Source of the DNA: Eledone cirrhosa
Lineage: Eukaryota
DNA length: 64,000 nt
Assembly (NCBI GenBank): GCA_964016885.1
Contig: OZ024742.1
Span: forward strand, 263,500,001-263,564,000
Direction: 5' to 3'
In this document: one piece after another, positions 1 to 64,000 of the stretch
Layout of the letters: every line of letters starts with the position of its first letter
How positions within the stretch are numbered: the stretch's first letter is position 1
Made by a program: the position numbers and the translations under genes
Notes under the pieces: generated by a model
What the model was told of the DNA's origin: nothing
The model's database searches: none
Seen by the model: only the letters and a program-made list of their open reading frames with translations

Positions 1-324
1 TTCAGATTGGACACTCACTTAATCAATCATGTAAAGTAAATAGAGAGGCATCCAATTTCTTTGTGATTAGATATGTTGGTAGAGGAAAATGTAGCTGGAA
101 AATTATATACATACACACATACATACATTACAAACAAACACACACACACATATATATTCGAAGGGTTAGGAATTAAACTAGTAGCCATTAACAAACAAAA
201 GTCTCATGACGTATAAAGACGTCGTGAATAGATATTATTTATTAAAATGATTTTTAGCACTTGTCAAGTTCACTTGAACGAAACATTTGGCCATATGTGA
301 CGAATCCTTTTAATCAGCCCCCAC

Positions 325-360
<36 letters not shown>

Positions 361-364
361 TATG

Positions 365-747
<383 letters not shown>

Positions 748-753
748 AAAAAA

Positions 754-1098
754 GGAAAAGAATGACTTCACTTATAGTGTTAAAAAATGTTTGATTTAGT
801 TTTATAATATTATATTATGAGTTGGTAGATCCAGTAAGTTCTTTGTTAACTTCGGTGGGAATAATTTTAGAGATTCCTGGTTAACTTGGGTTGGAGAACT
901 TTCTCGCATTCGTCTGTCTGTGGCGATTGTCAAACTCAGACGAATGCGAGAAAGTTCTCCAACCCAAGTTAACCAGGAATCTCTAAAATTCTTCCCACCG
1001 AAGTTAACAAAGAACTTACTGGATCTACCAACTCATAATATAATATTATAAAACTAAATCAAACATTTTTAACACTACAAGTGAAGTAATTCTTTTCC
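754..1098. mobile_element. Fold-back element, ~163-bp arms, 20-nt loop, flanked by (TA)n
   Basis: 754-916 versus 937-1098 are inverted with a few mismatches; no intact hammerhead core found. Confidence 0.85.
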
Positions 1099-1233
1099 AT
1101 TTTTTAAAATATACCTAACTGTACCAAGGATCTCACACATTTTCTAATATATATATATATATAAACAATTAAGTTAAACGAAACGAAATTTAATTTCGTT
1201 TCGTTATTTGTTTTTATATATATATATATATAC

Positions 1234-1910
1234 CAACGATGGTTACTAAACACTGTACGGCTTAATTAGGGCTGTTTGTTTGTTTACAAACAAACCGAGC
1301 ATTATAATAAATGTTCGGTAAACCCATACGTACATATATATATGTGTGCGTGTATGTATATATACACATACTACTGTACGTCTGTATACATATATGTATG
1401 TACGTATACATACTTATATTTAAGTAACAGCTTAAGAGTGGGAAAGGAAATTTCGTTTCATTTTTTCCATTTATCGTTTTCGGTGCGCCCGGCCGACTAA
1501 CTCACTCGATATGCAAATTAGGCTGCTCAGCCGTTAATATGCACAAGGAAATTATATACTTTCAGACGTTCAATCATCTGGCAGGAAGGTATACGATGCT
1601 GACGATAACTAATAAGCTTGGAACTAGTACATCGTTCCTTTGTCAGTGTTGAACAAAAGGGCAACGATGGTTGCTAAACACTCTACGGCTTAATTCGGGC
1701 TGTTTGTTTCTTTACAAACAAACCGAGCATTATAATAAATGTTCGGTAAACCCATACGTACATATATATATATGTGTGCATGTATGTATATATATATACA
1801 TACTACTGTACGTCTGTATACATATATGTATGTACGTATACATACTTATATTTATGTAACAGCCGTACTAAGAGTGGGAAATGAAATTTCGTTTCATTTT
1901 TTCCATTTAT
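1234..1910 (+). mobile_element. Partial tandem (period ~428 bp) retrozyme/PLE-like element, family A, with octamer and hammerhead
   Basis: 1234-1473 is repeated at 1662-1910. The intervening part has ATGCAAAT at 1511-1518 and a hammerhead motif at 1593-1635 (ACGATG-CTGACGA-..-GGAA[GAAA mutated]-CTAG-TA-CATCGT). TA tracts at both ends. Confidence 0.75.
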
Positions 1911-2348
1911 ATATATATAACTAGTTGTTAGTTATACATATGTATATATAAACCTTCTGGTGAATGGGGTGTTGGATTAACGGTCGTAATGTCATATGTT
2001 AGATTCTTGGACTAGGTTGCGCGTTGTGTTCTTGAACAAAACATTTCGTTTTACGTTGCTCCAGTTCATTCAGCTGAAAGTGAGTAGCAGTGGTAGTTAG
2101 GAGGTGAACCCTGCAATGAACTGGCGTCCTATATAATGGCCAGCCTTGTGCTCTTAGTCATTTATCGCAAATAAAATCTGGATAAGCACCGTCATTGTGA
2201 GCCTCCAGGATTTGGACAGACTGTACACAAACTTTAGGGCGGTTTGTGATTCGTATTAGCGACCTGATACAGTTTCTTCTGATTAAAAAAGAGACCTTTT
2301 CTCCCACTTAAGTCACAGACATGCATACTATTACTGCTACTGCTGCTG

Positions 2349-2408
<60 letters not shown>

Positions 2409-3128
2409 TTGTAGTGCAACGCGTGAGAGTGGCGGATGCTGGGATATGAGAATGGGAAAAGGATGCCTGAGGTGTGTGTGTTTGTGTGTGTATTGTGTGT
2501 ATTGGTGCATGTATATGCGCATGCGCATGTACATGTGCGTGTACATGTGCGTGTGTACATGTTTGTGTACATGTGCATGTATGTGTGCATTTGTGCTTGT
2601 GTATTTCAGTGCATTTATGTGTGTGTATGCACGTGTGAGTGAGTGCATCTATGTGCGTGTGAACATGCATGTGTGTGTAAAAATGTGTGTGTGAGTACAT
2701 GTATGTGCACGAGCGTGTTTGTGTGTACGTGTATGTGCTGTGCCTATATGTTCATGTGTGTGTTCATATATGTACGTGTGTGCAAGTGTGTGTATATGTG
2801 CATATGTATAAGTGGGCATGTATCTGTGTATATGTGTGTGTATGTATCTGTGCATACGTGTGTGTGTATGCGTGTGTATGTATACTAGAACAATCGTGCC
2901 GAGAGGGTGTAGAAATCGTGTAAAGAAAGCTGTGTATAATTAAATAAATTGAGAATTTACCTATTGGCCTTCTGTTAGATCTGGTGAGAAATCCTGAGGA
3001 GATGATTTTATCTTTGTATACACATACACATATATATACACATACATACAGATATGTATATGTATGTATATATATAAATGTATATATATATATATCTGTG
3101 TACATCCACATGCATATAAATATGTATA

Positions 3129-3240
<112 letters not shown>

Positions 3241-3290
3241 TATATATTGCTATACTTTGGGAGGGTCTTGCTGCGAATATATATATAGGA

Positions 3291-3321
<31 letters not shown>

Positions 3322-3994
3322 TGTATGTATGTATGTATGTATGTATGTATGTATGTATGTATGTATGTATGTGTATGTGTGTATGTATGTATGAATGTGT
3401 GTGTTTGTGTGTGTGTGTGTGTGTGCGTTTGTTTTTCTAAATGTGTATTAAAAACGCGAGAAAGAAAGATAGGGAGAGAGAATATAAAAAAAGAGAGGTT
3501 ATTTAGTATGGAAGAATTACGGAAATAAATAGCACATGACATGTAGTAGACCAATGAAGATTCCTTCCTAGAATGCTCTGCGAAAGCTCTATTGAATTTA
3601 GCTCGATTGTTACCATAGTGACAAAGTTTGAACTGGTGACTGTGCACTAGGACGACTATAGTATATTTCATCAAATGAAAGTTGTAAATGTTATTATGAT
3701 ATTGATTTTGGATCGATTTGCCTCATACTGTTTTTATATACCCTATCAATCTGTAAGTATCTTTTCTTGAATCTATCTATCTATTTTATATACTTTCTCT
3801 CTCAATCTCTTTATATGTCTACAAGTATATTCCTGCGATTTCCTCATTTTCTAAACGCCAATCTGAATCTTTGATGGTCAATGTTTGTGTATGAGTGCGG
3901 ACGTAAATATGCAGTTATATGTATATGGTAAGTGTATATGTATAAATGTATGTATCTACGCAGTTCCATAAAATCACGAGAAACAAATACTCAC

Positions 3995-6900
3995 AATCTT
4001 TGCCGATGGTTCCCTGCCCTCATCTTTCACGCTAGAATTTCTATTAAGCATGCACTTCTCATCATGGGGTTTATTCTTTTCTTCAACATTGTTTATCGGC
4101 ACCATCTTTGTTTCCTTTTCGCTATTTTGAAACGATTCCCCATCAATACGTTTAGATGCCTGTGACAATACTTCGGGATGTGTGATAATCGTATCAACAA
4201 TATTTTCTTCATTTTTACTATTCTGGGTTTCTATAGACTCGATATTTTGTTCTGTTTCTTGTATCTTATTCAATGTATCACTTTCTTTATTGGAATTTTG
4301 AACTATAGCTTTTTTCTTCTGTTTTTGTTCGCTGTTATCTTTTTGAGTCAAAACCTTTATGAAACTTTGCATTTCTTCATCTTCAGGACTCTGGATATTT
4401 GAGAATAGCCAAGGTTTCAGCTGCTCCTTCATGCCGAGATTTCTTGTCTTCTTTGGTTTATCTAAAACTGGCTCGACTTTCGGTTTTTCAGAATTCAAAG
4501 AAGAGCCGTTCGCGGAAGTTCTTAAATCTCTTCGTCTCGGATCCTTTCGAACGGTCTTCTCAGGCGTTTGGTCCTTTTTACTATCTTCAGCCTTTCTGAT
4601 AGTTTCGTCGGCTTTCAAATCAATTATGGATTTCTGTTTATACTCAGATTTGCTGTCTTGCTCAACTTTTCTCTGGTCCGCTATGTTCTGTTGGAACGGT
4701 AACCTTCCATACTCTTCAACCTCCTTCTTTTTAACAGAATTGTTATTGATATTTTCTTTCGAAGAATCCAAATGTTTGGTGGTATGAGAGAACTTCTCTT
4801 CTGTTGGCTCCTGTTGTTTTGGAATTACACTGGTGTTTTCTTTTGAAGGTTCCAGAACTTTAGGGGTTTCCCTGTTCTTTTCTTTATTTGTTTCTGGAAT
4901 GTTGGAGGTTTCTTTGATGTTTTCCTTGGTTGTTTGCGAAAGTTTCGTGTTTTCACTAATATTTTCTGTTGTTTCCGAAAGTTTGAAGGTTTCTCTGATC
5001 GGTTCTTTCGAAGGTGCCGGTATTTTGGAGGATTCGCAAATATTTTCTTCTGTTGGTTCTGGAATTTTGGATTTCTCACAAATCTGATCTTGAGATGTTT
5101 TACGAAGTTTGAAGCTATCCAAATTCTTTTCAATACTCGGTTCCGTAAGCGCGACAGTATCGCTAACTTTCCTTGGTTCCGTAAGTGCGACAGTATCGCT
5201 AACTTTCCTTGGTTCCGGAAGTGCGACAGTATCGCTAACTTTCCTTGGTTCCGGAAGTGCGACAGTATCGCTAACTTTACTCGGTTCTGGAAGTGTGACT
5301 TTCGTTGGTTCCTGATATTTGGATACCGCACATATTTTTTCTGTCGCTGGTTCTGATGTGTCTGATGACTTTTTCCGAGGTTTGGTCTCTTTTTGCCTTG
5401 ACTTGCGACTCCTGCCTTTATCTAGAAGAAGCAGACTACCCCATTTCTCCATCACCGTCTCAACATTATCATCTTTATATTCTTCTTTACTTTTGGCACA
5501 TGGTTTTGGAAGCAAACATTTATCAGGTTTTATATCGATTGATTTATTTTCCTCATAAATGGATCCCTCAACCTCAATTTCGATGTTTAATGACGGTTCT
5601 TTTTTACATTCTTCAACGAGAGTATTCGGTGGTGGAGTGACAACATCATTACTGGTGGTTTCCAAATTACATGCTTGAGACTCCTCTTCTATATCAACAG
5701 TTTCTGGCAAGTTCTGTTCTTCATCTAGTTCCCTTATAGGTGATAGGCCTGTCATCAGAATTCTACGAATTTCCATTTCTACTTGTTTCCTCGACCTTTT
5801 TGTATTTTCTAAATTGTTGGTTGTCTCTCTGGCATTTGTAAAGTCATTATTGAACTCTTCTTGGTCAGGAGGTATAGAAAACGTGTCTATCTCTTTCTGG
5901 TACCACGAAGATGTCTCTTGTGTATCTCTATTGATGTCATGGGATATAGTGCTAGCTTCAAACTTTTCCACTGTGTCAACAGAAGACATACTGTCCACTT
6001 TATGGTATTCTCCTGGATAGATGTGTGTTAAAGAATCATTATAACTTATAGTAGACATGTCAGAATCCTTGTCTTTCTGAGATATATTTTTAATGTCACT
6101 AAATTTTGTGTCCGTCTTTTCACAGGTGCGTGTCACACCTACATCATCATTTATTCGGTTGTAGTGTGTGCCCCTTTCAGGAGTTACCGGTGGAATGTCC
6201 TCGTATGGAGACTTACCGATCAAGCTGTCTGTTGGGACCCTATCACAAACATCCTTGTCTTTCTGTGTTCGCCATACTTCAAGCTCTTCTTCTTGACGAA
6301 GCCTCATATTACGGAATTGTTGTAACATTTTCCTAGTACGGGCAATAAGCCTATCTACATCATCTTCATCGTCATCACATTCGCCAGTATTACTACTTGA
6401 CTCTATACTGGTATCTTCGTTTCTTTCTTCACTAGTGGATTTCTCTGACATATCCATGGTGTCAGAATCAAATCTGTCACTTTTAGAATACTGACAGGAC
6501 AATTCTGTTGAATCTGACTTTACCATATCATCATTAGTATCCTTAACTGACGACATGGACTTGTAGTCACTAATATCCCCCTTGAAAGCATCCGGACTTG
6601 GTTCTGTCGATATGCTATCTATATGGGAAATTGTGCCATTAGATATTTCATACTCATTTTGTGTTTCTAAATTTATCCCACCACTAATGTCAGATGACGA
6701 ATGTTCGATGATAATAGCATTTGGTTCTTCTTCAGTTTTATCTATAAAGGTTTCTTTACATACACTTTCGGACGACACAGTCCCACAGTCATTAATTTCA
6801 TTATAATACATAGAGTGCCACAAATTAGTCTCTGCATCCTCAATCAGAACTTCGGTCTCAGTAGCACTGACACTTGAAACGTAATTCTCTTCAGAAACAT

Positions 6901-9900
6901 TGTCTACTTCGTCAAATTTATAATCCAAAGTATATTCAATGCTTGCTTCAGAAGTATCCAACAAAATCTCATCCTGTGTTCCGTACTCGTCTGCATCGAC
7001 TGACAATTCTGATTGTTTATCATCGATGTAAAACACAACATTTACATCGTTATCGTTTTCTTCCTCTACAGCATTGTCTAATTCCGTAGATATAGTGAAG
7101 AAAAATTCTCCCGATTGCACAGATTCGCCTTGAATATCAATATAATTAGATTCTTCTGGTCCATCTTTATTATCAATGTAATTTGATTGCGTGGATTCAT
7201 TTTTAATATCGATATCATTTGAGACACTCTCAATATCTTCGTTTGCATCCAGGAAAACATCGATATCATCAGTCTCCTTATTCTCATCTGAATGGGAAAC
7301 AGGCAGATGAACAGCAACATCGTTGTGAAGATCTTCCTGAGGAGATACATGAGTGATAGTTTCGTAAGGATCTTTAAATATCACATTTGAGCTCTCTTTA
7401 TCATGGGTCTCTTTATCAACTGATGCAGATAGACTTAAAGAACTAGTTATATCAGTAGAATTTGGAAGATCTTTAATTAGTCCTGAGGCTTCAGCAGAGT
7501 TTGCCATATTAGAAAATTTATCATGCAGCACTTCATTTTCGGATACGAAAACCTCGATATTGGGAGATGTTTTTAAATCAATATCTTCGTTCATTGTAGA
7601 TGATTGTTTGTTTTTCAGGACTGCACTTTCTAATTCAACATTATCAAGAGTCGGCAAGGTTAGTGGAGCATCTGGTTTATTCTCTACTTTCCTCTTTGTT
7701 ACATCAGTCAAAATCTCTTTCGTCTTTAGGGAACTTATAACTGTAGATATAACGTCGTCACTAAGTTTACGTTCTTGTAATGTTTGCTTAATGTTATGAA
7801 TGATATCCTGCAAAACAGCTGCGTTATCGGTGGGTGGCTGAGTGTCAATATCTGAGACGAATTTGTTAGTTTCATCTTTTGATGATACCTTTTGACCGTT
7901 ATCAATCTTTTCAACCGTATCTAAATGCGTCTCCTCATCAGTTTTCTGGTCATCTGTTAACACCTGGTGCCCCCTCGGTGTATCCGAGAACGCTGCATCA
8001 GAACCCAGTGAATCTGACGTTTCAACAGCGTTATTAATATCTGGACATGGCTTAAACTCTGTCCTTGTAAGATCATCTGGGGCCTGGTTAGAAGACTTGT
8101 GTGTTGCCACATCCATGTTCAATTCCAAAGGCACGTCATTGCTTTCCTGCAAATTAGTTTCTCTCAAGGAAATTTGGTCATTAGCATGGAGATCAGAATT
8201 TCTTACAATGGACAGATTGTCCTCAGCAATTCCCGGTAAAGGCTTACCAAGCAATACTGTGCTCTCTTCAGTTTTTTGTTCAGTGCCAATTTCTGCATAT
8301 TGTGCTTTGTTATTTCGAATATCTTCAATGACACTAGTCTGTTCAAATGACATGTCATCTAATGTGGCGGACATAGCTTCTTTAGCAGTTAACTTTTCAA
8401 TGGCCTTCTTGTTATTTAAATCATTGTTCAAACCGGTTCTTTCCGTTGATAGAGTTTTTGCCGATGGAGTCTCGGTGTAGTTAAGTGTGTCGTCTATATT
8501 TCGGCCACTAGCAAAGTTTATGATATTTTCCTCACTTCCACCATCTGACTCCAAATGATGAACAAAACCTTTGTCTTTTTCGGAAGCTTTATCGACGGAT
8601 TTCTCAGACGAAAGAGATTTGCTCGATTTGTCACCCGAATGCGCTACGATTTCATCACTGTCAACATCATCCTCGTCATCTTCGACTTCATCATCTTCAG
8701 CATTATCTTCCTCTTCATCAGCATCCATAAATTGATCAAAGATGAATGCTTTATCGAGAGAAGCTTTAGGAGAGTCTTCATCCGTTTCTTCACTATCAGT
8801 GCCGACAATGTTTTCTGGCAAACCAATATTCCAGCCGTCAATTTTGATTGGCTTGACTTCATTATTGATTTCTGGGAGTTTAGTTTCAGCATCCTTATTA
8901 TCATTTACCTGAGCTACCCTAGTGTTCTGAACATTATCGTTAACAACATGTTTCTCATTATCATTTACCTGGACAAACTCAGTGTTCTGATCAACATCGC
9001 TAGCAACATTATCATTTACCTGGGTTAACTTCTGAACATCATCGTTAGCAACATGTTTTTTAGACGAATTTACATCATCTAATGGCTCTTTTTCTTTTGT
9101 CGATACATTCTCTTTTTTAGCGATCATTGGTTGCTGTGGTACGTCTTTGTTGATGATGGAATTTTGATCTTCACATTCATCAGTCTCTTTAGAGAGTACT
9201 GGAACTGAATGTGAATTAGATTCACTGTGGTCTTCTTCAACCTGGCTGGATTTTAAATTTTTATCGCAAGATTCTTCTGAGATAACATCGATGCTATTCA
9301 CTTCTAGTTTATTGTTACTTTCAGGTAACTTCTCGCAATCATCTAGCTCGACATGATCCCTAATAGACTCAATTGATTTTACTCCAGTGGTTTCCACCGA
9401 AGTCTCAGTATCTGATGTTTCGGCGTTATCACCATCTTCTACATCATCATATTGACCTGATTCTGTTGGTTTCAAATCTTCTGGTTTTTCAAGGACTGAA
9501 CCATCTACAGAGGTTTGCTCCCTAATTAGTTTTGAGGAACTTTCGCAAGTCTTTGAAAGCTCTTCTAAATTGTTGTCAGATTTCTCTAAACTAACACAAT
9601 GATTACATTCGGCTTTTACATCTTGTTTAGAAACATCAGTTGCATTTTCCGGAGTATCTAGGATTTCTTGTTTCTCGTTTAAGAATTCTTTCGAATCAAT
9701 CTCTTTTTTTCGATCGACTTCAGATGAAACAATCTTTAGTTCTTTAACATTGTCGTCTGATCCAGTTATCTCTTCTGAATATTTTACATCAATGTTATCC
9801 TTTTCGATAGTCGCGTGTTTGTCACCAGTCTCAGAGATTTCTGTCTTTTCTATATCGATAGCCTTTTCATCACATGTGTCGATTATTTTCGGCTCACACT

Positions 9901-12900
9901 TTTCGCTTACTTCTTCCTTGCATTTATCGCTTACTTTCTCATCAGTTTTACCAATTTCAACAGTTTCTTCTAATTGGGCTACCTCAACTTCAGCATTTTT
10001 AGTTTTGTTATTTTCGTCTTCTGTAATTATCGAAGAAGTTTCAGAAACATTTTTATCTTTGGTTTCAACACCAACACTTTCAATGATAGATTTGGATTCA
10101 TCTTTAGATGCTTTGTTGTCCTTCTTCTCAACCGGTGGACTCTTTTTCACGCTATCCTTGGCTGGCAACAAACCATATCTCCGTTTCATAGAATCGAAGT
10201 CAATTCCAGGAGCATTGGCGGCGCCAAATTTCTTCTGAAAATTCCCTAAATTGCCAAGTTTTTTCGGCGCCGGTTTACTAGTAAGACTGCTTCTCCTTTT
10301 AGTATCGACCTTCACCTCCTCTTGCAAAAAAGTCCCACTTAGTCTCCGTTTCATGGCGTCAACAGCACTCTCTTTCGGCTTCTTCCGCTCCTCTTCCAGC
10401 ATGTCCGATATTCTCTTTAGCCGCTCTTTAGTCTTTTCCTCGGCAGTTAATTCTTCTTTAACTTCTGGTTTCTTCTCTTCCACCACTGGAACCTCCTTCG
10501 TTTCTATAGGAGCTATAGTGAACGCATAGGAATTCTCCCCTTCCGCATCAGCCGCTTCGCTGATTGTAAAGGAATTCTGTTCTTCCCCATCAGCTACTTC
10601 GCTGATTGTAAAAGTAAAATTGTTGGAGTTCTCACTACTTTCTTCCACTATATTGTCATCATTATTTGTTGTTTTAATGTCCCCATCTGTAGTTGTTTTA
10701 AGAATTGTCTCTGAACTATCCGTTTCTGCAGACACGGTTTCACCCTCGGTAATATCACTACTGATGACAAATGTAAAACTTTCTGAATCATCACATTCTT
10801 CGTTATCAATACTTGTAGAGATAACGAATGAACAAGATACCTCCTCATTTTCTTGCACATCTTCCGTGCTCACTTCAGTCACACTACTGATATTTGCTAC
10901 AGTGGTTTTTGGCAAAGGCACTGGAGGTTTCTGGGTTTTCTTTAAATTGATTTCGGTACCCATCTCTGAAGATAGTTTGCTCATTCGTGTCTTCAGATCC
11001 ATTTCTTCTTCATCATCTTCCGATTGTAATTTCGTCTTGTTTTTTGTTGTTTTAGGTGGTGGAATTGGTGCTGATTTCTTTAGAGTTACCTGGGTACCCA
11101 TCTCGTTAGACAATTTGTTTAAGCGGCTTTTTAAATCCATTGGTTGTTCATCGGAATCGTCTGAATTGTCACTAACACACTGAACCACGTTAATAGTTAC
11201 AGAGTTGTTGTCGCCTTCATTCGAATTATTTTCCATCGTATGAATAGAATTATCCCCTTTTGTCACCTTCGGTTCTGGAGCTGGAGTGCTTTTCTTTAAA
11301 TTGATTTCAACTCCCATTTCTGCCGACAGCATACTCATTCTTCTTTTTAGATCCATTGGTGCTTCATCAGGTTCTTCAGTGAGAGAAGTTTTTGATTCAA
11401 TTACGTCATTCTTATTTTCTTGTTTCATTTCTACACTTTCACTTAAACCCTTCTCTACATTATGATGGTCGTCTACAACAACCGGTGCTTCAGGTGCTTC
11501 ACCTGTCATATCAAATTCTTCATCTTTTGTCGCAGTTTTCGGTGGTGGAATTGGAGGTGGGGTAGTTTTCTTTTTCTTAAAATTAAGTTTGAAACCCATT
11601 TCTGCTGGCAACATGCTCAATCTACTTTTGATATCTTTTATTTCTTCAGAATCATTATTTTCACTTTCAGAATTAGTTTGTTCTGTTAAACTTTCTGCAT
11701 CACTAACTTTGGACTTTGGAGGCAACTTTGGTGGTTTCTTTTTAAAATTTAGTTTTGCACCCATTTCTGGTGGCAACATGTTAAGCCTGCTTGAAAGATC
11801 TATGAACGGTTCTGGTTCGGGTTCGTCAGTTTCAAATGATTCTTTTGCTGTTTTAGCCGTTTTACTGCCAGTCCTTGGTAAAGGTACTGGTGGCTTAATC
11901 TTATTTTCCACTGAGCTTTGTTTATTTTCCGTAGTATCATTCATTGATTCAGTGTCTATTGAATCCGTTATATCTTCAGATAATTCTTCTGGTTCCTTGT
12001 TAGAATCCCTTCGCTCTGACTTTAAGCTTCTGGGTAAAGGAACCGGTGGTTTTCTTTTAATCTCATATTCAAGATTGTTTTCAGATGATACAGATGTTAC
12101 GTCAGATTCTGTGTCAAGATCAGAGATCACCACTTCAAGTTTTATATCTTCCTCATTTTCATGACAATTTGATTCTGGTGACGACAAACCCTCATCTATA
12201 ACAACCGTCACTGTATTTTCAATGCAACTATCTTCTAAATTATCAGTCTCAGAAATAACCGATGACGCTTTGACCTCCGCTTCCTCCTCACTAATGGTAA
12301 TAAATTCTGCTGAATCTTCAATTTTACTTTTGAGATCTAAGGACATTTCTTCACTGGATGTACTTTTGCAATCTTCCTCTTTGTATACCTTTTCGTCGTC
12401 ATCTACAATATTTCTGTCATCTGATTGAACTTCTTGATCAGAAAATGAAAATGTTTCTTCTAAATCCTCATCAAGAATAATGTTTGAGGAACTTTCGGTG
12501 GAATCCAATTCCTTAGATGTCGATTCACTGTCACTTATATCACTGTTTGATTCCTTTTCAGACTTAGAAGCTTCTGAACTACTTCCACGATCTGTCGATT
12601 CCCCTCTTGTGACCTTGTCTTCATCTTCAGGCAGTTGTGACATTTCATCAGCAATTATATCTTTCACTTCATCAACTAAAGTCTGCTGCTTTAGTTCACC
12701 AAATTCCTCTTTGGAAGATACTACATATTCTTTCTTATCTTCCAATGTTGAATGCTGACTGTCTTCTTCCAAATATGTATAATTTTTAACGTTTTCGTTG
12801 TTCTTGTCAACACGTTCAACCTTCGAGACTTTAGAATTATTATTTTCTGATAAAATATCTGTTGTTTCTAGTTCATTGGTGCCTCCCGCCACCTCTGTAG

Positions 12901-15900
12901 AAAGATTATCGCCATCGTAATTACCACCGTCTTCAATTGTAGTCATACATTCTTCACTCTTCTCAAGCATTTCAGCTTCTTTACTAGAAGAAAAGCCAAA
13001 CATTCTCTTTAGGGCATCAACAGCATAAAGAACACTACTTTTGGGAGGTGTGAGTTGAGTCTTCTCCTCTTCTTTGCTGCCTTCAGTCGTCACATGAAGC
13101 ACGTCTTCTCCAGTTGAATCAGATGGCATGCTGTTTACGTGTGTTGACTCAGCAGCCTCATCTTTAGTGTCCTCTCTAAAACTCATTGAAATATTGGAAG
13201 AAATTTCATTCGAATCATTACCAATGGATTGTTCTAATTTTCCATCGTTGTTTAGATTGGTGTTTTCACAAACTGCTTTCTTTAACAATTCTTCGGATAT
13301 ATTCTCTGTGGGAACGGTAATTTCAGGCTCTCTATCTGAAGCTAACAAAACAATTTCTCTGCTGTTTTCGACTTTCTCAGGAAAACCAATTTCCTTAACA
13401 TCATCCTCTATGTTTGTAGTTATCTTATGTTTTGTTGGTTTTTCATAGCTTATTTTCTCATTTCCGCTAGAAGCACTAGTATCTGTTAACGACGTATCTT
13501 CACAGCTTTCACATTGAGGAGAAATATGTTTGTTTTGTTCAGAGTTCAGGATATTTGTTGATTCTGAGGAATTTACAGTCTCTACAATTTCATTAGATTG
13601 AAGTTCAGTTTCATTGATTATTGTTGTTGTTGTAGCTGCTGCTACTGTTGTTGGTGTAGTTGTTATTTCTTTATCAATGCTTGTGACATCATTACCTTCT
13701 TCCTTTTTCTGCTTTGGCAGAGTTGCCTCAACAGCATCTGAAGAAGTGGTGTCTCTCTGTGATAACTTCATTTCTATATCGTCACTTTGTTCCATTGAGC
13801 TGTCATTTTCCGAAGTTGATGCTACGGAAGCATCCGGAAACGAACTGCTTTCCGTTTCTGTTACTTGTTCTATATCCATATCCTTAGTGACAGCCGCAGT
13901 AACAGCTGTGTCCAAACACGGACCTCTCGAGTCCTTCATTGATCGAACGTCAAGAGAAGATGCCACCGCTTCCTGGGTGTCAACTAAACTTTCTTTAGGC
14001 GTGAGATTGTCGTTCTGTTCATGTAATTTAGCAGGGTGGTCAGTCGGGCCTTCACGCGGTGATATATCTACACTGTCGTAAAACTCTAGTTCCTCCTCCT
14101 CCTCCTCCCCTTCCCCAACCTGTTTTTGATGTGTTACCTTTAGTTCTTCCCCCTTATCCATAGTTATCTCTTTCTTTCTCTCTCCAATTACTTCTGATTC
14201 ATTTTCCAAACTTATATTTTCATTCATTTTACCATGCCCCCTATCTAGGTTTTCTTTAACTTTTTCCTCAATCTCATTCCCAGTCTTAAGTTTTTCTATT
14301 ACACCTGTCTGTCTCTCCTCCTTTATGTCAGCTATCGATACTCCTTCCGTTTTTTCTTCTCGCATTTCTTCCGCCTTCTCATCACGGACAATCAGCACTT
14401 CAGTTTTTTCTTCCTTTCTTAATTCTTCTTTTTCTTTAAAAACTTGCTCTTTTCCCGATTTTTCTCCTTTTCCTTTTTTCTCCTTTCTTTTAACCGCAGA
14501 TATTTCTCCAATTTCTCTTGCTTTCATTTTCTTTTCTTTATTACCTTCGATGACTTCAGCATTTACCGAGTTTTTAGCTTTATCAGCCAAAACTCCTTCA
14601 GATTTGATTTCATTCTCTTTTTTATTCTTTTCTTCATCTCCATATTTTTCTTCAACGGCCGACGTTTCGTCAACGACCGACGTTTCTTCAACGGTCGACG
14701 TTTCTTCAACGGCCGACGTTTCTTCAACGGCTAACGTTTCTTCAACGACCGACGTTTCTTCAACGGCTAACGTTTCTTCAACGACCGACGTTTCTTCAAC
14801 GACCGACGTTTCTTCAACGGCTAACGTTTCTTCAATGGCCGACGTTTCTTGCTTCTTAGCTTTCTCTCCGCTTCTTTTTATAACAGGTATTCTTTCAATC
14901 TTTTCTTCTTTATTTTCTCTCTTCTTCTTTTCCTCAATAACAAAAACTTCTTCATTTTTTCTTTCCTTGATGCCCTTCTCCTTATTCCCTTCAATGGCCG
15001 GCGTTGTTTCTTCCCATTTATCTCTCTTCGTTTCATTCTCTCTATTTTCTCCAGAGACAGGAGTTTGTTCACGTATTTTAGATTCTTTCATCCTCACCAC
15101 CGACATATCTTCTAGTTTTCCTTCTCTGTTTTCGAGATTAATTCTGTCAACATTTTCTGCTCTTTCAATATTTCCTTCTTTCTTTTTTACATCAACAACG
15201 TTGTCAGTTGTTCCGGTTTCTTTCTTTTCGACCTTCGTTTCTTCCCTTTTATTATTTTCTGCTTCTTCCTTTCCTTCCTTTTTCATTTTCTCACTTAATT
15301 TCTTCTCTATCTTTTCGTGTTTTTCTTTCTCTTTCCTCTTTAACTTTTCTTGCTTTTCCTTCTCTTTCTTTTCTTTCTTTTCTTGCTTTTCTTTTTCTTT
15401 CTTTTCTTTTTTCTCTCGTTTCTCGTTTTCTTTAATTTCTTTCTTTTCTCTTTTTGCCTTTTCTTCTTTTTCTTTTTTCTCCTTTTTACCTTCAGTCATT
15501 ACTACATTACTATGTTCTTTATCCGTTCTGTCAGTTTCTACAATCAGTTTGGCATCGTTGTCTTTATTCTTTTTTAATTTATCACCAATTTCATTAGAAG
15601 TGCCATCTTTATCACATGTCGATGTTTCCTTGACAACCAACTGACAGCTTCTGGTCGTTTCCGATGATTCATTGCTATCTCTCTCTGTCAACTTCTCTTT
15701 ATGTCTAGATATTTCAATCTCCTCTGAACTCATTTGGTCTTTAACCGTTTCCTTAGCATTACCACAATTATTAAAATCTTTCACATTTGTCGGTGATAGC
15801 AAAGAACCGTTTGAGGCCTTATCAGGTGTTATTTTCGAAGCACCCATTCGTTGGTTGTTATCTAAGCAAACAGACATGTCTTTTTTGTTGATATTAAGTT

Positions 15901-18900
15901 CACCATCATCAGTAAGTTCTTTAGAATCTTTTTTCAATTTGCAGCCTAAATTTGCATCCTGTTCTTTGAACTGATTACCCTCGATTAATGTGTCTGAAAT
16001 AGATTTCTTTTGTGTTTGCTCAACTAAGGAACATTCATATTCATGTTTCTGTTGACTCTCTACAGATTCCAACAGAGTTTCTTCAAGATCGTGATAAAGC
16101 ACATGTTCAGGTTCTAGTGACATATCTGCAAGAACTTCTTGGACAATATCTACGGGTTCGGATAAAGCATTCACTAGATCATCAGGTAACGTATTCGCAA
16201 GTTTCACAAAGCTTTCAATTTCATTTACGGACGCAACATCAAGTGTTTCTATCGGAATGCCCTCTGATCTAGAATATTCCACAGTGGTGATCTCTGTGAT
16301 GTTTTCATTATGTTCTATGTCAACCAAATCCACCATATCCGTGCAATACTCTACTTTACAGCCATTTGAAAGGCTCAAACAATCGATCAAGTTTCTATCC
16401 AAGTCTTTGAAATGAGCTCTCTTCACGTCTGTAACAATTGTACTGACTTCTTCATATTGCAGAGATCCGGTAGATTCTGTGGAATATAGTTCTTCTGCAG
16501 GTTTTCTACATGTTTCTACAGTGACTTTAGTCTCATCAGAAATATCTCCCTTTCCTTCATCCACAGTATCTCTTTGTTCTGTTGGTGTACTACATGGTTC
16601 TTCAGTGACTTTAGTCTCATCAGAAATATCTCCCTTTCCTTCATCCACAGTATCTCTTTGTTCTGTTAGTGTACTACATGGTTCTACAGTGACTTTAGTC
16701 TCATCAGAAATATCTCCCTTTCCTTCATCCACAGTATCTCTTTGTTCTGTTGGTGTACTACATGTTTCTTTAGTGACTTTAGTCTCATCAGAAATATCTC
16801 CCTTTCCTTCATCCACAGTATCTCTTTGTTCTGTTGATGTACTACATGTTTCTACAGTGACTTTAGTCTCATCAGAAATATCTCCCTTTCCTTCATCCAC
16901 AGTATCTCTTTGTTCTGTTGGTGTACTACATGTTTCTTTAGTGACTTTAGTCTCATCAGAAATATCTCCCTTTCCTTCATCCACAGTATCTCTTTGTTCT
17001 GTTGGTGTACTACATGTTTCTTTAGTGACTTTAGTCTCATCAGAAATATCTCCCTTTCCTTCATCCACAGTATCTCTTTGTTCTGTTGGTGTACTACATG
17101 TTTCTTTAGTGACTTTAGTCTCATCAGAAATATCTCCCTTTCCTTCATCCACAGTATCTCTTTGTTCTGTTGATGTACTACATGTTCCTACAGTGACTTT
17201 AGTCTCATCAGAAATATCTCCCTTTCCTTCATCCACAGTATCTCTTTGTTCTGTTGGTGTACTACATGTTTCTACAGTGACTTTAGTCTCATCAGAAATA
17301 TCTCCCTTTCCTTCATCCACAGTATCTCTTTGTTCTGTTGGTGTACTACATGGTTCTTCAGTGACTTTAGTCTCATCAGAAATATCTCCCTTTCCTTCAT
17401 CCACAGTATCTCTTTGTTCTGTTGGTGTACTACATGTTTCTACAGTGACTTTAGTCTCATCAGAAATATCTCCCTTTCCTTCATCCACAGTATCTCTTTG
17501 TTCTGTTAGTGTACTACATGGTTCTTCAGTGACTTTAGTCTCATCAGAAATATCTCCCTTTCCTTCATCCACAGTATCTCTTTGTTCTGTTGGTGTACTA
17601 CATGTTTCTACAGTGACTTTAGTCTCATCAGAAATATCTCCCTTTCCTTCATCCACAGTATCTCTTTGTTCTGTTAGTGTACTACATGTTTCTTTAGTGA
17701 CTTTAGTCTCATCAGAAATATCTCCCTTTCCTTCATCCACAGTATCTCTTTGTTCTGTTAGTGTACTACATGGTTCTACAGTGACTTTAGTCTCATCAGA
17801 AATATCTCCCTTTCCTTCATCCACAGTATCTCTTTGTTCTGTTGGTGTACTACATGTTTCTACAGTGACTTTAGTCTCATCAGAAATATCTCCCGTTCCT
17901 TCATCCACAGTATCTCTTTGTTCTGTTGGTGTACTACATGTTTCTTTAGTGACTTTAGTCTCATCAGAAATATCTCCCTTTCCTTCATCCACAGTATCTC
18001 TTTGTTCTGTTAGTGTACTACAGGGTTCTTCAGTGACTTTAGTCTCATCAGAAATATCTCCCTTTCCTTCATCCACAGTATCTCTTTGTTCTGTTGGTGT
18101 ACTACATGTTTCTTTAGTGACTTTAGTCTCATCAGAAATATCTCCCTTTCCTTCATCCACAGTATCTGCTTTTTCTGTTAGTGTACTAAACTCTGTGTCA
18201 TCGGCAGTATGTATAACCTCCTTATCTATAATTTCTGTTAATTTTGTTAAACTATTGTTTGGCTCAATTACTGATTCTTTGGGTGTTTCTAACGTGTTAG
18301 CATCCAGAACATGTACAGATTCTAGGAGGATTCCTGACTCATTGTTTGTTTCAATGAACATTTCGGTTGATGGTTTGTAACAGACATCATCGGGACAAAT
18401 CGAGATCTCCCTCTCCTTAAAATCTTTCTCTACAACCTCTGTAGCTCTCGTCTGAATATCTTCCAGTAGGTCATTCAAAGGTGTCATGTCCTCCGCTAGA
18501 TCTCTGCATTGGAAGTTAACAGGGTCAATAAGAGTTTCTCCAGCATTTGTTTGTAAAATTTTATCAGGTTCAGTAGAAACATCAGCTACGTTCTTATAGA
18601 CAGTTTCTTCTGACATAATTCTATCTTCTATAGACTGAGTGTTTAGAACCTCTAATGATTCCGTTACACTCTCCACGGCATATTTACATAAATTTTCAAC
18701 AATTTGGGCTTCCTTATTTTCAGTTCGGACCTCCGATTCCGAGCCCTCATTCCCTTGTTCATTGTTCAGCTTGTCGATATTTGCCTCTACACAACTTTCT
18801 CTCTCTATATTCGAGAAGCCCCTGTTATTCTGCTCTTTTCCATTTAATTCTACATTCTTCATCTTTTTTGTTAATGAGCTGAAATCGACTTCTTCACTTT

Positions 18901-21900
18901 GCAACAAGCTATTTTCATATTCCTGTAACTTATTATTTATTGACTTTTCATCTTTGTCAGAGGCTATTTCGAATGAAGTTTCTTCTTCGTCCCTTATTTC
19001 AGCGACAGTCCCGTTTGACGTAGTGTCACACTCTGTTGCCTGATCAAGCTCTCTATCTTCTACATTAATGTTATTTTGCTTAATCTCCTGGCAAGATGTA
19101 TTTGCGAAATTTTCATTTTGTATTTTCGAAATCCCCCAGTTTTCTTTTAAATTGGAATCGGTTCCCGGTTTTTTTTCCTCGGTGTTATCATTGGCACTAT
19201 TTTGATTGTTGATGTTTAAGTTTTCGATTTCTGTCCCCTCCTCATTAATTTCTGGACGAGTAGGAGCGACGTCATTTTTGTTGTCTGCTATGTCATATAC
19301 TCGGTTGTCTGTTTTCTTTAAATTCGATTCCCATTGTTCCTCGCTCACCTTTTCTCTCACTCGACTTCCAGAACACGGCAAACTTTCTTTGCATTTGTCT
19401 TTGTTTTTATCTTCAATTGATCCGTTTCTTCTGCAAAGATATGAAGCTTCCTGGATTTCTGATATTTTTACCTCAGCCGTCATATTTCTGTTTCTCGACT
19501 TTTTAGAGTCTTCAGTTTTAAACGGCGTTGCTCCTTTCTCTGTTTTTATGAATGTCAATCCCTCGCTATCGATCTGTTTTTCTAAGGATTTCACATCATC
19601 TTTTGCTCCAGTTTCTTCATTTAAACTTTCGCCACATACAATATCTGATGAAGTAACATTTGATCTCTCAGTGGAAATGACATCACGATCCTTCTCCTTT
19701 GTAGATACAGAGTCTCTAGCATTTACTTTATTATTAGCATCACTGATTATTACAGAATTATCACCATTGTGTTTACTAGTTTTATTCTTTGACTTGTGTT
19801 TAGCTTTCTTCTCCTTGGATTTGCTTTTCGCATCTAAAACACTAACATTATCTTTTGTATCTTCAGAATACTTGTTGACATCAGGTTTCAAGTCGAACGA
19901 AACCCTTTTTTTTATAGTAACAGCTGCAGATCTTGAGAGCTTTGTTTTGCCAACACTACCAAATGACGACTCATCCGATGATGATGTGGTATCACATTTG
20001 GCCTTATCTCGACCTTTAATCTGATTTAACGAGCTATAATCAACGATGGCTTTGTTATCCTTATCACTCAACGCAATAGAATTATCTTCTTTCATGTCAT
20101 CCTTATTCATAATTTTATAATTATTTACAGACGGAGAAATCTCATTTGTTGTCTTTTTGATGTTATCATCTTTAACTGGTGGTGACTTAATTTTTTTATG
20201 GCAGGCGTTATCAAAAGTTCTGCTGCCGGCAGCAACTTTCTTTTCAACCACATTAGATTGACTAAGTAGATGAGATTCATCTTCTAAAGTATTATCTTTT
20301 CTATAGCATCCCTCGGTGTTTGTATCTAATTTACAGATAATTTTACTTTTAGAGTCGGTTAAATTATTGAAACCGTCACTCTCAGCAGATTCTGTTGTAC
20401 TGCTCCCAGCAGATCTTTCAATTGAAGCCTTAGTTGGAATATCAGCACCACTGAACGTAGAAGAGCTCTCCTCGCTGCTAAGGGTTTCATTGCTCCTCAA
20501 CTTTTTATTCACATTATTTTTCTTCTTATTTCTCTTCTGTTCCGATTTGCGATTCTGTTTCAGCTGGGATTTCTCTCCAATTTTCATGTCTTTGTCAAAT
20601 TTTGCTTTATTTTGTTCTGGGACGATCTCATCAGAATCTTCTTGCTTATCTGCCTTGACTCTTACATCTATTTCTTTTAGTTGATCGGAAACAAGATCGA
20701 TATCTACACGTTTTGAACTTTTACAATATTTTCTGATTATTTTGGGCTGGTTTGGCTCCTTGCATTTATTTTCTTTCTCTTCTCTGCTCTGAACAATTTC
20801 ACTTTTGCTCCGGGAAATCTCAATGGCGTTAATATTTTCGCTGTTATTGCTATTTTTGGCAGCTCTCGTTTTAGCTGAAATTCCATCACTGGAAGCTCCG
20901 AGATCATACTCACTAGACTTACCATTTTTGTTGTTGGAAACCTCCTCAGATGTTATCGAAGCATCACCTGAAATTTCAGTTCTTGCACTAAATATTTCAG
21001 ATCTACAATGTTTTAAATCATACTTGTTATCTAAATTTCTTTCACTTGCAGTAGTGTTTAATTTAACATTAATTTCCTCATCTGAACTAACTTTAATTGG
21101 GAGTTTGGGTATATCATCAGTTCTGTTAGCCGTGTCATTGTCAAAAATGTTATCATGAATGTCTCTTGAACCCATGAATTCTTTCTCACCTTGATCTCTG
21201 GCCGTAATGACAACGTTGGTTTTACGATTACTTTCAGTATGATTATCAAAGCTCTCTTTCTTTGCAACAACGTCTGAATCACTATGAAGACGATTCGTTC
21301 TGGTTATAGTCTTGTCAGCCTTGTTTGCAGCCTCTGCATCAGTCTTATCCTTAATGATACTTGTGATATCAATCTTAGAGTCCTCACTGGATATATTTTC
21401 GGAAACAAAACGAAGCTTGAAATCTGTATTGTCACCGTCTTTCATTTTATCTTCACTATGTGACTTAGGCCACTTTTCGTTATTCAAATCTACTTTGAAG
21501 TTATCTGTAACGTTCTTGTTCGTTTTAGTACTGTATTCATTGCTGGACTCAAGATTGCTGATCTTGCTATCGAATTGGTGTCTTATGAAGGAAGTGTTAT
21601 CAAACTCAGTTTCACTATTAGACTCACTGCTAGGGAGACTGTTGACATCAGGACTGCTGGACTCACCGCTGAGTTCTGCACAGCTGGATTCACTGGTGAC
21701 ATCTAGGCTGCATTCACTACTGAGTTCGGGGCTGGACTCAATGCTGCGATCTGTATTTGTATCATTGCTCGGCTCACTGTCAGACTTAACACTTAAGATA
21801 GTTTCAAGTTCCTTCTTGTCGATTATACTGGCTTGGGCGCTGGATTCAGAGTTGGATTCACTGTTAAGTTCAGGGCTAGATTCAATTTTGACTTCAGTGC

Positions 21901-24900
21901 TACACTCACTGCTGAGTTCAGTACTGGACTCACTGCTGAGTTCAGGACTAGACTCAGTGCTGTGCTTAGAGTTAATCTTTTTACTCAATTTATTGTCAAC
22001 ATCGCTATCGACCTCAGAGTGATCATGAAGCTCTTTTTTCAGTGGAGTATCAAGTTTACTACCGGTATGCCTAGTGGGTTCATTGTCAAAGATATCTTTT
22101 GACTCAATAAAGGAACTATGCTTTGTTTTAACATTCTCCTTTGCTAGTGTCACTTCTGTCCTTCTATCTAAGCTATTAGATACAGATGTAGCAGCATCTT
22201 TGTTGATATTCTGACCCACATTGCCTCCACTTGCAAGATTTAGCTTTTCACTAAGAAGTCGTAAAATCTCTTGCATGCTGACATAACCCAATGGTTGACC
22301 ACTCGCATCGTAGATCTGAGTCATTTCACTCACAGACTTAGCAGCTTTTTCCTCCTGGATTTGTTTCCCCTTTTCACGATCACCCTTCCTTCTACTTTCT
22401 TCCTTTTTATCTTCAGGCCTATCAAATTTCACTCCGACATTTTCGTTTCCTGTACGTTTTGTTTTCTTTGTATGTGAAAACTGGTTCTTGGTTACTTCTT
22501 CGTATGTACTACTACCAGCATGTTGTGTGTAAGAATCAGACTTTTCCTTTACAGACTTCTTCCTAGATCTTTCGCCTTTTTCACTTTTAGGTTGTTTTAA
22601 AGAATTGATCTTTTTATCGTCCTCTACTGTCTTTTTCAAATTCGATCGCTTTTCTGCCGATATTAAAGCTGTTTCAGAATCAATGATGGTCTTGGATTGG
22701 TCCTTATTGATATCTTTATATCGGTTCTGATCTGATTTAATCATTTTTTCCATCTTATTTTCGTCGAGAACCTTTGTTTTGTAGACATTCGATTTCTCAT
22801 GTCCGCAAATCTCTGCTTCTGCTTCAATTTGTGGAAAAGATAATATAGCATCTTTCCTGATATTATCTGTTGATTGATCCCTAGAGAATTGCTCACTGTG
22901 TATCTCAATATCACTATATTGTTGCTCATGTTTTACTGCATTGTTTCTCATAGCTGGAACATCTTTTATTGTGGTTGAGTCTTCCACCAAATGTCTTGCT
23001 TCTTTCTTTGGAATGTTCTCTTTGGTATATTTTGAAATATATTCGGTGGACTTTTCGGATGGTCTGATTTCTTTGTGTTTAGCACTCAGTAATCTTACAC
23101 CCATATCATCTTTATCTCTTTCCGGAGGTGGCTCTTCTGCACTATCTCTACCATGTTTATGCACGCAAAATCCTTTCCTATCTTCAGAAGAGATTTGCAT
23201 ATCTTCTGCTGTTTTCATGGGTTGCTTTACAGTTTTGATAATTTCTTTCTGGAATAATTCCGAAGAATTGGCAATATTACAAGAAGAAATAGTTTCAGTT
23301 GTTGTTGTTGTTATGGTACGAGAGCTTGACAAAACATTAGCTGGCATTGTATTTGAATTATTGATTTCACAGCTTTCTTTGTTTACATCTTCAACATCTT
23401 CCGATAGTTTTACTGATTTGCGTATTTGGTTCAGTCTATCTGGTAATTCTAGTGATGCGCTTTTGCCAGAACTGTTTCTATCGAAATTCATTTTATCACC
23501 CAAATTATTCGATGTTAACACAGCAATATCTGATCTTCTTTTTATTTCTTCGACATCATCGGTTTTTGTGAGAACTTGGCTGTAATCTGTTCTCTTGATC
23601 CATTCAGCACCACTTCCTGTCATGAAAGGAGTCTTGAATGCTTGAGTTACTCGTGTGGCTTGTTCAGGCAAATTGTGGAACTGCTCCGGTGAAACATTAC
23701 GTTTGCTGGAAAATATATTAGAAGTACTTGAAATAGAGTCTTCAGTGCGACGATTGGTTTTGATTTGGCTTAAGTGATCTGAAGATGTTGTAATCGACTT
23801 TTGTGTAGTTTCATATCTATTTTCCACACTACATTCTTCTTTTATTTGTTCATGGTTATCTGGAGCGAGTTCTATGCTGTCATAGAACTCTAAATCTGTG
23901 TTATCTCCATCTGAACTGGTTGTGGCTTTATCTGTAGCTTCTTCGATATCAAAAAACTCATTGTCATCATCATCGTCATCGTCGCCATCATCATTATCCT
24001 TATCATTATAATCATTGATAGTACTATATGGAAACACAGTTTTTAGTTTATCTTCTCTAATGTGAAGTTTCTCTTCGGTCATATTTCCATGCATCCCTTT
24101 AGCGTGCCCCGATAATTTCTCCTCATTTCTGGCTTCATATCGAACTTGCGGAACCTGAACTATAGCAGGCCTTGGCAGAATGATATCTTTGTTAGCCATC
24201 TCCTCTTTACTGATACGGCTATTACTGCCGACAGTTACCGTTTCTGACACGGGCCTTTGATGCAAAGAAATAGATTTTGGGGAAGGAGTCCTTTTGTTTT
24301 GTTGGTATAAGTAGTTGGATTCCAATTGACGACTGTTTGAGTGTAAATTCGTGTTAAACTTTTGGCTACAAGTTGTTTGCTTTACAGAGTTTTCTCCCGA
24401 GAAGGCACTCTCCCGAGAGCTTTCAATACCAAAGTGTTTCCCAAAAGGATAGTTCTGGTTATCATTCAACCTAGATGAGAGATCTTGTGTCATAGGATCT
24501 TTCGGTTTCCTTTCCAAAAAGTTTGAAATGGTTTTATGCGTCTGAGAATCTTTAACTCTGTCCGGTTCCGTATAAGACGGAATGTTATCGTTTAAATGTT
24601 CAGTTTTCAGATCTTCAAAGTCTTGTATATTTGAATCGTGCGTATGTCCTAGTGGTGACATTCCTACAATGCTACTTCCTACCACAACAACCGACCTGTT
24701 CTTTGTGGCTTTTGGTCCAGACAAGATTGGAAGAAACATTCTACCGTGTTTATCTTCTAGAGATTTCCGCTCTTGTAAACTTTCGTTGTATCTATCCTCA
24801 ACAACAGTGTTGTCTTTATGACTTTTGCTTGTAGATTGGAATTGAGAGGATGAACTTTTATTAGATCTACTTGGAAATGAAAAACCAAACAACCCACGAC

Positions 24901-26311
24901 TGCTTTTACCAGTATTCTTCGGTTTAGAACCAGAAATATCTTCTGTAATGTAAGATGTTTGATTAATATGTGTCTTTTGCGATGTTGTTGCAATTTCATC
25001 GTTTTTCTTAGAATGTAAGTTAATTCCCATGAACGGTAATGATATTCTGTTGGTCACTTTAGAGTCTTTGTTAATCTTTTCCGAGGTTAAGCTACGTCTC
25101 ATGTTATTTTCAGAAACATGTGCATCCATATCTGCCGAAATTGTGCGGCCGTGCATATTGTTTTCCACAAAGGCAGTTTCACTTCTGGAAGATATGCTTG
25201 GTTGTTGCGAATATGTTTTCCGTTGACTTTGAGAAGACGCCGGAGTAACATCACCGTCCGGTTTATCATAGGGAATAGCATTAGCAAAGTGTCCTATGGT
25301 ACTTTTCTTATCTTGAAAGCCCATACTTTTCACTCTGCGCACATTAACCTTCTGTCTATCATTTCCACAATTTGACAATGTTGATGTCGATATTATACTG
25401 ACTCTGTCTTCATTGGGGGCAGTTTGTGATAGGGTTGAGTTGCTTCCATAATTCCTTCTACTAATGCTGGATGTGTAAGAAAAATTACTCACACTATCGC
25501 GATCAAATTCGGAATCAGTGCTGCAGTAAGTCCTATTGCTTTCTTCGTCAGTTTGCCGGATGTCGTCCACACCACTGTCTCTGTCTCGTTTCTCACGTTT
25601 GTGAAACAAGGAATAAATACCTTTTTTGATTTTTTTACCCAAACTTTTGATATTTTTCTTTTTCTTTTTCTGATCGTCTGTATTAGAATCTTCATTGTTC
25701 TGTGAAGAAGCTGTGCTAAGCATAGAACTTTCCATGTCATCAATATGTCCGCTATCTGCAGCCGACCAAGAGCCCTCGTCACTACTGAGTGCATGTTCAT
25801 GCATACTGGCACGACTGTTACTTTGAGAACGAGGCAATCTAATGGCAAAAGGAGACCTTCGATAATCTGTGTTAATAATTGGTTTTTCAAATGTATTCCG
25901 ATTTTCCCCAGATACAGGAAAACTAGTTTCTTTAATCAAACTCTTGATTGTTTTCATGTCTGAATGTTTATGTACTCTGAACAATGGGCTATGATGTTCC
26001 GAATATGTGTCACTTTCCGTGACCTTACGTCGAGGTAACGTACCGAATATAGTTCCTCTCTGCTCGCTAGATTTCACTTCTTCTTGAAATCGCGATGATC
26101 TGTTGCCAAATATGCCACTCCTTATTTTCTGCCTATAATTAACTGGAGATTGTGGAGCTGGTATTTTACTCTCGTCTGTTTTATCCCTCTTCGTTCGTGG
26201 GAATGTTCCGATAAACGGTAATCTCATCACATCCCCTCTGTTATTCTCCATGCTAGCTGTTCGACTGACTTCGACACGACTAGTAGCTGCCCTACTCTCT
26301 GCCCTATCCAT
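3995..26311 (-). CDS. Giant coding exon (7439 codons) of an unidentified very large, acidic, mostly disordered protein; gene continues downstream
   Basis: Uninterrupted ORF 3974-26311. Polypyrimidine tract + CAG acceptor ends at 26389 (exon starts 26388). ATG at 26311 has an in-frame TAA two codons upstream and an aatATGG context. A GTGAGT donor at 3994 is phase 0 (..SAKI|VSICFS*), so the last 6 ORF codons are probably intronic. No globular domain recognised. Confidence 0.88.
5138..5300 (-). repeat. Coding 33-bp repeat (EPRKVSDTVAL) x ~4-5
   Basis: gcgacagtatcgctaactttccttggttccg units. Confidence 0.9.
14650..14850 (-). repeat. Coding 18-bp repeat (A/V-V-E-E-T-S/L) x ~11
   Basis: gacgtttcttcaacggcc-type units visible directly. 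Confidence 0.9.
16500..18190 (-). repeat. Coding minisatellite, 84 bp x ~20 (28-aa unit TVDEGKGDISDETKVT[KVE]E[TP]CST[PLS]TEQRD)
   Basis: Near-identical 84-bp units in frame within the giant exon; variation limited to a few positions. Confidence 0.95.
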
Positions 26312-27668
26312 ATTTTACCTTTATGATTTCCTGCCGTCACCTGTTTCCCGTGCCTTAAACTGACGACCAAAATGTCATAGTTCGTTGACTGAAGGAAAAA
26401 AAAAAACAAAAAACATTAATGTAGTTATTTTTGAAATGTGTTAGGAGGGGGAAGAGGTTAGATTTTTGTTTTTGTTTTCTATTATAATTATCAACGTTGT
26501 TATTTTAGTCTATATTTGTGGTTTATAACTGGGAAATGTTTGCTAAACGTTTTTTTGTGAAAGTTTTGATGTTATTGGCTGTAAAATTATCTTTTTATGT
26601 GTGTACTGAAATGTGAATTTTGAAAAGATTTCAATGAAATTATTCTACATATATTTTCAGTGTTCGTGGTTAAATATCTAGTTGAAAACTAGGAACTACT
26701 TGAAGAAGAAAAACTGATGTACTTGCAGTTCTGTTGATAATATTCTATGATTCATTTACATTGTTCAGCCATTCTATTGTGGCCATGCCGGGACACCGCC
26801 TTCAAATGTATAGGCGAGCATATTCACCCCAGTGCTTGACTGGTGTACTTATTTTATCGACCTCGGAAAAAATGAAAGGCAGTGTTGCCTTGATTAGGAA
26901 CGTAAAGGAACGCAACCCCTCCTTGCGCCATCAGGTCTTCGAATGACCCTTGAAATGCCACCACTTACACCACTACAATTGATTTTGGGTAAGTCTCATC
27001 TAGTGGTGTATCTACTGGTTGCCCATCCACTCTTTTAGAAGATGGTGTCTTGTAAAAATACCTAAATGAAAGTGTCAGGAAAGTCCCCTTGTATTCTCTC
27101 ACGAAAATTCCATGACAAACTCATATATTTAGAACCAAACACCACAAGGTCCGATGCTTTACCCATTCTGCCACCAACAAAATGACAAATAAGGGAGAGT
27201 CAAGCGTATTTCTTGATAATATATATAAGGTTGAAAGAGGTCTTCGACCGAAAGACATCGGTTGATAAATCATAGTGATTTATCAGAAGTTTATAAATAA
27301 CTATATTACCATGATTGTTCAACGAATGTGTGGAACAAAGCCACACAATACATTCGATTTACTTGTCACGTCGACTAAAATAGAACTGCTCCCACCAACT
27401 CCAATATAAAATATAAATTCCATTGACTTAGTCCCTTTTTTTCTCTAGTCTTAAAATATTTCTTTTATTTCTGCAAAATAAAACAAATATCGATTTATGT
27501 AATAGAATCCTATTGATAAGGATGGCGAGGGAGAATGACTCTCGCTGCTTGCACTCACACAGACATACAGACACACAAAGACATACAGACACACACAGAC
27601 ACATGCATTCTTTTAGCTTTCACATGATAGACTGCGATCATGTTGGGGATCCGTCTTCTACACCCCAC

Positions 27669-27724
<56 letters not shown>

Positions 27725-27755
27725 GTTAATACCTATATAAACACACACACACGCT

Positions 27756-28112
27756 TGAGCACTCCGTTCTTTACAGTAACTTTATTTCCTCAGCGCTTCG
27801 TAAAAGCCAGAGAGATCGGCTTCGTATACACGATATTTGTTGACATTTAAAAGCTGCGATTCAGCTATCTAATTTAAGACAGTAAGAGATGTCATGCTTA
27901 ATGGTTTAAAGCGCCTAGCCGGTAGCCGGGAAGTATGGGGTTCGATTCCTTATAACGGCCGATAACAATTTCTTTTTCCATCTTTAAGGGTTTTCACCAT
28001 ACTTTATAAGCTATTTTATAGCATCCCCGAACCTGAGCACTCCATTCTTTATATTAACTTTATTTCCTCAGCGCTTCATAAAAGTCCGAGAGATCGGCTT
28101 CGTTTATACGAT
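27756..28112 (+). mobile_element. Partial tandem element (period 278 bp) with internal tRNA-like Pol III promoter, flanked by microsatellites
   Basis: 27756-27833 is repeated at 28034-28112. A-box-like TGCTTAATGG at 27895 and B box GGTTCGATTCC at 27939-27949. Confidence 0.7.
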
Positions 28113-28120
28113 ATATATAT

Positions 28121-28290
<170 letters not shown>

Positions 28291-29149
28291 GCACATATAT
28301 ATCTATGCATACATATGTATGTACATAACATACAGTTGGATGTATAGCCTAGGATAAAACATGGGATACAAGTAGGTCATCTTTCAATAATTACATCTCT
28401 ACTGCTCTATTTGTCTCAAAATAACCAACCATTTGATAAATTCTTTCCCACGTTATTGCAAACAATTAATCACCTTCCCAATCTTAGTACTATCAGTTAT
28501 CTCACTCACTACGATGAACCTCAATTGCTTTCGGCGATGAGTGTTCCAGGTTTTCAATGAACGGAACGGCTTGCTCGTGAATTAATTTGTAAGAGGCTGA
28601 GCAATCCGCAGACACATGTGCCTTCCAAACAGTGTAGACTCTTCCCAATGTCACTCTGAAGGCTATGATAAATAACACTTGTCCACGATACCATGTAGTG
28701 GTATCGAACGCTGAACCTAATGATAATGAAACGAAATCTCCAACCATTCAGCTATGTTTCGACCACTATCTCTAGCCACACGCATACACACCGAGGCTGA
28801 TATATACACACGTGTGTTCGTCTTCTGTCAGTTCTAAAGACAAGTATCTAGTTGTTTGACCAATGAACAGACTGTTTGTGAAATGTATGTGCAAATGATT
28901 GAACATTCCACAGACACATGTACCCTTAACGTTGTTCTTAGGGAGATTCAACGTAACATAGTATATGACAATGCTGGCTCTTTGAATGACAGGTATAACT
29001 AATGTTTTCCAGCTGAGTTGACTGGACACAAAGCATCCTTGTGAAGCAAACTCATGGCCTTATGATTGTGAACCAAATAACTTAACCACTAAGCCACGTG
29101 TACACACACATACATGTAGTTGTTATTAAAGATTCCGTTTGGAACGGAA

Positions 29150-29310
29150 CGAACCACAATTAAAGTAAGGTACTCAATACATTGAGTAAATAGGATAAGT
29201 TTATTGAAACGGGACTCATACAAGACCAGTACTGTTTCCTTCGTAAAGAATTCACCTGAGTGTAAAATGAAACTGAAGAAACGGAACTAGTTTTGTAAAA
29301 GTCACATTTC

Positions 29311-29312
<2 letters not shown>
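29150..29312. mobile_element. Decayed fold-back element related to 36281-36432
   Basis: Shares aagtaaggtactcaatacat with 36285-36303; has imperfect arms ttgaaacgggactcatacaagaccagtactgtttc / gaaacggaactagttttgtaaaagtcacatttcaa. Confidence 0.55.
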
Positions 29313-29367
<55 letters not shown>

Positions 29368-29368
29368 G

Positions 29369-29490
<122 letters not shown>

Positions 29491-30229
29491 AACTAAAATT
29501 ACGGCTTTCATTCACAATCCATGACGGCTTCGTACCACCATGTTTCATGCTTTCGATAATCGATTTAGGTGTCCATCGAACACCAAGGAGACACATACAT
29601 TCACCCTTGGCCTTTAATTCTTCACCAACTAGAACATACAGGATGTGACATAAAAAGAGAGAGAGGGTGGGGAACTGTGCCAGCAGACGTTTTCAAGGTA
29701 GAAGAGTGACCAATATGGAGAGAAGAAGATAGACATGGGCTAATGGTAGATGTCTAATGGTATGTGTTTAATAGTATGGCATTGATCATATGACTGATTA
29801 TATGACTAGGATAATATAGGTTTTATTATATGGGTCTGGTTATATGGCTTGGATATTGGTTTAAATGGCATGGATCAACCAATAAATATATGCCATGGGT
29901 CTTATGGAGTGGTTTTATTGTTACGAGGAAGGGTGTTAATATAGAACAGAGAGTAATATACAGAGAGGTATTTACATAGGATAATGGTATAAGTTTAATG
30001 GTATGGGGTGAGTTCTAATCTAGCGGAGATGCAGGAATCAAGGAAATAGACATGAGTTAAAGGATTTAACGGCTACAGAGACAGAGGAAAATATTTTATG
30101 AGGAAGGTATTTAATTGTTAACAGGGGAAGATTATGGTATAAATCTAATTGCGTGGGTTATAATGGGTTGGGTCTAATTTAAAGGCGACAAGTAACCAAC
30201 AGTCAACAGTCCTACCCACGCAACCGCTT

Positions 30230-31340
30230 AATTTGTTGCGAGTTACAATAGAAAATGAAAAATATTAGGAGAGGTTGTCCTTGGAAAAAAAAAAAATGAT
30301 CAACAGAATATTTAAACGATTTAAGATCATACCCAACGAGAAACAAGAAGGCAGAGAGTTCCGTAAGATGCTCACAAAAAGAAAGCTCATCGAGAGGATA
30401 CAACGATAATGAAAGGAGAGTTGTGGTAGAGAGACCAATTTACAGTAACTTAATTAGGAGAAGGAACAGGTGAAAAAAGTTCGGCAGAACAATGACTATG
30501 AAAGCATATATTGCATAGAGATAAACAATCAATGTCCCGGTGATAGGAGAGGAACTGAAGTTTATTTGCCAAGGCAGGACTAACCATATTAGAAACCCAA
30601 TTTTAAATTCGATCACGGAAAGAATATTGGCAGAGGCACCAGACAGCTATGACGGCAGTATTTCATATTAGGGCAAATAAGAGACTTATAAATATGAACA
30701 ATACACTCGGAGTAAAGATAATAAAGAGCTCAAAACAGAGAACCAGTCATAGCTGCCTTTGTGGCAATATATTTAATATAATTATTCTAAGTTAAGTCTT
30801 TAGAAAAAGTTAAACCTAAAAGACAACGACTAGAAGACTCAGGAACAAAACAAATATCAAATGCCATCCGAGTTCCTGTATTGATTAGTGTAAAGAAGCT
30901 TAGTTTTTGTGGAGTTGATAGTAGTCAGCTACTGGACACTCGAACCAATTACTGAACGTAAATCAAGCTCAAGAGAGCCAACCATTTCCACTTGATCAAA
31001 CAAATCATATTTCTCATCAAAGTAAGAATACAAAGAGGTTATTAGCAAAGATAGAATGTTTAGATGTGTTATCACCCAGAATATAATAATAACGAGATAA
31101 AAAAAAAGAACAGAACTTTGAAGAACACCACAGAAAAGTGATAAGCATTTAAAACAATTTGATTGCTGCGTTCTTCCAGGAAAGATTCAAGAATCATAAG
31201 AATCAATCTTGAAATTCCATCTGACTTTAGCTTGTGGAGGAGACAAGCAGGACAAATGCTATCAAATGCTTTCGATATATCTAGGGCAATAATACTTGCT
31301 CGTCATAGTTATCTAAAATACAATAGATTCATGTAATAAC
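30230..31340 (-). pseudogene. Decayed non-LTR retrotransposon RT (CR1/L2/Jockey-group-like)
   Basis: Reverse complement of 31261-31293 encodes IIALDISKAFD (RT motif); many stops; interrupted by SINEs. Confidence 0.6.
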
Positions 31341-31347
31341 TGCAGTT

Positions 31348-32318
31348 ATAATTGTTTCTACATTTGGCACAAGGCTAGCAATTACCCAGTACATTACTGG
31401 TACTTTATTTTATCGACTCCGTAAGGCAAAGTTAACCTCGGCGGGATTTGAACTCAGTTCGTAAAGGGACGTAACTCTTTGCTGGAAAGCATGGCGTCCG
31501 ACTCTCTACCGATACTACCAATCCACCGTCAGTAATAATCGTTTCTACTTTTGGCACAAGGCCAGCAATTACACAATGCATTACTGGTACTTTATTTTAT
31601 CGACCCCGTAAGGATGAAAGGCAAAGTTAACCTCGGCGGGATTTGAACTCAGAATGGCAAGGGACGTAACTCTATGTGGCCCTGAAGTACATAAATCATA
31701 GAGTTTGTCAGAAAACCGACAGGGTGATTTAAATTGCAAGGAGAGTAACTTGGCTGACCATAGAGTCAAAGAGTTTGTTAACTGTTGGAAGAATGTTGAT
31801 TGGGTAGTAGCTACGAGGATCAGAATGTCTACCAAAGGTTTTGAAAACAGGAATAACAGAAATTCAGCAGACTGTAAAGGAAGACTCAGCTAAGCAGTTA
31901 TTAAATGGTTTTGAAAGAACAGAAGAAACTTTAGAACATTATCAGTACAAAGCAGTAGTCGTATAAGCATTGAGTTTAGAAATTAGCATCACCACAGGTT
32001 TAGTGGGATAAGTGTTTAATAAAGTGGGCCTATAGGTATTGGGGTTTAATAGTTTAAATCTACAGGAATGAAACTAATAGCATTGGTCTAATAGTTGATG
32101 CATTGATTAGCTCCAGGTTATGCCTGATTGAGTAGACATATAATTTTTTCTATATTTGGCACAAAGCCAGCAATTACCCCGGTGTATTACTGGTACTTTA
32201 TTTTATCGACCCCGTAAGGATGAAAGGCAAAGTTAACCTCGGCGGGATTTGAACTCAGATCATAAATAGCCGTAACTCTATGCTGCAAAGCATGGCGTCC
32301 GACCCTCTACCGATATAA
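31348..32318 (-). mobile_element. Cluster of three tRNA-derived SINEs with Nin/Deu-type domain (31348-31530, 31535-31676, 32140-32318)
   Basis: Minus-strand B box GAGTTCAAATCC, central GCCTTTCATCCTTACGGGGTCGATAAAATAAAGTACCAG, tail GTAGAAACAATT(ATT)n. Confidence 0.8.
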
Positions 32319-32454
32319 TGAAAAGTGTTCAAATCGGGACGTACGGCTAAACAATAACAACAACATTTAAAAAAAAGTAAATTTAGCAGAATTTGGATTT
32401 TAACTGGTTGGGAGTCATTACAGATTATGGTTGTAAGATACATAATGCATTCCG

Positions 32455-32503
<49 letters not shown>

Positions 32504-32674
32504 ATATTTATTCATTTTAATGCAGGGACACATATCAAAGAATCAAAGATAGTGGCAGGGAAATGAAAGAAGGGAAGATCCTACAACCACAAGATGCAAT
32601 TAACATGTACAACAACAGCATTCACAATATAAACGACAACAAACAATAACCACGACAATAATCACTACTATCGT

Positions 32675-32724
<50 letters not shown>

Positions 32725-33029
32725 ATAATAATAATAATACTACTACTACTATAACTACTACCACTACTACAACTACTACAACAGCTGGTCTATCGTTCTT
32801 AAGAGGTTTTCTATAAGTAATGGTGAACGTGCGCTTGGTTGGTGCTGATTTTGAACATACATGCTGTAGGTGGTGTATGAGGATGTGAGGAATGGTGTAG
32901 AGATGTAATGGTTCAATGCAAGAAGAATGCAACAATAAAAACAAAAAATCATTTAAATAATAACAACAACAACAACAACAACAGCAACAACAACAACAAC
33001 AGCAACAACAACAACAACAATAATAATAA

Positions 33030-33448
33030 TAATAATTGTTTCTACTTTAGACACAAGGCCAACAATTTGATGGAGAGGGGAAAGTCGATTAAATCGACCA
33101 CAGTGCAATACTGGTGCTTTATTTATCGACCCCGTAGAGATGAAAGGCAAAGCTAACCTTGGCGGGTTAGAACTCAGAAGGTAAAGGGACGTAACTCTAT
33201 AACTCAAAGCATGTTGTCCGACGCTCTACCGATATTGCCAATCCACCGCCTTTAATAATAATTGTTTCTACTTTTGGCACAAGGCCAGCAATTACCCAGT
33301 GCATTACTGGTACTTTATTTTATCGACCCCGTAAGGATGAAAGGCAAAGTTAACCTCGGCGGGATTTGAACTCAGAATGGCAGGGGCCGTAACTCTATGC
33401 GTCAAAGCATGGCGTCCGACCCTCTACCGATACTGCCAATCCACCGCT
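33030..33448 (-). mobile_element. Two tandem full-length copies of the same SINE
   Basis: Same motifs; heads end at caatccaccgcc (33250) and caatccaccgc (33448); embedded in AAT/AAC repeats. Confidence 0.85.
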
Positions 33449-34017
33449 TTTAATAATAATAAGAATAAGAAGAATGGACCGACAACAACAACAACAACAG
33501 CAGCAACAACAATAACAATAATAGCATTATCATCATCAACAACAGCAACAGCAACAACGACAACAGTAATAATTTCTCAGATAGACCCATGTCAACAAAT
33601 ATGTACGATAGATGTGTAGTAGTATGAATGGCAATTGATGCCTCCACACTACTATATCAATTGTACATTGGTACTGAATAGACGAAAGGCGTGGTCGACA
33701 CCTGCAGGGTTTCAACATAGAACATTGAACATGTAACAAATGTTGCAAGGCATTCTGTCGACCGCTCTACTAATTATGCCATCAACAACATCAACAATAT
33801 CAACAATATCAACAACATCAACAATATCAACAACATCAACAATATCAACAATATCAACAACATCAACAATATCAACAACATCAACAATATCAACAACATC
33901 TACAACAAAAATGTCCATACCAACAACAATAACAATAACTATAACAATTTCCATACCAACAGCACCAGTAACAAGAACGTAGCAACATATATAACAATAA
34001 CCTAAACAACAAGAGTA

Positions 34018-34072
<55 letters not shown>

Positions 34073-34073
<1 letters not shown>

Positions 34074-34269
34074 CGAAGGAAATGTGGTAAGGAACCAGGT
34101 GGACCATAATGCACCAAAGTACTCAATACTTAGGGTAGTAGAGTGGGTAATAGGAACGAGTAGGACCCCGACAGCTGAGCTCAAGCCGTTTCGACGGCTA
34201 ATTCTGGACTCTGAGTCCAGAATTAGCCGTCGAAACGGCTTGAGCTCAGCCGTCGGGGTCCTACTCGTT

Positions 34270-34274
<5 letters not shown>
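34073..34274. mobile_element. Fold-back element with the 3' half of a hammerhead on both arms
   Basis: 34150-34211 / 34213-34274 are inverted. GAAA-CGGCT tgagctc AGCCG-TC-GGGGTCC gives stem III and a GUC triplet. The longer left arm has GTACTCAA at 34119. (TA)n on both flanks. Confidence 0.8.
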
Positions 34275-34305
<31 letters not shown>

Positions 34306-34319
34306 TTTCGAATATCTAA

Positions 34320-34380
<61 letters not shown>

Positions 34381-34384
<4 letters not shown>

Positions 34385-34905
34385 TTTCGAATATCTAAAG
34401 ATATACGGTTGTCTATACATTTCGAACTTAAATGGTGCTGATCAGGACAATGCTTCACCCGGCTTACTGCTGAACTTTGAGACAGGCGAAAATATATAGT
34501 TTTTTCGCCTGTGTAGGTGGGATGATTATCCTCATTTGCATGCGAAGCTGTATAAGTTGGTTCAACTTAAAATAGAATTAAAATTTAGCTTCGACATAGC
34601 TGTATACATGTATATGAATTTCGTATATCTAAAGATATACAGTATTTTTAATAAATAAACATTTTGAAAGCCCTGTTATGAATAGAAAGCTGATGGTCAG
34701 CGCCGTCTAGCGCAATTCAGCAGTAGCAGCGGGGGATAATTGTCTACGCATTTCCTACTTAAATGGTTCTCATCAGGACAATGCTTCCCATCCTTACTGC
34801 TGAACTTTGAAACAGGCAAAAATATATAGATTTTTAGCCTGTGTAGGCGGGCTGATTAGCCTCATTTGCATACGAAGCTGCATAAGTTAGCTCAACTTAA
34901 AACAA
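34381..34905 (-). mobile_element. Partial tandem (period 331 bp) retrozyme-like element, family B, with two hammerhead copies and two octamers
   Basis: 34409-34570 is repeated at 34740-34900. Minus-strand hammerheads at 34409-34450 and 34740-34781; ATTTGCAT at 34534 and 34864. Confidence 0.75.
34740..34781 (-). ncRNA. Hammerhead motif, family B (partly decayed)
   Basis: TTGTC-CTGATGA-GAACCATTTAAGTAG-GAAA-TGCG-TA-GACAA. The sister copy reads TTGTC-CTGATCA-GCACCATTTAAGTTC-GAAA-TGTA-TA-GACAA; the consensus restores stem II GAAC/GTTC. Confidence 0.7.
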
Positions 34906-34982
34906 TTTGATTGGTATCTACTATACTGTGGCTACAACTTTAATTTATACCTATTATAAATATATATATATATAAATATATA

Positions 34983-35129
34983 ACCGCATGGAGAAAAGAG
35001 TACTCATTACCGAAGTAGAGCTTAAATATTCATTTTATTAAGGCTAAATAGTGAGGTTTGTTTCTCCGGAGAAGCAGGTGAAATCCCAGAGTAACAAGAT
35101 TTACTATTTAGCCTTAATAAAATGAATAT
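34983..35129. mobile_element. Small fold-back element with decayed centre
   Basis: atattcattttattaaggctaaatagt / actatttagccttaataaaatgaatat arms; GTACTCA at 35000; TA flanks. Confidence 0.65.
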
Positions 35130-35136
35130 ATATATA

Positions 35137-35204
35137 GTACTGGTTTAGTTCGGATCTAGCTGTCGAAACGTCCTGAGCTCAGCCGTCGGGGTCCTGACTC
35201 TTTT

Positions 35205-35208
<4 letters not shown>
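35137..35208 (+). mobile_element. Truncated relative of the 34073-34274 element
   Basis: gtcgaaacgtcctgagctcagccgtcggggtcct, between TA tracts. Confidence 0.7.
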
Positions 35209-35240
<32 letters not shown>

Positions 35241-35242
<2 letters not shown>

Positions 35243-35876
35243 GTTAGTGAATAATAATGATAATATTATAATAATTGTTTCTACAATTGGCACAAGGCCA
35301 GCAATTACCAGCAATTATCCCGGCGGGATTTGAACTCAGATCATAAAGGGACGTAACTCTATGCTTCAAAGCATGGTGTTCGACTCTCTACCGATACTGC
35401 CAATCCTTATAATAATTGTTTCTACTTTAGGCACAAGGACAGCAATTACCAGTGCATTACTGGTACTTTATTTTATCGACCCCGTAAGGATGAAAGGCAA
35501 AGTCAACCTCGGCGGGATTTGAACTCAAACCGTAAAGGGACGTAACTATGCTGGAAAGCATGGCGTCCGACCCTCTACCGATACTGCCAATCCCCTTATA
35601 ATAATATCATATTATTAATATTCGGTTTGTTTACAAATAAACAACCGCATAAAACACCAGTTCCAGCGGGTAGCAAGCGAACAGAATATACAATCTTCAC
35701 AAGGAGCAAAACAATTGTCAATTGTCGATTGTTTCATTTCAGCTACCGCTGGACCAAAGGGATGACGTTGCCATTTACCAGATAGTGTTTTATTAGGCTG
35801 TTTACTTGTAAACAAACAGAATATTGATAATATTATGATATTATTATATTATTATTACTATTATTCACTCACGAAT
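35241..35876. mobile_element. Older fold-back element, distant relative of family A, split by SINE insertions
   Basis: Ends tcgttagtgaataata / tattattcactcacga; inner arms aatattcggtttgtttacaaataaacaacc / ggctgtttacttgtaaacaaacagaatatt; decayed acaatc...AAACAATTGTC...gattgt core. Confidence 0.6.
35270..35595 (-). mobile_element. Two SINE copies (first internally deleted) nested in the left arm of a fold-back element
   Basis: Same SINE motifs, inserted in a TAA-rich stretch. Confidence 0.8.
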
Positions 35877-36035
35877 ATATTTAGGCATTCACCACGTTAA
35901 GAGCGAAAACAAATATTTTGTTATATATATATATATATAGAATAAGGAAAAGCGAAGTATATATATATATATATAAAACAAAATATTTGGTGACTAAGCT
36001 TGGTAGAGCTTATATTCAGCACTATATTTTTTATT

Positions 36036-36095
36036 TATTACGCCCTGAGGATTCCTGCCCCACGGTATGGATGAAACATTGTTAGCGAATAAAAA
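36036..36095 (+). ncRNA. Hammerhead-like motif (degenerate stem I)
   Basis: tattacgcc-CTGAGGA-TTCCTGCC ccac GGTATGGAT-GAAA-CATTG-TT-agcgaata, inside a TA-flanked insert at 35975-36235. Confidence 0.55.
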
Positions 36096-36249
36096 TTGTA
36101 TAAGTATGTAGACGTTCTTTGATTTATTTTATCTATAACGGCGCTGTTTCGTACATTGAGCTAATACGATACTGTCACAAATATGACACTGTGCAGATGT
36201 GCTTATACACATATGCTCCGTTGTCTACCTAAATAATATATATATATAA

Positions 36250-36530
<281 letters not shown>

Positions 36531-36577
36531 CATTTCTTTAGTTTTGATCTTTGATTTATAGAATGTACCATACTTAC

Positions 36578-36643
36578 ACAGGTGATGTCAGCTGACAGGT
36601 CTTGATTTCTCCTCGGTTCGGCATTTAAGGAATAGTCTAGTAG
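36578..36643 (-). other. Candidate 66-nt upstream exon of the giant-exon gene
   Basis: On the minus strand: tttctgtatttcctttaattccAG | 66 nt | GTAAGT. One frame is open (LLDYSLNAEPRRNQDLSADITC). Supported by splice signals only. Confidence 0.35.
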
Positions 36644-36827
36644 CTGGAATTAAAGGAAATACAGAAACACAAGGTAGTGATTCATTGTAATGAATATACA
36701 TACAGCTAATGGTACTCTGTATGTGATATGTATGTGTATAAAGATATACAGTTTAACATACACATACGCATTCGCTTTCATATCCACACGCACATTTGTT
36801 TATTTATATGACATGGATATATATATA

Positions 36828-37694
<867 letters not shown>

Positions 37695-38080
37695 CCATAA
37701 AGAGAGACGAACACAGATATATACATATATGCGTTCAAATCACAAGGGACGTAGGGACGTAAACCGCCAGGCTGAAGCGAATCCTGCCTAAAGATAATAC
37801 GGTCGACAAGACTCAATTAAAAGGATTAATTAAGATTTACAAATCGATTATGAGAACTATGAAGATCCAGACATATTTGGGTAGAACTGTTTCACAAATC
37901 AGTGGAGAAAGTTAAAGACCCCCATGCCCTTCAGTGGCTGTTCCGATCAGTAATCACTCTGCCACTAATTTCCTTAAAAAACTAAATAATTTGTTTGTTA
38001 AGAGAGAGAAATCGCACATGGTATCGCGTGCCTAGCGAATCGAATAGAGCGTAAGCTATTAAAGAATAGTGTGTGTATGT

Positions 38081-38175
<95 letters not shown>

Positions 38176-38515
38176 CAAATGATCGAAGAAATCCACAATT
38201 AAAATAGAACTGAATGTTAAGAGCAATATAAGTTTAATTTGTTCTGCGTTTTCTTACAAAATAGACTATGGCCTCACCCAAGGAAACAATCTAGTAATCT
38301 GATGAGTTCGTTATATATCATTATTAGACGTAAAACAATCATAAAACAAATAGAAAGTTATGTCCAATAACGTAGCAAGGATGTGAATATGGAATAATAT
38401 AGGGGGAAAAGAGAAAACGAACAAAAACAAAACAAAGAAAAGAGGAAAGAAGTCATTAGTGACAAAACAAACAAACAAAAAACTAGTAGGCGATTTTATT
38501 TATTTAGATAGTAAA

Positions 38516-38547
<32 letters not shown>

Positions 38548-38759
38548 GACTCGTAACTCCTTGTGCAGTTGTAGGGACGTAGTAGTGACACAGTGTCTTG
38601 TGCATTTTAAACCTGACCTGACGGAGCCCGTCCCATCTCCAGGTCTGAACACAGTCGGTTTCTTCCAGAGGGATTAGCACACGAGAGAGAGGGGGGGGGG
38701 GGGAGAGGGGGGAGAGAAAGAGAGAGGGGGAGAAAGAGAGAGAGAGAGAGAAAGCGGCA

Positions 38760-38928
38760 TTTGAGGCAGAATCGGTCTCAGTACTGGACTAGTACTTTTT
38801 TTTATCGACCTCGAAAAGGTGAAAGGGAATTGATTTAGGCGAGATTTGAACTCAGAATGCTGAAAACCGGAACGAATACTGCAACACATTCTATCGGACG
38901 TTCTATCAACTCTGTTAATTCGCCGCCT
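38760..38928 (-). mobile_element. Diverged tRNA/Nin-type SINE
   Basis: ttttatcgacctcgaaaaggtgaaaggg...gagatttgaactcagaa...aattcgccgcct. Confidence 0.65.
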
Positions 38929-39856
38929 AATAACGCATATTATACCGGTACTTACCTCTCTCCCACTACACAACGTTTTTACCAACGATTCTACCAATTT
39001 GTCACCTTCGAAGGTATATATATGGTTTATATAAAGTTTACATATAGACATAGTTGGCTCTCGATCGTAAGATCGTGAGCCCAATTTCCGGCGGCCATTT
39101 GTGCCATTGACGAAGACATTTTATTTTGCGTAGCTCCTGTTGACTCAGCTGGAAAAAAAATGAGTTGTACCTGTAATTCAAAGAGCCAGCCTTGTCACCC
39201 ACTGTGACGCTAAGTCTTATTGTGGGCTAGTTTAAAGAAATATGCACCTGTGGAATGTTCAGTTACTCGCGTATTAATTTCACAAGCAGACTGTTTCGTT
39301 GATCAATCAACTGGAGCACATACCATTGAACAGTTATAGAGACTTTCCATACATTTTTCCTGACAATCGAAATATTTCAGTGTAGAACATAGTGGAATAA
39401 TGATAATTGAAACGCTTGAACTAATATTTCTTAAAAATATATAATGCAGGCAACATCACTATTTGATTATGAGACTGTCACATTGCCAACTATGCTACAT
39501 CATATTTATAGTGTAGTGGTTCTTATATGTATATACGTATATCTATAAATTTATCTTATATATAAACGCACACACACACATATATAAAATTTCTGTATGT
39601 ATGTTGCTCTGGTTTATAATTTTATACATTTTTATCAATAGAGAGACAGTCGGTTTCTATCATAGACACAATACTCTTTCATTGTGTGTGCAGATATGGA
39701 TGTTACTGTGTGTGGATGTGTATGTTTTGAATTATGTGTGCATGTGTATATGTTTTATATATGTACATGCAGTTATTGGATGCAGAAATTTTGGAATGTT
39801 TTACATACTTTTACTGTTCCATTAATGGATTGTATTTGTATTTTCCTAACTAGTCG

Positions 39857-39888
<32 letters not shown>

Positions 39889-40109
39889 TGTATGTATGTA
39901 TGTATGTATGTATGTATGTATGGATGGATGGATGTATGTATGTATGTTCTTCTGGTTTTATAATTTCGCAAATGTTTGCCAATAGAAAGAGGGTCGGTTT
40001 CTAACATAGACACAAGACTCTCTCATTGGAATTTACACAACATCAACTAGGTAGATATGTATGTATGTCCGCATGCATGCATGTGCAGGAATGGATGTTA
40101 TTGTATATT

Positions 40110-40482
40110 ATTCGCCTGAATCTTCGAGCCCTTCTTTCAGTGCTTCTGCAACGGCGCTTGAGATGGTTTGGTCACGCAGCCCGGCGCCCTGAGGGTGAGC
40201 TGATCCGCGATGTTCTCCTCCCACCTCCACTCCCTAACTGGCGCATGCGCGTTGGCGTGCAGCTGAAGACCTGGGCAACGACGATCAGGGAGGACCTCTC
40301 CGAACTCTCAGGTCCGCAGGTGGTCAGCCTGCGCCGATGGAACCGTGACTGGCTCGCTATCTCCAGTGACCTAGCCCGGGACCGTCGTGCGTGGGCTGCC
40401 ATGGTTCGGGATGCCGTCAGGACAAGGGAAGAAGCTGGCTCAACCCGTCCAGGGTGAATGTCGACACAAGTACAAGTAAGTA
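40110..40482 (+). mobile_element. 3' end of an RTE-clade LINE
   Basis: GC-rich island encoding QRRLRWFGHAARR...LKTWATTIREDL...LARDRRAWAAMV, then a (CAAGTA)n-like tail. Confidence 0.8.
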
Positions 40483-42073
40483 GTACAGGCATTGCGCGAT
40501 AGAATTATTAATAATGGTATATCGTGCAATGGCCATACTCTATAACGAGGGGGAAGCCATCATGTATGTATGCATGTATGTACAGGTCACCAGTTGGTGC
40601 TACTGGTAACATGACCCAGTACAACCTGTCTCATGGTCGGGTCGTTGGCGACTAAACTGGCAACCCCACCAAGTTTTCTTGGTGAGGAGGGTGACTTTGG
40701 ACATCCTGCAGGACTAAAAACAAAACATGTCAAAGGGCAAAGGAGCTCTTAAGAGTCAATGGCCATCCAAAATCACCAGGAGAGATGACCCCTTAGCCTT
40801 TGTCAGGGCAGAATTCTAGTAGAAGGAAAACTCTGATATAACACCTGCAACCCTGATGGTATCCAATGATGTTAACTTGTTCTTCTTTTTGGTAAATATC
40901 ATCTTGATTAAGAGAGTGGGACTGGCTTTGTGCAGTGCCTTTGCTCACTATAAAAGCTTCACAGCACAGGCATTGCTTTGTATCTGGAGATCTCTCTGCA
41001 CTTGTCGTCACATGGTACCATGGGCCCAGTACTATGTGTCAATAATTGTCACAAGTGTAGTATTTGTACCAGAGTTTTCAAGTCGCTGGCTGGACTAAAA
41101 AGTCACACTCGTTCAGCGCATCGGTAGGGGTTCTCCTACATGGATATAAAGTAGTGGCCGTACTTGAAAACGAGTTGGCAGCCACCATGTATATGTATAT
41201 AAGTATATGTTCATGACTGTATGAAAGAATTTATATAAATTCTCAAGAACTGATATTTTAGCACCACAAATGCTATATTTATTGCACAGCGGAAAAGAAC
41301 AAAAACAATCTTTCTTCCAAATAAGAGAACGAGTGAAATTAATTACGACAGACTAGTAGAAAAACCACCCATCGAGTGGTTTTCTGCTAGCATGTGTAAT
41401 GTGCATATTGATATTATGCGCAAATATATATGCATATATATATGATACATACAATAAAATCGTAATTGACAAGATACACAGAAATTGAACGAAGTCTGTG
41501 TTACACTCACTTCTGTAATCAGTAAAGTAATCCATGACACATTAAAAAAAGACAATATTATATATAAACTGCATATATGATAAACTAAAATGTTATGAAA
41601 ATGAAAAAGGAGAAAATTAGCGACGGAAATATAAACCTTATATAACGACGCAAATATATGAACGTTTATATGAGCGATGTGATGAATGCTATGATATAAC
41701 GGACGCTAACCGGAAGTATTGACATTTGAAAATTTTAAAGAAGTGAATGTTAAAATAAGCAATACTTTATGTATAAGAATATTTATGTTTAATGAAGAGC
41801 TACGAAATTTAGTAGATAAATTACATAATATTCATTTATTATTTATCCAACTTATTTTACTAACGGGATAAAAATGTATAAAACGGACGCTGTCCCGCAC
41901 TCTTACCTTTATCATATTACTAGACCACCCCTGACCCGTTGGGTCACATTCACTTCAAAATATAAAAAAAAATCATTTTCACTTAAAAACAGACGTGTAT
42001 ATAAGTGAAATGAAACTGGAAGGCCCATATATATATACGTGTGTGTATGTATATATATAAATATATATATGTA

Positions 42074-42114
<41 letters not shown>

Positions 42115-42139
42115 GTGGGTGTCTGTGATCTATATATAC

Positions 42140-42523
42140 ATATATACATATATATACATGCACACATATATATATGTACGTATGGGTTTACCGAACATTT
42201 ATTATAATGTTCGGTTTGTTTATATGTATATATATACTTTCAAACATTCAATCATCTGACAAGAAGGTATACGATGCTGACGATAGCTAATAAGCTTGAA
42301 ACTAGTTCATCGTTCCTTTGTCAGTGTTGAACAAAAGGGCGACGATGGTTGCCGAACACTGTACGGCTTAATTCGGGCTGTTTGTTTACAAACAAACTGA
42401 ACATTATAATAAATGTTCAGTAAACCCATACGTACATATATATATGTGTGCATGTATGTATATATATATATATATACTACTGTACGTCTGTATACATATA
42501 TGTATGTACGTATACATACTTAC

Positions 42524-42525
<2 letters not shown>
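42140..42525 (+). mobile_element. Second family A copy, with 5' inverted segment
   Basis: 42232-42525 matches 1555-1855; about 42140-42231 is the reverse complement of its own 3' part (gtacgtatgggtttaccgaacatttattataatgttcggtttgttt). Confidence 0.8.
42271..42313 (+). ncRNA. Minimal type I hammerhead ribozyme motif (family A)
   Basis: ACGATG-CTGACGA-TAGC taataa GCTT-GAAA-CTAG-TT-CATCGT. 6-bp stem I, palindromic stem III ACTAGT. Confidence 0.75.
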
Positions 42526-42614
<89 letters not shown>

Positions 42615-42616
<2 letters not shown>

Positions 42617-43041
42617 AAGGTTAAACAAGGTTAAATGAATAAATCAAAGAATGAGTTTTACAATAGATTGGAAGCACTCAACAGTATGGTTTTCCAGAGT
42701 TATTAATATTAATTCAAAATATTAACAAAAAATAGACATTCGTGTGATCAAGTATATTTTATTATACATATTTCAGAGGTACTGAGCTAACTTCCACAGT
42801 ACGTCCTCATCAGATAAAATAAGATGATGCATGACATACCCTGACATAGTAGATGATTACGATTCAGTCATGATACTACCATGACTAAATCTTAACCATC
42901 TACTATGTCAGGGTATGTCATGCATCATCTTATTTTATCTGATGAGGACGTACTGTTGAAGTTAGCTCAGTACCTCTGAAATATGTATAATAAAATATAC
43001 TTGATCACACGAATGTCTATTTTTGTTAATATTTTGAATTA
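42615..43041. mobile_element. Fold-back element (~165-bp arms) with a complete family C hammerhead on each strand
   Basis: 42710-43041 is palindromic. Plus motif 42931-42997: TATTTTAT-CTGATGA-GGACGTACTG..CAGTACCTCT-GAAA-TATGTA-TA-ATAAAATA; mirror copy at 42755-42821; GCACTCAA at 42674. Confidence 0.85.
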
Positions 43042-43044
43042 CCA

Positions 43045-43611
43045 CTCTCTCACAACCACTGTCTCTTTCTCTCTATCCTTCTCTCTCTCTGTTTATGAAG
43101 GTACCCAGAAAAACCCCATATCTCAGGAATCCGTGGTCCGATTTACGCGAAACTTGTTTTATTCCATTTGTATTCCCATTTCAGGGTCAACTTCTTTTCA
43201 AAGTATTTTCCTATTTGGCTGTATTACAGACAAGCATGCAAGAAAGCAAGCAAGCAATCACAGACTTTTAGTATTATACTAGCAGAATGGCCCAGCGTTG
43301 CTCGGTTCTAAACATAGATTGGCTTGTTTATCCCTCCTTTCTGAAACAGTTTCGTCGTATGTTCACCAATTAATGCAGAAGTCCTAATAAAAAGTGAAGT
43401 CGCCTTGGGTGAATAAGCAAATAATTTTCCATTAAGATTTTTCAAAAGCATGTAATTGCGTTCCCTCTCTTTTTGTTATTGTTTTTGCTGCTGTTGGTGT
43501 GATAGCAGCCGCTGGTCGTAGTACTAACACAGTCTTGTCTGCCCTTTTGGCTGTATTACAGACAAGCAAGCAAGCAATCACAGACTTTTAGTATTATATA
43601 GATAGATAGAT
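43045..43611 (+). mobile_element. Helentron/DINE-1-type non-autonomous element, partial tandem
   Basis: Unit begins actagcagaatggcccagcgttgctcgg (43278) and ends (caag)n-caatcacagacttttagtattatatagat; the same end occurs at 43240-43280. Confidence 0.6.
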
Positions 43612-43869
43612 TATCACGTGTAATTTCGTTACCAAGCAATGACGTGTTTCGCGACATGAACAGATCCAAATAAGGTTTCATTCAAAAATTCCTCCAAAGA
43701 CGAACATTTTCCAGCAGCTGCAATGGTGATTTTTCTTACTGTGTCTCTCTCAATAACGCAACTGAGGTGCATCATTTCTTAATCCTCTCTCCCACTGTAA
43801 ATAGTGGCCTGTCATTCTTCTTACACAGTAACACACACATACGTATATATATATGTAACACACACATAC

Positions 43870-44058
<189 letters not shown>

Positions 44059-44200
44059 CACACACGCAACCACACACACACACTCATATATATATATATC
44101 TACACTTGCACAAATGCAGTAATACAAACACAAAATCGCACACACTTAAGTATATATACATTTATTAATATACTCATACATATGTACATACGCAAAATAC

Positions 44201-44297
<97 letters not shown>

Positions 44298-44448
44298 TGT
44301 GTGCGTATGTGTGTGTATGTGTGTGCGTGCGCGTTGTATTAACTAGGTGTGTAACAACAGTTACAGGCGGTGCGCCATTTGAAGCACGCAATACTGTTAC
44401 GAGGTCTGTTTCGTTTGAGTTGTATTCCATTGTTACGGCTGTAGTGTG

Positions 44449-44907
44449 AAGAGTGTAGATATATTTCAAAAGAGTGAAAGTCCGTGTTGAAGCACATGTA
44501 CAGTCTTTATTTGCATATTACAATTGTTTCGATATTGATCAGTTCAGAGTACAGTCAATGTGACGGGGCCCGACTCGAGAATTCGAAAAAGAGTCGGGCT
44601 CAGTTACCTTGACTGTACCCAGAGCTGATTGATATCGAAACAATTGAAATATGAAAATAAAGTTTGTAATAAAGTCAGTGCTGCAGTATGTGTACAAACT
44701 TTATTTACATATTACAATTGTTTCGATATCAATCAGCTCTGGGTACAGTCAAGGTAACTGAGCCCGACTCTTTTTCGAATTCTCGAGTCGGGCCCCGTCA
44801 CATTGACTGTACTCTGAACTGATCAATATCGAAACAATTGTAATATGCAAATAAAGACTGTACATATGCTTCACTCTTTCACTCTTTTGAAATCTATCTA
44901 CACTCTT
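44449..44907. mobile_element. Palindrome of palindromes containing four copies of a hammerhead 3' half
   Basis: 44449-44668 / 44693-44907 are inverted, and each arm is itself a hairpin. GAAA-CAATTG-TA-ATATG occurs four times in alternating orientation (one copy mutated). Confidence 0.85.
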
Positions 44908-45226
44908 ATATATATATATATATATTTATATGCACATAAATATATGTACGCATGTATGTGAATTTGTGTTTTCTATACAAACATATATACACATACACAT
45001 GTACACATGTGTGTGTGTGTACATGTACATGTGTGTGCCTGTGTGCATCGTTAGCTGTATGCTAACATGGAATGTTATTAAACGAAGTAAAATATAAAAT
45101 AAAAAAAAACAAGGGAAAAAGGTCTTAAAACTCTATTGTATATAATTTTAATAGAATTAGACTTGCATATGTTAAGATATGATATATTTCTGAATAAGAT
45201 ACTCCAATTAACTAGAAACTGCAAAT

Positions 45227-45289
<63 letters not shown>

Positions 45290-45374
45290 CAGACATACAT
45301 ATACACACACACATATATATACATAAATTTATGTATTTATATATTCTTCAGATATACGCTGTGTTTTGGCATAC

Positions 45375-45527
<153 letters not shown>

Positions 45528-46115
45528 GAAACGGAAGAAAAATAATACAATTGAAATAAATCCCACTAACTTCAGTGAAAAGAAAAATAAATGAGACAGA
45601 CTAGTTCAAAATAGACCAATGGAAGCTCTATTTTGTGATTTCATTAATCGGCTGACATGTTGGATTATTTTCCTTTCCTTTTGTCAAGAAGGCTTTTATT
45701 TGCTGTTATTTCCGGAATTGCAGTTATTTCCGGGGAAGTCACGATTTTCTCCGGGCAGTATTAGGTAAGCATGTATGTCTATAGATACTCAAAGTAGAGA
45801 TATAAGGCAGCCTCAGCTTCTATATAAATCTAATAAATAAAATCTAATACATATATTCAGTACTTTTTTTCTATTGTATAAATTCAAACGAGTCAGCGCA
45901 AGCACACACACAAGCATAAGTGTGTATATACACAATAAAAATGAATATTCTATACTTTGTTTCTATATTCTATACTTTGTTTCAAACGCATCATCGTGCG
46001 CACGCACATACACACTCAGTCACACACAGACGTATGCATATATACAAAAAATTCACTCTTATATATATATGCATTCGTTCATGCACACATATACGTACTT
46101 ATATTACATATATAC

Positions 46116-46187
<72 letters not shown>

Positions 46188-46322
46188 TAGAAGTAACTCT
46201 AACATAGCGAGGCTCATAATATGGGTGTATATGAAAGTATATACTATGTGTTTATGCACTAATGCGTTGACATTAATATTTTAAGCTGTGATCATGTCAC
46301 AGTGATCCCAGTAGTCGAGGAG

Positions 46323-46367
46323 AATATGAGACATGTTTCTGGATTTTTATCCCTCATCAGTGACATT
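46323..46367 (-). ncRNA. Minimal hammerhead motif
   Basis: Minus strand AATGTCA-CTGATGA-GGGAT aaaa ATCCA-GAAA-CATG-TC-TCATATT. Palindromic stem III ACATGT, GUC triplet, one mismatch each in stems I and II. Confidence 0.7.
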
Positions 46368-46439
46368 TACTCACTCGATACAGAGATAAGAAAAAATTGA
46401 AAGCTGATATGCTTTTTTTCATGTGAAACACTGACTGCA

Positions 46440-46850
46440 TATATGGTGGAATGACTGGAGTTTCTGGTTACCTGGAACACAGGAGCATGATATGGGATGC
46501 CACCCAGAGAGCGAAAGAGAATAAGATAGATTTGGATGTGGTTGAGTTGGATTTGACAAATGCCTGTGGTTCTGTACCTCACTAGATGATACAAATGTCT
46601 CTCCCGCTGTACCACGTCCCAGAGGGGATATGCAAGGTACTCGGCTCATACTTCAATCAATTCCAGATGCAGTTCAGCACCAGAGACTACACAACTGATT
46701 GGGCTCGATTTGAAGTGGGAATTGCAAAGTGATGCATAATTTCACCAATACTCTTTATTCAGATAATGCAGGTGTCATTCAGAGCTGTAAAAACAAGGTA
46801 AAGCCAGCTGAGCTGGGTGAAGAATGTGAGATATACCACCACTTAAAGTC
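46440..46850 (+). pseudogene. RT fragment of an RLE-type (HERO-like) non-LTR retrotransposon
   Basis: Translates GGMTGVSGYLEHRSMIWDATQRAKENKIDLDVVELDLTNACGSVPH*...FEVGIAK*CIISPILF, with stops. Confidence 0.75.
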
Positions 46851-46993
46851 TTTTGACATCCACATGGATGTCATACTGTCGTCTAGTTTCAATATTTTAT
46901 AAATTTTCACAAATAGAAAGGAAGCCGGTTTCTAGTATAGAGGCAAGACTTTCATTGGAATTTAGATATCTACTAGGTAAATACGCGTGTATA

Positions 46994-47066
<73 letters not shown>

Positions 47067-47099
47067 GTATGAATGCTATTTCATGTACGTTTTGAGTTA

Positions 47100-47815
47100 T
47101 ATGTTTACACATGTCTGTTTCGGTATCTATACATGTGTATATGCAGTTATTACATACTGAATTTCTGAAATGTTTTACATATCTGTACAGTTCCATTATT
47201 AACTGTACTTGCAGCTTCCTAACTAGCCGTGCTCTTTCTGGTTCTGTGAAGCCCAGGCCAATATAACCTAGACCCCCAATAATCACTGGTACAAATCTAA
47301 AGGTATAGTTACGGTGGAGTATTTGAAGATGCCTCATCAGTTCTGCATAGATATTCTCCTTTTAACACTATATTAAACACTATATTGAAATCTGCTGGGC
47401 AGCTGATTTTCTCTACTGTGCATGCCTTCTTTTCCCTGTCCCATATAATTATATCTGGTCTTTTATTCTTGCATTTTATTGGGGTTTTGACTGGAACATT
47501 CCAACAGTACTCTTTCATATTATGTATGCATATGCGCTCCACATCACTATAACTTTTTATATGTTTATTCTCACAACTATCCATTCTATGGATTGCATTG
47601 TATAGTGTTTTGGCCACTACACCATGCTTCGTAGGTAAATTGTATGATGACGATATCTTTGGACAGCTGCTTATGACATGGGTGACATCTGTGATGTTTT
47701 TCCGCAGTCTGTATCTGTCCTCACATCTAGGTGTTTTGCCTGCATCCCTATCTCTTTTGTGCATCACGCATTTTGTTGTTATTTCTTGTTCTTGGAATGC
47801 AAAGGCGTATCCTTC
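47100..47815 (-). pseudogene. 3' part of an R4/Dong-like retrotransposon (decayed zinc knuckle + restriction-like endonuclease)
   Basis: AFQEQEITTK...DVTHVISSCPKISSSYNLPTKHGVVAK...KRPDIIIWDREKK...ISCPAD...VPVIIGGLGYI; abuts (TATG)n. Confidence 0.75.
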
Positions 47816-48276
47816 TATGTATGTATCTATACATACATACATACATACATGTATGTATGTATGTATGTATGTATGTATGTATGTATGTATGTATGTATGT
47901 ATGTATGTATGTATGTATGTATGTATGTATGCATGCATGTATGTATGTATGCATATATGAATGTATGTATGTGTGCATGTATGTATGCGTGCTTGTGTTT
48001 CTATGTATGTGTGTGGGTGCTTGTAAACCGCACCAGTGTATCTAACCCATAACAACCTATCAAATATTTTTGCTAGAAATCTCCAGTGTTTATTGAATAT
48101 ATAAACATAATAGTATGTCATCTGGTTATTTTACTTTTGTTTTATATCAAGCAACATTTAAAAAACTGATATCCTATAAATTAAGTGGAAGATGCCTTGG
48201 GTATATTGCGAGACTATATAAAATCAACAACATCAACAAAAACAATAACAGCAACAATAATAGTGCTACTACTAAT

Positions 48277-48760
48277 AATAATTGTTTCTACTTTTGGCAC
48301 AAGGCCAGCACAAGGCCAGCAATTATCCAGTGTATTACTGCTACTTTATTTTATCGACCCCCGTAAGGATGAAAGGCAAAGTTAACCTCGGCGGGATTGG
48401 AACTTAGACTGTAAAGGACCGTAACTCTATGCTGCAAAGCATGGCGTCCGATTCTCTACCGATACTGCCAATCCACCGCCCTACTGCCAATACTGCCGAT
48501 ACTACCGATACTGCCAATCCACCAGCTACTACTACTAATAATAATGATTTTAAATAATAGTGATGATGATGATAATAATAATTGTTTCTATTTTAGGCAC
48601 AAGGCCAGCAATTATCCAGTGCATTACTGGTACTTTATTTTATCGACCTCGTAAGGATGAAAGGCAAAGTCAACCTCGGCGGGATTCGAACTCAGATCGT
48701 AAAGGGACGTAACTATGCTGGAAAGCATGGCGTCCGACCCTCTACCGATACTGTCAATCC
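48277..48760 (-). mobile_element. Two SINE copies (48277-48480, 48577-48760)
   Basis: Same SINE motifs. Confidence 0.85.
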
Positions 48761-49017
48761 AATAATAATGATAATAAAAACAATATGCCATCGCGTGGTA
48801 AATGGCTTGTTTTAACATTCATTATTCATAAAAGATTTCCTAAAATTTTTCAAAAACTGTCATTTTCAGTAGAAGTAAAATGATGCTTGTTCTAGTGGAC
48901 TATCTCTGAAGAAGAAGAAACCAGACACAAACACTAAAAAAACAAAAACAACCACAATGATAAAAAACGAAAGAACATTAAAACCGAAATCCATCAATAC
49001 AATTGGAGTACATAACG

Positions 49018-49150
49018 GATTATATTTAAATATTATCATTATATAGGAAACATTTTATCGACCCCGTAAGGGGTCGATAAAATAAAGTATCAGTAATGCA
49101 CTGGGTAATTGCTGACCTTGTGCCTAAAGTAGAAACAATTATATAGGAAA
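49018..49150 (+). mobile_element. 5'-truncated SINE with short 5' inversion and 13-bp target-site duplication
   Basis: ATTATATAGGAAA on both sides; attttatcgacccc-gtaa-ggggtcgataaaat hairpin at the 5' junction; SINE 3' end follows. Confidence 0.75.
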
Positions 49151-50202
49151 AATCAACATTATCAGGCCCACAGCTATACTATAATAGTCCAGTGATAATT
49201 TGACTGGCTTTGTGTTATACAACTGAATAATGTCGCTTGAGACAGTTCTGATGAGTAATGTTTCCTGATTTAGTCATTAACCACACGGTTATTAATCAAA
49301 TATACTGGCCACGTATCTATTTCATTCAGTCATTTTTAAGGGTAGAAACTTCAATCAAATCATGATTGGCACCTGTCTGCAGAATCCGCCAACTGGGAAC
49401 TTCACTCTACTCAGTAGGTGATTTAGAATAATATAGCTTTCAGCCATAATTATCTGTGTTTTTATCAGACATAGTATATGTAAAATGACATTATTCTATT
49501 TGAGAGATATTTTGCTGCGAACTTTAGTCGATTGAGCGTTCACATAGAGTCACCTTCGTTGAATTTTGTACAATGAATAAGATGGAGAAGATGGAGATAC
49601 TGTTTGGTTTCATAACTAGATTGATTAGGGCAACACCGAAGGTCGGGTGTTTATATAACGATTAAAAAAAGAATATACAGAGGAATGTCCCATTGTTATC
49701 TCCAGATACATGGAAAAACTTGAATTCGGAACTGAAAAGCTGTCAATTTTATTGTGCTACTGCTTTTCACGGTGATATTGCGCGGTACCATAAGCAGATG
49801 TCTTCTACCATAGTCTGGAATCGAAATTTGGCTGACGTGCAAGTTCGTCGTTGAGACTGTTCCTATTTTCGAGTGGTAGACTTAATTTGTCACCTTAACA
49901 CTATAACCTAGCACTAGAGTTACCTTTAGTGGAGACAACACTATTGCAAGCATTCGGTCCAGCTCTCCGGTCTTAGGAGAATTTCCACCCTTCCCCCCAA
50001 TAACCTTAGAGGCCTTGAAGAGATACGTGTGTGATGTACTTCCTCTTCTGACTATGCTAATAAAAATAAACGACAAAAAGAAAACTGTTTCTATTTAGCG
50101 CTTGGAGGAGTCAGCTGTTGAGTATTAACTGCCTTAGTACACAGACACCATGTAGTATAATCTTATATTGAATACTTTTTCCGACTCTAATATTAATATG
50201 TA

Positions 50203-50320
<118 letters not shown>

Positions 50321-50569
50321 ATAATAACCATTACAGAAGAGTTAAGGTTAGTTTAATGTAGATATAACTACAGTCTTTAAACTAGAAGCCGCGATAGAGA
50401 AATACTTATATACATATTTATTATTCAATTAATTACGTTGCCGAACGAATGCGTTCGAATCAGCATACAGGAGTTTAAACGAAAAAAACAATTCAACCTA
50501 ATAACAAATGTTTTGATAATCCTAAACGGAGAAAGCAGGCCTTGCTAACATAAATTTTTAGCATCAATT

Positions 50570-50654
50570 TTTGTAGATGTTGTAACGATTCTTTATATAA
50601 ATAAATATATATATATATATTTATTTATTTATATAAAGAATCGTTACAACATCT

Positions 50655-50659
<5 letters not shown>
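50570..50659. repeat. Palindrome centred on a short TA tract
   Basis: tttgtagatgttgtaacgattctttatataaataaata / tatttatttatataaagaatcgttacaacatctacaaa. Confidence 0.85.
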
Positions 50660-50747
<88 letters not shown>

Positions 50748-50904
50748 ATATATCTCATATGAAATAATACAGCCAATTTTCCACACAATACAATTAGTTA
50801 GCACCCCGAACGTTTAATTAGGAATATACTCACTTATTTCCTAATGTTCGTTGAGGGAGTTGGGATTTGGCCGGAGTATCGCTATTAGCTTTCTCCGATA
50901 ATGC

Positions 50905-50935
<31 letters not shown>

Positions 50936-50987
50936 CCAGGTGCGCTTTTCAAACCTTTTTAAAAATCATTTTCCTTATATAGCGTGA

Positions 50988-51064
<77 letters not shown>

Positions 51065-51425
51065 GCGCAAATGAACATAAAACAAGTAAACTTAGAAATC
51101 TGTTAAGGTAGTAAAGAGTAAACAAAATAACAGATCTGCTCATAGCAATCGAAAATACGGCAGCATCTAATTGTCAGACAACCATTGAGTTAGGAGAGAA
51201 GGTAAACAATGTGATAAATGGTAACAAAACAGTAAAGCAGGTAGAGTATAATGTGTTCTGGCTAGAATGACTACTTGACAGAACAGCGAAACAGTGCAAT
51301 GTTAATAGGTTAAAAAGTGTTGTGGGATGGCGGAGCATTCATCACAGATTTCTGGATTGTCTACGGTCAGTATCAAAACTACTCCCGTGGCCGCCACTGC
51401 TGCCACCACTACAATCACCACCCAA

Positions 51426-51481
<56 letters not shown>

Positions 51482-51869
51482 CACTACCACTACCACTACT
51501 ACTACTACTACCACTACTACTACTCCATATATTATCACCACTAATACCTCACCACAACAGCCAACACCACCACCATCACCACCATCATAGCCGCCATACA
51601 ACATCACAATTACACCAAACCAAACATGGATTTTCCACATGGCTAAATGACTTGCTAGAAACAGCAGCCAAATGTTCCACAAATCACACCCTACTGTATG
51701 AAATAGGGACACATTGGTTAACGTAGTCTTCGGTTCCATGCACGTATGAAAACAACGGGAGGATAACGATTGGATGAGGGTTGAGCTGGGGCTAAACTAC
51801 AACTACACCAAACATTCCCTCCTCACACAACACCCATCACCACCACTATCAACAGAACAGCCGGCTCGT

Positions 51870-52892
51870 GAAATTAACGCACAATTGGTTGAGTATTCCA
51901 TACTCAAGTGCACATTTAACATATTTCTCAGGAAGATGCAGCGTGACACAATAAGTGACAAGACCGGCCCTTTGAATTACAGGTACAACTCATTTTTGTC
52001 AATTGAGTGGGTTGGAATAAGGTGAAATAAAGCATGCCTCTCAACGATACAACACGTCGTCAGGAATTGCACTCACGCCCTCTGCTCAACGATACAACAC
52101 GTCGTCAGGAATTGCACTCACGCCCTCTGCTCAACGATACAACACGTCGTCAGGAATTGCACTCACGCCCTCTGCTCAACGATACAACACGCCGTCAGGA
52201 ATTGCACTCACGCCCTCTGCTCAACGATACAACACGCCGTCAGGAATTGCACTCACGCCCTCTGCTCAACGATACAACACGCCGTCAGGAATTGCACTCA
52301 CGCCCTCTGCTCAACGATACAACACGCCGTCAGGAATTGCACTCACGCCCTCTGCTCAACGATACAACACGCCGTCAGGAATTGCACTCACGCCCTCTGC
52401 TCAACGATACAACACGCCGTCAGGAATTGCACTCACGCCCTCTGCTCAACGATACAACACGCCGTCAGGAATTGCACTCACGCCCTCTGCTCAACGATAC
52501 AACACGCCGTCAGGAATTGCACTCACGCCCTCTGCTCAACGATACAACACGCCGTCAGGAATTGCACTCACGCCCTCTGCTCAACGATACAACACGCCGT
52601 CAGGAATTGCACTCACGCCCTCTGCTCAACGATACAACACGCCGTCAGGAATTGCACTCACGCCCTCTGCTCAACGATACAACACGCCGTCAGGAATTGC
52701 ACTCACGCCCTCTGCTCAACGATACAACACGCCGTCAGGAATTGCACTCACGCCCTCTGCTCAACGATACAACACGCCGTCAGGAATTGCACTCACGCCC
52801 TCTGCTCAACGATACAACACGCCGTCAGGAATTGCACTCACGCCCTCAGGACTGTGCGCCGGAAACCCCAACTACTAAGTCACGTGCCTTCA
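51870..52892 (-). mobile_element. tRNA-derived SINE (second family) with an internal tandem expansion
   Basis: Minus-strand head gaaggcacgtgacttagtagttggg...gtgagtgcaattcc; body matches related copies near 1960-2200 (+), 28790-29100 (-) and 39040-39320 (+). Confidence 0.65.
52040..52846. repeat. 45-bp minisatellite x 18
   Basis: ctcaacgatacaacacgYcgtcaggaattgcactcacgccctctg; units 1-3 have T and units 4-18 have C at the variable site. Confidence 0.95.
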
Positions 52893-53188
52893 CTATGTTT
52901 ATATAGTGTAGATACTATTTTATAGTACAACCAACTAAATATACTATATATTGTCAACCTCATACGAAGCAGCCAAATCAGCCTCAAGTCACACCTTGTC
53001 GTCTTGAAAAGGGAAGGAAACATCGTAAAATGTAGTCCTAGATACTGAATGCCCGAAATAAGGACCGCATGGGCATGACGAGAACGCCTTTGAAAGGCCT
53101 GCTCGGTTAGTTAAACTAATAAGATTTTGTGTAATTGTTCTTTGTCTTTGTCTTTTTTAGTCTTGAACTACACACACACACACGTGCG

Positions 53189-53258
<70 letters not shown>

Positions 53259-53802
53259 GGCAAGTATGCATGTGTATCCTGTACTACAAAATAGTATATT
53301 TATCCGTATAACTATATAGAACAGATTCTATTCTAAGCTCGAGTGTTCCTACCTACCTTTCAATAAATAGCTACATAGATACATACAATGAGAAAGAGAG
53401 AGGAAGAAAGCGAAGAGAGAGAGAGAGCGCGTGTGGGAGAGAGAAGGAGAGTGATAAAGCAAATGTTGAATGGAGAAAAAGTGAAAGAGCGAATGAGTGA
53501 CCTTATATTAGTAATAAATCTGTGACATAAGCAAAGCAGTTGGCACTTCCCCATGTTTCGTGGGTGAAGAGTTCGAATTTGATTGGGCAGCACTTCTGAA
53601 AACATAAAAAAAAACAACAAAGCAACAAAACGAAAACAGCAAAAAAGATTAAAAAAAAGCAATGAAGACAACGATATTAAGAAGAATACCATAAACTGTG
53701 AAAATGTTGTAAAAAGACAAAACAATAAGGTGATTAATTATAGGTTAATAACAATGTATTATGAGGTGCTGTAACAGTTGATGATGATGATGATGATGAT
53801 GA

Positions 53803-53835
<33 letters not shown>

Positions 53836-54559
53836 CTGTGTGTCTGTGTGTCTGTGTGTGTACGTTTGCTTTGGGAGAAACGAACGTGAACGAGGAGAAC
53901 ATTACCACCACCTCCACTACCACCACTAACAGCAACACTAACAACAACAACAATAGTTACTGCAAACCTAACAAAAGAACACCACTCGATTAGATAGGTT
54001 ACGTTTTAGATTTCTATAATATTGTTGAGAAAATCGACAAAATTATATGACAAAGTAATATGTATCGAAATTATTTGATGAAATAATAATTTGATAAAAT
54101 ATAATAACATCGATACGTCGAAATAATGATTATAGCAATGAAGTTATATCAATGAGACGAACATTTTGACGAATAACAATATAAATATTTAACAATAAAT
54201 TATGAATTCAATATAATTCAGTATAGGCGTGGTCGTCTAACGGCATTTGTTTAGACTTCGTTGTTCTCGTGTTTGATAGAGGATTAGTGGATTAGTGATA
54301 TTTGTGGATCTGAAAATGTCATATAGAAAATACGTTGATACAGGAAAAATATTGATTTGACTAAAATATAATGATTTAAAAAGTGCGGCATTTAGTTAGG
54401 ACTTAACGTTCTGAGTTCAAATTCCATCGGGATCAACCTTGTTTTTCATCCTTTCGGATGTACCAGTCAGGTAATGGGTTCGATGTAATTAACTTCTCTG
54501 TTACCCCTAAATTGCTGGCCTTGTGTGCCGAAATCAGAAACCATTATTAGGTCCGTGGC

Positions 54560-56700
<2,141 letters not shown>

Positions 56701-56789
56701 ACACGCGGATCAATGAGTACAACACTAGACATAACTGTCCCGCTGTCACTGCCGACCAAACACAATAGACGAATTCGATTTACAAACAT

Positions 56790-56921
56790 CGTCATCGCCA
56801 CATGTCGAAGGGGAACCATAGTCATCGCCACATGTCGAAGGGGAACCATAGTCATCGCCACATGTCGAAGGGGAACCATAGTCATCGCCACATGTCGAAG
56901 GGGAACCATAGTCATCGCCAC
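56790..56921 (+). repeat. 30-bp tandem repeat x ~4
   Basis: gtcatcgccacatgtcgaaggggaaccata units. Confidence 0.9.
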
Positions 56922-57279
56922 TGCTAATACCACTACTGTGCAGATATACCAGGCAGCTACGAACGTTGGTATTATACTCACCATTATAAATTAAACAATT
57001 TATTGTTATTTTAGATTATGTATTAATATTTTAAACTATTTAGTAACTAATACATATCAAATTCTTGTACAAAATTCACCATAGTGTATTATCTTCCCGT
57101 TGTATGTCAATCATAATTTATTTTCAGAATGAAATTGGAAACTACCATTAATGTATTCGTTAATTCAGTCTTTGTTATGTTTATTTTTGTAAATATTTGT
57201 CCAATAATATTGGCTCAAACTGTTGAAGGGCGTAGTTTTATATTTCGTATGATGCATTTTTTTTATATTGGTCACGCAC

Positions 57280-57330
<51 letters not shown>

Positions 57331-58679
57331 TACACGCACACAAACACATATACTTACACGCATACACATGATTTGTCGCCTGCATTTCACATGCATCATT
57401 GGCACGTGTGTCGCGTGTATGTCGGAGTACATAATGTTGTCATGAAATAGATAGGATTCATGGGTTACTTACTCTGAAGTAGTAGCCCAGTCATTTACTG
57501 GTGCTTACCATGTAGGTAAACTATATCCCTCTCATCATGGGCTCTATTTTCACAGCAAAGATATAATTCCATATATTTTGAAAATATAATAAAAATATAA
57601 TAAAAATATGCCAACCACCTTAACGATGTTTGTGGTGTGACGTACTGAGAAACTTTGGGCCTGAAGCAACATGATAAAACACGTGTACGTGCCTCGCTCG
57701 TCATTTCAGGACGTATACAGAGACACACAAAATATGGTTGATACTAAAGAAAAGGCTAAAGATGAAATATTTCTGTTAAACTCGAATTGGCTGATTTCGC
57801 CCTCAGGAAAGGAAAATAAATTGTGTACGTTCAAAATTATTTTTATCTCTATCCACTTCCGCCAAGGTATATGTAACTCCTTGATTTTCTTTTCCTTTTT
57901 TCGCCCTTCGTATTTTCCTGATTTCAAATGAAGATAATTACTTGAATACACTTGAATATAATATAATTAATTGACAATCTATTTTTCTTGTTACTTAATA
58001 CTGATGGCGTACAAGATACAGAAACAACCTGTCTACGTAAAAGCGACAAGTGTGAAATATTAAATTTATATGATTTGAAATTAGAAATGTTGAAATCCAA
58101 ACACAGATTCGCTACAATGATCATAACATTAGAACATTAGGCAAAATATCATGAGGAATTTAAAATAAGTGGCTACACAAAAAATATGATGAGTCTATAA
58201 TTAAACTGTGTTGATATAATAGATCTGTGCTAATCAGCCGGTTGCAGAAGAACACGGTTTTCATCTGTTTAGAAATATATATATAATGACGACTCTCCCA
58301 TAACGTAATTTATTTATGAGGTCGATAAAAAAGTACCAGTCCAGTACTAGGGTCGTTTCTTCCTCTATATCTCTTTCTTACTCCCTTTCTATCATTAGCT
58401 CTCTCTTTCTCTGGAAGAAATTGGCTGTTTTCAGACCTGGAGAAAGGATGGGCTCTCTCTGGTTTAAAGTAACCAAGAAACACCGTACGCCCCTACAACT
58501 TCATTAGGAATTACAGGTCGACATACACACACGCACGAACACACACACACACACACACGCGCACACACACACAGGTTTTCGTAGTGAAGATAATTAAAAA
58601 ATTGTAGTCATACCTTCATTAAATTTATCTTAGATTTATGATATTTGCATCTACATTATGACTGGTTATCGTCGGGTGT

Positions 58680-59660
58680 ATTACTCCTGGTTACGCACAT
58701 GAACGCAGAATGGATATAAACTCATCTCAAATATTTAGACATGGTTGTCTACTAGATTTCAAGTTTGACCACTTCATCTAGGAATCATCTCGAAATTGTA
58801 CTTCCTAAATAAATAAAACTACTGACAGCAGCCTGAAGAACCCCATCAACAAAAATAATTGGGTCTTGGTTTGCATTACCAGGTGTCGGAAGAAACATAA
58901 CATTTGTCTTGCTCAAGCTAATTTTTAAACTTTGCACGCTGCACAAAGAAGATCCACCAGAATCTGCATATCTGCTTCCGAATGTGCCACAAGGTCACGG
59001 ACATGAGCGTAGAGGAGATGACGAACCATTGATACAAAAGTTTTACTCTTGGCAGAAAAACGGTGCAAATTAAAAAGAACTTCCCAGTAGTCCTATATCT
59101 AACACAAACCCCAACATCACAATTCTCAAATGCTTTGTCAAGAACAACTGAAAAAGTACAAGGAGAAAAAAGTAAGCACCAGAACATCTCCCTTCTCCAC
59201 ACCTTTATCTAAATTTACTGGACAATATAACATTCCAAGGATAACCCATACTGCATCCCGATGCAGGGTCTCAAATGCTTTAGTTAAGTCAATGAATACC
59301 TGAATAAGGTTTACGCCCTGCTTTTGGATTTGACAAGCTGTGAAAATCAATACTGTCCTCCTCCCAGCACGAAACCCACACTAGGATTCCTGTGTAATAC
59401 TTGGGCATTTGTGATTTATTAGCCTATTCAGAGGAACCCTAATAAAAGCCTTGTCACAGTTGCCTAACAACAAAATACCCTAAAGTGGTCACAAATATCT
59501 TTTTTGCCTTTACCTTTGTGCAGTGAGACCATAATTACAACTTACTAATCTTGCGGCACTGGAGTACCATTCCAAATCGAAACAAATATGTCATATAGCA
59601 ACTACTTGACTCTATCTCCACAACATACCAGCACCTTTGTAGGGACGCCATCTGCACCTC
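58680..59660 (-). pseudogene. Decayed RTE (BovB-like) RT fragment
   Basis: GFRAGR...IFTACQIQ...VFIDLTKAFETLHRDAVWVILG...GVEKGDVLVLTFFSLYF. Confidence 0.75.
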
Positions 59661-59776
59661 TACATTTATTTAACTGGAATATCAAACTCGTCCATAGATT
59701 GAATATTATTCAATTCTTCGGCAATGTATGTATGTATATTTGTATATACATAATACATGTATATACACACACACAC

Positions 59777-59936
<160 letters not shown>

Positions 59937-59973
59937 ATATATATGTATATATATATCTGTATGTATGTATATC

Positions 59974-60022
<49 letters not shown>

Positions 60023-60638
60023 GTATGTGTGTATGTGTGTATGTGTGTGTGTGGTATGTGCATAAACACACACACATATATGACAAATACTCATTGGAGG
60101 TTAAGATGAGGTTAAAGTAACAAAAGCGGTCTGTGGTGAGAGGGGTAGTGTTCTCAAAAGAAGCGGGTGTAACAGCAGCAAGGATGTGGAAACACAAATG
60201 TACAAATAGAAAACATAAAGAAAACATATGAATTAATAAAATAGTAATTAACAACAACAACAACAACAATCAAATGATTAATGAAACAAAACAAACAATA
60301 ATATAGTCAATAAAATGTAATCAGTAAATAAATATGGTTAAAGGAGCAGAAGACAAAGTCGAAATTAGTGAATTCATTGAAGCAAACGTAAACTTCTTTA
60401 AAAAGCAAATAATTATAGAAACTCAAGGAGTCGTTGTCATCATTAATGCAAACACAGACTTACATATTCACCTGCACACAGACACACGCATACGCGCGCA
60501 CACACACGCTCACACACACGCTCACGCATACATATGCATGCGCGCATACACATACCTTTTTACGTGTATGTTATTAATATATATATACATCGGACGTGAG
60601 GATTATTACTCAATACCGAAGTCCCCCTCCCTCTCTCC

Positions 60639-60773
<135 letters not shown>

Positions 60774-60918
60774 TTATAAAATAGAATTTGGTGTAATAGA
60801 ACTGTTATTATACTGAGTATACAGTATAATACAGTATATATAGCTATATATGTATATATATATAGCTATATATATGTATATATATAGCTATATATGTATA
60901 TATATATATATATATAGC

Positions 60919-60966
<48 letters not shown>

Positions 60967-60969
60967 GCT

Positions 60970-61043
<74 letters not shown>

Positions 61044-61403
61044 CTATTAATTAATATATCTTAAGAATAGTAAAATAGCTTGCTATGTACTTAAATACGA
61101 TTTTGAATAATTTAGATTTAGAGATTTTAGCCTGTATAAAGCATATTTGAGATAATTTATGATTGAAATATATTTTATTTTACCCACTTTTATAACGAAG
61201 CTCCCCCATTTAGTTAATCAATTAAATTTATTTCAGGTTGAGTTGATAACATTTTTTAAAGATTTTGTGAGCCGTGTCTAGCTTCATGTTTTCTCATTGA
61301 GAACTATTTAAGTATATACTGAATAACTATAGCTAAACCACATGGATTTCGTAACCTCATATTTTCCGAATAGGAGACGACACAGCATATGTATATATAG
61401 TAA

Positions 61404-62366
61404 ACTAGCTGCAGTACCCGGTAATACCCGGGAAAGGTGGAGTTATTGGCAGTTCTCAGAGTGCGCCTGAAAATGCTAGCGACCCTGGATGCCCATACTG
61501 GATTTTCAATAGCAACCTTTGCTAGGTGTATTTAAGGCAGATCAATTTTTTATGTGGGACTATCAATAGCTGCTTAAGTCATAAATCCTTCTTCCATCCA
61601 GCTTTCTTCATTCAGAGTGAATAAGCCGGGAAAGCTGGAAGAGTATCCAACTTATTCAACAAACTTATGTATAAGAATAGCAAACTTAGCGCTCACGAAC
61701 AAACACAGAACACTTGAGGAAGTCATCGTAATTATTGAAGAAATTATAATCGAATAAACATATTCAGGTACTGTTCAAGCACCCTGTATATCACCGTTTG
61801 TAAAGCCCTTCGAATGACTGAAGCAATTCAATAAAACCATTCCGTTTTCCCCCTATAGTAGACATAACCCGAGAAAACACACCATAATAAGTCGGATAAA
61901 ATATCAGAAGTGTTGGCCCTAAAGAGGGCCTTGTAACGTTCACTGTTGCAAAGTGTCAATAATGAGTGAGAAGTTACACCTTCTTAATTCGTGTTAATCT
62001 TCCCACGGTCCGACACCTCGAAATATCGACAAAATAAACTCATTTCTAATAAGTTGTTGCCTCGTTTTGGAGGACTGAGTTGTGGGAGAAGGAAGAAGAG
62101 TAGTGGGGGGGGAGGGTTTAACATGCAGTAGTAGTATGTTCTATTCCCCCTCTCTCACTGAAACGTCTTCTCTTTCCTCCTCATTGTAAAGATGTTCCCA
62201 GGGGTTACATTATTGATTTTTATTGAAATCCAATTAGCCAGTCCTGTTTCTGAATATTAGCTTAACATGTGTGTAAAGCTTCATCAGGATCGGATCACTG
62301 GTATAGGCATCAACTGGTTATACACATATACACAGACAGACAGAAATTGCCATTTATATAGTAGAT
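61404..62366 (+). mobile_element. Helentron/DINE-1-type non-autonomous element
   Basis: 5' actagctgcagtacccggtaatacccggg; 3' tttcatcaggatcgg...(caga)n aattgccatttatatagtagat. Confidence 0.6.
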
Positions 62367-62420
62367 ATATATCCCAGATAGCAACTAGGCAGTTTAGATC
62401 ATTACGCCAAGGGACCGTGA

Positions 62421-62690
62421 CAGACTTACCGTCTTAAATTAGATAGCTGAATCACACCTTTCAGATGTCAACAAACATCGTGTATACGGACTTTTAGATA
62501 GCACTGAGAAGATAAAGTTGATATAAAGTATGGTGTTCTCATGCGCGGCGGAGAAGCTATAAAATAGTAAAATAAAATAGGGTGAAGACACTTTAAAGAC
62601 GATATCTAGGAGGTATGGGGTTTGATTCCTCATAGCGGCCGATGGCAACGTCTTTTTCCGACTTTAAAGGGTCTTCACTCTATTTTATAA
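62421..62690. mobile_element. Rearranged (inverted + forward) copy of the 278-bp family
   Basis: cttaccgtcttaaattagatagctgaatc...tgtcaacaaacatcgtgtatacg is the reverse complement of 27820-27885, followed by a forward segment gtatggggtttgattcctcatagcggccgat...cttcactctatttt. Confidence 0.7.
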
Positions 62691-63674
62691 ACTTTTAACT
62701 TTTGCTTCTCAGCTAAGTACACAATAATTTCATAAGTAGGCTGTTTCATTGTCCAAACAAATGGAACACTAATCGTCAAAATGACGAATGTTCATCAATA
62801 CATACGAATTTATGTTTGAATGTATTTTATATTTGGTTTTGTGTGGGGTCTTAGTTTATTAAACTTCATCAGTTCTCTTTTGTTCTTAATATAATATGAT
62901 TTAGAATTGGTAGAACGTCGTATAAAATGCCATTGTGCTTTGTGCTTACACTTTGTCTTACATCTTCCCCGAATCGATAAAATAAAGTACTGGAGCTGAT
63001 TTAATCAATTTTGCCCTTCACCCAAATTTACTACTGACATTGGGCCTAAATCATAAATCAATATAATGTTGTTTTTGTGAATTCATTTCAATTATATTGC
63101 CCTATATTTTAAAGATATATATCATTGCAGACATATGAAACACAACACAAGAAAATACGAAACCGATAGACTGCATTTCAGATACTTGATGCAGCCTAAA
63201 AGATGTTCTGTATTACATACAAAAATACTCACATATTATCTTTGATGTTATCTACACACATAAAAAAGACACTTGTCCCATACACACATTTGTGTACTCA
63301 CACGTGTTCACTCAAACACGTGTGCATGCAATCAATTTTTTCACATTACTAATATATCTCTCCTCTCTTTATATTCGTGTTCCGATCTCTCCTTCTTATG
63401 ATATACGTCCATTATTCCATTGTACTCTTTACAGTAAAAACACTCTTTCAGACACAATCTCTCCACTTCTCTAATCTCTAGCGTTCCGGCCAACATTTCA
63501 GCACAACATTATACTTACATCAGCGGGATCAGCAACAGAAGCTTGGAGTGTGGTTTGGTTGTCTTCAGTAGTATCACTCTGTAATAAAACCAGGCGCAAA
63601 CTGAGTACATGTGTTCGCATATAAAAATACACACATACATATACATACACATATATTCACACATATATATATAT

Positions 63675-63780
<106 letters not shown>

Positions 63781-64000
63781 CAAGAAAGAAGAGTGACATG
63801 ATTTGCTATACAATAAGGGCTTTATTCACATTGCTGACAATTGTTTCTCTGAACTGGTAGGTCTAGAGATCGCTACCCGCCTGTTTTTGCGTCAATCGAT
63901 CACCAATACTGTGTTATAACCAGTCAATTGGTGATCGATTGACTCAAAAACAGGCGGGTAGCGATCTCTAGACCTACCAGTTCAGAGAAACAATTGTCAG
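63781..64000. mobile_element. Fold-back element with hammerhead 3' half, cut by the window end
   Basis: 63834-63907 / 63927-64000 are inverted; GAAA-CAATTG-TC-AG at the end; (TA)n on the left. Confidence 0.8.

What the first reader, a model, noticed from the sequence alone, without database searches (positions are those of the whole stretch)
1234..1910. Independent ~428-bp tandem family with the same octamer-to-hammerhead layout
Seen: ATGCAAAT at 1511-1518 lies 75 nt before stem I of the hammerhead at 1593-1635, in a family with no obvious similarity to family B. A second copy at 42140-42525 has an intact GAAA core and a 5' inversion, so one family shows both tandem and fold-back forms. Inference: tandem and palindromic forms come from the same reverse-transcription mechanism, and a shared promoter + ribozyme layout recurs.
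Basis: partly seen in the sequence, partly recalled or inferred. Interest (0 to 1): 0.72.

Follow-up and report, generated by a model that had tools for sequence, protein, structure and literature searches.

The report
Hammerhead retrozyme with host-type snRNA promoter
This is a pair of copies of an abundant small non-coding repeat that carries a hammerhead (self-cutting RNA) motif and a block matching the host's own U6-type gene promoters; it was likely spread through RNA by Penelope-type retrotransposon enzymes, so it is a new family of a known kind of element.

Summary
Window 1235-1910 is a 5'-truncated copy (1235-1474) joined head-to-tail to a full-length copy (1475-1910) of a ~424-428-nt non-coding repeat with thousands of genomic copies. 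The family consensus carries a canonical animal type I hammerhead. The copy at 1578-1646 has two private core mutations; the copy at 42256-42324 is intact. Rfam does not score the motif, but stems covary across sister families while the core stays fixed.

Copies share one 3' end (...CCATTTAT) abutting (TA)n. Their 5' ends vary, and more than half of the loci have an adjacent inverted 5'-truncated partner. This is the published insertion signature of Penelope-like elements, so the family is a non-LTR retrozyme. No autonomous partner was found.

The octamer is family consensus. It is the first 8 nt of an 11-nt box (ATGCAAATKAG) that also sits at -76 to -78, with TATA at -30, upstream of this genome's U6, U6atac and RNase MRP genes. 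In the repeat, box and TATA lie 42-43 nt apart (46-48 in the genes), which predicts a start at the ribozyme's first helix. The box-TATA-hammerhead cassette has 19,228 exact genomic matches and 0 for the reversed pattern. Transcription, cleavage and RNA circles are untested.

Earlier notes of this scan reported the same cassette elsewhere in this genome.

The parts
1209..1234 (.). (TA)n tract plus 'cc' on the left flank: the microsatellite that holds the insertion
   Evidence: sequence
1235..1474 (+). 5'-truncated upstream copy (unit positions q1-240), ending in ...TTTCATTTTTTCCATTTAT; it plays the role of a pseudo-LTR
1475..1910 (+). full-length copy (q241-428 then q1-240). It starts CGTTTTCGGTGCGCCC and ends CCATTTAT directly before (TA)n
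   Evidence: Single-unit copies bounded by (TA)n on both sides in L128 and L130 define this as the full length.
1461..1480 (+). oligo(T) runs on either side of the element's 3'-end coordinate: T6 at 1461-1466 and T4 at 1477-1480. They would stop RNA polymerase III; their role is unresolved.
   Evidence: consensus
The same box sits at -76 to -78 of the host U6, U6atac and RNase MRP genes.
1553..1558 (+). TATA-like box, 42 nt after the start of the box and at the centre of a 16-nt palindrome in the consensus
1583..1583 (+). predicted (not mapped) transcription start, 30 nt after the TATA as in the host U6 and MRP genes; it falls in the outer strand of helix I
   Evidence: inference
1578..1646 (+). 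type I hammerhead motif, decayed in this copy (GGAA at 1620-1623, A1608). The site equivalent to the cleavage site lies between 1629 and 1630.
1911..1919 (.). (TA)n on the right flank
42138..42222 (-). inverted, 5'-truncated arm of a second family A insertion (reverse complement of about q52-135); it merges leftwards into a TA/TG-rich tract
42227..42529 (+). direct arm of the second insertion (about q317-428 then q1 to about q186), ending in (TA)n. It lacks the box region because its 5' truncation lies downstream of it.
42256..42324 (+). hammerhead motif with an intact core: CTGACGA 42277-42283, helix II 42284-42297, GAAA 42298-42301, loop CTAG 42302-42305, predicted cut between 42307 and 42308
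34290..34874 (-). family B copies with the same cassette. Boxes ATGCAAATGAG start at 34871 and 34541 (minus strand), with TATA 43 nt later and then a hammerhead of the same architecture.

Best explanation
Window 1235-1910 holds a 5'-truncated copy joined head-to-tail to a full-length copy of a ~424-428-nt non-coding repeat whose consensus carries a canonical type I hammerhead motif. The repeat was likely copied into (TA)n tracts through an RNA intermediate by Penelope-like retrotransposon enzymes, which makes it a non-LTR retrozyme.

Shown directly:
- The family has thousands of dispersed copies.
- Copies share one fixed 3' end next to (TA)n, have variable 5' ends, and often have an inverted 5'-truncated partner.
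- Multi-unit arrays are seamless.
- The hammerhead core is intact in the consensus, and its stems covary across sister families.
- Each unit carries a box-plus-TATA cassette whose box equals the one upstream of the host's U6, U6atac and RNase MRP genes.

Inferred:
- The cassette would act as a built-in snRNA-type promoter that starts transcription at about q349, the 5' edge of helix I.
- The ribozyme has a 1-bp helix III with a palindromic loop, so it would cut best as a dimer in multimeric RNA. It would trim transcripts after q395.
- Unit-length RNA would be ligated into circles, as shown experimentally for such elements in other animals.
- A Penelope-type endonuclease and reverse transcriptase would nick (TA)n, prime at the UAU at q238-240, and copy the RNA once or several times round. 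This would give full-length units, partial tandems and inverted partners.
For: Copy number and spread: 3,357 first-look candidates on many contigs, at 91-94% identity to the window copy.

Consensus hammerhead: CUGGCAGGAAGGUAUACGGUG / CUGACGA / U-AGCU-AAUA-AGCU-U / GAAA / CUAG / U-A | CAUCGUUCCUUUGUCAG. The core is intact in 47 of 59 copies from 28 loci.

Across families read from stored loci:
- The six inner helix I pairs and helix II pairs 2-4 stay paired with different sequences: ACGGUG/CAUCGU, ACGAUG, ACGUUG/CAGCGU, UUGUC/GACAA, ACCGUC/GACGGU and GUAGUC/GAUUAC.
- CUGANGA, GAAA and UH are fixed.
- Helix III is always 1 bp with a CUAG, UGCA or CGCG loop.

This is the 'canonical' animal type I architecture of Cervera and de la Pena 2014 (PMC4209133, passages). 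It combines traits of the two axolotl forms: a 1-bp helix III with a palindromic tetraloop, and a U-U at the base of helix II (PMC7229834, passages).

The predicted fold gives the three-way junction: -20.6 kcal/mol, z -2.46.

Ends:
- 15 of 16 true terminal ends read ...CCATTTAT|(AT)n, and 43 internal junctions are seamless.
- Full-length single units are bounded by (TA)n on both sides.
- Inverted partners occur at 17 of 28 loci and 15 of 27 loci.

GIY-YIG endonuclease matches are very numerous: 10,595 candidates, and all 150 scored pass the cut-off.

Published insertion pattern of Penelope-like elements. Retrozymes as derivatives of such elements: abstract of the 2026 preprint.

Promoter:
- The box lies at -76 to -78 and TATA at -30 in U6 L031, U6 L032, the U6 tandem cluster, RNase MRP and U6atac L062.
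- The composite pattern hits only these genes in the stored snRNA loci, and only families A and B in the window.
- The cassette has 19,228 genomic matches against 0 for the reversed pattern.
- It is also present in family H, which the pattern did not select.
- The box arm is the same in every family seen here, although most of those were found with a pattern that required it; its hairpin partner varies (A, A') or is absent (B).
Against: - Rfam gives no hammerhead match: none at gathering score on the window or on 9 loci, and none at E<=10 on the intact copy. RF00163 does hit another hammerhead family in this genome, one with a GUCC/GGAC helix II. The model therefore looks narrow, but the curated test is still not met.
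- No RNA data were available, so cleavage, circles, the start site and the polymerase are all untested.
- No autonomous Penelope-like element sharing the family's 3' end was found among 30 GIY-YIG loci.
- Box-to-TATA spacing is 42-43 nt in the repeats against 46-48 nt in the host genes.
- The box was absent upstream of 2 of 5 U6 loci, 2 of 3 U6atac loci, the 7SK match and the RNase P match.
- U1 and U2 genes also have a TATA at -30, so the TATA does not name the polymerase.
- T6 and T4 runs inside each unit would stop polymerase III before a second ribozyme is reached.
- Conservation is flat along the unit (0.89-0.98), so the copies themselves show no selection on any motif.
- In family A the box is also one arm of an imperfect hairpin.
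Confidence: 0.7

Rival explanations
1. The octamer block is not an snRNA-type promoter. It would instead be an arm of an RNA hairpin that stabilises the rod-like (circular) RNA, or an ordinary POU/Oct factor site. Transcription would then come from elsewhere, by read-through or from another promoter.
For: - In family A the box pairs with an inverted near-copy 15-25 nt downstream (9 of 10 positions, read from the consensus).
- The TATA lies at the centre of a palindrome in A and in the loop of an 11-bp inverted repeat in B.
- Spacing to the TATA is 4-5 nt shorter than in the host genes.
- Three earlier notes of this scan reached this view.
Against: - The 11-nt box is identical to the one at a fixed position upstream of five host U6, U6atac and MRP promoters.
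- The box arm stays the same while the partner arm changes (A against A') or is missing (B, B'). This pattern fits a protein-binding DNA word better than a helix.
- Family H, which the pattern did not select, keeps the box and the 42-nt spacing.
Confidence: 0.3
2. The template for copying is a linear multi-unit transcript of an existing tandem array, starting at the internal promoter or at a ribozyme cut. It is not a circular RNA copied by rolling-circle reverse transcription.
For: - 11 of 45 arms have 5' ends at consensus positions 360-399, between the predicted start (345) and just past the cut site (392). An even spread would give about 4 (post hoc window, P 0.003).
- The 3' end lies within a few nt of oligo(T) runs.
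Against: - 7 of 45 arms end at positions 238-257, exactly one turn from the 3' end at 236. An even spread would give about 2 (P 0.005, post hoc). A one-turn stop on a circle explains this; a linear start does not.
- Several 5' ends in the 360-399 group lie upstream of the cut site. That group also fits reverse-transcriptase pausing in the folded ribozyme.
- The T6 run would stop polymerase III within each unit.
Confidence: 0.3
3. Family A is a satellite DNA spread and amplified only at the DNA level (unequal crossing-over, extrachromosomal circles), and the hammerhead is a relic.
For: - Long arrays exist: at least 8 units in L021 and at least 5 in L028.
- No poly(A) tail or target-site duplication is visible.
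Against: - Thousands of dispersed short insertions on many contigs share one exact 3' end in (TA)n, are graded in 5' truncation and have inverted partners.
- 47 of 59 copies keep the ribozyme core.
Confidence: 0.06
4. It is a DNA transposon or MITE, or the fold-back forms are assembly artefacts.
For: - Palindromic structures flanked by TA could suggest a TA-targeting cut-and-paste element.
- Inverted repeats are hard to assemble (Craig et al. 2021).
Against: - There are no terminal inverted repeats.
- The two arms of each inverted pair are truncated at different positions.
- The inverted pairs occur at 32 of 55 loci sampled in two sets.
- Direct-only copies have unlike ends.
Confidence: 0.03

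Closest known systems
Metazoan non-LTR retrozymes (Cervera and de la Pena 2020, PMC7229834; passages read)
   Same: - Non-coding, low-GC (36%) repeat of a few hundred nt with a type I hammerhead, found as tandem and dispersed copies.
- No LTR.
- Helix III of 1 bp with a palindromic tetraloop, and a U-U at the base of helix II, as in the two axolotl forms that cleave best as dimers.
   Different: - The unit (424-428 nt) is slightly above the 170-400 nt RNA range quoted there, but inside the 150-450 bp repeat range in the same paper.
- The passages I read in that paper describe no built-in promoter for these elements.
- RNA circles are not shown for this family.
Non-autonomous derivatives of Penelope-like elements (Craig et al. 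2021, PMC8557442; Li, Clavereau and Pollet 2026 preprint 10.64898/2026.07.22.740005; Cervera and de la Pena 2014, PMC4209133)
   Same: - 5' truncation and partial tandems (pseudo-LTR plus full copy).
- An adjacent inverted 5'-truncated copy.
- A (TA)n insertion bias.
- A hammerhead in the repeated part.
- The genome is rich in GIY-YIG endonuclease matches.
   Different: No autonomous partner with a shared 3' end was identified here, so the link rests on anatomy alone.
Newt satellite 2 (Epstein and Gall 1987; Coats, Zhang and Epstein 1994, NAR 22:4697)
   Same: A hammerhead-bearing tandem repeat with an internal snRNA-type promoter. This is stated in PMC2220036, which cites Coats et al..
   Different: - The newt promoter is reported there as polymerase II-driven.
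- Here the box is the one found at the host's U6, U6atac and MRP genes, and the polymerase is unknown.
- The Coats paper is not held, so its details are recalled, not checked.
Schistosome Sm-alpha repeat (Ferbeyre et al. 1998)
   Same: A hammerhead repeat with its own internal polymerase III promoter (as cited in PMC2220036).
   Different: From recall, that element is SINE-like with a tRNA-type internal promoter, not an upstream box-plus-TATA cassette. I did not read that paper.

Membership tests
Type I hammerhead ribozyme (canonical animal form) | Conserved core CUGANGA ... GAAA ... U-H, with A15.1-U16.1 | tested here: met
   Present in the consensus, in 47 of 59 copies and in the window copy at 42277-42307. 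Not met in the window copy at 1599-1629 (GGAA), a private mutation.
Type I hammerhead ribozyme (canonical animal form) | Helices I and II base-paired, supported by covariation; helix I open (type I) | tested here: met
   eight sequence groups with 3 or more copies were listed. In six groups with intact stems, inner helix I (6 bp) and helix II pairs 2-4 are paired in the commonest form of each, with 2-4 different pair types per position. The window-like AACT group has one broken helix II pair, and one group (CAGTCA) does not fit. Within the A group one helix I pair occurs as G-U, A-U and U-G.
Type I hammerhead ribozyme (canonical animal form) | Short helix III (1-2 bp) capped by a small palindromic loop | tested here: met
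   A-CUAG-U in family A, A-UGCA-U in B and B', A-CGCG-U in G. The feature is as described in PMC4209133.
Type I hammerhead ribozyme (canonical animal form) | Match to the curated Rfam model RF00163 at its gathering score | tested here: not met
   No match, and none at E<=10. The model does hit a different hammerhead family of this genome.
Type I hammerhead ribozyme (canonical animal form) | Self-cleavage at the predicted site | not testable with these tools
   Needs in vitro transcription of monomeric and dimeric constructs.
Metazoan non-LTR retrozyme | Non-coding tandem or dispersed repeat of about 150-450 bp with a type I hammerhead, low GC, and no LTR, PBS or PPT | tested here: met
   Period 428. 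GC 36%, and no stop-free stretch above 83 codons in a trimer of the consensus. No LTR was seen in 55 loci. PBS and PPT were not searched for specifically.
Metazoan non-LTR retrozyme | Expressed as linear and circular unit-length RNA | not testable with these tools
   No RNA run was listed; only contigs of unknown library type were laid.
Penelope-like-element-dependent (non-autonomous) insertion | 5' truncation, partial tandem, adjacent inverted 5'-truncated copy, microsatellite target | tested here: met
   The criteria come from PMC8557442.
Penelope-like-element-dependent (non-autonomous) insertion | 3' end shared with an autonomous element of the same genome | tested here: inconclusive
   No similarity to the family A tail in 30 GIY-YIG loci out of 10,595 candidates. 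The one family A hit, in L115, is a separate insertion.
snRNA-type (box plus TATA) promoter | Same proximal box as the host snRNA-type genes | tested here: met
   - ATGCAAAT[G/T]AG at -76 to -78 of U6 L031, U6 L032 and RNase MRP L060.
- ATGCTAATTAG in the U6 cluster; ATGGAAATTAG in U6atac L062.
- Family A has ATGCAAATTAG and family B has ATGCAAATGAG.
- Misses: U6 L044 and L045, U6atac L063 and L064, 7SK, RNase P.
snRNA-type (box plus TATA) promoter | Fixed box-to-TATA spacing and a start about 30 nt after the TATA | tested here: inconclusive
   Spacing is 42-43 nt in A, B and H against 46-48 nt in the genes. The start site is not mapped.
DNA transposon / MITE | Terminal inverted repeats, fixed ends on both sides, target-site duplication | tested here: not met
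   Only the 3' end is fixed, the 5' ends are graded and there are no terminal inverted repeats. Target-site duplications cannot be read inside (TA)n.

The most novel reading that the evidence does not exclude
Tens of thousands of retrozyme units carry a portable copy of the host's U6/MRP-type promoter (proximal box plus TATA), placed so that transcription begins at the ribozyme's first helix. Unit-length copies whose 5' end abuts their own 3'-end coordinate are genomic footprints of one-turn reverse transcription of a circular RNA.
Probability: 0.35. Interest if true: 0.65.

Novelty: new member of a known kind. Interest (0 to 1): 0.45.

Why it matters
Retrozymes encode no protein, and how they get transcribed in animals is not addressed in the retrozyme papers I could search. 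If the box-plus-TATA cassette works as it does at the host's U6-type genes, it would explain how these elements are transcribed without a protein-coding promoter. It would also mean the genome holds about 19,000 extra snRNA-type promoter units. These could compete for the snRNA transcription machinery and seed small-RNA transcription near genes. The fixed 3' end, the graded 5' ends and the one-turn copies give a concrete, testable picture of how Penelope-type enzymes copy a small, possibly circular, RNA. The element class itself is already known.

Tried and rejected
- **Rfam:** no match in any of the calls on the window or on 9 loci. The TA/TG-rich part of the unit gives only sub-threshold microRNA-like matches, which I treat as low-complexity noise.
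- **RNA evidence:** no RNA holder was listed. Laying contigs of two runs gave only copy-number and variant information. It gave no starts, ends or circular joints that could be used.
- **Autonomous partner:** BLAST of the A and B consensus against 30 GIY-YIG loci found no shared tail. Short 78% matches of family B in L092 and L096 look like separate inverted insertions. A regex scan for hammerheads in those loci printed nothing because of a flaw in my lazy pattern, so it is not evidence.
- **Selection:** per-position conservation along the unit is flat, so it cannot be read from the copies.
- **Polymerase III terminator idea:** I considered that the element's 3' end is set by such a terminator. 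The oligo(T) runs lie at different offsets from the 3' end in A, B and H, so I dropped it as a firm claim.
- **Organism:** earlier notes call the genome octopus-like. I did not test this.
Full report
**1. What is in the window**

Positions 1235-1910 hold a direct repeat with a 428-nt period. Unit 1 is 1235-1662 and a partial unit 2 is 1663-1910. The octamer ATGCAAAT is at 1511-1518.

Downstream lies a hammerhead-shaped motif at 1578-1646:
- an outer helix I strand, CTGGCA (1578-1583)
- ACGATG (1593-1598)
- CTGACGA (1599-1605)
- a helix II hairpin (1606-1619)
- GGAA (1620-1623)
- CTAG-T-A (1624-1629)
- CATCGT (1630-1635), continuing to TGTCAG (1641-1646)

GGAA in place of GAAA, and A1608 in helix II, would disable this copy. 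Contigs of public runs show both letters are private to it. The family reads G at 1608 (375,830 of 381,540 depth units) and A at 1621 (712,008 of 712,249).

An inverted arm (about 42138-42222) abuts a direct arm (about 42227-42529), whose motif at 42256-42324 has an intact core.

**2. The family**

The own genome (3.0 Gb) gave 3,357 first-look candidates for the unit, with scored copies at 91-94% identity on many contigs. A pile-up of 112 alignments from 29 loci gives a 424-nt consensus with an intact hammerhead:
- a long helix I with internal loops
- CUGACGA
- helix II AGCU/AGCU above a U-U
- GAAA
- a single A-U pair closed by the palindromic loop CUAG
- H17 = A

Of 59 copies spanning the motif, outside the window's own locus, 47 keep the whole core. 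Of 56 spanning the octamer, 47 keep it. Conservation is flat along the unit (0.89-0.98), as expected for neutral decay from a young master. The copies therefore say nothing about selection.

The unit is 36% GC. A trimer of the consensus has no stop-free stretch above 83 codons.

**3. Is the hammerhead real?**

Against:
- Rfam finds nothing. There is no match at gathering score in the window or in nine loci, and none at E<=10 on the intact copy.

For:
- A simple descriptor of my own finds six motifs in the window against 0.01 expected per Markov-2 random window.
- The predicted fold is the three-way junction.
- Sister families in the stored loci keep the core while changing both strands of the helices. 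Inner helix I is ACGGUG/CAUCGU, ACGAUG/CAUCGU or ACGUUG/CAGCGU in subgroups of A. It is UUGUC/GACAA in B, ACCGUC/GACGGU in B' and GUAGUC/GAUUAC in G.
- Helix II is AGCU/AGCU, GAAC/GUUC, AGGC/GCCU or UUCU/AGAA.
- Helix III is always one pair with a CUAG, UGCA or CGCG loop.
- One of the eight groups in that table (CAGTCA) does not fit.

Comparison with published forms:
- Cervera and de la Pena 2014 (PMC4209133, passages) describe this as the usual animal type I form: 6-bp helix I, 4-bp helix II, and a 1-2-bp helix III with a small palindromic loop, active as a dimer.
- The 2020 paper (PMC7229834, passages) describes the axolotl forms with a 1-bp helix III and palindromic tetraloop, and with a U-U at the base of helix II.

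RF00163 does hit another hammerhead family in this genome, one with the GUCC/GGAC helix II. So the curated model appears narrow. The membership test by Rfam is still not met, and I report it as such.

**4. Anatomy of insertions**

Among ends where the array stops, 15 of 16 read ...TTTCATTTTTTCCATTTAT followed directly by (AT)n, and one is followed by (CT)n. All 43 internal unit junctions are seamless.

A second sample, chosen with a 93-nt probe that does not bias the 5' extent, shows that the full-length element is one unit. It runs from about consensus position 238-254 to 236. In L128 and L130 it is bounded by (TA)n on both sides.

So window 1235-1474 is a 5'-truncated copy, and 1475-1910 is a full-length copy joined head-to-tail.

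The 5' ends of the 45 arms in that sample are spread round the unit, with two excesses. I chose the windows after seeing the data, and alignment edges are approximate.
- 7 lie at positions 238-257, one turn from the 3' end (P 0.005).
- 11 lie at positions 360-399, inside the ribozyme (P 0.003).

An adjacent inverted arm, truncated at a different point from its partner, is present at 17 of 28 loci and 15 of 27 loci. Arrays reach at least 8 units.

Craig et al. 2021 (PMC8557442, passages) list these traits for Penelope-like elements and their non-autonomous forms:
- strong 5' truncation
- partial tandems forming pseudo-LTRs
- an adjacent inverted 5'-truncated copy
- multicopy head-to-tail insertions
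- a (TA)n bias

The genome holds very many GIY-YIG endonuclease matches: 10,595 candidates, and all 150 scored pass the cut-off. The 2026 preprint by Li, Clavereau and Pollet (abstract and passages) argues that animal retrozymes derive from such elements. I found no autonomous element sharing the family's tail among 30 loci, so the link is by anatomy only.

**5. The octamer**

The octamer is not enriched in the window as a bare word: 8 matches against 5.8 expected. It is the start of a longer box.

Family B, on the minus strand at 34290-34874, has ATGCAAATGAGGCTAATCAGCC where family A has ATGCAAATTAGGCTGCTCAGCC. A TATA-like box follows 43 and 42 nt after the box start respectively, and then a hammerhead of the same build.

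I compared this with the genome's own small-RNA genes.

| Gene (locus) | Box | Box position | TATA |
|---|---|---|---|
| U6 (L031) | ATGCAAATGAG | -76 | -30 |
| U6 (L032) | ATGCAAATTAG | -77 | -30 |
| U6 tandem cluster (L033) | ATGCTAATTAG | -78 | -30 |
| RNase MRP (L060) | ATGCAAATGAG | -77 | -30 |
| U6atac, best match (L062) | ATGGAAATTAG | -77 | -30 |

Misses and related cases:
- Two other U6 loci (L044, L045), two other U6atac loci, the 7SK match and the RNase P match lack the box. Several of these sit in TA tracts and may be dead copies, but I did not test that.
- U1 and U2 genes have a related but different word (AAATCAGTRG) near -60, and also a TATA at -30.

A regex for box plus TATA hits the window only in families A and B: 3 hits against 0.013 expected. 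In about 125 kb of stored snRNA loci it hits only upstream of those genes. The pattern was derived from those genes, so only its specificity is informative.

The full cassette (box, 26-36 nt, TATAWA, 35-75 nt, CUGANGA) has 19,228 exact matches in the genome. The reversed pattern has 0. The matches cover at least families A, A' and a relative of B.

Family H turned up by chance in a flank. It also has the box, then CATATAA 42 nt later, then the ribozyme.

The box arm is the same in every family seen here, although most of those were found with a pattern that required it. Its hairpin partner differs between A and A' and is missing in B. This fits a protein-binding DNA word better than an RNA helix, though in family A it may be both.

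Counting 30 nt from the TATA, as in the host genes, puts the predicted start at about q349 (window 1583). That is the outer strand of helix I.

Points against a simple reading:
- The spacing is 42-43 nt, not 46-48 nt.
- The polymerase cannot be named.
- T6 and T4 runs in each unit would stop polymerase III before a second ribozyme is reached.

**6. Mechanism I commit to**

Shown:
- the anatomy of the insertions
- the ribozyme motif and its covariation
- the identity of the box with the host promoters
- the abundance of the cassette

Inferred:
- The cassette drives transcription from inside the element.
- The weak, dimer-type ribozyme cuts multimeric RNA after q395.
- Unit-length RNA is circularised by a host ligase, as shown for coral, mussel and axolotl elements.
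- Penelope-type enzymes nick (TA)n, prime at the UAU at q238-240, and copy the RNA for part of a turn, one turn or several turns.
- A second priming event on the other strand gives the inverted partner.

Whether the template is a circle or a linear multimer is open. The one-turn class favours a circle. The 360-399 class fits either a start or cut site, or pausing in the folded ribozyme.

**7. Comparison and novelty**

The element is a new family of a known class: animal non-LTR retrozymes, dependent on Penelope-like elements.

An internal snRNA-type promoter in a hammerhead repeat has a precedent in newt satellite 2. I know this only from the citation in PMC2220036 and from recall, because the paper itself is not held.

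The word 'promoter' occurs only in T7 cloning contexts in the 2020 paper and not at all in the 2026 preprint. A search for 'retrozyme' with 'polymerase III' gave two papers, and by title and abstract start neither is about this. I did not read any supplements.

Earlier notes of this scan on other DNA of the same genome reported the same cassette. Two read it as a host-type snRNA promoter, and three called that unproven because of the hairpin.

Noticed in passing
window 486-676: Perfect palindrome bounded by (TA)n on both sides. Each ~95-nt arm ends in a different hammerhead-like motif (TATTTTATCTGATGA...GAAA...ATAAAATA). It looks like two 5'-truncated copies of another small element inserted head-to-head.
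   Followed up: partly
window 37089-37463 and 42750-43010: Two more head-to-head inverted pairs (99% complementary arms in the first). Each arm carries a hammerhead-like motif with the helix I strands TATTTTRT/ATRAAATA. Descriptor hits are at 37138-37203(-), 37349-37414(+), 42755-42821(-) and 42931-42997(+). The second pair lies 200 nt from the family A insertion.
   Followed up: partly
window 1143-1212: Short hairpin-forming piece (AAACGAAACGAAATTTAATTTCGTTTCGTTATTTGTTTTTAT) between two (TA)n tracts, just upstream of the family A copy. It matches the 3' end of family H as seen in L137, so it is probably a heavily 5'-truncated insertion of that sister family.
   Followed up: partly
window 744-1140: Large imperfect palindrome (centre near 940) between (TA)n tracts, with no canonical hammerhead hit. 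It may belong to the rearranged-hammerhead families that other notes of this scan describe. Not examined.
   Followed up: no
window 44488-44873: 98% complementary inverted pair with ATGCAAAT near both outer ends (44509 minus strand, 44845 plus strand). The octamer is not followed by KAG, and no hammerhead hit was found. Family unknown.
   Followed up: no
L033-L050 (own genome, contig C19, about 31.78-31.84 Mb): Tandem cluster of at least 30 U6 genes with a period of about 1.8 kb. In some units a ~190-nt repeat is inserted between the box and the gene, so the box lies about 270 nt upstream instead of 78.
   Followed up: no
L181-L190 (own genome): A further hammerhead family, recognised by Rfam RF00163 (CCUGAUGAGUCCUAAAUAGGACGAAACAUUGUC). 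It often lies next to an inverted copy and has no box-TATA cassette in the 200 nt upstream.
   Followed up: partly
own genome, U1/U2 against U6/MRP/U6atac upstream regions (L031-L070): Both gene classes have a TATA-like box at -30 but different proximal words: AAATCAGTRG near -60 against ATGCAAATKAG near -77. This is an unusual promoter arrangement that may decide polymerase choice in this animal.
   Followed up: partly
window 16506-18188 and 52040-52847: Long, very regular tandem arrays (84-nt unit x 20 at 96% identity; 45-nt unit x 18 at 99% identity). Both periods are multiples of three, so they may be coding repeats. Not examined.
   Followed up: no

Follow-up and report, generated by a model that had tools for sequence, protein, structure and literature searches.

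A giant coding exon in the octopod Eledone cirrhosa and its possible continuation into the PLK1 gene

A 22.4-kb exon on the minus strand

The window analysed here, a stretch of 64,000 nucleotides of Eledone cirrhosa DNA, carries on its minus strand an exon of 22.4 kb that is almost certainly real and coding (Table 1). The longest stop-free frame in the window reaches 7,446 codons on this strand, and the next longest has 654. Inside the exon, 77 nt of 5′ UTR are followed by an ATG at 26311 and by 22,317 nt, that is 7,439 codons, with 0 stops; the other two frames of the exon hold 400 and 1,107. The chance of such an open frame, estimated from base composition, is ~10^-250. An in-frame stop precedes the ATG, and the start codon lies inside the giant exon; a 7-codon upstream open frame (26355-26378, minus strand) is also found in the 5′ UTR part, before the main ATG. 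The initial annotation had described a single ~22.4-kb exon with an acceptor at 26389, the start inside, a phase-0 donor at 3994 and 7439 stop-free codons, and both the sequence and the contigs of run X4 agree with this description. Its statement that coding exons above 20 kb are exceptional holds against human exons: in the available part of PMC3467050, MUC16 exon 3, with >21,000 nt, is given as the longest internal exon in human, a length that the giant exon about equals, and titin's largest has >17,000 nt.

Microsatellites cover 0.08% of the giant exon, against 12.0% of positions 1-3994 and 8.1% of positions 26389-64000, and when 464 kb of retrieved sequence were searched with blastn, the exon matched nothing outside itself, against a cover of 33% and 23% in the flanks. 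The exon had been reported as free of microsatellites and transposable elements, and to this extent it is, but in-frame tandem repeats are present inside it, chiefly the 84-bp array listed in Table 1 and 11 copies of an 18-bp unit (14647-14850). Outside the exon, a 45-bp tandem repeat at 52040-52847 (18 copies, 99% match) is open in all three plus-strand frames. No long non-repeat frame was recognised in the 90 kb upstream of the window.

The sequence is present in four runs, X1-X4, all from one study and none recorded as RNA. In runs X1-X3, intron and exon are covered alike where they were aligned, and the contigs run straight on past 3995. Run X4, with 88 million letters of contigs, has no depth at 3450-3821 and 26593-26901, and its contigs lie on the exon at 3995-5180, 5249-14600 and 18250-26384 (1.2, 9.4 and 8.1 kb), without gaps or joints. 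We infer that X4 represents RNA, because of the lack of depth in the flanking introns, the ungapped exon contigs and a joint at 3995. Its cover of the exon was compared outside the tandem-repeat stretch at ~14.6-18.25 kb, which holds the 84-bp array; in the parts compared, X4 crosses the exon without the internal introns or the lack of expression that the initial annotation had named as contrary evidence. The X4 contig departs from the genome exactly at 3995 and resumes on an AG/GT-bounded exon of 69 nt, 5,538 nt downstream, and the phase-0 donor at 3994, one of three junctions named in the initial annotation, is used in this run. At the second of them, 26389, the contig is aligned to 26384, the tool skips 26385-26420, and the remaining 104 letters do not align to the intron; since these last letters are not placed on the intron, they support the acceptor with an uncertainty of a few bases, but the upstream 5′ UTR exon was not found. 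The third, an internal donor near 26318 proposed to skip the giant part, is unsupported: the motif is present, but the same X4 contig bridges it by 66 letters, unbranched. Contigs lose rare variants, and minor splicing at 26318 would not appear in them; use of this donor would remove the start codon at 26311. Window position 10140, a C in the window itself and in X1-X3, is a G in X4, a difference that may reflect an allele or editing.

Table 1. Features of the window and of the sequence beyond its left edge (negative positions: G000:C3 position minus 263500000)
Feature	Position	Strand	Basis
Polypyrimidine tract and acceptor AG (CAG ending at 26389)	26389..26420	-	sequence; X4 contig end
Giant exon, first coding exon, 22,394 nt	26388..3995	-	acceptor, ATG, donor; ortholog with same initial Met
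Conserved basic, Ser-rich N-terminus (aa 1-300)	25412..26311	-	83-87% identity to O. bimaculoides
84-bp (28-aa) tandem repeat, 20 copies	16506..18188	-	absent from O. bimaculoides protein
Five motif copies: helix-like stretch, EMG, KK, Pro-rich PxxxPK	10892..11824	-	kept in O. bimaculoides
Most conserved block (aa 5301-5400)	10112..10411	-	92% identity to O. bimaculoides
Donor ATT/GTGAGT, phase 0, at 3994	3989..3994	-	used in run X4
Intron after giant exon, 5,538 nt in all; part inside window	1..3994	-	X4 joint
69-nt exon, phase-0 donor, no stop	-1544..-1612	-	joined to giant exon in X4
Predicted 81-nt exon, phase 0	-6829..-6909	-	codon score, splice signals
Predicted 195-nt exon, phase 0	-31038..-31232	-	codon score, splice signals
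Second large exon, 6,375 nt, Pro-rich heptads	-42699..-49073	-	codon score, splice signals, Argonauta homology
Five linker exons, 54, 63, 45, 66, 66 nt, phase 0	-50079 to -97536	-	splice signals; Argonauta match
Antisense G-patch gene	about -118570..-109645	+	Pfam G-patch E 1.9e-12
Ordinary PLK1 first coding exon, 33 codons	-119277..-119375	-	FLGK reading into GGFAK
PLK1 exon 2 to last exon	-124469..-139581	-	match rest of GAB1598412.1

The protein encoded by the giant exon

The 7,439 codons specify a product of 833 kDa and pI 4.7, with 12.9% E, 11.5% S, 10.3% K, 8.8% D and 8.5% T. A hydrophobic signal or membrane stretch is absent (highest 19-residue hydropathy, 0.95). Pfam searches of the giant exon in three pieces returned 0 families at E 0.1, and Ig, Fn3, spectrin and ankyrin domains were found in neither large exon; a second Pfam pass took in 14 pieces of the region with a limit of E 10, and here G-patch, in the antisense gene described below, alone passed its cut-off, and SARAH, fn2 and other weak matches, all below theirs, were rejected. 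The composition is typical of an N-terminal disordered spacer, a state that we predict for this protein.

Its sole relative among 4,442 candidates is a partial model from Octopus bimaculoides, of 5,744 aa and 57% identical, which begins at the same initial Met and ends inside the giant exon; relatives in other cephalopods, sought by protein comparison, thus include an ortholog of the giant exon here and, as described below, an Argonauta hians relative of the second large exon. For the most conserved block, no second genomic copy was found among the 5 candidates scored. The five-copy motif (aa 4836-5140), in which D, R, L, EMG, KK and prolines do not vary, presumably resembles WH2 plus SH3-binding sites; WH2 had no Pfam match at E up to 10 in any of the 5 repeats or in the joint region, and a PDB profile gave 2 matches, both at chance level. 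These Pfam and PDB profile searches found no domain or motif linking the arm to the cytoskeleton. When the last 840 codons were compared with longer proteins in search of homologs, none of 7,985 candidates scored. The first ESM Atlas matches (0.80 for CRBG1-like and TNKS1BP1, then 0.75 for CARMIL-C and DUF4592 clusters, and 0.83 for an unnamed match) lie below 0.9 and are leads only. The polo-docking motif S-[ST]-P occurs 18 times versus 5.9 expected, 6 versus 5.5 without the species-specific repeat, and 4 versus 5.2 in O. bimaculoides; outside that repeat, neither polo-docking nor PLK1 consensus motifs are enriched in the giant exon.

Among known systems, the giant ankyrins (AnkG 480 kDa, Drosophila Ank2-L/XL and UNC-44) offer a like composition in the available part of PMC5135030, which describes fast-evolving long exons, of 8.1 kb on average, with S+E at ~25%, S, E, T, D, K and P above 55%, and optional repeat arrays. 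The giant exon resembles them in being a single very long exon, in evolving fast, in carrying optional repeat arrays and in its bias (24.4% and 55.5%, respectively), but neither large exon encodes ankyrin repeats, ZU5-ZU5-UPA or a death domain, the start codon lies inside the exon, and its 22.4 kb compare with that 8.1-kb mean. By analogy, the shared bias makes it plausible that the giant exon works as a giant-ankyrin-like spacer without being an ankyrin. MUC16 exon 3 and other mucin exons are of similar length, as far as the available part of PMC3467050 goes, and the Argonauta model is named 'mucin-5AC-like'; in contrast to mucins, the product here has no signal peptide, membrane anchor or dominant PTS repeat and is mostly non-repetitive and charged.

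Downstream exons and the PLK1 locus

Downstream exons, which the initial annotation had expected, were predicted beyond the window's left edge by combining a codon score with splice signals along 125 kb, most of them being picked by eye from 165 candidates; the 54-nt linker exon was read directly from the sequence and not from that list. Besides the 69-nt exon joined in X4, they comprise exons of 81, 195 and 6,375 nt and five linker exons. The X4 contig extends 1,689 letters past the donor at 3995. In the best of 5 chains tried, made of 69, 81 and 195 nt plus the second large exon, these letters end at -44042, the onset of a low-complexity repeat and 22 nt short of where this assembly would place the break; a break there is plausible, because contigs can break at such repeats, and the arithmetic lends moderate support to one continuous chain. 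It is likely that the giant exon continues through such a chain into the second large exon, the links beyond the 69-nt exon being predicted, and homolog searches, within their length limits, found no protein containing both large exons. Summed, the exons before PLK1 would encode 9,777 residues, or, with 545 more, about 10,300. Within the second large exon, 1,029 nt from its start, there is a strong phase-0 donor motif (-43727, minus strand, L006), the use of which would skip the Pro-rich repeats. One intron of the giant gene contains a LINE-type element (about -12482 to -7277, plus strand, L002/L003) that looks intact, with a frame of 1,156 codons and, upstream of it, one of 341 codons.

The sole match of the second large exon among 7,977 candidates scored (P0003) is Argonauta hians GAB1598412.1, a 3,471-aa protein named mucin-5AC-like that ends in PLK1 (Pkinase E 3.9e-69, two POLO boxes). 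Identity is 39% and 43% in the non-repeat parts, and the acceptor of the second large exon coincides with the start of the homology. The repeat block consists of a Pro-rich heptad here and of a 14-residue acidic unit in Argonauta, with a VDS core in both; length rather than sequence thus seems to be kept. When the linker exons were compared in order with GAB1598412.1, four of the five beat all 300 shuffles and the 54-nt exon was matched or beaten in 25 of 300; the four had been chosen from splice signals before the Argonauta protein was known. Another 54-nt candidate exon, at -100839, had no match in this protein. Two linker exons (L007:2909-2971 and L010:877-942, minus strand) both start with KFEDA, kept in Argonauta, which suggests an old exon duplication. 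The last linker exon corresponds to residues 2905-2926 of GAB1598412.1, and with residue 2927 the kinase exon takes over; linker exons and kinase acceptor are all phase 0, and the last linker exon ends LI[QN]K in both species, in phase with GGFAK. The Argonauta model has no counterpart of PLK1's ordinary first exon, and its linker runs directly into PLK1 exon 2. A search of the 348-aa Argonauta linker stretch against 50%-cluster representatives gave 0 matches. GAB1598412.1 is one automated model, with one member; its own N-terminus looks spurious, and the giant exon is absent from it. According to the available part of PMC12682272, the Argonauta gene models were built with GINGER, a pipeline that combines ab initio prediction with RNA-seq and homology evidence.

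The local PLK1 exons encode a kinase domain with the catalytic Lys, HRD and DFG and two C-terminal polo boxes, the only folded domains found downstream, 128-143 kb beyond the giant-exon donor. The initial annotation had envisaged the N-terminal disordered spacer of a giant isoform, which it supposed to be cytoskeletal, muscle or neuronal, with its folded domains in downstream exons; composition and start codon fit such an N-terminal spacer, and for the folded domains those of PLK1 are the sole candidates, the linker-to-kinase junction appearing in the Argonauta model alone and in none of runs X1-X4. PLK1 is a mitotic (cell-division) kinase, compact at normally about 600 residues, and here it has a 33-codon first exon of its own, with two CCAAT boxes and a TTTGAA upstream, an arrangement that we take to be like that of G2/M promoters. 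Head-to-head with this exon, about 700 nt apart, lies the antisense G-patch gene, presumably PINX1-like, which probably shares a promoter region with PLK1. Of the two clear polo-box loci in the genome, that of PLK1 is much closer to GAB1598412.1 than the C2 locus. The latter, a kinase gene that we take to be PLK2/3-like (G000:C2:397733701-397807449, plus strand), has no recognised giant non-repeat frame in the 34 kb fetched upstream. A weak fifth POLO_box match lies on C4 (E 0.22).

A proposed giant PLK1 and its alternatives

We propose, as a reading whose chances are evenly balanced, that this locus encodes an octopod giant PLK1, in which the 22.4-kb exon is followed by small in-frame exons, the 6.4-kb exon and PLK1 exon 2, giving a predicted scaffold isoform of 10,300 residues with a disordered arm that would tether polo boxes and kinase to the cytoskeleton. 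For the continuation into PLK1 as the main, functional form, the balance is also about even. In this model, use of an upstream promoter would exchange the 33 codons that normally open PLK1 for an acidic spacer of about 9,780 residues; the downstream exons, with their intact kinase domain and pair of polo boxes, would be those of PLK1 itself. Spacer length may vary freely, and the short conserved motifs (the N-terminus, the five helix-plus-polyproline repeats and aa 5301-5400) would serve as binding sites for partners, for example actin or SH3 proteins. The first-exon swap would turn FLGK-GGFAK into LIQK-GGFAK (LINK in Argonauta), with loss of the first strand and the first glycine of the ATP loop. 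Judged against the consensus of the glycine-rich ATP loop, the sequence predicts a complete first strand and loop with the ordinary first exon (FLGK) and their absence in the giant form (LIQK/LINK), which would probably make the latter a weak or inactive kinase. It may act mainly as a phosphopeptide-binding scaffold, and PLK1's own promoter would continue to give the short, cell-cycle form.

The fuller picture is one that we put slightly short of even: a two-promoter PLK1 locus in octopods, the second product of which would be a Polo scaffold or pseudokinase of megadalton size, conserved and disordered over almost its whole length. Its 22-kb exon would stand before the kinase, on the far side of a nested antisense gene, and the product would be a titin-like giant with a Polo head. 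Giant muscle kinases of the titin, twitchin and obscurin type are megadalton chains with Pro/Glu/Val/Lys-rich repeats, Ig and Fn3 domains and a C-terminal kinase. The predicted chain resembles them in its size, in the Pro/Glu/Val/Lys-rich repeats of the second exon and, if the junction holds, in its C-terminal kinase, but it has no Ig or Fn3 arrays and its kinase belongs to the Polo family. If true, the polo boxes would have been redeployed for a structural role, probably in non-dividing cells. A literature search by title, in which few subscription journals were covered, found no giant PLK1 in cephalopods among the papers listed. Counting against the giant PLK1, the required 27-kb intron would contain the whole G-patch gene and PLK1's own promoter. 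The reliance of the kinase junction on a single automated model, the enrichment of polo-docking motifs in the species-specific repeat alone and the failure to find a cytoskeletal domain or motif in the arm also weigh against it.

The same arrangement, with an antisense gene before PLK1 and a complete first exon and promoter motifs in PLK1 itself, favours the alternative that survives best, which we regard as possible though rather doubtful. Here, the giant gene would encode a stand-alone disordered scaffold of ~9,800 residues, pure spacer with short binding motifs. The gene would close with a short last exon of its own, located from -97.5 to -109.6 kb and lying tail-to-tail to the G-patch gene, and the Argonauta model would be an annotation fusion or a minor read-through. 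A kinase fused in this way would lack its first strand, and the proposed junction, from an upstream internal exon to exon 2 of the next same-strand gene, follows the preferred pattern of read-through (transcription-induced) chimeras, penultimate exon to second exon, given in the available part of PMC5209911. One candidate for such a last exon, with an AG, five codons, a stop and two AATAAA, is found near -101570, in a stretch that has no other genomic match among those scored. It is weak, since AATAAA is common there, with 13 instances in 12 kb (-97 to -109 kb). Another candidate, at -98560, was rejected as part of a multi-copy element. Against a stand-alone gene also speak the LI[QN]K end of the last linker exon, in phase with GGFAK in both species, and the Argonauta model itself, since a model that is right on four tiny conserved exons probably had transcript or homology support. 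If the junction into PLK1 fails, the locus would still hold a very long, largely non-repetitive coding exon of an unannotated octopod protein, broken up by public gene models, which is worth annotating and of moderate interest.

It is unlikely that two separate upstream genes or transcripts are present, one ending soon after the 69-nt exon and the other joining the second large exon and the linkers to PLK1 as a 3,500-residue extension, as in Argonauta. The homology of GAB1598412.1 does begin at the second exon, the O. bimaculoides model, itself incomplete, ends before the giant exon does, and the first junction alone was directly seen; however, the 69-nt exon is free of stops and ends in a phase-0 donor, the acceptor of the second exon lies where that homology starts, and the 1,689-letter arithmetic fits a continuous chain. 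Finally, it is very improbable, and largely refuted, that the frame is open by accident or stays untranslated, or that internal introns interrupt the region: although the giant exon has no Pfam domain and the RNA-like contigs were compared outside the stretch with the 84-bp array, such a frame has a vanishing chance of arising, it is kept over the 5,744 aa of the O. bimaculoides model, and the X4 contigs lie on the exon unbroken.
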